64,000 nucleotides of DNA from assembly GCF_037042905.1 (NCBI RefSeq), contig NC_087251.1, positions 26,786,001 to 26,850,000 of the forward strand, in the 5' to 3' direction. The position numbers and the translations under genes are program-made. Shown one piece after another: positions 1-64,000 of the stretch. Each line of letters begins with the position of its first letter. Position 1 is the first letter of the stretch. This DNA comes from Lytechinus pictus. Its lineage: Eukaryota. The notes below the pieces were generated by a model that saw nothing but the letters and a program-made list of their open reading frames with translations, made no database searches and was not told the origin of the DNA.

Positions 1-557
1 CTATCTTGGGCCATCCTGAATCCTACACATCTTTGTATTGTTAAAATGGCATTAAGTCGTCCATCTGAATATTGGATGCTGCCAAAACATGGTCGTACAA
101 ATACGACCATGATTATGCGCATCATGAATTCGAGCTGAGAAGATTTACAAATATGAATCTACAGAACCATTGTTCTGAAGTAAATTACTTGAATGCATGC
201 TTGAAATCCACGGATGACATAATTCTGTTACCAATGCTAGACAGCGAAGTAGGTTTAGAATAACAACTCGTTTCCATAGTCACCGTCCTATTTTCTGCTT
301 CGGGTTCGATGCTTTTCAAATAACCTTAAGTACTTTTTTATATTTTCAAACAGCCAGAGTCATTACTATTCAATTTTAGAAGTGCTTTTAATGTTGATGT
401 AATATGAGCTACTTTAAGACGCAAATCGGCAACACCTGCGCTACGAGGAGTTATGAAAACAATCGCAAATTTCAGCGTCAGTATTACTTTCACCGGTCCT
501 CAAAAAAGATGAGGGGAATAAAAAGCGGAGGTAAAAAGGTAGTAGAACAGGACTTAC

Positions 558-1282
558 CTGGGAGTTTAGAATGAACGCGTATCGTGTGTGGTTAATACCG
601 CTGGATGCTATCCGGGTAATGGAGAGTATATCCAAAAGTAGAGGTGCAGCTACGCGATGGGTGGTGATGATGTTGGTGATGATAGTAAGGGCAAGGCGCA
701 CATGCAGAGAGCGGAGATGGGCTGCTAACTCCTTAACTATTCCACAAGATCAAACCAAGACAGGTGCAGGCATAAACACACGGTCCTCGAGTTCCAAGGG
801 ATGGAGTTCCTCTCTCCCTCTCTCACCCTTTCTCTTTATCTCTCCCTTGCTGTGTATCTATATCGCTTTATCTTTCCTTATGTCATCCAAGTATCTTTGA
901 AAAGGGCACGGAGATATAGTGTTGTGCACGGCGGGGTTGCCGATGTTGGCAGGGCCGAAGCGGACGAATATAAACCAGGCAGCAGTAATCAAAGAGGGGT
1001 AACTCAACACGTCCTCAGACTAGAAAGAAAGGGAATGGTGCGCGTGCTGATGACGGTACTCGCTGGTTGACGGTCTAACTCTTTCTGATGAAACTAAGTT
1101 TGATGATGCTTGGGTCTTGCTATCTCTTGACGCCCCTCAGCATCCCACCGTTCCAGCTCTGGCGCTTATGCGTCGGTGGACGCGATACCATGCCTGAGAG
1201 CGGCGTGTGCTCCATTTAAAAGCAGCAAAAATAACTCCTCATACTTTCACGCAAACCTGAGCCGACATGGACTCACGTCTCT
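558..1282 (-). other. Probable non-coding first exon (long 5' UTR with uORFs) of an unidentified gene continuing off the left edge
   Basis: Perfect donor CAG|GTAAGT on minus strand at 558/557; GC-richer non-repetitive block; TATATAAG ~30 bp upstream of the block's 5' end; no ATG-initiated frame reaches the donor, only short uORFs (e.g. MVSRPPTHKRQSWNGGMLRGVKR*). 5' boundary approximate. Confidence 0.45.
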
Positions 1283-1304
1283 CTCTCAAACGTGTCCCCT
1301 CTCA

Positions 1305-1314
1305 CTTATATATA
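1305..1314 (-). promoter_or_regulatory. Putative TATA box
   Basis: Minus strand reads GTATATATAAGTG at the 5' edge of the GC-richer block that ends in a splice donor. Confidence 0.35.
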
Positions 1315-3208
1315 CATACTTCTCTCTTTCAAATCCGGCTTAAATCCCTTAATGTTTCCGAAGATTGAATTACAGTCCTATCACGATCACTTACTACGTT
1401 TTACATTCGTGTTGAAGAGAGTCGATAATAGCCGACCTAACATAGCCACTGTAAAATAATACGAGAGAGGTTTATTCAGGTTAAGAACGTGATAATCTAA
1501 CCTAGCAGCTATACTCCCGAGGAATAGTTCGCCCAACATCTGCTTAAAATGTTGTCAAAGTTATTTTCTCAGAGACCCTTTCCCATGCAGTACAAATACC
1601 TTACCCCCGAAGACACAGCTGTATTGCATATAGTATTCACTGAAAACCGCATCTTGTTCTAATTCCTTTTATCCGTATTGGTGACATTTGCAAAGCTGGT
1701 GGTTCATTGAAAGAATTATCCAGTATTTATGAATTTTCAATCTACTTTTTTAATATTTACTCGAGTCTATTTATTTGAAAAAGTTTAGATTCTTCCACTT
1801 TTCGTTTGTAAGTTTGGAAATTATTGGAAAAAATAACACGTTTATTGTTCTTATAAAAAACAAAGGACTGTAAATCAAAGAATATAGCACGTCGTGTAGA
1901 ATTCAAGAGGGTTTCAGTGTTTTAGATTTTTTATGAACCTTACGTGTATGAATAACATGTCATTGGCTTTTACTTCACCATTAGTACACTTTATCACATA
2001 ATACAGAACTCCCATAATTCTATAGTTTTTCCTTTAATGATGATATCCATAGTAACCAATTCTCTAATGAAGATAGAATACGTTCACATCTCATGCTGAT
2101 AACAACAACATGACCTTTGACCCTTCGGTGAACTTTCATCACCCGAAGTCTGTATTTTTGTCTACGATGAGCAATTTGCTAGGTAATGAACTTATTTGAG
2201 GTTTTGAGGCTTGGATTACCCTTGAAAAATTATATGAGCCTTAAGTAAGAGTTATGATTCCCGAGATTCTTTGCTTATACGCCTATCCACCTTTAGGACT
2301 CGACTGAAGACATAACTTTTTTAAATATTGACTGTCACTCTATTCGTGTTTATTAGTCAGAAACATAAAGCAAATTTTTAGTTTCTTCTGCATCTTTGAT
2401 TAGAAAGCCAAATATTGGGATTCTACAAATCCCAGGTGGATTTAATTGGATAAACAATATGGTCAGATTTTTATGTGAAAAGAGCTGTGAAAAGTGGAGT
2501 GTATTGTGAATTTTAAAGATGAGTTAAAAATGTGATTAATGCAGTGTTGAATCAATCATAGCTTACCAGAGCTCACGAAACACAATTTTACAAGACAGGA
2601 ATTCATCCAGACCACAAGAAGGGTAATGAAAAGATTCGCTTTCCCTAAAAGACCATGATCACATCTAAAATATCACTGGAATCGAAACAATTTCCATGAT
2701 CATTTTAGAGCGATGAAACATGAATACGAAGTAATCTTTCTAATGGCATCTAATAACATAGAGATTACGAGGTAGATATTGAGACTAGTTTGATTCGTCG
2801 GGGAGAAATCACAAAAATAGATTTGGAATGCAAAAAATTTTAGGTTCATTATAATCACGTTTAGATTTAAAAAAAAATACATGGAATACTTAGAGATATT
2901 TGTATCGTGTGATTTAAATCACCAAGTCATCGGTCAAAAATCGTTTCTGTTACACTTGAAACTTTTAAGATGACAGTCACGAGAGACACCCAACATTAAA
3001 ACTGAATATCACGAAGTCGGCTGTTAAAGGGAAGTTTACGAAAGGGAGAATGGATGAAAGATTACATGACCGATCAGTTGGGGGAGGGAGAGAAAAGTAT
3101 AACATGATGAAAGCATGATCGAGGCTCCAGTCCAGTCGAACGATTTAAAAAGAGGATGGGAACGCCATTTAAAAGCAAAACAGTAACCGCCTGAACGGAC
3201 CGATTCTT

Positions 3209-3250
3209 TAAAGGACAAGTCCACCCCAACAAAAAGTTGATATCGTTTTG
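3209..3250. mobile_element. Isolated terminus of Kolobok-like MITE family
   Basis: TTAA-AGGACAAGTCCACCCCAACAAAAAGTTGAT matches the TIR of the copies at 17310, 36289 and 48582. Confidence 0.75.
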
Positions 3251-6200
3251 AACACAGTGGCCCAGATGGATTCGTTGTAAATAGAGAAAGAGAGAGGGGC
3301 AGTTTCGTGATATATATAAAGTTCGAAACGTTGTAGACACGCCCTAAAGAATAAAAGTATAAATATATTTTAAAAGAAGAAAGTGAAAGTCAGGGAATTT
3401 GAGAGAGGGAATGTGTTTTGTGGGGGGGGGGGGGGAAATATGGTGGGTGGGTAGTCGGAGCTTATAGAGTACACACCCAAAAGAGGAAAGGAAGACAGTA
3501 ATGAAATTTTACTGATCGTATATGTTTCTCGAGTTCTGATTTAGAAAAAAAAATGGCTGAGATTGAGAGAGGTAGATGGGAAGGTAGAAAGAGATAATTC
3601 TCAACAGATGACCCATGAAAGTCAACACTGTCCACACCAACAATGACGTCATAGATTCTTCTTCATGATGCAGTTAAAGGGCCTTTGTTGCCTTATAGCA
3701 TCTGTGGTGAAGATAATTTTTGCTTTTGACAAAGTCTGAAATTGTTTTTTTTTTCAATAAATTTGTAAGTTTGATGACACTAGAATTTTTCAAAGTACAA
3801 GTTTGGAGTTCTGTAAAAGGGGGGGGGGGGGGGGGGTTATCTGATCAACAGCTCTATGGTTTATGTATTAACCCTATAGGCATAGAATTGATCAACATCG
3901 AGAAGAAGGTGACTATAGTTTTGGTGTAGAGAAGAGGCCTGAGCCTTGATGGCCGATTGAAATACAATGTGCTCTATACAATTGCTTAAACTTTGTAATT
4001 TTTTTATCATACCCGTTATCTATCATGATGATACTTTTTAGATTATCGTTTTGATTATCTTTAATCGCAAATACTAATATTAACGACTGCTTTACAAAAT
4101 GGATTCAAATGGTGTTGTTCAATCGTTTTCATACTTACTCCAACACTTCCCCATCCTACCCCAATTTATCAAATTTTCGCAATGTAATTGGGGGCTCGTT
4201 CACTCACACGGCACGGCACTGACTCCTATTATGACTCGGTCAGTACCTTTAAGAACCCTGATGTTTGACGTACGGCGATGTCTCTATAAATCCCGCGTTT
4301 ATTTATATTGATTTTGATGCGCATTGGACAGCCGCTTGCCCTGGTCTTCGCGGACGTCCATCCAGGCCTGAGAGCAGGGCCTATATCAGATATCAAGAAA
4401 GGTGACGATGGAGATTAGTTCCCGTTTGACAAGATACACTAACGAGAAGGTTCTACCATCCTCCGATAAGCGATGAGATGGGGAGGGTTTGAGTTATGGA
4501 ACGGGATGCGATCCGATGAAACCCGGTCGAATCAGATGACACAGAATGCCGAAATGTCACTGGTGTTTTGTCTATCCCTAAACAACTTTGGCTACGCTTG
4601 CAGAAAATAGCTTTGAATTATTTTCGAAAAAAGATTTGCAACTTTCGATCCGAACAAAACGGGTACACCTACAAACAAACAAACCAACGTCGGTAGTTTT
4701 TTTCTGGATCTAAATTTTTCGTTACGTTTTGTAAACAATGTATATCACTCTCATTGAAGAATGTGCAGTTACCGCAATCATCATGTGTTTAAATGGTTCC
4801 ATTTTAAAACGAAACTGAAATATAAAAAAGCGTTGCAACATAATAGAAAAACACTGTAAATTCAATTCAATTATCACGAGGAAAATTTACAAATTCTTTA
4901 CTCTTTAGGAAATGGTTGCGGGACGGGAATATAATACCGTATGCAAAACCTTAAAGTGAATTAATTTTGGCACAAAGGTGCAAGTTTTTATTATAAGGGG
5001 AATATTTCCTTTGGATACATCTAACATTTTAGATATAATAATCACCATATCAATTCGAACACCATGTGTATACAAATCAGCGTAATGTGCAGAAATCGGT
5101 TATCACTTTTGGCACCAACTAATATTTAATGATATAAATGGATTGATCTAATTCATCTCCCCTATCTAATGAAATTAAGGTCTCAAATGTGTATATTGCA
5201 TTTTACATAAATACTCTCATGAAATCGTGAACATTCTAAAATACATAATCTTATTGTATTTTGCAATAAAAGTAAGAGACAGGTAAAAGAGTAAAATTGC
5301 AAAACAGTACAATACAACGTAAAAACATTATGGGCATTGTCATTGCCAAGTGTCTGCCTCCAGGAAATATTAGACATTCGTGTACATCAAATTAAAATAG
5401 TTACTTAAAAAAATGAACAACTTTTATAGGCATAATGCATTACAGGTAGGTGTGTATAAGGGAGGGTGTATCAAGCACCGGCCGTTCTTCTTTTAATACC
5501 CCCTCTCCCCTTTTCTCTGTCTGTATGTCCGTCTCCCCCTTCTCTCCCCCTCTCTCTCTCTCATCACATTTCTGTGTTTGTCTGGTATGGATTTATCTCA
5601 CTTCCCATCCCCCCCCCACCTCTCCCTCTCATCTCTTGTTCCACTCTCTCTCGCGACAAACACACATATACACAATTATACAGGCAGTCTCGAACAGTTG
5701 GACTCAACATTCGTCATACAGCGACGTCAGATGTTACATCCATGTTCCCAAGACTGAACAAAACAACAATGAAATTCACCTTGTGCCCTCCCCTTTCGGT
5801 TTCATTTTTCAAAATTGTAAATATCACCCACTCAATTTCGTTTATTGACATATCGCAAACATCAAGGAGATCATGTCCACTGTTCTTTTTATTTCTGAAC
5901 AAAACGTACTTTGCCGATATGACTTTTGGGCTCGAGTCCCACCCAAAATTCTTGGATCTATTTCAGATCGCCCCCTGAGCTAATTTCGAATATCACGTGA
6001 ATAATGGATTTTTTAGTTGTTTATAGTTTATAGTTGTTGGCTAAGCCAGATTGAACAAGAATACATGAGAGGACACGAAAACACCCCCCCCCCCCCCCGT
6101 GTAGGAAATCAAATGAAGATAAGAGAAGACTCTCCAAAGTAGATATCAACAAGTATTTGTGGTTATCGGAACAGATGGTCTGTCGAGACGATAACTGATT

Positions 6201-6821
6201 TATATCAATAATCTAAAGAAATTTACAAACAATCTCATAAACCTTTAAATTATTATTATCATATCACTCCAACTTTACTGGAGAATACGAAGTCTCAAAT
6301 CAAGATCACGGCCTGAGAGCTCAAGAATTATAATATGTTTCATGCCTTTAAGTACGAATCCATTTCTTTATTCACCTTACCTATTTATTTTCCTTTATAT
6401 CTATTCACTAATGATTCATTCCATTCGTATTTGCGCACACCAGCACCATTCTGGCTTTTGTTTAGGGGAGGCTGGATAGAACAACAATAAACTGTAAAGC
6501 AATAAATATTTCGTAAACATGATAATGAAGAACTAACACATTAACTACAATCGGAAGACACGATAAAGAGCCATATGGTCATGATGGCTGAATCATAATT
6601 TTGCTATTATGTGTTCGATATAGATGAACTTGGTTAAAATTGTCTTTGGTATAAATTGTGTAAGTATCTAGGAAGGGTGAACGCACTTAATAATGGGTGT
6701 TCGCTGTAAGTTATCACAATCACCCAAAGACTGATGACGACCCTCTTATGCCAAAAGTCATATTGACTGCAGTCACTGCAGTAATGTGACTGAACACAAA
6801 TATCTGACTGATGGTTTCAGC

Positions 6822-7436
6822 TATGGTGGCCCTGATGGGACATCGCAAATAGACCGAATCACGAATATTTGTGGAAGAGCCGTGGAAGAGCCGTGGTGTA
6901 GTGGTTCTGACTCTCGCCTTGTAAACAGAGGGTCGTGTGTTCGAATCCCACCGCGGTCTAGCGTCCTTTGGCAAGGCGTTAATCCACACTTTGCCACTCT
7001 CGACCCAGGTGCTAAATGGGTAGATATTGTATGTTTGATTTTGCCAGCGCCATAATGAGGCTGCGATGAATGCAAGGAATGCTCCCCAGGGAGTGGATAT
7101 TGTGCACTTTTCGTGCGGGATTGAAATGAATCCAATGACCGGGGTAATAATATGCTGTAACGCGCTTTGAGCCATTCAGGGAAAAGCGCTTTATAAAAAA
7201 TTGGCTATAATATTCAAGACGAAATTGGCGACAAAATTCACGACGTCGTCAATTTCGTCGCCAATTTCGTCACGAATTATTCAAGACGTCGCCAATTCGA
7301 ATATTGACGACGAAATCGTGATGAAACTGGCGACATAATTCACGACGAAATTGGCGACGTCGTGAATTTCGTTGACAATTTCGTCGTGAATATTCGAGAT
7401 TTGGACTATTTGCGATGTCCCTTCAGGGCCACCATA
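6822..7436. mobile_element. Non-autonomous TIR element (hAT-like, 6-bp TSD) with internal 12-bp palindromic repeats, interrupted by a SINE
   Basis: TIR TATGGTGGCCCTGATGGGACATCGCAAATAG / CTATTTGCGATGTCCCTTCAGGGCCACCATA; TSD TTCAGC at 6816-6821 and 7437-7442; internal GACGAAATTGGC-like repeats 7215-7390. Confidence 0.8.
6871..7213 (+). mobile_element. tRNA-derived SINE with CORE-like centre and L2-like tail
   Basis: Pol III A box (TGGTGTAGTGG) and B box (GTTCGAATCC); CCTTTGGCAAGG..CCAGGTGCTAAATGGG core; GCGCTTTGAG..AAAGCGCT tail; near-identical copies at 46990 and 39452. Confidence 0.9.
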
Positions 7437-10400
7437 TTCAGCTCCCCCAGAGTAGCTGAAACCTGGGTGGGGGTATATTGTGAATATTGGGGCATTTGAA
7501 GAGCAATGATCAGCATTCATTGGCACTGGACCACTTTCTATTACATTCTCTTTAAAATGAATGAAGATAATTTAAAAGCTCAGCATTCTTTGTTCCCTAC
7601 CAGTTAAGTGAATCAAGATCAATGATATATTTTTTTGTAATTTTGCGATACCATAACGTGACATGATGTCTTTACCTGAATGACCTATGTTGCATGAAAT
7701 ACTTACGTTGATCTCTGATCGATCTGCTTCCCCTAGTTTAGAATGGGTAACAATGATACACCTGTTTACGATAGAGGTTCTATTGAGTATTCTTCAATCA
7801 AAGAAATCAATATCAGAGGCAATATCAATACTGTCTGTGTGTACTCCACTGAGGGATAATAGGCCAAGCTTTTAAAATTATTTACAAATTTTTGTATCAT
7901 ATTTATACACAGTTTATTTGAGTGTGAGTGAATTTTCTAGGCTAATTTTATTTGACAAGTAATAAACTTTCCACTCAGACGAACAACAGGACCTTTAATC
8001 GACAAATATCGAATTCCAACTTAGCTGGTAATGATTAAGAATCTAATTTTACAGATTCTAAAGTGATTTCTGATGAATTAGAATGCTTAAAAATGCAAAA
8101 CCTTATTTTCAGTGATCATTTATTTGATATTTTACATTTCTTTTGATAGATATAATCTTATAAAAGCAGAGGTAAGTTTTGTGAGAACATTAAAAGGGAA
8201 GACCTTAATTACATCAACTGTTACCTTCATTGCAATCCCATGCACGAATGGATGGAGGCATTTTGTTACAAAGTTTTGGCAAATCATTGAGCAAGAAAAA
8301 AAAAACACAAATGAACGCCTGTGTATTAGACAATAGGGGGTGATCCATCAGCGGCCTTGGTCGATTAAATCTACTGTCTCTTGTTTTATTTTAGAAAAAA
8401 ATACTTATTTTTCATTTCCTGTTCAGAATAACCATGAAAGCCTTAATATGTTTGTCTGCTATACTGCCGTCAGCTGCGTAACAAACAATGCAAGATAGAG
8501 GCATATTTTATCGAACCGCTAAAATATAAGGGCAAAATTTTGGGTAAACACACACGTATTTGCAATACGTAAAATTTGCCCGAAAATCAATAGTAGGTAA
8601 AATGATATTGAATATTTTTAAGAGACAAAAAGTAAGGAAGAAATAAAGTGTAGTGGATGAGAGGGTTGTGAAATCAAGCATTGAGGCACCAAACTGGTCT
8701 ATATACTAAACGTATTGCCTTTATAGGCCAAATGAGACACCGTTTTCTCCTCAAACTTTGATTGACATTGTTATTTATTGCAATAATATAATTTTTATTA
8801 GAGGTTTCCAGTTTTTTTTTTTTTTGGGGGGGGGGCTTTACTTTAAACAGTCGCCACCTATCTGCCCTTATAAATAAATGTGAATTTTAATATTTGTATA
8901 CCGGAATCATAATTTTTGCAAGAATGTATTTTAATTTTTATTCATTTTTTTTTGTAGGGGTGGGGGTCATTGTATTTGTTAGCACCCCCCCCCCCCAAAA
9001 AAAAAACAACAGAAGGCTCTAAGGAAAAAAACAGATGAAAAGGAGAATTTTTTAAAAGGGGAAAAAAGGGAAAGGGGGATTGTCTTCAAGAAAAAGCATC
9101 TACAATACAGAATAATCATATTGATGTAATTGATTTATAAATGTATCTAAGAAATTTCCCGACAAAGAATAATACTAACAATCATACAGAAGAAAAATAG
9201 TATGTTTGAATACTTAGGGCCATGCACTCCCATGCATACAACCATATACAGACTGTCTACTAGGATCCATATGTGCCCCCAGCCCCCTTTTTACCCCTAC
9301 ATGAATCATAGGTTGATTCGGCAATTAGCGTCGAACAGGCAGCGTCAGTTAAAGCTTGGTTGAAACTAGAGAACCCCATTAACACCAGTTTTGTGGTTAA
9401 ATACGTGACTTTAATCACGACTTGCACAGCAGCAAGACTCCTGCCTTCTCACTTCTATATTTTTCCTACCATAATTTCAGCTTGACATAAAACAAAAATG
9501 ATTAACGAGGTAGCGATGTTAACATCTTGAATATACGAAACACTTTCGGACCTACAACTGTTAAATTACCTAAAATAAAGATTATCATAATTATCATCAG
9601 GGTGTATATCAGAAAGAATTGCAATATATTTGCTTAGAAAATGATGATTTCAGTAATTCGACCGAGACAAAAAAAATCTGGGGTCAAATCATAGTGAATA
9701 AACTCATTCCACCCCCTTTAATCTTCTAATTAATTGGCCCCGTTTTAATCGCCTTCTCCCCTTCCTTTTCTGTATAGGCTCGAGGAGGAAGTAGGTGGGG
9801 GCGGGGGCTTTGTAATCAAGATCTATTATTGGCATGCTCGGACGAGAAGGTGTCATATAGGCCCCCTTGTTGCACCCTATGTGAAGGCTATAACAATCAG
9901 AATAATTTCCTGTCTGTCAATTTGCATGAGGCTCATGCACTATCATTTCCACAATGTCTATATTACAACGTATTGAAAATGCAGTAATGAAGGAGATGCA
10001 CATAATTATTTATTGTAACATTATCAAAAAGCATTCAAGAAAGATCGAGGACAACGATCGCAAAGGGCAAGGGTATATTAAAGGCTATATTAACTAAGGT
10101 AATTGAGATGGTTTAATAATCAGTAATAATAATAATTATAAATAGATAATGAATTATGAAGATAATAGATTATGAATATAATAAAAATAAATTTGGGTAA
10201 ACAATGATAGATAGACTATATAAATAGTGTAGAATTTGATGGAATCAATCATAAACATATAATTAAACCACACAAAATTAATCAACATTTCAAGTATAAG
10301 AAAATTTATTACATCGTAAAAAGAAAATATGAGCTCATAAGAGCGAGAGAGATAGATGGGGAGATAGAAAGCGATAATAAGAGATTGTAAGAATTAAAGG

Positions 10401-11451
10401 AAATGATGAATCAGAAGGAATAATTGAAATCACAACAGATCGTTGTCCATGTATGTACGAGTAGGATTAAGTATGCATGATACTAGACCGTATATATGAC
10501 ACGAATGATGTGAATAAACATTTATTTTAGATTCGAAAGAATTTAGAATAAAGCCAATTTAGAACGATAAAGAAACCATTGACGTAAAAATAGCGAACAT
10601 GAACTTACCATTTTACTTAATTTTATACCAAATTCTAGGGAATTCATCGGAATCCCAACAAGCACAATGGCCTCATTTCATGGACAACATTCTTCACCTA
10701 TCATTCCTAGTCAATGTGGGCACATATTTAATTAATGTACCCAGATTTGAAGTGAAGAATTTTGGTCATTTTGCTTTGGCGTCTAGTTTTACTTTCATCC
10801 AACTTGCAGTAAATATATCTATCAATCTATATTTTCATCATATTCATATTCGAACAGCAATGTCACGTTCTTATTCAAAGATATGGCGACTTTATATATA
10901 TATATATATATAGAATGGGGGCGTCCCCTACACTCGTAACCCAGGCTTCATGCCATCTGGGAAGGTTGTGGAACTTGTGACAATTAGAATATCTTTCTGC
11001 CATGTTTTGAAGATGAAGAAACTTCTATTCGCAGTACGAAAACCTTGAGCATCATTACATGAACGTTACCCAGATGTAAGTCCCTTGTATATACAACGAG
11101 ATCTGTCAAACCCTATTAACATGGCGACGCATCTCAAGTAAAACTAAATTGAGAAGATAAAGATGACGTCTAACAAGAGCTGTCAGCCTTCGACCTCAGA
11201 TAGGGAATAATCACTTCCCGATGTGGGGGTTGTGGGGGTTGTTTGGGAAGGGGTAATATTGTCTCTATCCTCTTTTTTAAGATTTCGAACAAAACATATT
11301 TTAATAGCTACAGCCCCCCCCAAAAAAAAATAGAAAGAAAGAAAGAAAGAACTAAATGAATAAAGAAAAAAGACAAATAAATACATAAATAAATAAATAG
11401 ATAAATAAATAAAATAAACAAATAAATAAATTAGATAAATAATCAAATACT

Positions 11452-11650
<199 letters not shown>

Positions 11651-11950
11651 ATGAATAAATAGATAAATGAATATATTCAAAAATTAGTTAATTAATAATT
11701 AAAAAATTAGGGGAAAAATCCATGTATAAATTTACTGGGCAATCACCTGGAATATCACAACAGTATTTAGGATGATTTATATATTTTCAATAAAACAATT
11801 TATTTTTCTGATTGTAAATACTTCGCGATATTTTGATCGTCATGTGTCTTTCAAACGATTATTAGCGTCACTAGTGAATTTACAGAACTCCTTGTTTCTA
11901 AAGTTTCATTTTATATTTAATCGAATGTCATCCAGATAATCTAGTATATT

Positions 11951-12043
11951 ATGTGAAATAAATGCAACCTTTTGTTTTGTGTATATTTATATTAGACAAT
12001 TATATAAATATACACAAAACAAAAGATTGCATTTATTTCACAT
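11951..12043. repeat. Inverted repeat/hairpin, ~41-bp arms
   Basis: ATGTGAAATAAATGCAACCTTTTGTTTTGTGTATATTTATA and its reverse complement, 1 mismatch, short spacer. Confidence 0.9.
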
Positions 12044-13100
12044 CACTCACAGTGGCATAGTGAATGAAAAGCTTTCATGAATGAAACATGGCGTTCGGGG
12101 AAAATAACATAAAAATAACTAGAGAGCACCCCTTCCCCCTAAAAAGAAAGGGCAATCGGCCTTCTTGAATTTATTATTTTTGTTTACATGTTTTAACATG
12201 ATATCTAGAAAACATGCTATCTTTACCCTTTCCCTTTCAATTCCACTATTTTCTTTTATTTTCGGTCTTGAAACTTTTAGGACCAGTGCCCCCAAGCCCC
12301 CCACCATCTGTACATGAGTACGTGAGTACGTTAGTAGATTATGTGTGAGAGGGTAAGAAATCGTTTAATGTTTATAATGTTTGTAGGATGAAAACATCTC
12401 AAATTATTGTAAAAGAGAAGATATTTTACAAAAACAGATAAAAACGGTAAACTGCATAGTGAACTTCTAATGATTAGTTGAATGAGTTACGAAAATGGTC
12501 TTTTTATTACGATGCAACAAGTGTAGATAACGGAGCTAGCTACTGATCGTGCTAATCGATTTGTTTTACCTTTTTTATTACACTTGAAACGATTAGCATA
12601 AAGGGTGGCCAATATTTAAAAAAAAATATTCTTATACTAAAATTTAAGAAGAAGCAAATAAGGATTTGGGTTGAACGTATTTCATTTGCAAACTGGGAAT
12701 AGAATGAGTCTACCATACACTCTGCACACTCTAAATTTACTTTTGATTCCTACAATCTGAACGATGCAGCTGGCACAGGCATACTAGCTCATTACCATTT
12801 TCTAAAGAATTACGAAAAAACAAAAACAAATCAATATATCGTTAGTCTGAAAATATCGGGTGTACATGTAGATCCATTATATAGTCTGTTGATTTCGTTG
12901 CTGTACACAGCATTACTATCATTTTTTGTTTGTTTGTTTCTTGGGTGGGCAATTTTTTTTCTCTCATTTTAGAATTGAAAAGAACATATTATTACGTGGA
13001 CTTAAGGGTTAGTAATCAAAATAATAGGTTTCAACATATAAAAATTTCTTATTATTAAATTAGTTTATTTCTGATTACACCTATTTTAAAATTATTTCTA

Positions 13101-13206
<106 letters not shown>

Positions 13207-15785
13207 GTGAAGTGTATGCTCACATCGTTATTTTGTATTCATTATGTATTATGACTACAATGTTTATAGTATGGATTATTTTGTATATTGCATATGTAAA
13301 AACATTTATGTATTGTATTATTTTGAACCGCAAGAATTAGAAGCAAAATAAAACAAACAAGCAATCAAAATATAAAATATTTCACAACTGAATTTCTCGA
13401 TTTCAAGAAACAGTTCACACTTTCACTGCCTGACGGAAATCAATATAGATTTCAACCACATAAATCGAACGGATGTAAAAATCAAACAAAAAGGTCGAGC
13501 GACTGCAGTGCAATAGCTAAAGTTATTATGCAGTATAAACTTTGCATGCAACTACAATAACTACCTCTAGTAAAATTCTAATCATGATGGATATTGCTAG
13601 TCTCAAGCTACTTACTCTATTTTCTTGGTCCTATTTCATCATTCCAAATAAACCTCGCACTCCAATCGATGAAAGTTTGGTATCCTTTTTTTGAAAGACG
13701 ACGCCCCCATAACAGACCATTACAGTGCAATTTGATACAGTATGGAGACAACACTCTGCGTGATGATAATCATGTAACACGTTCGACTCTTCTGCACTAA
13801 GAGCGTCACTCGCCAAGTTTAATGCACACACAAAGTATTACCCCCACCTCTTCCCCCACCTTGGGTGTCTCAATAAACGTTTCACTACTGGAATATTTTG
13901 GCACGGTATAGTTTGATCTTCAGTTTTTTCTGTTTGATTCGTCATAAAGGCGACACATTACCGGATATTTGTGCCACCTTCCCTGTGATAAATTGTTGTT
14001 TCCACTATGTCCACGATTTAAGTATTTTTGGATACATGGTCATTCAAGAAAAGGAATAAACGTCAACCTCATCACACAATGTGACAACGGCTTCACGCTC
14101 TTGCTTTGGTCTCTTAAATACCAACGTAACTATTTAACTAGCACCCCGATGACTTCAATCGCGGAGGGTCAACTAAAAAAGACACAAGGTTACATGTTTA
14201 TTACGTAATCTAAATATGAAACGCACGTTGTACAATGAATAGAAGCGTATTACTACATAATGGTTTATTTCGAGGGGGATAACAAAGACAAAAAGAGGAA
14301 TAAAAAGGGGAAAGGAAAGAGTATAAATTGGAGAGGTCTGAATCGTGTAAATTTATCATGTCGATATTCACAATGAAAATGACGTAATGTTTTGGTTTTC
14401 TTGCCCCACCCCCTCCCCCACCCCATCCCCATTCCACTTCTATCAAAATGCCCTTGTGCCACCCCTGTTTATACTGGGTAGACAAACGAGAGATACAGAA
14501 ACGAAAACAGGAGGGTGGATATCAAAGCCCCATCTTTATTGCGTCGGTTTTGTTTTTGTGCCGAGTCTGGACCATCCCATTGAAACGCAGGTGGCACGGA
14601 TCCAGATCAGGCAAGCACTCAAATATGACAATTCCTTACTCATCCCTTTATACCTGACTCAACAGGTCACAGCCGAACATTCCTTCTATCTTTCCGGAGG
14701 CCTCCTCGTAACCCGAGTGTACATGCCGAGTGGGAATCCAGCCATCAACACGCAATCTTGCACAGGGGCGGCCAAAACGGGGTATCGAGGGATGGCGCCC
14801 CTACCCGCTTCTCTTCTCGGAAATACTGGGCATACGTCATGCTTTGTTTACCAATATAAACAAATTTACATTTTTATAAACTTACGTGAGCTTAATAAAA
14901 AATAGGAAATTTTTACTATCTTATCAGTAAAATATCAGACGCCACCAGTTCCCTTTTAATATATTCCAGGTATGCCCTCAATTGTTGTGGTAAGAGCCAA
15001 CTATTCTTTCGTCCCCGAACGATCACTTGCTCTGTGCACAAACTTTCTTCATAAGCATGACTTTAAGTTGAATTAGAATTTAAAAGGATATGAGATCAGA
15101 TTTTCGGATTTTTTTTTTTTTTTTTTTTGGGGGGGGGATTTGTATTCAGATATCAACATCTTCTGAGATGTGGGGGATTTTGAGACAACATATGAGGAGT
15201 GTTCTTTCATTTATTCCTTTTTTACAGAATGTATGTTTTCGTGAAAACTCAATAAAACAAGAAAATCATCAGAAAATTCAGTAGAAAAAAGAAAAACAGG
15301 ACACAAACAGTAAAAAATATAAACTGGCTGTTTCACATCACATGATGCAGCTACAAATGAATTTGACCATTTCAACTTCTTGACTGTTCCCTTTAAATGA
15401 TGTAATGATAATTACGTAATGATGTTTCAATCTCAGCGAGGTGACAGCATCGTCATCCCACCCAATCCCGGACGATATAAACAGCTGGTCAAAGACTGCG
15501 TCGAGAAAGTTATTCCTCGCAAGAAAATAAGTCTTTTGTCACTCATCTAATTACTTCGTTTACATTAAAGTAATTTTCCCCTAATCATATACATTTCAAT
15601 GTAATAAGGGTATCACAAAATCATGTTATGAATATTTCATGAATATTCAGTTATAGATGTCTCAATATTGATATAATTCAAAACTTCCCTATTCTCGTTT
15701 TTAACTATCCATCTGAAATAATGACGTGCCATCAAGTCGAGGTTTTTCAAAATCACTATCACGAGAGGGGGATTGTATGTTCGAG

Positions 15786-15818
15786 CATGGACCTACTACT
15801 ATGAGAAATAGGTCCATG
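15786..15818. mobile_element. 33-bp P-element-like micro-element/excision footprint
   Basis: CATGGACCTA-CTACTATGAGAAA-TAGGTCCATG flanked by exact 7-bp TSD GTTCGAG (15779-15785, 15819-15825). Confidence 0.75.
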
Positions 15819-16119
15819 GTTCGAGTGATTAGCTTTATTACTCTGACTATGCGATAAAAAGGCAGATAGGAGCAGAGATATCAAGACAGAGAAATGAAGA
15901 TATTTTGTGAAAAGGCAACAACGAAAGGACCGGGATAGAATAAGAACGAGAAGTGGAAGAGAAGTTGTGGAATGAGGGGGTATATGAGTGTGTGTGTTTA
16001 AGTATGCTCACGTGGCAACAGAGAGATAGAGAGAGAGAGATACAGACAGACAGAGAGAGAGGAAGAGAGATGGAGAGAGGGGGAGATATAATGGGGTGTG
16101 ATGAAGTGATACCTTGGCA

Positions 16120-16195
16120 GCAATGGGCCTGACTACACGCGAAAATCCGGGGCTCGATTCCCGACACAGCACGTCTGCCCTTGAGCAAGGCATTA
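16120..16195 (+). mobile_element. Degenerate SINE head fragment
   Basis: B-box-like GGCTCGATTCCC followed by CCCTTGAGCAAGGCA core motif. Confidence 0.5.
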
Positions 16196-16845
16196 CATAT
16201 TATATTAAATCAATTATTACTTTTTATTAACTATACATCAAATAAATGAAAATTCTACAAGCAGTTTTGATACCAACGCGTGTACGTGTTTTATTTCTAT
16301 TTGTCAAACAACAACAAAGGGGGTATAGATAGTGAAATAGATCGACAAACAGACCGGCAGACAGAAACAAAAAATGGGGCAAGACAATCAGATGAAATAG
16401 ACGGTTGAAAGATATATATTAGCTCTTCGATCCAAAATGAGGATTTTGCTTCAAAAAGCAGAAGGTACCCGCGGCCAATAAAATGTCACTAGATCATACT
16501 CTGTTATTTGACGGGAAGTTGACCCATTTGATTGTCAAGTTGGGAATATCACATTCTACCCCTCTGGACATATTTCACGGGAACACTGAACAACAACAAT
16601 CTTGGATAACATATGCGTCTGGGAAAAAAAAACACGAGGATATTGTAGTAAGGAGAGTGGAGAATCGTAGAAAATCATGATTTTTTTGTTGTTTGAAGGT
16701 GAAGGGTGAAGAGCTTTTCAGTTTTTAAACTGAATAGCTGTTCACCTTTAAAACAAATTAATGTTCGTTGGCGTAGCTCATAGGGCACGGGGCGCTTGCC
16801 CTATAAAGTCAACATATTGTATGGTATTCTGATAATAAATCCCAG

Positions 16846-16993
16846 GGCTCCGTAACATAAAGATTAGCGCTAATTTGAAAGAACAATTCTGATTGGTTCC
16901 TAGTCAGTCTACGGAGCAAAATGCGCATGCAACGATAATCTTGATAGGCTATTTCAATTAGCGATTAATCGCTAACCTTTGTATTGCTGGGCT
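16846..16993. mobile_element. Degenerate short MITE (PIF/Harbinger-like)
   Basis: Imperfect TIR GGCTCCGTAACATAAAGATTAGCG / CGCTAACCTTTGTATTGCTGGGC, preceded by CAG. Confidence 0.5.
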
Positions 16994-17309
16994 TCATTAT
17001 ATTTCTTCCATATTCATGACAATTACAATATAGATCTAGATTTGTCAATAAATTCGTTAAAATTCACAATGTTTTTGTACTTTCTTTATCGGTTAATTTT
17101 TTGACAACTTTTTGCAGCAGGATAAAGGAATAATTTTTAATTGGTGGATGTTGACAACTGTCACTCCATTAAAGTGCGGTCTAAGTACTACCACCCCTTA
17201 ATTCGGTATTTTGTCCACTCGTAATCATCAATGCCACCCCCTTCTCTCCCGATAACGAACACATCTAAAAGGAGATTTGGAAAGAGAGAGAGAGGGAGAG
17301 AAGATTTAA

Positions 17310-17903
17310 AGGTCAAGTCCACCCCAGAAAAAAGTTGATTTAAATAAATAGAGAAAAATCAAACATGAATAACGCTGAAAACTTCATCAAAATCGGATGT
17401 AAAATAAGAAAGTTATGACATTCTAAAGTTCCGCTTATTTTTCACAAAACTGTTCTATGCTCAACTCAGTGATATGCAAATGAGAGAGTCGATGATGTCA
17501 CTCACTCATTATTTCTTTTGTTTTTTATTGTTTGAATTATACAATATTTCAATTTTTACGAATTTGACAATTAGGACCCTCTTGCTTGAACCACAAAATG
17601 TTAAAATAATGGAATTCCATGTGTTCAGGGAGGAATGAAACTTTGTTTCACATGACAGTGACGAGAAAATCAAATATTTCATATAATAAAATACAAAAGA
17701 AATAGTGAGTGGGTGATGTCATCGGTTCCCTCATTTGCATACCGAACAGGATGAGCATATAACTGTTTTGTGAAATTAAGCAAAACTTTAAAATGTCATA
17801 ACTTTCTTATTTTACATCAATTTTGATGAAATTTTCAGTGTTATGCTTGTTTTGTTTTTCTCTTTCTATTCAAATCAGCTTTTTGTTGGGGTGGACTTGT
17901 CCT
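17310..17903. mobile_element. Intact Kolobok-like MITE (594 bp)
   Basis: TTAA|AGGTCAAGTCCACCCC ... GGGGTGGACTTGTCCT|TTAA; imperfect inverted arms >200 bp; TTAA TSD with purine-purine termini. Confidence 0.88.
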
Positions 17904-20900
17904 TTAAGAAACAACCAGACCAAATGTGATTTTCTCCACTGACGTGATGATTTTGGCTGTTTGAAACCGATGAATGTAAACATAAGGAATTAATTCCCCT
18001 TTTCACTCTCTCTCTCTCTCTCTTTCTCTCTCACTCTCTGTGAAAAAATACAACTGCATGATTTTTTTCCTTCTTAACTCGGAAATCCATTTAAAGAACC
18101 CTTTGCAACCTGAGCTAAGATGACTCATGGCTTTACAGGGTCCCCTAGGAACCAGTTAGTGAGCCCCTTTCAGACATTTATGCTCTCATTATCAAGTTTA
18201 AGTGTTGAAGGGGGCTGGTGAAAGCTGTGTAAAAAAAAAGTAATGTGATTAATGCGAAAAGAGAGACAAATTTACATTTTTTCGCACAAATACATTTGTC
18301 TGTTTTTATGTAGGTCACGAGAAATGTTTCTCTCGTTCTTTCTTTCCTTCTCTCACTCCTATTCTATCTATCTATCTATCTATCTAATCTATATTTCCTT
18401 CTTTTTATCTCATTTTCTTTACTCATTTATTCATCTATCTCTTTAATCATTTATATATATATATATGCGTGTATATATTTATACCTTTTTATGAATTGAT
18501 GTAATCATATTTTATTAAGAATAGTGAAATTTACATGATGATCGTAATTCCGTACTAACTAATTTGAATAACACAAACACAAAAGTGTGAAACTAGCAGT
18601 AGACGTAGAAGTAGAAGTAGAAGTAGAAGAAGTAGAAGTTTGTCAACAAACATTGTGAATACTAATATTCCTATGGTTGAGCTTCTCGCTGTTTTATTTT
18701 GTTTCCTTACATTACATCCAGTACATTTATTTGAATCTATTTAGTTATTGTATTGAATTTATTAACGAACTTCATTCATATGGCATTAATATTTTGTTTT
18801 AAAATATATACAATGATAACATTTAGATACTCTTTGTGTTTACCTTGTTTTTAATTCATCTATTAATTTAGTTGTGAATTGATTAATAGATTAATTTATT
18901 AATTGTATTTATCAATTCGCTTCTAGGTTTTTAACACGCCTACAGCATCATTTATTTGTTTCCTTTAATATATATTGGGTTAAAGTGCTTTTTACACATA
19001 GATTGTACATTTATTGATATTTTCGCATTTCCCCTTTATGCAATTCTTTAAAAAATCTTTAAAAAAAATCTTTTTAAAATATCTTTTAAAAAAATCTATA
19101 AAAAATATTCTTTTTCATTAATTAATTTGACATTATCATTCTTACATTTATATCAATAACTTTGATTCTTTTACTAATTTCATATATTTTTGTGGGAGGG
19201 GGGTTGTCAATTAAAATCACTTAGTGTTTGCATGCAGGGAAACTCACAAAGAACATGCACATCACTTATTGCAGTCGTATTTAAATTCATTAACCGCTGA
19301 ATCCATGTATTATTTACGAGGAAGATTCCAAGAAGAGTGTGATCAGTATTTCAGCTGCAGCATCTCCTTCGGTTTGAGTTTACAAACGCTGGAGGCCTCG
19401 TGGTCTGTTTCACAGAACCGTTGTTCGTCGTATAGGTTCATTTGGTGTATATGTAGTGTTTCCAAACTTTCTTTATTTACGACAGTTTCCAAGAAACCAG
19501 GACCTCGATAGCAATCGTGATTGTTGATCGATTATTTGATTAATTGATTGATTTATTGGTTTGTCATTTGTCATATGGTAATTAAAGAATTATTGGGTGA
19601 TTGATTGAATTTTTCATTTATTAATTGGTTAATTGGACATAAATTATAATTGATTAATTAGCTCATTGATTTCATTCAGTTTATGTCAAAGAATTCAATA
19701 TATTGACAAATAAAAACAATCGATTCCAAAATGATTGATGACTGGTTGAGTGATTGATTATAATTGATTGAGTGGTCGATTGATAGATTGACTGATTATA
19801 TACATATGAAGAAAGACGTGTACGTTACCCTTTCTTTCCCTCTATTTCTTCTGTAGGACATTCATGATATGAGGTGGAAGGTGTCATCTTTACTGAAGTA
19901 TCTCTTCGATGCCCCTCTTTGATGGCTCATCGGCACATTCAAATAGGTGAAACAACGTTCAAGGAATCATGATTCACTCTCTTATCTTTCACCGCTCTGT
20001 TTTGGAGCCACACGCTGTGAACTGTAGCTGTAAATTACTTAATTTTATTCTGGCAATCCGTTGTCCTGTTTTCAACACAGCATGCATAATCATAAAGAGA
20101 ATGAAGTTGTGAATGTGATTTTAAAGGTAGGACCCAGGATTTGGAATAGCCCCAGATTCATCGAATGGATTTAGAGAAAATGGTTTGATTCCAAGGCAGA
20201 ATATGGAATCAGAAGACAGGGCATTTTGAATAAATTAGAAAGAAAACAATGTCGGAGATGAGCCGTCTACTTTCCAACTGACCTTCCAGCTAAACTGCTA
20301 AATGGCTGGGTTTGATGTTACTCGCCCTTTTCTGCTATGAAGTTCAGTCTGGTCTTCGCTGCTGCAACGTCGTATGAATATTCCAATTATATGACCATTA
20401 AATGTGTCCTTGATTTTCGATTTTTTTTTGGTCATCTTTGATTTTAATGTATATATACCTTTGATATAAAAGAGGCCAAAAAAGAAATTCAATAAAATTG
20501 CCACGATAACATGAGCAGCATTTTCACAAATTGAAACTCCCTTTTGAACAGGTCGTTTTTCTAACTATAGTTATGCTCCATTCCTGTCGAAGTTTGACTA
20601 AATGGAACGGGACCTTAAGAAACGAAGATCCGAAATTTTCATTTTTCGAAACGAAGATACTTCAAAAAGATATGATAAATAGATCCAGGTTCCGTCCTCC
20701 TATTTGTGACCGGTATAAAATCATTTTAAAATGAGAAACCTTGAAGAAGACGTGACAGATTAACAGAGGGCTGACTCACACCACTATCATCTTGAGGAAA
20801 AAGAATTGCCTGTTCAAACTATGCCTTGTGTTGTTTCAGATATAATAATGAACAGATGATGAGATGAGGTTTGACAGGAGAATTAAGTAATAACATTGGA

Positions 20901-21621
20901 TTTCAATAATTCCACTCATGCCTTTTGTTTCGGAGGTAGCATTGCGAACGTTTTCATTTAAAGATTTTTTTTAATTTGATTTTATTTATTTATTTTTTCT
21001 TCAAATTCGTAACACATTTTTCATATTTATCATCATACTTTTCATTACACTGCTGGCCAAGACTGTATCACCCCCTCCCCCGAATAAAGGGCAAGGCATT
21101 TGGGAACTTTACGGAGAAATATTTTAAAGTCAAAGAGAAACATGCACGAAATAAACCATGTACGAAAGCTTGGTGGTTTTTATCAGTATTAGGATGGGCA
21201 CGAGTAAGGGGCACTGCATATGGGTCTGCAACACAAACTATTAGCGATTGATCATAGGCCGATATTTAAGATTGATTGCACTGACCGATGAGAGATGTCA
21301 ATCCTGCAAATGTCAATGTCTTTGATTCGTGTAACGGGTCCCTGGTGTGGATCCACCACTGACGTAAAACCACTGACCTGGGGGTGAAAAAGCCCCCTGA
21401 TAGTGATGCAACAGGTTATTGTCATTCTACAAAGCACATAACTCAGCCGATATGTCTTTGTGTATTCAACTAAATATTGCGTCATTTTAATACCAAACGA
21501 TAAATCCCTTGAAGAACGGCTCCCAAGAGTACTCCCCAGAGGAAATGTCTCCCAGGGGACCTTCTAGGAGTTTCCATGGGTGGGGCTGACCACGAACCAT
21601 TTTTCCTTCTATTTCTTTTTC

Positions 21622-21862
21622 TACTGCTACTTTTACTTCTACTGTTATTCACTAGTTCTTCTGCTTCTATGTCCACTAGTACTGCTACTAATATTGCTAC
21701 TTCAACTGCTACTTCTAGTGCTACTTCTACTTCTACTGCTACTTCTAGTTCTAATACTACTTCTACTAGTAGGCCCTATTTCTATTGCTACTTAGACCTC
21801 TACCTCTACTGCTACTTATTCTACTTCTACTTCTACTTATACGTCTACTGCTACTTCTACGT

Positions 21863-21932
<70 letters not shown>

Positions 21933-22146
21933 TGCTGCTGCTGCTGCTACTTCTAAACCTGCTACTGATACTGCTACTTGTAAGTCTACTTTTTCGTATA
22001 CTGATACTTCTACGTCTACTGCTACTTCTACTTCCACTTCTACGTCCACTAGTTCTGCTGCTACTTCTTTTTCTTTTTCGTCTTCTTCTTCTCTTCTTCT
22101 ACGTCTACTGCTACTGCTAGTTTTTCTTTTATTACTACTTCTACTC
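21622..22146. repeat. Degenerate (TAC/TTC/TGC)n trinucleotide microsatellite
   Basis: Pure TAC core 21862-21927 within degenerate triplet tract; explains overlapping low-complexity ORFs. Confidence 0.95.
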
Positions 22147-25100
22147 CCCTCTTGTATAGATTTGATTATATGAGTCAAATAAACACATAATTATAAATAG
22201 ATGTTTGTACAGTATGTTGCGCTTGACTTAAAAATACTAATTGGGATATGATCATCTGCTAAATCAGAATCTCAATCACTTTTTTTTGCATAAGCTAAAG
22301 GTGAAATTCGTTGTTTTTTTAAGATTAAAAATGGCCAACATTAGCAATCATCTGAATGGAAAATTATATAGATAATTCCTTAAAAATCTGATTACTGTTT
22401 GTGGAGAGTTACTCTTCCACTATGTAAAGAAAATGAAAGTTTGAGGCATCTTGGCATAACTTACGAACACGTTGATGAAACACCACCCCAGATTTATTTG
22501 CCCCTAGTATTTCTTACAGGAGTGAAGGTCGAGGGATGATCCATCCGTCACTGTATGTCATCATTTATCATGTACCATCCTGTTAACATTCGTCATGGGA
22601 ATATCATATGCATACCTGTGCCGAAAGAATGTCTTTTGCGGCAATGTTTTCGTTATTTCTGCAGATACACTCTTTCACAGCATTACTGCTCTTGCTCCCC
22701 TTCTTCATATGTCGTTTAACCTTTGCTTGTATTGCATGAACATTAAAATTCAATTGTAGATTTCAAATACGGCAATGATTTTGAAAAAAAATATCAAGTT
22801 CATCTTGGAGTTATTTTCCCTTCATATTACCACTTGTTTCCAACACCATTCTTTGTATCTATAAAAGTTTGATTTGCCACCAATTAAAAAATAGAGCATT
22901 TGATCAAAATAAGCGAAACATTTGCAACAACTAAAGAGATTTGAGGCAACGATCACTCATCCTTTCCTTCCCCCAAATATTGGACCTGAAATCATCTTAC
23001 AATAGTTTGAACAAAAGTGTACTTTAACATATATCTGCAACCTATCATTTTCAAGGTTAATATTTTTAGTATTCATCTTTCTTTCTATTTACACACATAA
23101 CTCCGGTCTTCCATTGTTTCATGTTGCATCACGGGATATCCCAATAGTCCTTTAATCTCTGTTAATCTAATTAAGTTTGGCTTGAGTACCTGCCAAGTTT
23201 GTATCAATGTACTGCAAACACCGACCGCGTGGCTCGTGTATAATGTTGACGCCAGGCGGCCTGAAGTTATAGCAGTCGCTCATTTGCCAAACGAAACATG
23301 AGAACATGATCACGTCTGATCTCATTTTAGCTTTTGAAACCTGTGGTTTAAAGGCGCAAAGTAGCGGCCCAACATCATGATTGTTGCGGATTCGGCTCCG
23401 TTCAGGTTACCCGCTATAACAGGTGTCGTCAATATCCGTCATTATACTGCCCAGTTTGAAACACATAAACAACAGATTTATGTAATCGTACCTTCCAACT
23501 CATACATTGTCACTGCTGCCCAGGAATTAAGATTTTTCTTGTTTACATCTTTGTCACTGGCGTAAAGATGAGGGGACATGGGCACGATGGACCCCCCCCC
23601 CTCCAAAAAAAAAAAAAAAAAAAAAGTTTCACGACTAAGAAAAAAAAAGTTTCACGACTAAGAAAAAAAAAGAGAAAGGGAAAGAGAAGGAGTGGAATAG
23701 GCTATTATTTTCTGAATGCTATGTCAAATTTTGCATGCTCGCTACGCTCGCTCTCAGCTTTTGAGGAATTTCCCACCATGCCACGTCTGGCTCCCTTAAT
23801 CACTCTACGGATTCGTGTATTAAATGATTAAATAAAACATTACGATAATCATAGTACTAGATGAATTACATGTAATACACTTTCTAACCTCACAGAACAT
23901 GCAGCAAATTATTTCAATGATTATGAATCTGTTTTCCGTGACTACATGCACATAGTAATCCCTCATATAAGATTTTAATTCATTTTTGACTCAGTAACGA
24001 GGAATATTGCACGCATTCCATGGGGCACTTGTTAGGAAACTTGTGTCAATGCACTTTAAAATCATGTAAATTGTGCTCTTTTAGAAGCTAGGAGGGGACA
24101 CGAAAGTTACCGTTATAAAAAAAAACACCTCAAAGTAAAACTTTATTTTATTATAAGAAGAATTATTTCATTATGACTAGAAAATGAGTAGGGGAGAGGG
24201 TTGGATGGTAACATCTATATGGAAATATCGATTATTTGGATGAATTTTCATGCAGAAGACATAGCATATTTAAGAAAATGCAATCATCCGTCTAATTTGA
24301 ATCTATTACAATTTGATATTAATATTAACATGGGTGTAGATATGCACGTTCCCACTCCTGACTCACATGGACAGTGCATTTACAACAGGATATTAATAAT
24401 GGTTTATTGGGCTGTGCATCAGATGAACTTCACATTAATGAGTCCCTTAAAGCTTAGTCACAGTGAGAACATACTTAAGATGATAATGACTCGTTAGCCA
24501 AGTATTCGGGTTCACTTGAAATCGGGGTCGAGCAGCAATATTGCAAATCGATTACGAAACCCACCGGTCTCAAGCTGTGCTTTCTGATCATCACCGTCTG
24601 TATATACAGCTTAGTGCAATAAAATCCTTATTACATGAAAGTTGGAAAAGGGTAATCTACAAAATGAGGGGGGTGGTCTTCATTAAAAAAAGTAAGCATT
24701 CGGAATATTCATGTTGGCGAAGAAGACAGCTTTGGAGAGAGGAAAAAATGGCAGAAATTTTACTAGAATTTGCAATGCAAATGAACAAGTTTACGATTTT
24801 GTTCATGTGATTAATTTCTTCCATACCATCGAATGAAAGATCTTTGAGCAACAAATCACCTTTATGCATTAGCGAGTCATCCCTAGCTTAAAATGGCATA
24901 TTCTTTTTGTGATTGTTTCATTTAGTTGTTGATTTACTTATCAATTGATTCAATAATTGGATTTAGACATTTATTCACCCATTTATTTGTTTATTTTGTG
25001 GTTGTTAGGGAGTTCTACTGGTTGAACAGAAGAGTGGTAAAGGTTTGACAAATCTTAATAGGCCCCATTGATTTTAACTTCAAAACTTTATTACTGAGAT

Positions 25101-27334
25101 ATATCAAATGCTCAAATATACAATTTACAAAATGAATATAACCATGCGCACACACATGATACTCAATGATAGATGAGTTAAACTGTCTTTTACGACTTTA
25201 TTGACGGCGAGCAATGATCCTTGCTTGTAAATACACGTGTTATAATAATGTGATAGGATAAAAATTACTGTGATAAAACAAAATGACAGGCCTATTTATA
25301 GCTAGCATCATTAAGTGATTAATTACCGCAAATTTTCTCATTTACGTATAGGTCAATGTTTTGTCATGGCATAAGGTGTGAAGATGATGTTAAGCGTTAT
25401 AGCAGGATTATAAGGACTGTGTTTTTGTTAATGTGACTCTTAAAAAGTGATATTAAGAATGGGAAAGTTTGGGATCAGGAAATGTTTGGATGCATGCTGA
25501 TTTTTTTATACGGGGATGCTGGGGAAAGCTTTTGTAACAGTTTTCTAGGATAAAAATTATATGAATATATATATATATATATATATATATCACTGCAATA
25601 TATTCCATCTCTTTAATGTGGTAACATTGATAGTGAGATTGTGGTGTAGTTCCCGCATGCATACCGATGACTATATCATGCTACGGATTCCTATCGAAAT
25701 TCAAACGTTACATGATGATAGCTCAACACATGCAGGGTATCAGTAATATCTGAAAGATGATACGTAAGTGGCATCAGGGTTCTTGTCCCCCCACCCCCCA
25801 AAAAAAACATTGCACTAAGAATAGCTCTTTATTTTTATTTCCATTGAGGACGAACGCCCCTCCCCCGCCCGCCCGTCCGGACAAAATATCATCCTCTGGA
25901 ACCACATCTCGATCGGATTGGATGACAATCTCTAAGACGTAAGATGAGCCATCTATCAACCAGGGTATGATGTATCCTTACAATGTTGTTGTTTCCATCG
26001 GTGTGTTTACACCGTCACCAAGACACCGTGGCAGTCTAGCCCAGTATTATGATTGGCAACATGTCATCGGTTGTGTTGTGGTATAGGGATGGGGTTGCAT
26101 TTGACAGTAAGCACCCCCCCCCCCCCTCCTCTCCTCCTGCCTCGGGCATGGGAAGAACCAGTCAGATTGACAGTCAAAGGAATTTCTATGTGGAAAGGTT
26201 CGTTCGTGTTTTGGTTTGGAAAGACCAGAGGAATGGGGCGATGCCCCTCCCCCCGCCATCCTAATTAAAGATTTGGGTGTTTTCTAATAAGGGCACGTAT
26301 ACCACGTATACTTGCTGGGATATTTTTAGTCATGACAGACCTATTAAAGTCAATTCAAGTGACTGAATTCTAACGAGCATAGTTGGTCTTGCGTTCGGGT
26401 TCCTGGTTTGTGTGGAGTTAGAGAAGTTCCTAATTAGGGAATATGAGCGCTACTATTTTGATAGAAAACATATCGAGTCTTTCAATCATCAGTTTGAAAA
26501 TGTTTAAGTGACAATATCACACTCGAACTACTGAACATTTGGCGTTGGACGTTGCAGTGGCGTTCTCAAACGCTATTAGCGTAGCAACTACATAATATAA
26601 AACACATTCATTCCGGACCCCCCTAAATTTTATTTGAATTTCGCTTCTCCCATATTGATTTCAAGCCCATCTGGAACACGGGTCCGCTGCCTGCTGGAAA
26701 GTCAAAAGGAAGCCTCGAAAATTCGTTTGACTCCCAAATCAGGACAAGTGCTCTCTGTCAGATTGGTGGTAATACGAGTGCAATCAAATCTGATTACATT
26801 GAAACCAAAGGCGTTTATTTCGGAAGGGGGGGGGGGGTAGGCCTATTGATCTAGGTTGGCCAATACAAAAAACATTAATCTGTTAATATAAAATTCAGAG
26901 GGAACGGGAAGAAACATCATTTTGAAAAAAAAAGTAAAATGTCCTGTTGATCATTTAAAAAAATGTACATTATCAATCTGATAATAATAAAATAAAAATT
27001 AATCCTAGTTCTGATAATTTGTTTAAAAATATTCGAAATTCAACAAAATATTCATATAAATGAAATTCTTCAGTTGTCATGTAGGGAGTAGTACATATTG
27101 AACTATGCTCAGCTACCTTAAAATTAAATGTGAAATAATGAATTGCAGTTAAAAGAAACGCATGGAGATGGATGGGATTATTCCACTGCTTGTACGCTAT
27201 TAATTTCTCCAGCCACACTAAATTTCTTTAAATCTTTAAAAATCTTAAAATCCATATTTTATTGTTCGAAATAGACACCAGAAATAAAATACTCCGAAAA
27301 TTTGTTTTGCCCAATTGATCGTGGGCCCGGCAGC

Positions 27335-27496
27335 CGCTGTGCAGCGCCAGGTCGACGAGGCTCTATCCCTTTAACGCCAAACAGGGTAGCAGCAACTCCC
27401 ATCTTTTAACGTCTTTTGGTCTGACGCGGCCGGAGTTTGAACCCCGACCTCCCAGTTGTGAGACGGACGCTCTGCCAACTGAGCCAACACACCGTG
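27335..27496 (-). mobile_element. tRNA-derived SINE, second family (Meta-domain-like)
   Basis: Minus: TGGCTCAGTTGG A box, GGTTCAAACTCC B box, then GTCAGACCAAAAGACGTTAAAAGATGGGAGTTGCTGCTACCCTG, recalling the MetaSINE central domain (from memory, unverified). Confidence 0.75.
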
Positions 27497-27747
27497 ACAT
27501 ATTGTTCCATTTGATTATGCAAGATGTCAAATATATTGCTATGTTATTCAATAAATCAAAGTCTACTATGCATATTGCATTTACTGCCCTCCTGTAGTTA
27601 TTTATGACGTCGACATTTTAAACCCAACGAAAGTAATTTAAAACACAATAGTGAGGTGGTATCGTACACGGTTGGGTTCAACGAAATATCATTTACTTAA
27701 CTTGTGATTAGGCGTAATGACGATGAAAAAGAAGAAAAAGATATATA

Positions 27748-28565
27748 CAGTGCGTCCCACAAAAAACGAAACCGAGATTTATCGATGATTTATCATAACT
27801 TAATCGCAAATACAATAGACAAATGACCTACCATTTTAAAGCTTAGAATCTCCTCTTTCATCTGAAATAACTTAGATTATTTCTCATTCACGCATGAGTG
27901 AGCAAAAACAATTTTAAAAGGGGATACCAAAAGTCACTTGGCGGGCCGTATCTGAGTTTTAAAAAGAAAACCACATTTTTTAAAAGTTCAATATCTGCTC
28001 TTTGATTTGATACCTCAATTACAGAAAATGGTCAAGAAATAACAAAGTTCTGGTTATTTGAAATAAGGCTTGAATTTCAATAATTTCATAAAATTAAGAG
28101 GTTTTACAGGCTAGCGTTCAAACTCACTCGACACTCCGTTTTGTTGACGATCAGCCATGCATTAAGTCTTTTGTTACCGTGCGATAGCTTCAGTGGGAAA
28201 CCGGTGAAAACACGTTTATTTAATGAAATTATGGAAATACAAGCATTGTTTCGAGGGATCATAACTTTTTTACTACTTGACCATTTTCTGTGATTTAGGT
28301 ATCAAAGAAAAGAGAAGATATTGAACTTTTTATTCATGTGATTTTCTTTTTGAAATTCAGATACCCCCCGCCAAATGAGTTTTTGGCATCCTTTCTTCGA
28401 ATTGTTTTTGCTCAATCATGCATGAATGAGGAATAATCTAAGTAATAACAGATGAAAGAGGAGATTCTAAGCTTTACATTGGTAGGTCATTTGTCTATTT
28501 TATTTATGATTAAGTTATGATAAATCATCGCTAAATCTCGGTTTCGTTTTTTCTGGGACGCACTG
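27748..28565. mobile_element. Tc1/mariner-like palindromic MITE (818 bp)
   Basis: TA|CAGTGCGTCCCACAAAAAACGAAACCGAGATTT ... AAATCTCGGTTTCGTTTTTTCTGGGACGCACTG|TA; inverted arms ~340 bp; TA TSD. Confidence 0.92.
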
Positions 28566-29049
28566 TATACATCTATCGCAGGAGCAATTACTCCAATTTA
28601 CTGCCTCTTTATTGCGGTAGTTAAAGGTAATTATAGTGTCACAGTGATCATTCTGCAGCTCTGCTTTAAAAGTTACGTAATATCGTCAAGAATTTACTAC
28701 GGTTTGTTTATGGCATGCTTCATCTCTTTTGATCGGGCCGAATTGTTTAGGGTGCACGTTCAGGTGTACAAGAGGTGATCTTCAAACGAGCCAAGTGTAG
28801 GTAAGAAATTAGCATAATTACACGTTCTTGCTGTAAAGTAACCACCAATCAACATCGAAAAAGGGAACCTCCCTCTCTTTCCTCCTCGTCACTGATGTTA
28901 TTACGCTGCGTAGTTATTTCCTATATGATAGAATCCCTCGAATAGGATGTAAAATGACGTATGATCCATGGAATTTTTTCTTCCAACCATTTAATATGTC
29001 AAATCCTAAGGTTTATGAATACACTTCTCGCATACCATCTCCTATCATG

Positions 29050-29310
29050 ATTTGATTTGATTTGATTTTATTTTATTTCAGCATTTTTCCAACAGAAATA
29101 ATTAACAAACATAATGTACAACATAAAGAAAAAAATAGTGATACATTTCTTTTTACAAAAAAAAATACAAATAATCATTCATTTGCAAAAATGTATATAG
29201 ATAGTATTATTTTGCAATATTATAAGTTGTACTTTGTTGAGTAGACAAAAAAAAAAAAATGCTGGAGACCGCTACCATAAGCAGTGCTTGACTAGGGTAG
29301 CGGCCTCAAT
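29050..29310 (-). mobile_element. 3' end of a LINE (L2/CR1-clade-like)
   Basis: Stem-loop GAGACCGCTACC..GGTAGCGGCCTC (29265-29307), T-rich UTR, AATAAA and (CAAAT)n tail on minus strand. Confidence 0.55.
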
Positions 29311-29575
29311 ATGATAAAATAGAGAGAGGTGAAATATCAAATGGGCTGTTTATATCATAACCTAGTTTTCTCTCCCGTTATACACACCCTGTGAGTGCAA
29401 GGTGTCTAGAAATTGAGAACTCAACTGGAAATTGAAAACAAAAACTTGGCATCACCTTTCGAAAGTTGCTGGTTCGATCACGTGACCTAGTTTGTGGTAT
29501 TATAACCTCAGTCACAATGTAGATGTTACACCCAAACCGATATTCGACCGACTAACTCATCGCATTATTAATGAT

Positions 29576-29763
29576 CAGTGGCCGCGGAACGGTTTTGAAA
29601 GTGGAGGGTGATAAGCCAAAAGTGGGGGGGGGGGGGGCTGATCATGCAAGAAAATCACAATCAGATGGTAATTTTTACGTATTTTGAAAAAGCTGAGGAG
29701 ACCCGGAGGGGGGGGGGGGGCTGAAGCCCACACAGCCCCCCTCCCCCGGTTATGAGGCCCCTG
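29576..29763. mobile_element. Short poly-G hAT-like MITE
   Basis: CAGTGGCCGCGGAAC ... GTTATGAGGCCCCTG ends with G/C tracts; TSD not clear. Confidence 0.55.
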
Positions 29764-30743
29764 GTTATTATTTTGTTAAAGTAATGTTTTATTTCTCTCC
29801 AAAATCAAAAGACATATATTATAGTACAATCAACAAAACATTTTAATTTTTCATATAAAAAGAATACATCATTGATAATTGTTTAAACATAATGAACATG
29901 CACCATATTTAACTGAAGGTCTGAGAGAAGTTTGATATGTCTTCAAAACACCCCCTCTCCCTGTCATCTAAAGCACCAGCACAAACAAAACACTATCGGA
30001 CACACATACACACCGCACACCACCCCAACACCTGCATAACCCCCCCACCCCACCCCCACACACACATCCTCGGAAGTACACAGCCCCCTGTACTATCATC
30101 GATCCATGATATCTGTGCCTGTCTCGTCACCTCTATAGGTGAAAATTTCCCATTTTCTGAGATGGTTCACTGAAGTCCCCCTCTCTTCTGCTAGTTTTTT
30201 TCTCCTCAAGTTCATTTTCTATATTTTTTGTTTTATTTCTTGAGTTGAGGGGGGTTTATTTTAGCAAATTTTATATTATAGCAAATTTAATGAAACAGAG
30301 CCCTATATACATTTTAATCGCGTCGGTGAAACCGGCGGTACCAAGGTTTAATTCGATTTAAACTCCAATTGTCCTGAAGACATCGAACTCCAAAAATAAC
30401 CTAGTAATTGATCTGGAGTAGCTACCATTAGTTTGTCCGAACCCTCTGCCTATCCTCTTTCACCTTCCATAATCGTCAAGATTTTCTCTCCCAGGCATCT
30501 TCTCTACCTCACATCGCATGACTATAATGGTTATATATTCCCTATATAGGCCCTTCTTGCGACCCACATGGTGTGACGCCATTTTAAGAATACATGAAGT
30601 TTGCTTCAGACAACTTTCATGCTAGCTGTATACATCCATTACTATAGTTAGTAATTGCTGTTGTTTTGGTCAGTGACGATGGTTGCGTTATGAATCAAAT
30701 AATAATGTAGTGTCATCAAATGTGGACTTCATTTAGGAGGGTA

Positions 30744-31033
30744 TAGTGGCGTATCTAGTCACAAAAAAGCGCAATGTGCAAGCAGTTAAAATATTTTGCA
30801 CCTTTCTGAAACCTGACGCCACTGTTCTAAAGATGAAATCGCACCCCATCTAACTTTGATGCTGGCAGATTCTTTGGTTATTCGTCAAATTAAACTTTCA
30901 TTATTCTCCCTTTTTTCTCCCTGTCTTTGCACTTTCCATCTTTCTGACTTGTTTATTATCTCCTTCTCCTTTCACGCCCTCTGATGAAAGTGACGCCAAG
31001 AGTTCGTCCAAACCCCTTCTCTGATACGCCATC
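30744..31033. mobile_element. Old hAT-like MITE remnant
   Basis: TAGTGGCGTATC ... GATACGCCA inverted ends. Confidence 0.35.
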
Positions 31034-33403
31034 TTTGAAAAGAGACAAATAGCAAAAATAGTTGCACTAGATGATGTAGACCATAGGGACTCACTGTCAG
31101 ATTTACTTTACATGTTTGATATTAAAATGTTGCAGGCGAGAACCTAACAGCTTTTTTATATACACCATTAGCCTCACATGTACGTGTTATCATTTGCATC
31201 GCAAATAAATAAATGATACTTTTCCAGATATGTTATGAATCAAATCAAATGGAAAATTTGATATGAGGTCTAGATTTTTATGACGTACAGTACTTGAACA
31301 GAGTGCTTTATTCGTCAGTGTTTATTGTTTATTTTTCCTATATCATGTTATATGTGTGTTCCATTACATGAGAGAAGTCAAATAACAGTTTTGTTGCACA
31401 CATCCTCTGCTTCAAAAGTCTTAATAAATGTCCAGCAATTAATCGCGAGATTCAAGGATACCGATGCTAGTTCCGAAAGAAAAAAGACAGAAATAGAGTG
31501 GGGGTGCCCGTTTGTCCCCCAAGACGCCATGTCCCCAACCCTCCTTCGCATCGCCTCACCTCACCCCTTCCATAACGAAACAACTTGGTATGCCCCCTTT
31601 TACAGAAATTAAGAAATCACTGCAGGTCTCCATGTTGACATCGAAACATGCTGCCCTACACGTTTTCACAGCACCATCACTGCTTCAGGGCTCTCGACAA
31701 TGAACTTGTAGTTTCGGTAATTCGATATCGCATTCTAACAGCACAGTGGCAGCAAGTTGAAAGTACTTCCAACGATTGTCACTTCGAATATAAGTCATAA
31801 TTTTTGTGACAAAATAGAAAGTTCGGGTGCCCCCTAAATATCTAGATTTGTATGTGTGTGTCCCCGTTATCAATGCAGTACAATATATTAGTTTCAGAAT
31901 GGGGATTGTTCTAAAACGAAGTGAAATAGCTTCAGAAACCAGTTCAAATGTCTGACACAGAAGCAACATACAGTTGTGAGAGAAAACAAACATATTCTAT
32001 TGAAATGTCGGGATGAAAATATGGAAATATTCTCAGTTTGCTCACAATAGGTAGAAACAATTTTTATGAAGTAAAAATATATCCTATGCATGTTAAGATC
32101 GATTTTCATCTACTAAAAATGTTTTTGTTGTTAGCCAGGCCGCGCACAAAGGTGTGACGCAAAGGTATTTTGGAGGGGGACAAGGTGAATTTCACTTTTT
32201 ATTTCAATAAAAAAGATGGGAGTATTATATAATTTAACTGTAGTATTTTTTTTCAACTTCTCTCTCCGTTTGTAATCACTTGAAAAAAAAAACACAGGGG
32301 CAGTCACCCCTTGCCCCTGCGCCACCACCCTTGGCTGTACCCCTCCCCTCTTTATTACGACAAAACCACCAGCATTATGACCACGCCCATCTGTCATTTC
32401 CAAACATGCTCTCATTACTTTGAAATACTCATATCCCGAAAATCACTACCTGGGGATTTCAATTTAACTTTACACTTATCGAGTCCGGTTGAGTTTGTAT
32501 AACGCAGAATTAGTCTCGCTGTGGCATAATAACTACATTAAATTTATCGCACGGGTCTCTCATTTACCTCAATTGATTGAATCATTTCATTTAACCAAGC
32601 GAACTTGGATTCTCCGTGGCCAATGAATACGAGGTTGAAAGCGTTGGTAATAAAAAAAAATCAAAAAAAAGGAAAATCCACAAATATTGTGTTGATTTAA
32701 AAGTAAAGGGGAATTTCGCGAATCAGTGATAAGCGCAACATTAATGTTGTAAGCAAAGGAATTAGCAGCACGGTAACAGAGCCCACATTTTCTTTTGATT
32801 ACTGGCTTTTTATCTTCCTATAGACGTGTGTAATATCCTCTCCCTCGTATCAAATTCAAAACCAGATGATCGTGGACATCCATGATCCATAATCTTTTTT
32901 TTCTTAGCAAAATTCCGTAATAGTTGCATTCTACATTATAAAATAAATATGAAACAATCAAACAAATCTAAACAATCTATCCAGGGCCTATAATTATAAC
33001 AATTTCGTGAGAAAAATGAGGGATAAAAGTGTGTCATGGGGTAAATAATTTTCAGTCGTAATTTTACGACTGACCGATGAATTATATTTTTTCATGTATT
33101 TCCACTTTTCTTTCCTGTATTTTTTTCTTCAACTTGAAAACAATTATTTTTGTTCAAATTACGTCTTGAAGTCGGCTGAATAATAACGACAATGAAAATT
33201 GTTGTCAGACGCACCCGGCAGACGCATTATTCTACCGTTCGAAGAATAAATATAAACGTCAGACGATAATCACAATATTAAAATCTGCGTCCATTCCATA
33301 TAAAATAATACACAAAGTAATGCATGATGATTTGGGAGGAAAATTTGCAGTTTGGCATTACAGAGTTCGGCGCGATCAGAAATCCGATCTACGTTCCTTT
33401 TAA

Positions 33404-33423
33404 CATGGACCTATAGGTCCATG
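33404..33423. mobile_element. 20-bp P-element-like micro-element/excision footprint
   Basis: Perfect palindrome CATGGACCTATAGGTCCATG flanked by exact 7-bp TSD CTTTTAA (33397-33403, 33424-33430); same termini as 15786-15818. Confidence 0.78.
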
Positions 33424-36288
33424 CTTTTAATGACCGTCGTATGGATTCTATTATTCGATCACAAGTTGAGAATATAAATCCTCTCTCCATCATATTTTAT
33501 GTGAACGAAAATCTTGAGAACGGGCCAGCTCCGATAAATCATAAGTCACATTATACGATACGTTGAGTGATATTCGGGGTTATAGACCAGATATGATTTT
33601 AAAGGGGACTCCTACCAAAACTGAAAAGTATTTAAAGAAAGAAAGACAAATCAATGAAGCATATGAATTGTGGGTGAAAACAAAATTCGAAAACCAATAA
33701 GAATGTTATGAAATTTGTAATGTTGCTGTAAGTTGTAATAGCTAAACCTATTGGCATGATGGAGAATTGATATTGACAGCATATTAATTTCCTAATGATG
33801 TAGGCATTAACGGTAAAGATAACTTACTCTCCTATAAGGTATTTGATAAACAAAACGCAAAACGACTAAAATTCATGTGTTTAACGTTTTACTAAAAAAT
33901 CGTTATGTTTTTAATGATGACCTATATTTACATGCTCTGCTACAATTTGACTAGGATCCTGTATAAGGCATTATGCTCATGCAGGAGAAAATCATGAATT
34001 CTGATAATTAGGCGTATAATTTTCCTATATGAAAAAGTATAACGGTTAGCCCTATCTCACTTTTATTAATCAAGTTGCCAATTTAAGTTTTAGTCTTAAG
34101 TGATCTCATTTTCAAACATTAATTTTGTTTATTTCTTTTCAATCTTCTAAAGTTCTGGACTGTTTTAGGTATGGATTTAAATTATTAGCCCTGTTACATT
34201 CTCTTTATAATCAAGCAATACATATAGGGCCTACGCGCATTGTATTTCATAAAGATTTTTTTTTCAGAAACAGATATCTCTAACAGTTTTCATATTGAGG
34301 AATGGATCCCCTTCTCTCCAAATTCTATTTTACCTCAATATGCAAATCATGTATATAAAATCATAAATTAGAAATCAGCCACATGGTGTAATATTTTGTA
34401 AGGGAAATAATTATGTTTAAGGATAATGCGATGAAAGGATGTTTTACTTTGAAAATACAGCTTCGAATCTATTGAAGAAAAAGCTGCATATCAAACTCAA
34501 CTTCAAAGTTCAATGGCACTTTAAACCCGACTCTTTCTACAACGGGTCACAGCGCAGATAAGGGCTATACATCTTTAATCGGGTGGATCTTTGTGCCTAT
34601 ATTTATACTACAAGAAGGCCTGTTTTGATCCATTAAAATTACTTTCTTCTCTATAGGGCGCGGTCGAGATGACTTTTATTTGTCAGTAGACTGTGGTCAT
34701 CAATCTTAATGTCAAAATATGATAATAGACTCCTCTTTTAAAAAATGTATTCTTTACATGAATAAATTGATGACTACAGCAGGTTTATTTTGATAGGTAC
34801 CGTGCTCTGGTTTATTGTTGTTTAAACATTAATTTAAGAGAAAATTATGAAATGCAGGTAATATTCATATGATTTGATGGTGATATTAGAGTGAGAAGGG
34901 GGCAGACAGAGAGAGAGAGAGAGGGGGAGAGGCATGCAGAGAGGGGAGAGAGAGGGTGTGAAGGGGGGGGGGAGATGGAAGGAGTGAAGAGGGAGGGAGG
35001 GGTGGGAAGATTATTTGTGGAAATGTAGGGGAATATAGGGGAAATACACGAAATTGAAATAAAAAATATGTAGGTTTGACTTATCAATTTTCTTTCATAT
35101 TGAATATTAAAAAGAAAATGAAATTGGGCAAATGACTAGCAAAACATCCTTCTCTTCGGGAAGAAAGAAGTAACATGAAAACTGAGTGACCATGGAATAT
35201 TTGAAATTTATCTATTCCCAAAAGAATCGAGGCAAAGTTATAATCTGTTTTCATATAAATCATGTTGATACATTTTTGGGGCGCTGCGATTCGTAAACTG
35301 TTGATAAGAGTAACGAAACATCCTTGGGACGAAACATCAACAAATTTAAAAATTGTGGTGAGAGAACGGTCCAGGAATTTGAAAAAAAAAGCTTTTAAGT
35401 ATATCTTTATGATTTTAGGATCAAAGGTAAACAAACAGGATGGGTGAATGACGGGTAAGGATGTGGAAGCTAAGAGGGGGAGGGGGTAAAATAGGGTGAT
35501 GATGAAATATTGAAATTGAAATGCCTTGGTTGACGGCCATGCATTTATGACAGAACGGAAGAGAAAATGAAAGTGAAAACAAAAAGCGGGGGGACAGAAA
35601 AGAGGGGGTGGGTGATGAAAATACTCTCAGGAATCCCTGGGTGTATATAATAGAAAAGGGACTCAAGGATGAATCGTTTCCGAGTGCCCTAATCGGATCA
35701 GAAAATCAATGAACTCTCGATGCCTTACATAATATCCAATTCATAATCAAAAGAAATGAAAAAAGAAGGGTAAGAAGAAGGCGAAATAAGAGAGATGATT
35801 GAGAGTAGATACACGGATGACTGGAACTAAAAAGGCTGCGAAGGAGATAATGACCAGTTTAGATGCATATGCCTGAACAGGGCAGGCCAAACTCACAACA
35901 TAGTTTGCATACCACGGCGAGGCCATGCTAAGGTATCTGCCATACATGTAGATTCCATTGGAGAGCTAGGTCCCACACGTGTGTAATCTACATGGATGTG
36001 CCACGCCCACCTTTTACTCTTTACTGTGTGGTTCTGCGTTGTCTTATACACGGCGTTGTACTATGATTTGTTTATGTGAAGTTTGATCTTTATTATGTTT
36101 GAATATGAAGGGTATTGAATGACCCCCGTTAGTTGGCATAAAGAAAAGGTTAATCAATAATGATTAACATCAGTAATCTGATGTCGCATCTAATCTATTA
36201 GGCCTAACTTCACAAATTTAGGCCAAAAAACAAGCGAATTCAATGTTGCGATTATTATGAAATGATTATAGTTGTTGTTTTATATTAA

Positions 36289-37044
36289 AGCACATTTTCA
36301 CCCCAACAAAAAGTTGATTTAGATATAAAAAAGGAAAAACCAGCAAACATAACACTGAAAATTTCATCAAAATCGGATGTGAAATAAGAAAGTTATGACA
36401 TTTTTAAATTTCGCTTAATTTCACACAACAGTTAGCCTATATCATGTATATGCACATCTAGGGGAGTGTTTCATGAAATGAGTTGTCAAACGTTTTATCC
36501 GACAGTCACCATAGTAACAGTGACTCTCAGCCAATCAAAATCCAGAAAAGTTGTCAGATCTGACAACTTGTCGGACAAAAATGTTAATGAGACGCTCCCC
36601 TGGTCGGTAAATGAGGAGACTGATGACGTCACCCATTCACTATTTCTTTTGTATTCTATTATATGAAATATGATAATTCTGATTTTCTCCTCCTTATCAT
36701 GTAAAATCGAGTTTTATTCCTCCCTGAACATGTGGAATTAACATTGTTTAACATTTTGTGCTTCAGTCAAGTATTACATTATTGTCGATTCTGTAAAAAT
36801 TGAAATATTGTATTATTCAAACAACAAAAAAATATTTAAAAAAATATTAAGTAATGGACATTAGTTATCAATGGACATTTGCATATCATTGAGTTGTGCA
36901 TATATTTGTTTTGAGAAATAAAAATAAGTGAAACTTTAAAATGTCATAACTTTCCTATTTTACATCCAATTTTGGTGAAATTTTCAGTGTTATGCTTTTT
37001 CTCTATTGATTCAAATCACCATTTTTGGGGGGTTGCCTTGACCT
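36289..37044. mobile_element. Diverged Kolobok-like MITE with nested insertion
   Basis: Colinear, in opposite orientation, with 17310-17903; TTAA at left end, CTTGACCT at right. Confidence 0.8.
36461..36600. mobile_element. 140-bp MITE (Harbinger-like) nested in the Kolobok-like copy
   Basis: TIR GGGGAGTGTTTCAT / ATGAGACGCTCCCC interrupts host consensus GCACATCCTGGTCGG at a CWG site. Confidence 0.7.
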
Positions 37045-38443
37045 TAAAAGATCATTCAACTATTGATTTAATTCTGATAAGACAAACTTCATATTCATTT
37101 TCTCAGTCTTCTATAGAATTTTCGAGAAGATATTTACCCGATCTGAGGTGCTATAGTGAAAGTAGTAGATTTGAGAAGTATACAGGTTTCATTCGCTTCT
37201 GTCATCTTTTCGAGAACAACAACATCGTTGTATTCTAAAGCAAATTAAAACTAAGTTGAAGATATATACCTGCTATTTTATAATTTCAGAAAGTTTTTCT
37301 TCTGAAGAAGGTCTCAAACACCAATTAAATTACAACTCATTTTGGTGATTTTCGGGGTCGAATAAAGGACCAGATCCATGAATAGACAGTCCACACAAAA
37401 ATACAAAAACACAAAAAGGCAAATAAAGAAATTGGCAAATCTCCAACCCTATCTATTGCGTAATTCCTCATTCAGTTGTAAAGATCGGTGTATTTAATTC
37501 CATCGTTCCCGGTATTTGAGAAGCTTAATGAATTTTTACCAGGTATTGGCCTCAGCATTTTGCAATAGAGAACTATATGGGTTTATCGTGGGGCTAGAAC
37601 ATGAAGATTCACCAGTAATAAAACCTTATACCCTATACCCTAAATATCACATTATAGAAAATACTATAAGGACATTTAAACAGCAAGAAAAGATGAAACC
37701 CATCTATACTTCCCCCTAACAGCCCCGATTTCCATATTTTTTTTTTGGGTCTGGTTTTACCATCTTTCTATTCTCAAGCAGTAGCGACAAACTGAACATT
37801 AGTATAACTTACTCAAAAGGTTATTTCGTTCAGTCTTTTATTTTTCATTAGATTTATAGCAGAGAAATGAAGAAATGGGCGCATTTTTTCCCATTTTTTG
37901 CGTGATATATATTAACGGTTGATTCATTAATTTTGTCATGTCACAATTTGAAAATGCATCGTGCAAGAATAAAGAAATTGGTAAACAAATACAATAAATC
38001 AAAAGAAGGTATAAGTGATCGGATGACGTGGTTCCATTAATCCATCCAATAGTGGTAAAAGCTATTAACAGAAAAATTATTCAAAATAGATTAATGATGC
38101 ATTCATAAAAAATGAGCATGTGTTCATTTTTATTTCCATATCCCCTCTCAATTTCCTACTCATGAAGTAAGAAATCTATTCAAACACTAATAAAATTTTC
38201 TGTTTTGTGCTAATATTTCACGCGAAGCAACACCCTACAATGGTCCAATCTTGTTCATAGCAATGAAAATTATTTTTGCATGGAGGCATGTAGGTATTTC
38301 ACCCCGCCCCCCCCCCCCACAAAAAAGGGGGATGCAGTCCACTCCACGTTTCGATTATGAATTCTTGAAGGAACATTATTAATGAATCCAAAGAATATAT
38401 GGATTAGGTCAAAACGAATCATGAAAATTGTGGTCAACTTGGA

Positions 38444-38860
38444 GGTAAATTGCCAATTCGTCCACTGCCAACTCATCCACTCTCCACAAGGTCTACCTTC
38501 ATTTAGTCTAGTGCCATTCCGTCCATCAACATTTCGTCTAACAACCATTTGGTCCAATAGCCATTTGGTCCAATCATCACTTCGTCTAATCACCATTTCG
38601 TCTATTACCATTTCGTCTAACAACCAGTTGGTCTAATACCCATCTTCTTTTCATTCATTTTGCAAAATTAACACTTTAGTTCAATAAGACTAAATGGTAT
38701 ATGGACTCAATGGCTATTGGACCAACTGGTTATTACACGGAATGGCATTAGACTAAATGAAAGTAGACCATGTGGTGAGTAGATGAACAGATGATAGACA
38801 AAATGGTAGTAGACGAGTTGGCAATTGGACGAATTGGCATTAGACGAATTGGAAATAAAC
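38444..38860. mobile_element. Foldback-type element built of ~15-bp tandem subrepeats
   Basis: ACCATTTCGTCTAAT-like units on the left, inverted TTAGACGAATTGG units on the right; direct repeat AACTTGGA at 38436-38443 and 38858-38865. Confidence 0.75.
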
Positions 38861-39451
38861 TTGGATACTGCTTTGAAGATAAAATAGTGGTGATGTGGTG
38901 TTCATACTAAGAGGTGTATTCTGTTTTACTTGGCGTGTGTATATCTGTTGGGCCCTCCTACTGTAAATGGAGTACTAATTATTAGGCAATAAATCTAATA
39001 GTTTAATTTTGTGGTGATTCTCATTGTTACCCTAGCATCCGTGGAGTGGGCGAAAGAAATACCAAAGTATTCTCAGAATCCGACTCCCACATTTTAAAAC
39101 AAATTTGTGGTAGACATTCTCGATCACCGCCAAGAGGGGGCGTTTTACCACCAAAAATGTTATGAGGGAGCGACTCGACCCTCACAAATTGACCGTATCA
39201 TTATGTGCAAATAGTTATTTTACAATTAGAGTACAGAGATGTTGCCTGTTCATCTGTAGCTTGTTTGACTGACTTTATAGTGGTTGGGAGGGTTTTAAAG
39301 TCCACAAGTTTTTATTGCTTTCTTTTTCCAACAGAGGGATAGGCCTATACAAAAGAATTTTAGAGCGCATAGAATTTGGAAATATTTCAATATAATGCAC
39401 ATTGGAAAACTTGTTTCTTATTTAGTGTATATGCCTATATATCTCTCAAAT

Positions 39452-39675
39452 ATTATAATAACAATAGCCAATTTTTATATAGCGCTTTTCCCAGAATGGC
39501 TCAGCATATTATCAGCATATACAGCATATTATTACCCCGGTTATTGGATTCATTTCAATCCCGCACGAAAATTGCACAATTTCCACTCCCTAGTGAGCAT
39601 TCCTTGCATTCATCGCAGCCTCATTATGGCGCTGGCAAAATCAAACATACAATATCTTTCGCATCCTATCGGGTT
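39452..39675 (-). mobile_element. 5'-truncated SINE (family of 6871-7213)
   Basis: Reverse complement matches 3' half and tail of the 6871 copy. Confidence 0.9.
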
Positions 39676-40179
39676 AGGAAGGTATTATGGTTAATGTAAA
39701 CCCAAACAAACAATAGAGAACTATTGACGATACAAAATAAATTATCAAATGAATAATCTTCACTTGAATTCATTATTAAAAGCATATATCAGTATCAATA
39801 TTAATTGCATATATTTTGAATGAAAGCTTTTCAAATCAAAACCCAGACATGTGGGAAATTATCTAAACAGAAAAACTAATGAAACAAATCTCAAACTACG
39901 TAAAATCAAAACATGACAAAGGTCCCATCCTATTTAATATTTTGTGGTTGATTAGCTGGCCAAAGCCATTACACCTTTTGTTATCATAACATAATCATAC
40001 GACCTTGGCTGTGGTGTGATCTCTCTATGAGTTGGTTTGTGCTCTGTGCGGGCGGCACTGTGTGAAAGCATGGCCTGTTCATAACCGTCAAAATAAATGT
40101 ATGCATTTGAAATCGACTTCTATGACAGCGCATGACGATTTACAGACATGCTTATCCACGTCGTGCTGTACATTGGCAG

Positions 40180-40453
40180 CACTGGCGGATCCAGGGAGGG
40201 GAGGGGGCACTGAGCCGGCCCGTGCCCCCCCCCCTTTGAGAGGCACAATTAAAATTAGTAATGTAAAAATGCCGGTAAAACAGAAGTGTGCCCCCATCTC
40301 CTTTTGAAAGTGAAGGCCTTTTTTTTTGCTCGTCAAATTTTTTCGTTTGTCAAAATACCCATGATTTTTGGTTAAAACCCTTTTTTTCTGCTTGTCATTT
40401 TTTGTTCTCGGGAAAATGTGCCCCACTTTCGAAAAATCCTGAATCTGCCCCTG
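40180..40453. mobile_element. hAT-like MITE, 8-bp TSD
   Basis: CACTGGCGGATCCAGG ... CCTGAATCTGCCCCTG; TSD ATTGGCAG / ATTGACAG. Confidence 0.8.
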
Positions 40454-40924
40454 ATTGACAGATTATTATCATTTTAATTTTTAATAAAATCATTATCTGT
40501 CCAGTCCTGCACGTTTCTACATGCATTTCATCATGATGTAATGTTACGTTTGGTAATGAAAATAACATATATTACATGGAATACAAGTAAGAGATTAATT
40601 TCCTTTTGTGCCAGCAATATTATGTTTCATTTTTTTAATTTATCATGTTTTCATCCTCAAATCACATCGGTAATATCAAGGTAAAAGTATAATTTTCTTC
40701 GGCAGATTTTAAAGGAGATTGATGTGAAAAATTTGGAACAGGGTATAGCTTTCAAAAGATATAGGCCTATTACGGCCAGTTTAAGGTCTTATTATGATTA
40801 AATCTGACACTGTACTTTAGATTTGACATACACTAATTTAGGATCTATATACTCTGACCATATCTAATCAGTTTGATATACCATTTCTCAAAACAACAAC
40901 TTTCATTCTACTTGCGTCCTTTTG

Positions 40925-41180
40925 CACATGTTGCAAGGCGTTTATTTTAATACTGTTGCCACTCTCCATCCAGGTGTAGTAATGGTTACCCAGTATAGGA
41001 AGAAATTCATCGAAAGCTTGAGTGCCTAGGCAGCCCAGCTAAAACCGGGGTAATAATGACATTATCATGTTATACATGGCCCACAGATACAATAGTTTTC
41101 GGTACTGAAGGGGCTACCTGGAATATGACGTTATTATCATCATTATTATTGTTATTATTATTATCATTATTATTATTTTA
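40925..41180 (+). mobile_element. Older CORE-like SINE fragment
   Basis: TTGCCACTCTCCATCCAGGTG core, ACCGGGGTAATAAT motif, (TAT)n tail. Confidence 0.6.
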
Positions 41181-41707
41181 CTATACATTTTGATTTTATT
41201 TACCTTGTATTTTTAACATTGTATATTAATTAGGTAAATAAATACCATACCAATCACCACCTTTCTTATTATTATGAATGTTTGAACACAGAAAATGAAA
41301 TAAAAGGCCTATAATATTTTGTACATTTTGGATGTTTACACGGGATTTGATATATACATGGATAAGTGCATCAAAAAATTGTTTGATTTATCAACCTATC
41401 TTTATGCCAACACAATGCAACCACAGCTTTGAATAACCACCACAACTTGGTATTCCCACCGCCAATGAATAGACTATACAATTTTCAACTCGTTTTTATC
41501 AATATTGTTATAACTTTATAAAAGTACAGTCATCGCGAAAATATGCGACGAATTATTCACGATCTGACACCTCTACACATGTGGTGTTCGTTCCACCTCA
41601 AATCAGTCCTAACAAAATTTAGATACAGACTGAAATGTTATTCCTTGTTTAATATTTCCCCTCTTAATCCAAGCACGTAGTGAGTGGCTGAATACTTCTT
41701 TTCATAT

Positions 41708-42348
41708 TAGCGCGTTTTCGCCCAGCGTCGTACGACGCTATCTACGACGTAGAACGATCTCTTGGTTCGTGCGTCCGTCGCGCTCAACTCTCGCTTGTAA
41801 GCAGTTTCGCAAATCGCTGAACGCGGCCGGATCGACCGCCAACATATGCATTGTATATGTTCCTACTATGTGCACACAACTGGCAGTGCCATGTGTCTTG
41901 CAGTCGCGTCGTCGACCGAGCCATGCAACGGCTTTTCAATCATATTTCAATAATCATACTCGTTTAAACTTCTACTGTAACATTTTGAAATTATACTTAG
42001 CTTGATTTTAGTATAATTGAAATGGTACTCACCGAAAAACTCGCATTCGAGTCCATGTTTTGAAGCTTTCAGCTATCAGTGTAGTCAGAGTAGAGTACAA
42101 CATGTGCATGCACGCGATGGGCGAATGTGTTTACATCGGCTCAGCTTGCTCGCTCTACAAGCGATCTGATTGGCTGTTGACGGCTGTTGACAAATCCTAC
42201 GTTCTAATGCGGACGCCCGCTAATTTGCGGAAGAACCGTCCGTGATTTGAGCTCAAGAACGCTCGGGCCTCTGTTTCCATGGAAGTTGGCGATTTTTGCA
42301 CACGACCCTTACGTTCTACGTCGTACGACGCTGGGCGAAAACGCGCTA
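41708..42348. mobile_element. Academ-like non-autonomous element (641 bp)
   Basis: Perfect 30-bp TIR TAGCGCGTTTTCGCCCAGCGTCGTACGACG; TAG..CTA termini; 3-bp TSD TAT (41705-41707, 42349-42351). Confidence 0.8.
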
Positions 42349-43074
42349 TATCGTTTTGAGGGGGTTTCATTTGTGTGTGGGCGGTCCTAACGAGAGTATT
42401 TGTGACTTAGTTCGTAGGCAACGGGCCCACTTTCCATTTAGGTATTTCGTAGAACAAGAATTTTAAACGTTCATCAAACTCCCTTTTATATTTTCATATT
42501 ATTTCTATATTATAAACACAACATTTTCTTAAAGGTACTTAATAAATTTTGACGCATTTAGCATGTAATCGATAACTCCATCCAAAGGCTAAAAAAAAGT
42601 TTTATGAGCCAGGGGTGTTGTTATGTCAGAAATTGTTCAGTTTTCAAAGTCTGCTGGACATGTTTGAAGCCCCCACACGGTTCACAAAGACAATTAAATT
42701 AACATCAAATCAGTGAGTAGACCTATTTATTTAACTAATTGTTTTTATCCTATCCCTCTATATATTCCTATTCGAACTATTGGTCTACAATTACTATACA
42801 TATTTCTTTCAGCAGTCTGTCACAAGTCATTGTCTAGCTTATTCAAATGGATAGCGCAATAGATGTAGTTACAATAGACAACTTTAATTATCACAACTCA
42901 TTTATCATTGCACTCACCATTCAATTATTTAAAACAGTTGAATTTTCACTTTAGCTATCATATAATCAGAAATATAAATTGAAGTGAACACCCAACAGAC
43001 CTCATATTGCTGACAAATGTGACAATACAAATATGATAAACAAGTATCGAATAGTGTGCACTATTATAATTTCA

Positions 43075-43116
43075 ATAATTCAAAACAACGTACTATAGTA
43101 CGTTGTTTTGAATTAT
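43075..43116. repeat. Perfect 42-bp palindrome
   Basis: ATAATTCAAAACAACGTACTA|TAGTACGTTGTTTTGAATTAT, no spacer. Confidence 0.95.
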
Positions 43117-44415
43117 ATTTCATAAGTATGGCACTAACTTACTTGTTCACTGTATGAAAAGTAATATGTTCTATGAATATGCATTCAAGTTATTCATTGA
43201 AAGCGACAGGTAATTTCATCGTATTGAGATTTTGGCTCAATACAAATTGGGTTGCATTAATTCCATAATAATATGAAAGAACAATGCCCGAACAATGCAC
43301 ATAATATTGAATGAAAAGGTATGCAATGTATTGTTGGGTAAAGTTATTTTTTATCGCATGTTTGATCTGCAGTGTTGTAAGATACAATACACAATTGCAA
43401 TCTAAATTACAAAATGGTGCAGCCATGAGGTTTGTTTTTCTATGAAATTGAAATATGTAAGTTTATAATCCTACCCTGGGGATAACAACAAAGATGTTAT
43501 TAGAACGTGTATTGTGATTTCTCTTCCGTGTAACTCCGTTTCCTCCGTGCTCGTCTATTTCTCTTTCGCTTTTCCCCCTCCCTCTCTATCCCATTGCCCC
43601 CTCTATCTCTTCCCGACCCCCCCCCGACCCTCGTCGCTCCTCTTTCATATTAAGTCAATCTCACGCAATCGTTCCTTCTTTCCCCCGTAATCTGATTTTT
43701 CTTTACTCTGTGAATTTTATCTATTATCTAGAAATCATTATTTTCAGTGCGAGGTACTCATTAAATATTTTATAAAATGACCCCTAAATTTCTAATGTGG
43801 TGTATTATGTTACGATTTTTTTTTATGCGTAGATAATATGTTTGTAATTATTCAATGCCTCATGGTTGGCGATTGGTTTTTTGGTGAATGGGCTACCCTG
43901 AGAACAGCTTAGAAATAAATAAATGAATAAAAATATTTCCTGGTACCATTCTCAGCTTTATTGTTGTTTAAAAATCGTTTGACAATTCAAGCGAGCCACT
44001 GACCTTTTACGACTAAGGAAAGACTCTTTTCTGATATCGTCGTTTATTCTCACTTGGATGACCAGTAATACACAACCAAAATGTCCTGTTGTGCGCCCAT
44101 ATAAATATCTGCAACCTATGGAATCTTTAAATTGTCATCGACTTGTAGAGATGGCGAGATAAGTCATATCACTAAGGCGACATACTGAGGTTATTATTTC
44201 AACGTGACGAGATCAGAGATACGTATATATCTCGCCAAGTCGACATACAGATAGTTGTATGTCAACTTGACAAGATTGTCTCAATTACGTATTTGTTTGT
44301 TGAAATTTACATATTTACTTTTTATAGGGGGAGGGGCGACAATATAACAAACGAAGGGGAAAAACGATGAAAATGTGTGTATGTGCGAGGGAGAGGAAGT
44401 GCGCGTATGTGTACT

Positions 44416-44430
44416 ATAGTAGTAGTCGTA

Positions 44431-44496
<66 letters not shown>

Positions 44497-44516
44497 AAGT
44501 GGTAGTAGTAGAAGTG

Positions 44517-44553
<37 letters not shown>

Positions 44554-44573
44554 AAGTAGTAGTAGTAGTAGAG

Positions 44574-44619
<46 letters not shown>

Positions 44620-44624
44620 AAGTG

Positions 44625-44679
<55 letters not shown>

Positions 44680-44696
44680 AAGTAGTAGTAGTAGAG

Positions 44697-44751
<55 letters not shown>

Positions 44752-44792
44752 AAGTGGTAGTAGTATAGTAGTAGTAGTAGTAGTAGTAGTAC

Positions 44793-44882
<90 letters not shown>

Positions 44883-44920
44883 ACGACATAGTAGTAGTAG
44901 TATAGTAGTAGTAGTAGTAG
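44416..44920. repeat. (TAG)n microsatellite
   Basis: ~500 bp TAG tract with recurrent AAGTGG/AAG/AGG variants; explains poly-L/Y/V/T ORFs. Confidence 0.97.
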
Positions 44921-46989
44921 GCCTACTGGTGGTGGTGATGGCGGTGTGGTGGTGGTAGAAGAAGAACAACAACAACAACAAAATCGACAGCAGTAGTATT
45001 TAAAAAAAAACGAATAGGGGTAATGAAATGATGAGTATATTGAGGTGTTGAACAAAGAAATAGAAAGGTAGGGGGAAAGAAATATGAGAGTAAACTTATA
45101 TAATCTTATCTTACGATTTAGAATTGTTGAATGCGAAATGACAATCTACAGACGGAAAATGTAATAATTATTGTATCCATTACGTATGTGAATTCCATCA
45201 TCATTGTGGTAAATGGACTGAAAATGGTATTTAGCGTTACGATTGACTGACTTCTTTTAATGTACAGCCTGTTTCCACCAACAAAATGGCAGGAACAACA
45301 TACATACGTATTGGCTATCAATTACAACTATACACACCACAAAATGTCAAATATTTGCGACAAACGCGGAAATTATTTCAATAATTGTTTGATTGCGCTT
45401 GTGTGTCGCGATATTTCAACCGTAAAAATTGTGTCAACCAAGATTTGGTCTTGCAATTATTCATCGACTTTGATCTCGCATATTATGTCCCGATTATGTC
45501 ATGAAGTTAAAACTTGTGCAATGGTTAGTTCCTGTGTGGGAAAACACTTTTCAACTCACAGAGAATGTCGGAGAATTGCGTGTGGGTGTCGTATTAAAGC
45601 TTATTACATTACATACCTATGCCTTCTGAGATATCAAGACCAGAGCAAATGTCGTGTGAGCATATGTCGTGTCATCGGCATGGAACTCGGGCGCAACATG
45701 CTCAATGCATCATATTAATTGCTGTAATTGTTCGCATACCCGAATACAGAGTTTCCAGACCCCCAAAAGATCACAAAACGGCATAGGCCTATAGCAAATA
45801 AATCACCAAACTGAATTGATTTTCTGGCTAAATCTTCTTATTTGTTTGAACCCCTGATTATTTCCCCCTACAACGGCATAGGTCTAATGAATTACTATTT
45901 TTAGGGAGGGGCAGAACGTGACAATGGAGCACGTTACACAGTCAAAAAAAATGTAAGAGAAGAGAGCGATCAAATAGAGTGATATTTATCCACAACTATT
46001 GATTTTAAATTTAGTATGACTCCCCTCGTAGGCAATATTAAATATTATGTCTAATCCAATGATTTTAGTGTGCTTCTTTAATTCAAATAAATCATTATTA
46101 TTTAAGGCACACATTGACCTTGATGATTGAAAATAATGTGCGTGCTTTCACGATATTTTTATTGTTTGCATTCAGACAGGAACTCAAAAAGATGTAACGA
46201 ATGACTGCTCATAGCATACAATAAAAAAGTGCACTGCTATACATATTTTTGTAGGGGATGAAAACAAAATTGTGTGAATCGATGTCTCTTCAGCCAGAAT
46301 ATGACATATATTTTCTTTTCATGTTAGAAAACAACCTTGGATTGTGTGATCCCGTCTATCAAAAAGATAGTTGAGCGTAATGCAGAATTATTTCACATCG
46401 AAATTACGAAGAGAGAGAGAGAGACAGACAGATAGAGAGGGAGAGAGAGAGAGAGGGGGGGGGGGGAGGGGGCGTCCGTGATCCATTAAGTTAGTTTCAG
46501 ATTTAAAGGAACAGAATTGGTATTTCTTCTCGAGTCAAATGCATTAGTTAATTGATAATTGCGTTTGCAATGATGAAGAAGAACAGGGAAATTCAAGGGA
46601 TTTCTTAGGTTAACAGATTTTGTTTAATGCCTAGTTATATAACACCAAAATGTATAAAATTTTCATTATGCATGTAGGACCTACTTGAGTTTGATAAATG
46701 CCCCCCCCCCCCCCTCTCCCCCTCGTCTACATGAGAAAATATACATAATAAACACCCCGGCCCGTAAGGGAGGGGGATTCGAGTTGCATAAAAGAGCGGC
46801 GTAATCAAGCAGTCTGCAAGACTTATCATGCTCTAGATTACGTTAATAATTAAATTTCAAAATTTTGACATGATATCAGTTAAAACTTGTTTGAATATGA
46901 CAACTCTCTAGCTATATGCTCTGGCGTCATCCCCACAACAGAATCGAGGGTCTCTACAAACAACACAAATACACAGCAGGCATGGTTGA

Positions 46990-47335
46990 AGGGCCGTGGT
47001 GTGGTTCTGACTCCCGGTCTGACTCTCGCCTTGTAAACAGAGGGTCGTGTGTTCGAATCCCTCCGCGGTCTAGCGTCCTTTGGCAAGGCTTTAATCCACA
47101 CTTTGCCACTCTCGACCCAGGTGCTAAAAGGGTACCCGGTAGGATGCGAAAGATATTGCATGTTTGATTTTGCCAGCGCCATACGATAAATGCAAGGAAT
47201 GCTCCCCAGGGAGTGGAAATTGTGCACTTTTCGTGCGGGATTGAAATGAATCCAATGACCGGGGTAATAATATGCTGCAACACGCTTTGAGCCATTCTGG
47301 GAAAAGTGTTCTATAAAAATTGGCTATTATTATTA
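46990..47335 (+). mobile_element. tRNA-derived SINE (family of 6871-7213)
   Basis: Near-identical to the 6871 copy; B box GTTCGAATCC; (TAT)n tail. Confidence 0.9.
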
Positions 47336-48802
47336 GTATGGTTGGCCCTATACTTAATCAAAACTTTCAACCATCTCGTTAAAAAGGGTGGTAAAGCTTG
47401 GCAATGAAGGGATAGCGAAAAGAGCTAAAATTATACTGATAGATGTGTTCAACCCCCCCCCCCTTCAAAAACCAATAATTGTGTATCAATATTTTTGGTC
47501 GGACATAGCATATTATCAACCTTCCTTATGAAGACAGTGTCGGAAAGAAACATTATTTCCCTATATTGGGTGGGAGGTCCGAGAGTGTTAATAGATTATC
47601 TAGAAACAATATGAAGCACTCATTGAAACAAGAGCCATGTTTGATAGAAATCAAAATACTTTCTTCCAAATTGAGAGTGCGCAGTCTTTAGTTGGGATCT
47701 TGTTATAGGCCTACTATGTCAACATTATCAGTTTATGAGTGCAGGTGTGGGTGTAATAACAAGCACTGTAAACTTAAAACCCGACATCATTATAACCTAA
47801 ATCAATCAATCAATCACACTACATATTCGGTCAATTACATTTAGTTGAATTATAAGCACTCTCCCAACCGGAGCGAGCAAACAAACTTCATACAAAACGC
47901 CCATGTGCTTGAGCAATCATTCTCCCAGTTTCCCACTCCTAACATTCCAAATTCCACCTCGGAAAAAGAGAATCTATTGGTATATAATAGGTCGGATTAC
48001 CTGTATTATAAAGGGGATCAAACGAAATTAACAACATTAGTATAAAAGTTTGTTGGATAAATAATTCGAGGATAATATCTTCCGGCTAAAGACGAGAGGT
48101 CGCGTGGTGGCGCTATTTGTGTAAAATGCACCAGGACCATCGATTAGACGAGATTGTCCAGGTTTTATCGCAAAGTAGTTGCAAACAATGTTTCAGAAAT
48201 GAAACGGATGCCGAGTGCAGGTCCTCTTCTTTCATTTGATAAACCTTGCGATATGCATTTCCACGAGAACAATTTGAACAGAAGGTACCGAAATTTATTT
48301 GATGGGCGGTGTCTGAATTTAAAAAAGAAAATATTAATTCTATAAACATTTATTTCCTCCATTAGTATGACACTTTTAACAGGAAAAATAAGCAAGAAAT
48401 AAACTTAGTAATGGCTATATTTCACATAAACACGTTTTCACTAGTTTCCTGCTATAGAATGTGGAATGGTAAGTGAAAATAAAAATTTGAACTGTTTATT
48501 TGCTTTAAACTTAATACAATCAGTGCTCCGTCATTTGTCATCATTTCAATCAACAGACATCTAAGCAACCAACATTGTTAAAGGCCAAGTCTACCCCCAA
48601 AAAAACGTTGATTTGAATCAATAGATACATTATAAAGGCATAACAATGAAAATTTCATCATAAAAAATGGATGTAAAATAAAATTTCTAAAGTTTTGCTT
48701 ATGTTTCACAAAACAGTGATATGCACAACTCAGTGATATGCAAATGAGAGTTGATGATGTCACTCACTCACTATTTCTGTTTTTTGTTTGAATTATATAC
48801 AA

Positions 48803-49838
48803 TTTTTTTTGTTTTGAATATTATTTTATTTTCTTCCTCTTTCAAATCAATAAGTTTACAATCACAATTCATATAAATAAAGATTCTTTGTATGTATACA
48901 ATTAATAAACAATCAAACAAATAAACATATCAATATCAATGAGATTACGAATATTTTTAAAATGATTACAAATGAAATTAAACTGCCAAATTTCTCTTTT
49001 ATAACAATGTGAAAGCAGAGGGGAAAAACCCATATCAATCGACAAAATAAAAAAAACTTACTTTGTAAAAAATGACTTTTTCCCTGAATAGAATAGAAAT
49101 AATCTCTTTCGCACATATTAATTGTACAAGAAATAAAAAAAGTATAAAAGATTATTTTAAAGGTTAATTAGAGGAAGGTTATCCTAAAACGTCCCTACAC
49201 ACTCACCATACCCCTCCCCCCTCATCTCTCTCCCCAGACACTCACACAAGCTCACTTCAACTCACCACCACTCACAGCTCCCCCCCCCTTCTTCCCCGTC
49301 ACAAAACTCACACATCCATCTACACACGTACACCCACACACAATGCATCCTGCTCTCTCTGGTACAACTATCTGTATTTGAACAAATAAACAAAACAGAA
49401 ACAAAATGAAGCAACCAATTCATCCATAGTATTAAGAAAGGTATGCATTGATTTGTTCCCATTTCCTCCCGGCATTTCCTTAAGTGCACCCCCAGCTTCC
49501 CCTTTTTAAGCGCTATTTGATATTCCGTATCTCTATACTCTTTAACCAAATGTGTCACTTTCTGTACGGTTGGCAATATTCCCTGTTTTCTTGAACTAAA
49601 AATAATATACTTAATTAAGAATATAATACAGTTTATTAAAGCTACTCTTGTAGTATTTCCAGATATCCCCATGAAAACTGTTTTCCAAACGTCACTGCCA
49701 AGTTCATTCAGTTGAAATATTTTACTCATCTCTTCCCATAATCGCTTAACTTCAGGACAATAAAAAAATAAATGTTGGTAAGACTCAACTTCTTTTTTAC
49801 AAAAGGAACACACTTCCCTTTTAAAGTTACAATATAAA
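48803..49838 (-). mobile_element. 5'-truncated L1/Tx1-type LINE (ORF2 C-terminal zinc knuckle + 3' UTR)
   Basis: ORF 49262-49921 contains CSFCKKEVESYQHLFFYCPEVKRLW (CxxC..HLF..C, typical of the L1/Tx1 ORF2 C-terminus); AATAAA and A-tail near 48803; possible ATACAA TSD; the ORF's N-terminal part is host MITE read-through. Confidence 0.85.
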
Positions 49839-50086
49839 TACAAAATTTCATAGATTTGACAATAAGGTCCCTCTTTGTTGGACCACAATATGTTCAAACA
49901 ATGGTAATTCCACAGGTACATGGAAAAAATTAAACCTCGTTTCTCTTGACAATAAGGAGAAAATGGAAATATTTCAAATAATAAAATACTAAAGAATTAG
50001 CGAGTGGGTGATGTCACCAGTCCCCTCATTTGCATACCGACCAGGATGTGCATATAACTGTTTTGTGAAATTAAGTGAAACTTTAA

Positions 50087-50578
50087 AGGGGAAGTTCACC
50101 CTGAAGAAAACTTTGTTGTAAAATAGCAGAAAAAATAGTAAAAAATATTGGTGAAGTTTTTAGGAAAATCCGTTAAAGAGTAAGAAAGTTATTAGAGTTC
50201 AAAGTTTTGGATTTGTGACGTCATAAACGAGCAGCTGCCCCATGTGTTATGTAATATAAAATGCATGAATTTCAAATTTTGTATGGTTCCTGATGACTTA
50301 ATTTTGTTTTCTATTCATGATCGGGTGTGAAATGATTTGTCTATTGATATACAAAAGGTACAGTGAAAACCATTTTCAATTTTCTGAGAAAATGACATTT
50401 CATTGATTTTTTACCATTCGCTATGTAGGAATGCTGCTCGCATATGACGTCACAAATCAAATAATTGAAATTCTAATAACTTTTTAATTATTTGATGAAT
50501 TTTTCTCAAACCTTCTGCAATATTTATTATTTTTCTGCTATTTTTACAATAAACTTTTTGTCAGGGTGAACTTCCCCT
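50087..50578. mobile_element. Second Kolobok-like MITE family (492 bp), nested
   Basis: TTAA|AGGGGAAGTTCACCCTGA ... TCAGGGTGAACTTCCCCT|TTAA; duplicates the host TTAA seen once in ACTTTAAAATGTC of the 17310 copy. Confidence 0.92.
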
Positions 50579-50789
50579 TTAAAATGTCGTATCTTTCTTA
50601 TTTTACATCCGATTTTGATGAAATTTTCAGTGTTATGCTTGTTTGATTTTTCTCTTTATTCAAATCAACTTTTTGTTGGGTGGACTTGTCCTTTAATGAA
50701 CGGTCAATTGTATCAACAGATATCTTGGCATCCAGCAGTCATCAAATTAACCAGTCAGTCAGCTTTCTATCAAAAGGCATCTCGGCAAC

Positions 50790-50899
50790 CATGGGCGTCA
50801 GCGTAAAGGATTATCTTTTGTTCCTAGGGAGGGGGGGGGGGGGACATCTATTGTTGCGTCCCCCCTAAACACAAAAGATAATCTGCGCTGACGGCCATG
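50790..50899. mobile_element. 110-bp MITE with CAT..ATG termini and 8-bp TSD (P- or hAT-like)
   Basis: CATGGGCGTCAGCG..GATTATCTTTTG / CAAAAGATAATC..CGCTGACGGCCATG; TSD TCGGCAAC / TCGACAAC. Confidence 0.75.
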
Positions 50900-50913
50900 T
50901 CGACAACCAACGG

Positions 50914-51064
50914 TCATCATTTCAATCAACATTCATCATTTCAATCGAGTCATTTCAATCAACAGTCATCATTTTAATCAAAACATTTCAATCAACAGTC
51001 ATTTCAACCAACAAATATTTAAATCAACAAACATTTCAGTCAAGAGTCCTCATTTCAATCATTT
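50914..51064. repeat. Degenerate ~16-bp minisatellite
   Basis: About nine CATTTCAATCAA-like units. Confidence 0.8.
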
Positions 51065-51180
51065 TTGCATTTTATACTTCACTTTTTCCCCCAACTTTTC
51101 TCAGAGTACACAGTAAAACCAAGCACATCAAAAAATTTAAAAGAGAAACAGCTTTTACAGATAGTTGTAAATAATAAGAC

Positions 51181-51186
51181 TTTATT
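51181..51186 (-). terminator. Putative polyadenylation signal of EEF1G
   Basis: AATAAA on minus strand ~1.1 kb after the stop, followed by GT/T-rich sequence; alternative ATTAAA near 52127. Confidence 0.5.
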
Positions 51187-52308
51187 GAAATCTTCTTTCC
51201 TTGGCTGTCGGGACTTTGTTAACCTCTTGGAGGTCCAGGTATGGGACTGGCGAATCTCATTCCCACCTTCCATATAATGAATAATTTTCATGAAATAAAT
51301 ACACAGTAAATTAATGTAAACAGATCATGATTACATCACCGTAATTCTTTCACATCATTCTATAACTCACTATGAAGTATATTTTACAATTTCAACTGAC
51401 TTAAATAGGTTTTAAGATCTGATCTTCAGTAGTAGTTTGTTCAAGGATAATCTAGAGAAAACATAAAATCAACTGAAGGCAATTACAATAGGCTTCTGCT
51501 GGCATCACATACTGAAGAAACCGAACAAGGTTTCTAGAAGTTTGATATACTTCTATTGATCTATGACAGTCTGAAAATAAAGCACAACTGCTGGCATGTC
51601 TTTAAATCTAATACATGACGCGAGAGATAGAAAGAGAGAAAGAAGGTTGGGTTTTTCAGGAGGGAAGGGACAAAAACATGGGATTGCGGATGTTTGCATG
51701 GAGACCTACATTGTGAGAAATTTGTGTTCTTTTTCAAAAGGACACAGCACATCTGGACATTTTGAAATTGAAATTAAATTAAAAACCCAATTTGAGAGCC
51801 TCGATAATCAGAAAAGGAAAGGATAATTTGTGATGCCTTGAATGATAGACAAGCTGGTAAAATAAGTTTTGTGCTGGCACAGATGGAAATAACTTGGTTA
51901 TTAAACCAAAAGAACACACTCGCACACATTATTTGACCACAAAATTTGCAAGGGAATAAACATGATTGGCTTGTTAATGCTCTGGCATATATGTCAAGTC
52001 ACTGATACAAGAATACAAATAAAACCCTCATTAGAAACAATACTTAAAGTCATTGACTGTCTTAAATTAGATTACACTTGAAAATAATAGAGTGGATATG
52101 AATTACAAGTTAGTTTACCACCATTCTTTAATTAGTTACTTTCATACTGCATCAAAACCATATGTAAGAGTGGATGGGATTTTACATAGGTGTGTGTGTG
52201 AAGGGGGGGGGGGGGGGTTACTGGACAGGTACTGCTGGATTACACTATGAATGGAAACAAAATTACACAAATGGTTTTGCAGTTCACGATAGTAGGGACG
52301 ATTTTCTT

Positions 52309-52461
52309 TCACTTAAAGACCTTCGCTTGGTTGACCGTGAGATCACCAATGTCTCCTTCCCCGATAAAGAACTTTTTGACCATCTCCTTTGTCTCTTCTG
52401 TATCAGGGTCTAGTTTGGTCCATTTGTATGAGGGGGAGTCGATCGCCCAGTCTGGATTCCT
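52309..52461 (-). CDS. EEF1G: Elongation factor 1-gamma (eEF1B-gamma), last coding exon
   Basis: Acceptor TTTTTCCATTCCAG; translates RNPDWAIDSPSYKWTKLDPDTEETKEMVKKFFIGEGDIGDLTVNQAKVFK*, matching the eEF1G C-terminus pattern (PDW..D..SY.W.KLDP..EET...NQ.K.FK*); phase 0 fits the upstream exon. Confidence 0.95.
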   Translation of the reverse strand, partial: RNPDWAIDSPSYKWTKLDPDTEETKEMVKKFFIGEGDIGDLTVNQAKVFK

Positions 52462-52509
52462 CTGGAATGGAAAAAGACAAACAGCAAAGTATCAGTGAGC
52501 AGCACATAT

Positions 52510-52744
52510 GGTAGCTTTGCAGAGCTTCAATATGAAGCTTCAGGTGGAGCACAATCATTACCCCAGTTTTAGCATAACTACAAGGAGTTGCTTTAGCTAT
52601 TCAAGGAATACATCCTTGTCATGTACCTGTTAACCTAATCTGGGTCAAGTTTGGCAATGTAGATCAATGTCTACCTTAACAACTTTCATGCATTGTCAAG
52701 ATTTGAACCTGGAACCTTGCAATCTATGAGAGACCTATCCACTA
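52510..52744 (-). mobile_element. Old SINE (family of 40925), head split by the hAT-like insertion
   Basis: Minus: B-box GGTTCAAATC, AACTGGGGTAATG motif; A-box part GGTCTAGTGG lies beyond the insertion at 54113-54122. Confidence 0.55.
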
Positions 52745-54112
52745 CAGACCTGCCAACCTCTGGGAATGAAAAACTGTATTCTGTGATAAAAAAAACTGTA
52801 TTTTCCCCCCCAAAAGTGTATTTTATAATAAAATGCTTGGCCTCTCGCTCATCGCAGCGCTCAAGCTGCATGCAAGCTAAAATGCGCACTGCTCTTGCAG
52901 ATGAAAAGAAAAACATTGAAACTTGTGTAAATCTCACCCTGGTTTTTACAAAATGATTGAAAAAAAAAAACAAGTTGCCTGAAATTACATTGATCTAATT
53001 ACCATATTTGTGTACGTTTTATGAAATAGAGACATATAGAGATGATTTTTCTCAATAAATTACGATTTACAAAAACGTATTTTGAAAAGAAACAAGTGGA
53101 ATGCCTCTGGCCGTCTCACCTGCATCACGCGATTCAATATAGCAGCAGTGCTGATTTTGAATACTACTATAACTCGCACAAGATGTTCAGTGATACTTGG
53201 TTACTCTTATTTCCACGTTTTATGAACTAGACCAATACACTTATAGAGATATGATGGCAATTCAACAAATACCCCCAACGTGGCCAAAGTTCTTTGACCT
53301 TACATGACCTTTGACCTTGATCATGTGACCTGAAACTCGCACAGGATGTTCAGTGATACTTGATTACTATTATGTCCAAGTTTTATGAACTAGACCAACA
53401 CACTTTCAAATTTATGGCTGTAATTCAACAAATACCCCAATTTGGCCAAAGTTCATTGACCCTAAATGACCTTTGACCTTGATCATGTGACCTGAAACTT
53501 GCACAGGATGTTCAGTAATACTTGATTACTATTATGTCCAAGTTTCATGAATCAGATCCATAAACTTTCAAAGTTATGATGGTAATTCAACAGATACCCC
53601 CAATTCGGCCAAAGTTCATTGACCCTAAATGACCTTTGACCTTGGTCATGTGATGTGAAACTCATGCAGGATGTTCAGTGATACTTGATTAACCGTATGT
53701 ATAAGTTTCATGAACTAGGTCCATATATTTTCTAAGTTATGATGACATTTCAAAAACTTAACCTTAGGTTAAGATTTTGATGTTGATTCCCCCAACATGG
53801 TCTAAGTTCATTGACCCTAAATGACCTTTGACCTTGGTCATGTGACATGAAACTCAGGCAGGATGTTCAGTAATACTTGATTAACCTTATGGCCAAGTTT
53901 CATGAACTAGGTCCATATACTTTCTAAGTTATGCTGTCATTTCAAAAACTTAACCTCAGGTTAAGATTTGGTGTTGACGCCGCCGCCGCCGCCGTCGGAA
54001 AAGCGGCGCCTATAGTCTCACTCTGCTATGCAGGTGAGACAAAAACGTACTGCCGTATTTTGGTTGCAAAAACGTATTAAATACGGCTAAAACGTACTGG
54101 TTGGCAGGTCTG
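52745..54112. mobile_element. hAT-like MITE with 6-bp TSD, containing a nested HINE
   Basis: TIR CAGACCTGCCAACC / GGTTGGCAGGTCTG; TSD CCACTA (52739-52744, 54113-54118); copy without the HINE at 63290. Confidence 0.88.
53091..54045 (-). mobile_element. Non-autonomous Helentron-type element (HINE) with ~160-bp tandem array
   Basis: Sub-terminal IRs GTCTCACCTGCA / TGCAGGTGAGAC, extra short IR and small stem-loop, (GCC)n, T-run termini; inserted in an A/T run with no TSD (compare empty site ~63700-63715). Confidence 0.82.
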
Positions 54113-54454
54113 CCACTAGACCAGGAAACCTATTAAATCTGCGAGATTCAAAACAAATTGTGCACTTATTGTAATATCACTCTTCCATGCTAATCACAGT
54201 GGACTGAACAGCATGCATTAATCTTTCAACTCCGTATATGCAAGAGTGGGATATTAACTATACATTAGAACTTTCTAATTAGTTCTTCTTTCGGCCCTTG
54301 TGCTTTGGAATTGGATTCATCATATAAACTTTTTTTCAAATTTTCACTCATGGGCTATGCTCTTTGTAGGTCTCAGGAAAAGGTGGACAGCCCACATGCC
54401 TATCATTATATTGAACAGTGGTTGCACCTGGATCATGATATGAACAACACATTT

Positions 54455-54598
54455 GTATGTCAGTGAAGCACGGGGTCTGGATAAAGAGTATAGAAAGACT
54501 CTCCCAAACACGAAAACCTCACATGCTTAATGTACCCCCAATTCCAAATGAAACAACTACTGGTGATAGAACCAGTTGAATCATTGAATGTTGGGGGA
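54455..54598 (-). ncRNA. Candidate intronic box H/ACA snoRNA
   Basis: Sense to EEF1G, ~144 nt: hairpin 1 CCCCCAA..TTGGGGG with inner AATGA/TCATT and ACTGGT/ACCAGT; H box ACATTA (54528-54533); hairpin 2 GTGAGG..CTTCAC with AGAGT/ACTCT; ACA at 54458-54460. Confidence 0.6.
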
Positions 54599-55190
54599 TT
54601 AAGGATGTAAATTCCAATCATTGAAAGCAATGAAGCCAGTACATGGTTGATAAATTCACAAATGGATGTGATTACATGTGTGTCTAACCTTGTAATTAAT
54701 AGGTTCCTGTACAACATATAAAGCATATGAGAATAACAGTTATCATGAGATTGAATAACTATTTCACAAAAAATCAAAAACCTAAAATGAAGCGAACATT
54801 TCCTGCTTCCAACTAAAACAGCCGACATGACGATACTTCTTCGCAGTGGCGTACCGTGGGTCGCGGCATTGGGGGGGGGGGGGGGCACCAGCAAAAATTT
54901 TGAGTCACTTAGTGAGCGCGCAAAGCCCACTCAGTTGCCAGGTATACTGACCTAATGGAGACATATTTAAGGACAGAGCCATTAAACGGATATGTAGGTC
55001 TCTGGTCAAATAATGCGAGCGCGAAGCTGAAAATTTTTGATATTCAGACCTAAAAAGGGACATTATAGGCAAATTTTTGTAATCATGATACGTACCTGTC
55101 TCGCTAAACAAAAAATACGAAGCGCGAGTTGAAATTTTTTAATAGACCCCAAACGGACATTTTAAGGACTATATTTTAGGAATCCATTAA

Positions 55191-55934
55191 CCCTATCTTA
55201 ACTGGGCTATTTCGGACCAGTATATACTTGGGGAGGGGGGTCAATTTGACCCCCCCCCCCTCAGATCTTGGCCGCTGATTGCGCGATCGCCGCGAAAATT
55301 TGCACACGCGTAGAGCCGGATGTAAACTACAAGACAGTATAGAAAAATTTTCAACATATTAATTGTTTTTATTTTTTATTAATTAATTATGCAAATAAGC
55401 GTATGAAATTTGCCCTAAATTTGTTTTTTTTCGGTATGTTTTTGCCTTTAACTCAATTTATATAGCTAGAAGAATGCTAATTTTTGGTGGGAGTATCAAT
55501 TATTACATTTCTAACAAATATCTACAAAAAAATTGCAAAAATATGATTAATTTCTTATGTTTTTTATTGTTTTTTCCGATGAACTTTGTCAGGGACCCTT
55601 TTGCGATCATAAATAGCATAAAATAAATCCATGAAAACCAACAAAAGTGAAAATAATCATACATTTATGATTTCAGGTTAAAAAACACAAATTGCATTGA
55701 CTTTGTACATGGAATCACGTTTTTGAGCAATTTCGGGTCTGACATGCACTTACAAAATGTTGCGTTTTTTCGGAACCACGTACCCGGGGCGTCGCAAATT
55801 TTGTCTCAAAGGATGCGCAAAATTTGACAGTAAAAAGTCAGTGAGCGGTGCGGTAAAAAATTTGGCGCGACAGCGTAGTGACAAAATTTTTCGAGGGGGG
55901 GTCAAATTGACCCCCCCCCCCCGTTTAATAAGGG
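55191..55934. mobile_element. piggyBac-like MITE (744 bp)
   Basis: TTAA|CCCT ... AGGG|TTAA; subterminal GGGGGGTCAA(T/A)TTGACCCCCC palindromes at both ends. Confidence 0.85.
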
Positions 55935-56331
55935 TTAAGAGTATACATCTCTTACCATACTCATCTAATGCGAGTGCCAAGCGCTTGCTGATTTTGTTAG
56001 AATTACTTTTAAACACATGAAGCACTTGTGGTCACTGTAATCATGATTAGCATACGCATCTCACTAATCAAATATTGCGAGCGCGAGCTAAAAATTTAGG
56101 AAATTAAGACCTGAAGAGCATTCTAAGGCTTGTTTGTAGGAATTCACTATAAGACCACACGTATTTCACTAACAAAATGATGCGAGCGCGAAGCGCAAGC
56201 TGAAAATTTCTGATATTCAGATCAGAAAAAGAGACATTTTTAAGGACTGATTTTAGGAATTCATGAAGAGCAGACATCTCACGAACCCCCTAATGCGAAC
56301 GTAAGCACGGACAGTAAATATTTTTTATTAA

Positions 56332-58303
56332 AGGAGAAATATATTGATTATGAATATGGCCTTATTATATATCAGTGGAAAGATCATGATGTGGGGATTA
56401 TCATTTGGCCATTCAAAAATAACGAAAGTAATACATAAGGTGGAAATCGCCAATTAAAAAGCGCTAAAATGCCTCTCCGAAATACGCCTCCCATCGGTCT
56501 CTGAATTGACTCGAATTTGATGACGTGTATGAGTGTATGAGAGACGTGATTGGCTTTCCCATGGCAAGCACCACTTGCATGCAAAACCTGTTGCAAGGGT
56601 ACGTTTTTCTCCACACTGTCACTGAATACCACGATCACGAAATGAAGGAAAACCCAGAAGTTTATCTAGATTTTGGATTTTTAAATTGATCATTTTGAAG
56701 ATGAAGAGAATGATGATGAAGTTTCTAGCTCTAGTGACGTGGATGGGGGTAAATTAGGGGAATTACGTCTATGATGAGTCGGACAATTCAAACTTGCATG
56801 CCGATTCGCTACCAACTCATGCAGCTGCTAGTGCTAGCTGCACGTAGCGTAGGCCTACCGCGGGCCAAAATAAATCCATGAAATTCCAGCCTGACCATCC
56901 ATACAGAGTCTCTTCTCTCTGTCAAGGCTCTAAAGAAAGAAAATAATGATATAACTGTACTTACAAACAAGTGAATATATCCTAAGGAAGGCAAATCAAC
57001 TCAACGAATAGCAGCAGACAATATTCACCGACGATAAACTTCACGTGGTTGGGATAAATGTCACTCGTTCTGTTAGATATAATTTCTACCTCACTATTTT
57101 GACAAAAATTACGAAACTCGGGGAATTATTCATCTATATAAAAATATAGTAACACCTCGTACTATTTTTGAATTACGATAAAATCTTTTTTGAAGCAAAA
57201 AGTTGAGGTAAATTAGAATTAGATGTAAAAGATCATCCCCAACATGCGTAGCTCGTATGTGATTGTAAACAAACCTTCACAAACACACATTGCTTGCTCG
57301 CCTTGGCTGAGAGAGTAGGTGCACGTGTTGCACAGCTCTCAATCGGCATTTTGGATGGTTTGTTTACAATCACATACGAGCTACGCATGTTGGGGATGAT
57401 CTTTTACATCTAATTTTAATTTACCTGAACTTTTTGCTTCAAAAAAAGGTTTTATCGTAATTTTAAAATCGTACGAGGTGTTCCTATATTTTTATATAGA
57501 TAAATAATTCCCCGAGTTTCGTAATTTTGTCAAAATAATGAGGTAGAAATTACATCTAACAGAACGAGTGACAATTTATCCCAACCACGTGAAGTTTATC
57601 ATCGGTGAATATCGTCTGCTGCTATCCGTTGAGTTGATTTGCCTTCAGATTCATATATATTCACTTGTTTGTAAGTACAATTTTATCATTATTTTCCACC
57701 TTTAGAGCCTTGACAGAGGGAAGAGACTCTGTATGGATGGTCAGGCTGGAATTTTCATGGATTTATTTTGGCCCGTGGTAGGCCTACGTGCGTGCAGCTA
57801 GCACTAGCAGCTGCATGAGTTATGGTAGCAAATCGGCATGCAAGTTGAATTGTCAGACTCATCATCATACACGTAATTCCCCTAATTTACCTCCATCCAC
57901 GTCACTAGAACTAGAAATTTCATCATCATTCTCTTCATCTTCAAAATCATCAATTTGAAAATCCAAAATCTAGATAAACTTCTGGGTTTTCTTTCATATA
58001 CTGATCGAAGTATTCAGTGACAGTGTGGAGAAAACGTAACCTCGCAACAGATTTTGCATGCAAGTGGAGCTTGACGTGGGAGAGCCAATCACGTATCTCG
58101 TACACTTATACACGTCATAAATAAAAAACAATTTCACGTAATTGAGCGTGTTTGAAGCATTTAGAGAGAGAACTTTGAAATATCAATTAAGTGATTTTCA
58201 TCGGTCTCCATGATAAATGATGTACACCATCGTGTTCTTCTTATTTTCCCCTTTAATTTGATATATAATTCTTCATTTTTATGATTTTCAATATATTTCT
58301 ACT
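56332..58303. mobile_element. Kolobok-like element with internal ~760-bp-arm inverted repeat
   Basis: TTAA|AGGAGAAATATATTGA ... TCAATATATTTCTACT|TTAA; arms ~56519-57275 and ~57357-58120 are near reverse complements around an ~80-bp spacer. Confidence 0.85.
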
Positions 58304-59131
58304 TTAAGACCTTAAAATGGGGCAATCACTTTAAGTAGTCATAAAAAAGAAGCAAATGTCACTACATAAAACAATAATAACTGGAAGTGCGAGGAAATAT
58401 ATTTGGTGTGTACTTGAAAATGGGAGGTTTTAGTACAGCAGGATTATATATCTTGTTAAACAGACAATGCGAGCACCAGGAACAATGAAGATAGGCCCTG
58501 AGCAAATTATGTTTCATAAAGTTATGAAAAAAATGTTTCTTATGTAATATAATTATAATACAACATTATTATGAACAATAAATTCTTCTTTTTTCTCTTC
58601 CTTTCTCCTCTTTCTCCTTTTCCCCGTTTTTTTTTGCCAAGCGATGGGGGGGGGGGGGGGGCACGTAGTTATGCCACTGCTTCTTCGTGATAAGTCAACT
58701 AATGAAAAAACTGTTTCTTATGTAATATAATTATAATACAACATTATTATTAACAATAAATTCATCTTTCCCGCTACGTTTCTCTCCCTTTCTCCTTTTC
58801 CCCGTTTTTTTTTTGCCAACCGATGGGGGGGGGGGGGGGGGGCACGTGCCCCCCCCCCCATGCCCCCCGTAGTTACGCCACTGCTTCTTCATGATAAGTC
58901 AACTAATGAATAAATCAAACCCATGCGGAACTTTATGAATATTTGTCCTCATAAAATTTGTCCAGGTCAAGGCTACTTCTGTAAACCCTAGTGAATTAAC
59001 ATAAGCAGACTTTGATCAAAACAAGAAAATTTACTTCAAAGACTGTGGGCACTCAATACCACAAATTAATTTAACAGAAAGAACTAATGGAAAATTAAAA
59101 AGAGTTGCCAATTTGACAGAGCATTACTTAC

Positions 59132-59256
59132 ATCAAAGATTAGAGATTGTCCCTTCCAGAAAAAGACACCTTGTACTTGGGTGCTTTTGTCCTCTCCAAA
59201 GATAAGCATGACACCAAACGCATGCTTCATCATCTTATCAACACGTTGGTAAAATC
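59132..59256 (-). CDS. EEF1G: Elongation factor 1-gamma (eEF1B-gamma), penultimate coding exon (125 bp)
   Basis: Acceptor TTTTTTTTTCTCCAG, donor GTAAGT; translates (G)FYQRVDKMMKHAFGVMLIFGEDKSTQVQGVFFWKGQSLIFD, matching the eEF1G C-terminal domain pattern (G..QR.DK..K.AF....FG.......GV....GQ.L.F); splices in frame to 52461. Confidence 0.95.
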
Positions 59257-59284
59257 CTGGAGAAAAAAAAACAGGATTATGGCA

Positions 59285-59440
59285 TGATCATCACCAACAC
59301 AGTATCACCCAACCACCACCACCACCACCCCACCACTACCACAACAACCACCACCACCACCACCATCATTGTCATCACCATCACCACCACCACAACAATC
59401 ATCATAATCAACACTATCATCATCACCACTGACTAACATC
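59285..59440. repeat. (CAC/CAT)n degenerate microsatellite
   Basis: CAC, CAA and CAT triplets. Confidence 0.85.
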
Positions 59441-59937
59441 ATCTAAGGCATATAAAGCAAGACCACTTGCCACTAAGGGAACAAAAATTTCCAAGCCAAT
59501 GAAAAGGGCAATGAGGCCAAAAGATAAGGTATCCAAGGCCATGAGTTACACCTTGACCTTGGAGTCATTAAGTTCACGTGTGGTCATTTATACTTTTGAG
59601 GATTGAAATCAATAGATGTATTGCTGTTTATGATCAAAATTGACTTGCCAACACATTACATGGAAACAAATACTAAAACAATAAAAGAAGAAATACATTT
59701 GTTTTATGAACTTTCATGAACAAGCTTTCATATTAAATTTCTTTTTCAGTACAATCCTAAAGAGAGCATCAGGAAACAAAAACAATTGGGTGCCTGTTTA
59801 CGTAAATCTGAATCATGATTTTTCCATAGATTAGAAAGAAAGATGCTGACAATAGTCAGTGAAGGATTGAAGAGGTTCTATAAAAAGTTTAACTCCCACT
59901 CTTTCAAGATTCCTTCTCAATTATAACCATTATTCAT

Positions 59938-61444
59938 AACAAATGGAGCGCCTCCGGCAGTCTCACCTGCATCATGCGATTCAATATGCCAGCAGTGCTG
60001 ATTTTGAAAACTACTATAAAATAATTATTCACAAAAAACACTATTCATATGATACAATACTACGTTCATTGACATTTGACCTTGATCATGTGACCTAAAA
60101 CTCAATGACCTTTGACTTTGGTCATGTGACCTGAAACTCGCATTAAAAGTTCAGTGATACTTGATGACTCTTATGTCCAAGTTTTATCAACTAGACCAAT
60201 ATACTTACAGAGTTATGATGGTAATTCAACAAATACCCCCAACATGGTCAAAGTCCATTGACCTTTGACCTTGGTCATGTGACCTGAAATTCGCACAGGA
60301 TGTTCAGTGATACTTGATTACTCTTATATCCAAGTTTCATGAATCAGATCCATAAACTTTCAAAGTTATGATGGTAATTCAACAAATGCCCCCAATTTAG
60401 CCAAAGTTCATTGACCCTAAATGACCTTTGACCTTGGTCATGTGACCTGAAACTCAGGCAGGATGTTCAGTAATACTTGATCAACCTTATGGCCAAGTTT
60501 GACGAACTAGGTCCACATACTTTCTAAGTTATGCTGTCATTTCAACAAGTGGAATGCCTCTGGCCGTCTCACCTGCATCACGCGATTCAATATAGCAGCA
60601 GTGCTGATTTTGAAAACTACTATAACTCGCACAAGATGTTCAGTGATACTTGGTTACTCTTATTTCCACGTTTTATGAACTAGACCAGTACACTTATAGA
60701 GATATGATGGCAATTCAACAAATACCCCCAACGTGGCCAAAGTTCATTGACCCTAAATGACCTTTGACCTTGATCATGTGACCTGAAACTTGCACAGGAT
60801 GTTCAGTAATACTTGATTACTATTATTTCCAAGTTTCATGAATCAGATCCATAAACTTTCAAAGTTATGATGGTAATTCAACAGATACCCCAATTCGGCC
60901 AAAGTTCATTGACCCTAAATGACCTTTGACCTTGGTCATGTGATGTGAAACTCATGCAGGATGTTCAGTGATACTTGATTAACCTTATGTATAAGTTTCA
61001 TGAACTAGGTCCATATATTTTCTAAGTTATGATGACATTTCAAAAACTTAACCTTAGGTTAAGATTTTGATGTTGATTCCCCCAACATGGTCTAAGTTCA
61101 TTGACCCTAAATGACCTTTGACCTTGGTCATGTGACATGAAACTCAGGCAGGATGTTCAGTAATACTTGATTAACCTTATGGCCAAGTTTCATGAACTAG
61201 GTCCATATACTTTTTAAGTTATGCTGTCATTTCAAAAACTTAACCTCAGGTTAAGATTTGGTGTTGACGCCGCCGCCGCTGCCGCCGTCGGAAAAGCGGC
61301 GCCTATAGTCTCACTCTGCTATGCAGGTGAGACAAAAACTTAACCGGTTAAGATTTGGTGTTGACGCTGCCCCCGCCACCTCCGTCGCCGCCGTCAAAAA
61401 AGCGGCGCCTATAGTCTCACTCTGCTATGCAGGTGAGACAAAAA
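59938..61444 (-). mobile_element. HINE copy, host of a nested HINE
   Basis: Same termini (AACAAATGGAGCGCCTC..GTCTCACCTGC; GCAGGTGAGACAAAAA) and 160-bp units; resumes at 61339 after the nested copy. Confidence 0.82.
60544..61338 (-). mobile_element. HINE nested in HINE
   Basis: Near-identical to 53091-54045 but one ~160-bp unit shorter; inserted into host TTTCAAAAACTTAACC A-run. Confidence 0.85.
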
Positions 61445-61560
61445 TCATTGCTGAAGAAAAAGACAAAATCACTAATCAAGAAAACACAGACAATCCTAAA
61501 AACTTCATTCATGGGGGTACTTTTTTAGGAATTGCCTCTATATCTGACCAAGATATATTA

Positions 61561-62160
61561 AACAAGTGGAGCGCCTCTGGCAGTCTCACCTGCATCACGC
61601 GATTCAATATAGGAGCAGTGCTGACTTTGAAAACTACTATAACATAATCATTCACAAAAAATACACAATTCATATAACGATACAATACTATGTTGACCTT
61701 GATCATGTGACCTAAGACTAGTCAGTGATACTTGATTACCCCTGTATCCATATTTTATAAACTATATCTATTAACTTTGAAAGTTATAATGGTAATTCAA
61801 CAAATACCCCCTACATGGCCAAAGTTCATTGACCTTTGACCTTGGTCATGTGACCTGAAACTCGCACAAGATGTTCAGTGATAATTGATTACTCTTATGT
61901 CTAAGTTCAGATCCATAAACTTTGAAAGTTATGATGGTAATTCAACAAATACTCCCAACATGGCAAAAGTTCATCAACCTTAAATGAACTTGGTCATGTG
62001 ACCTAAAACTCGCACAGGATGGTCAGTGATACTTGATTACTCTAATGTCCAAGTTATATGAATCAGATCCATAAACTTTTAAGATTTGTAGTTGATGCCG
62101 CCGCCGACGTCGGAAAAGCGGCGCCTATAGTCTCACTCTGCTATGTAGGTGAGACAAAAA
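61561..62160 (-). mobile_element. HINE copy (shorter, more diverged)
   Basis: AACAAGTGGAGCGCCTCTGGCAGTCTCACCTGC ... GTAGGTGAGACAAAAA. Confidence 0.82.
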
Positions 62161-62317
62161 CTGCATCTTCTATGAATGGCAAAACTCAAGATTATGTGTA
62201 CCAATGCCTGCTTTATGCACTATACCATATGTGTAATGTGCAAGTGAATAGCACTTGCATAAAGACAACCTTCCAGAAGTTGAATATTAACCAAAGTCAA
62301 AGCAACTTTTACTTTAA

Positions 62318-63078
62318 CCCTAAAAAGACTGGGGGGGGGGGGGGGCTGATTCAGCTCCCCCCCTCGACATTTTTCGCGATAAATCTGTAACGCGAAAAGC
62401 TGGCGCCTCGCCGTTCCATGACTTTCTTCTTTCAAGTCTTGCGCAACTTTTGAGACCAAATTTGCGATGCCCGGGTACGTGGATCCGAAATTACGCAACA
62501 TTTTGTAAGTGCATGTCGACCCGAAATTGCTCAAAAACGTGAATTTGTGTACAAATCCAATGCAAATTGTGTTTTTAGCCAAAATTCATAAATGTATCAT
62601 TATTTTCAATTTCACTAATCAAACTCAATTAATTTCATCTTGTTTATGGTCAGAATAAACAATTGAAAAAACAATAAAAAACAAAAAGATAAAAAACAAA
62701 AAGTCGAAAAACAAAGAAATACATAAGAAATTTAAAAAACAATAAAATACATAAGAAAAGAATTGTGATATTGATTTTTTTAAAGTACATTTGATCAGAA
62801 TCCTTCAAAGAGTCTATGAATAAAAAATTAGCAGTTTAGAGGCCTTATTTAGTTTATTAGAGCAAATCTTGGATTTTACGCATAAATTAGCATAACTAAT
62901 GAATTATGAGATTTTTCGGAAAATTTGATCCTAGTCTTGGAGATTATGCCATGGGTAATGCACGTGCCAATTTTCGTCGCGATCGCGCGGTCGACGGCCG
63001 AGATCATGGGGGGGGGGGCTGAATCAGCCCCCCCCCCCCAGTCTTCTTAGGCATCAAAATAGCCCAGTCTATTTAGGG
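62318..63078. mobile_element. piggyBac-like MITE (761 bp), related to 55191-55934 in opposite orientation
   Basis: TTAA|CCCTAAA ... TTTAGGG|TTAA; subterminal GGGGCTGA(T/A)TCAGC palindromes; shared internal block. Confidence 0.88.
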
Positions 63079-63241
63079 TTAAACCAGAGTATGCATAAGA
63101 AAATGTCATAACCCAAGACCAACAGATTTCTTTGGTCTCAATACACCTTATACATTGACATCACCACGCCGTCATCTTAGGGGTCAGTGCCATTGCCTAG
63201 CGTGCATTGGTGCATCTCTAACAACTCTGTTTACGCATATA

Positions 63242-63612
63242 TAGCTGATGAGGGAGGTCGCTACGAGATGACGTCAAAAGCCTAACGTCCAGACCTGCCA
63301 ACCTCTGGGAATGAAAAACTGTATTCTGTGATACAAAAAACTGTATTTTCCCCCAAAAAAGTGTATTTCATAATAAAATGCTTGGCGCACTCGCCCATCA
63401 CAGCGCTCAAGCTGCATGCAAGCTAAAATGCGCACTGCTCTTGCAGATGAAAAAAAAAACCATTGAAACTTGTGTATATCTCACCCTGGTTTTTACAAAA
63501 TGATTGAAAAAAAAAACAAGTTACCTGAAATTACATTGATCTAATAACCATATTTGTGTACGTTTTATGAAATAGAGACATATAGAGATGATTTTTCTCA
63601 ATAAATTACGAT

Positions 63613-63664
<52 letters not shown>

Positions 63665-63899
63665 GTTTTTTTTTTTTTAAATACTAAAAACGTATTTTTT
63701 AAAGAAAAAACGTACTGCCGTATTTTGGTTGCAAAAACGTACTAAATACGGCTAAAACGTACTGGTTGGCAGGTCTGAACGTCTATAGCTTTGACTACAA
63801 TAGGCAAAGTTACCTGTATTTTAATAAAATCTCCCAGATCACCCCAAATAGCATTTTATAAAATGCAATTAAATCCTGCTCTTCTTCCTCATCACGCTA
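63242..63899. mobile_element. Possible small Academ-like MITE interrupted by the hAT-like copy
   Basis: TAGCTGATGAGGGAG ... CTTCCTCATCACGCTA inverted ends; TSD not convincing. Confidence 0.45.
63290..63777. mobile_element. hAT-like MITE with 6-bp TSD (488 bp)
   Basis: TIR CAGACCTGCCAACC / GGTTGGCAGGTCTG; TSD AACGTC (63284-63289, 63778-63783). Confidence 0.9.
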
Positions 63900-64000
63900 A
63901 CTATCGACTACTGACCTGATACTAGATTGCAGGTCTGGAAGACCATGTTGTCTGCAAGGTATGATAATGGAAAGTACTCGCAATGCCAGAGGCTGTAACC

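Follow-up and report, generated by a model that had tools for sequence, protein, structure and literature searches.

The segment at positions 33397–33430 of the window (the whole 64,000-nucleotide stretch of Lytechinus pictus DNA that was analysed) is probably the scar left by excision of a cut-and-paste DNA transposon that worked like the P element. Positions 33404–33423 form a perfect 20-bp palindrome, CATGGACCTATAGGTCCATG, with CTTTTAA on each side as an exact 7-bp direct repeat. A sister site, the start of which lies 17,618 bp from that of the first, has a 33-bp core (15786–15818) with 10-bp ends identical to those of the palindrome, and is flanked by a different exact 7-bp repeat, GTTCGAG (Table 1). 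Its arms are separated by a centre of 13 bp, and those of the 20-bp palindrome abut without a spacer. Exact matches to the 10-mer arm within the 64-kb window were the four arms of these two sites only. Reading both sites confirmed the initial annotation, which had described a perfect 20-bp palindrome with an exact 7-bp target-site duplication (TSD) as the second member of a pair. Added here are an apparent empty site, a family in another organism with the same ends but another TSD length, and a 22-nt limit on the arms of that family.

Table 1. Components of the two sites in the window and the basis for each
Feature	Position	Strand	Basis
Left TSD, CTTTTAA	33397–33403		Direct reading and structure scan
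Putative left terminal stub of departed element, CATGGACCTA	33404–33413	+	Exact arm; same end in 98 listed loci of another organism
Putative right terminal stub, inverted copy	33414–33423	−	Spacer-free; would be joined by microhomology over the central 2–4 nt
Right TSD, CTTTTAA	33424–33430		The 27 nt of core and a single TSD are apparently missing from organism A
Sister site, left TSD, GTTCGAG	15779–15785		Direct reading and structure scan
Sister site, putative left stub, CATGGACCTA	15786–15795	+	Exact arm match
Sister site, 13-bp non-palindromic centre	15796–15808		Presumably retained inner end sequence and/or CTA-repeat insertion
Sister site, putative right stub, inverted	15809–15818	−	Exact arm match
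Sister site, right TSD, GTTCGAG	15819–15825		Direct reading and structure scan

The window consists of AT-rich eukaryotic sequence in which microsatellites and MITE-like repeats occur, along with one LINE fragment, a C-terminal part of ORF2 at 49262–49921 on the minus strand with a weak zf-RVT match. Near-matches to the arm at 9215 and 25349 were discarded because each stood alone, and those at 53716–61207 were discarded as parts of a 163/192-bp tandem repeat. This dispersed repeat family occupies 53091–54045 and 59938–62160, and its 163- and 192-bp tandem units contain a 9/10 match to the arm. Three other perfect palindromes were observed. One of 42 bp with a CTATAG centre (43075–43116) lies between exact 6-bp repeats of ATTTCA (whole 43069–43122); its ends differ from CATGGACCTA, its length equals that of the modal scar in the metagenome family described below, and it is possibly the scar of another family. 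The other two, of 22 bp (36548–36569) and 18 bp (16958–16975), have no flanking repeats.

The window was scanned for exact arms of at least 10 bases, an exact direct repeat of at least 7 bases and a core of at most 70 bp, with low-complexity sequence excluded. Two structures, 33397–33430 and the sister site, were recovered from the window and none from 200 block-wise Markov simulated windows, and the anatomy is therefore not attributable to chance.

Public runs that had words in common with 30400–34850 numbered eight, and four of them (X8, X2, X5, and X7) were compared. X8, from organism B, was almost identical to the window letter for letter and had no contig over 33397–33430. X2, X5, and X7, from organism A, were about 93% alike to the window. 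Organism A contigs covered the site in X2 (record 6, 289 letters over 326) and X5 (record 11, 435 over 466), each 37 letters short, and X7 had no orthologous contig at the site. As deduced from gap totals and bin depths rather than read directly from the indel rows, 10 of the 37 missing letters fell in 33231–33379 in both runs (9–11 for X2), with at most two in 33207–33230. The remaining 25–28 missing letters of X2, with a best estimate of 27, fell in the 153 bp that hold the site (33380–33532), and the remaining 26–27 of X5 fell in 33380–33664. The core plus one TSD is 20 + 7 = 27 letters, the same as the best gap estimate. Judged from these alignments, 33397–33430 is apparently an insertion, and two organism A samples from two studies fit the empty site. 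The proposal that the two sites arose by independent insertions was upheld in that their TSDs differ and the orthologous contigs of organism A are about 27 letters shorter around 33397–33430.

Contigs from other loci aligned only over 33390/33398–33429/33430 and then diverged from the window; there were at least two in X8, at least four in X5, and at least four in X7, and X2 had none with the 20-mer among the matches listed. The 20-mer therefore occurs at other loci in both species and in three of the four runs compared. A flank match this good is expected at about 1.25% of random loci carrying a 7-bp TSD and at 0.064% of those without one. To within an order of magnitude, these values imply some hundreds of 20-mers per genome if they carry TSDs and thousands if they do not. 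The expectation of many copies genome-wide is thus supported roughly.

The site lies within two stop-poor reading frames that overlap each other (33321–33700) and resemble coding sequence in decay. In one of them, the 27-bp insert preserves the frame of a 79-codon stretch and adds one stop, which lies within the palindrome. This stretch was set aside as a gene because it had no Pfam match, only one weak partial match (E 6e-4), and no extra conservation in the comparison with organism A (93.3–93.4%, versus 93.8% for nearby DNA). The single site 33397–33430 shows no sign of function, and the scar is inert and too short for repeat annotation.

The two-arm pattern was found at at least 120 loci in metagenome contigs. 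One series of contig identifiers (Ga0126325–35 and Ga0136654) was set apart, and its 98 listed loci were reduced to 69 sites, although L008 and L073 possibly represent a single site. This same-ended family belongs to a LINE-bearing eukaryote. The family arm, CATGGACCTATAAATAGAACGC, agrees with the window element in its first 11 bases and differs from the sister site beyond base 11. An exact 8-bp TSD was present in 50 of the 67 listed sites with flanks, one with at most one mismatch in 57 of 67, and an exact 7-bp TSD in one. The target began with GT and ended with AC in about 55% of the listed sites. The 20-bp cores of the family are identical to 33404–33423, and their 8-bp repeats are exact in L097 and have one or two mismatches in L008/L028 and L073. 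Because the same 20-mer sits between 8-bp duplications elsewhere, TSD length is family-specific; the 7-bp TSD of the initial annotation holds for both window sites and does not extend to this second family. Comparison of the locus flanks with the window showed no similarity. Two members had unusual structures: L096 (301–354) has a third nested arm within one 8-bp TSD and a 54-bp core, and the palindrome of L087 (301–342) runs at least 40 bp on into both flanks, as a foldback or an assembly artefact.

Two-arm matches outside this family (n = 29; 22 from metagenomes and 7 from prokaryote genomes) carried an exact 7- or 8-bp repeat in none of the 28 cases with readable flanks. Two loci from other metagenomes, L071 (601–621) and L044 (601–633), have the same 10-bp ends with 7-bp flanking repeats containing one and two mismatches, respectively, and possibly represent the 7-bp type in further organisms.

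Core lengths at the 69 listed sites ranged from 20 to 50 bp and took 19 values, with 42 bp at 27 sites, 40 bp at 10, 24 bp at five, and 20 bp at three. Where the core was below 42 bp (40 sites), agreement of the arms with the 42-mer never extended beyond nt 22; random deletions of the same sizes gave an average of 14.8 such cases, and none of 20,000 trials was as low. Arms stopping exactly at nt 22 numbered 10 among these short sites against 2.8 under the null (P 5e-5), the value 22 having been picked after inspection of the same data. For classification of the joins, each site was treated as two 22-nt tails, and 67 sites were classed with the 43- and 50-bp sites omitted. Microhomology accounted for 46 of them (2 nt in 34, 4 nt in eight, and 1 nt in four), blunt joins for 13, and insertions or substitutions for eight. 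The 4-nt microhomologies (8/67) compare with 3% for random blunt joins. In this join model, the tips pair over GC in the 42-mer, CG in the 40-mer, ATAG in the 24-mer, and TATA in the 20-mer. From their sequence, all cores of the family can be interpreted as a pair of 22-nt stubs fused through microhomology, after trimming, or with short insertions.

For the window, the 20-mer requires merely an overlap of 2 nt (AT) or 4 nt (TATA), and the 33 bp of the sister site could be 17 + 16, 10 + 23, or 10 + 17 with a CTA-repeat insertion. A fixed-length MITE has a uniform length and interior; the cores in the window are 20 and 33 bp long, and the centres of the same-ended family vary. The earlier preference for end joining after excision over such a MITE was borne out in that family, in which the 40 short sites show 24 different centres, the joins include microhomology and insertion types, and the arms have a limit of 22 nt; for the Lytechinus window, where two sites were read, it applies by inference.

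One locus, L049 (974–1242), has a lone 22-nt arm joined directly to a LINE 3′ tail. The sequence beyond this arm had 50 homologues, four of them with reverse-transcriptase domains. It was ruled out as a parent-element end continuing past nt 22 because the adjoining sequence is a LINE 3′ end, and L049 may be read as a scar into the centre of which a retrotransposon inserted or was captured.

We propose the following course of events. An element with CATGGACCTA(T) ends would have inserted and duplicated 7 bp of its target; the duplication is observed, and recent insertion is indirectly supported. Its transposase would later have excised it with a long stagger, so that the outer part of each terminal repeat stayed on the chromosome as a single-stranded tail. 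End joining would then have trimmed and fused the tails. At 33404–33423 the tails would have met over a short self-complementary central patch to give the 20-bp palindrome, and at 15786–15818 more sequence would have been kept or added at the joint to give 33 bp. We infer staggered excision and end joining because the same-ended family and the fly data show matching anatomy. The strong statistics belong to a different organism, in which the TSD is 8 bp and the arms depart from the sister site after base 11; the window genome contributes only two readable sites.

In flies, P transposase makes a 17-nt staggered cut (PMC7776569), so that each chromosomal end retains a 3′ tail with 17 nt of the terminal repeat. 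Repairs of the P{wa} donor (Chan, Yu and McVey 2010; PMC2895639) retain the 8-bp TSD and CATG-ended stubs of up to 17 nt with microhomology, blunt or insertion joins, and palindromic near-tip joins are among the commonest (14 and 5 isolates), in the portions consulted. Within the literature examined, in part as excerpts, a long staggered cut has been measured biochemically for the fly P transposase only. The window sites resemble Drosophila P donor junctions in having a TSD on both sides, CATG-starting stubs of both terminal repeats, a variable centre, and palindromic joins as a common outcome. They differ in that the window TSD is 7 bp and the fly TSD 8 bp, and the fly tails are 17 nt compared with the 22-nt limit in the same-ended family; unlike the products of the P{wa} laboratory assay, they would be natural germ-line scars at many sites. 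Six of the first 11 bases of the window ends agree with fly P, and CATG is common to both.

Among related elements, TSDs are 8 bp for P and 7 bp for Galileo and 1360, as far as the consulted sections state (PMC2775673, PMC3698922). The window sites share with Galileo and 1360/Hoppel the 7-bp TSD and, on the reading proposed here, cut-and-paste transposition with an assumed donor-site break (PMC2775673, PMC3698922). Unlike Galileo, they have no long terminal inverted repeats (TIRs), and the Galileo target consensus GTAGTAC given there fits CTTTTAA poorly and GTTCGAG partly. A term search of these two papers (PMC2775673, PMC3698922) returned no mention of footprints. Zebrafish Pdre2/THAP9 elements are likewise non-insect and P-like; their TIRs are short, their TSDs are 8 bp, and P-type transposases can excise them. 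They differ in having 13-bp TIRs and subterminal repeats on long elements, and no cut depth is stated for them, in the passages seen (PMC7776569, PMC10983969). P-mobilised MITEs such as BuT5 are also non-coding and TSD-flanked, and they depend on a P-type transposase, as the window unit may; BuT5 is described in the available part of its report as about 1 kb and of fixed length, in contrast to the window unit of 20–33 bp with a variable centre (PMC3698922).

Elements of the P superfamily have TSDs of 7–8 (to 9) bp and TIRs starting with CA(TG); both of the two window sites have exact 7-bp TSDs, and their ends start in this way when compared with fly P ends. The Repbase rule for non-autonomous elements, as worded in the section consulted, asks for the same TSD length and at most one mismatch over terminal bases 1–11 to a classified member (PMC4455052). 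Against fly P, the only member compared, 6/11 bases agree and the TSDs are 7 and 8 bp, which bars filing as a member and is compatible with membership. An autonomous parent in the P superfamily would encode a GTP-binding DDE transposase with a THAP domain, and the internal transposase-binding sites and subterminal repeats of such an element would have been lost on excision. Because no parent or transposase was found and the ends fall short of this rule for terminal bases and TSD length, we describe the putative scar as working like a P-element footprint without assigning it to the P superfamily.

No parent was found among long inverted-repeat pairs in the 64-kb window or in viral contigs, which gave three lone matches without a partner end. 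In prokaryote genomes, the 22-nt arm had no match and the two-arm pattern had seven, all lacking an exact TSD. The locus flanks likewise revealed neither a parent nor a transposase. Other mobile-element structures were observed in the window. A 978-bp element at 56829–57806, which we take to be hAT-like, has TAG-starting inverted ends and the 8-bp TSD GCAGCTGC, and is nested in a 1,296-bp inverted-repeat element flanked by ATCTAGAT (whole 56664–57975). A MITE-like element at 27750–28570, presumably Tc1/mariner-like, has inverted ends starting with CAGTGCGTCCCA and TA flanks.

An unlikely alternative is a mobile miniature hairpin. In this view a transposase inserted the palindrome as such, at a length of 42 bp in the other organism and 20–33 bp in the window, or the palindrome was captured in the form of a hairpin oligomer; its centre would have eroded later by opening near the tip and rejoining. 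The single dominant length of the family, 42 bp at 27/69 listed sites, favours this alternative, as does the failure to find a parent in the window, viral contigs, prokaryote genomes or locus flanks; tip opening one base off centre might likewise give the 22-nt limit. TSD mismatches were also more frequent at short cores (8/35) than at 42-mers (0/21; Fisher P 0.02, or 0.04 with L008 and L073 merged), which suits later decay of 42-mers. One locus, for which three contigs show a 40-bp core and a single contig a 42-bp core, speaks for the hairpin and fits either repeated excision or later decay. On the other side, the 42-mers carried only 3 substitutions at 594 free positions (about 0.5%), so the family is young, yet shortened centres were found at 40/69 listed sites; erosion to this extent needs a very strong hotspot. 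Insertions at the joints resemble break repair, the fly assay produces the same anatomy directly, and it is implausible that a transposase complex would pair both ends of a 20-bp duplex. The bolder variant, in which the 20–42-bp hairpins are themselves mobile, is improbable and less likely than a P-like transposase lineage; it would make them a new smallest class of mobile DNA.

Equally doubtful is an origin in which a longer MITE or foldback element collapsed with no cut of the P type, through replication slippage, inverted-repeat hairpin deletion, or non-P excision (hAT with a 7-bp TSD, MuDR or Merlin) with a stagger inside the ends. Repbase includes hAT families with 7-bp TSDs, as far as the consulted portion shows (PMC4455052). 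Neither the TSD length nor the GT..AC target bias is specific to P, and no link to a transposase was found. Against such a collapse, the sharp limit at one position and the tip-to-tip joins need a fixed break. Excision by hAT elements proceeds through flank hairpins, and its footprints consist of inverted flank (target) sequence with no transposon ends or terminal-repeat sequence kept; at the present sites, the core stays the same from one site to the next and bears no relation to the TSD, and both TSD copies are intact. It is very improbable that the structure arose by chance or local duplication, or that it is a protein-binding palindrome that happens to be flanked by a repeat: the window holds two sites only, but 0/200 simulations yielded such structures, the TSDs of the two sites differ, the site is apparently absent in the related organism A, and unrelated two-arm matches carry no TSDs.

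Excision by a P-like mechanism remains the preferred reading. Among the matches listed, the 11-base motif appeared in the literature only in papers unrelated by title. No paper on natural genome-wide P-type scars or invertebrate cut depth was found in the searchable literature, which is without most subscription papers, Repbase Reports and supplements; footprint papers for other superfamilies exist, judging from a literature listing.

We tentatively suggest, as a possibility somewhat short of even, that a P-like transposase lineage with conserved CATGGACCTAT ends is active in at least two animal lineages, with TSDs of 7 and 8 bp, a cut about 22 nt inside its ends instead of 17, and hundreds of scars. 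If this is true, both the cut depth of the transposase and the germ-line pathways of end joining could be read from the sequence of the scars alone. If they are natural scars of P-like transposases, past excisions missed by repeat annotation would become countable, germ-line end joining in wild invertebrates would be sampled, and the cut depth of one family would be about 22 nt. Scar sites would also be homoplasy-poor presence/absence markers.
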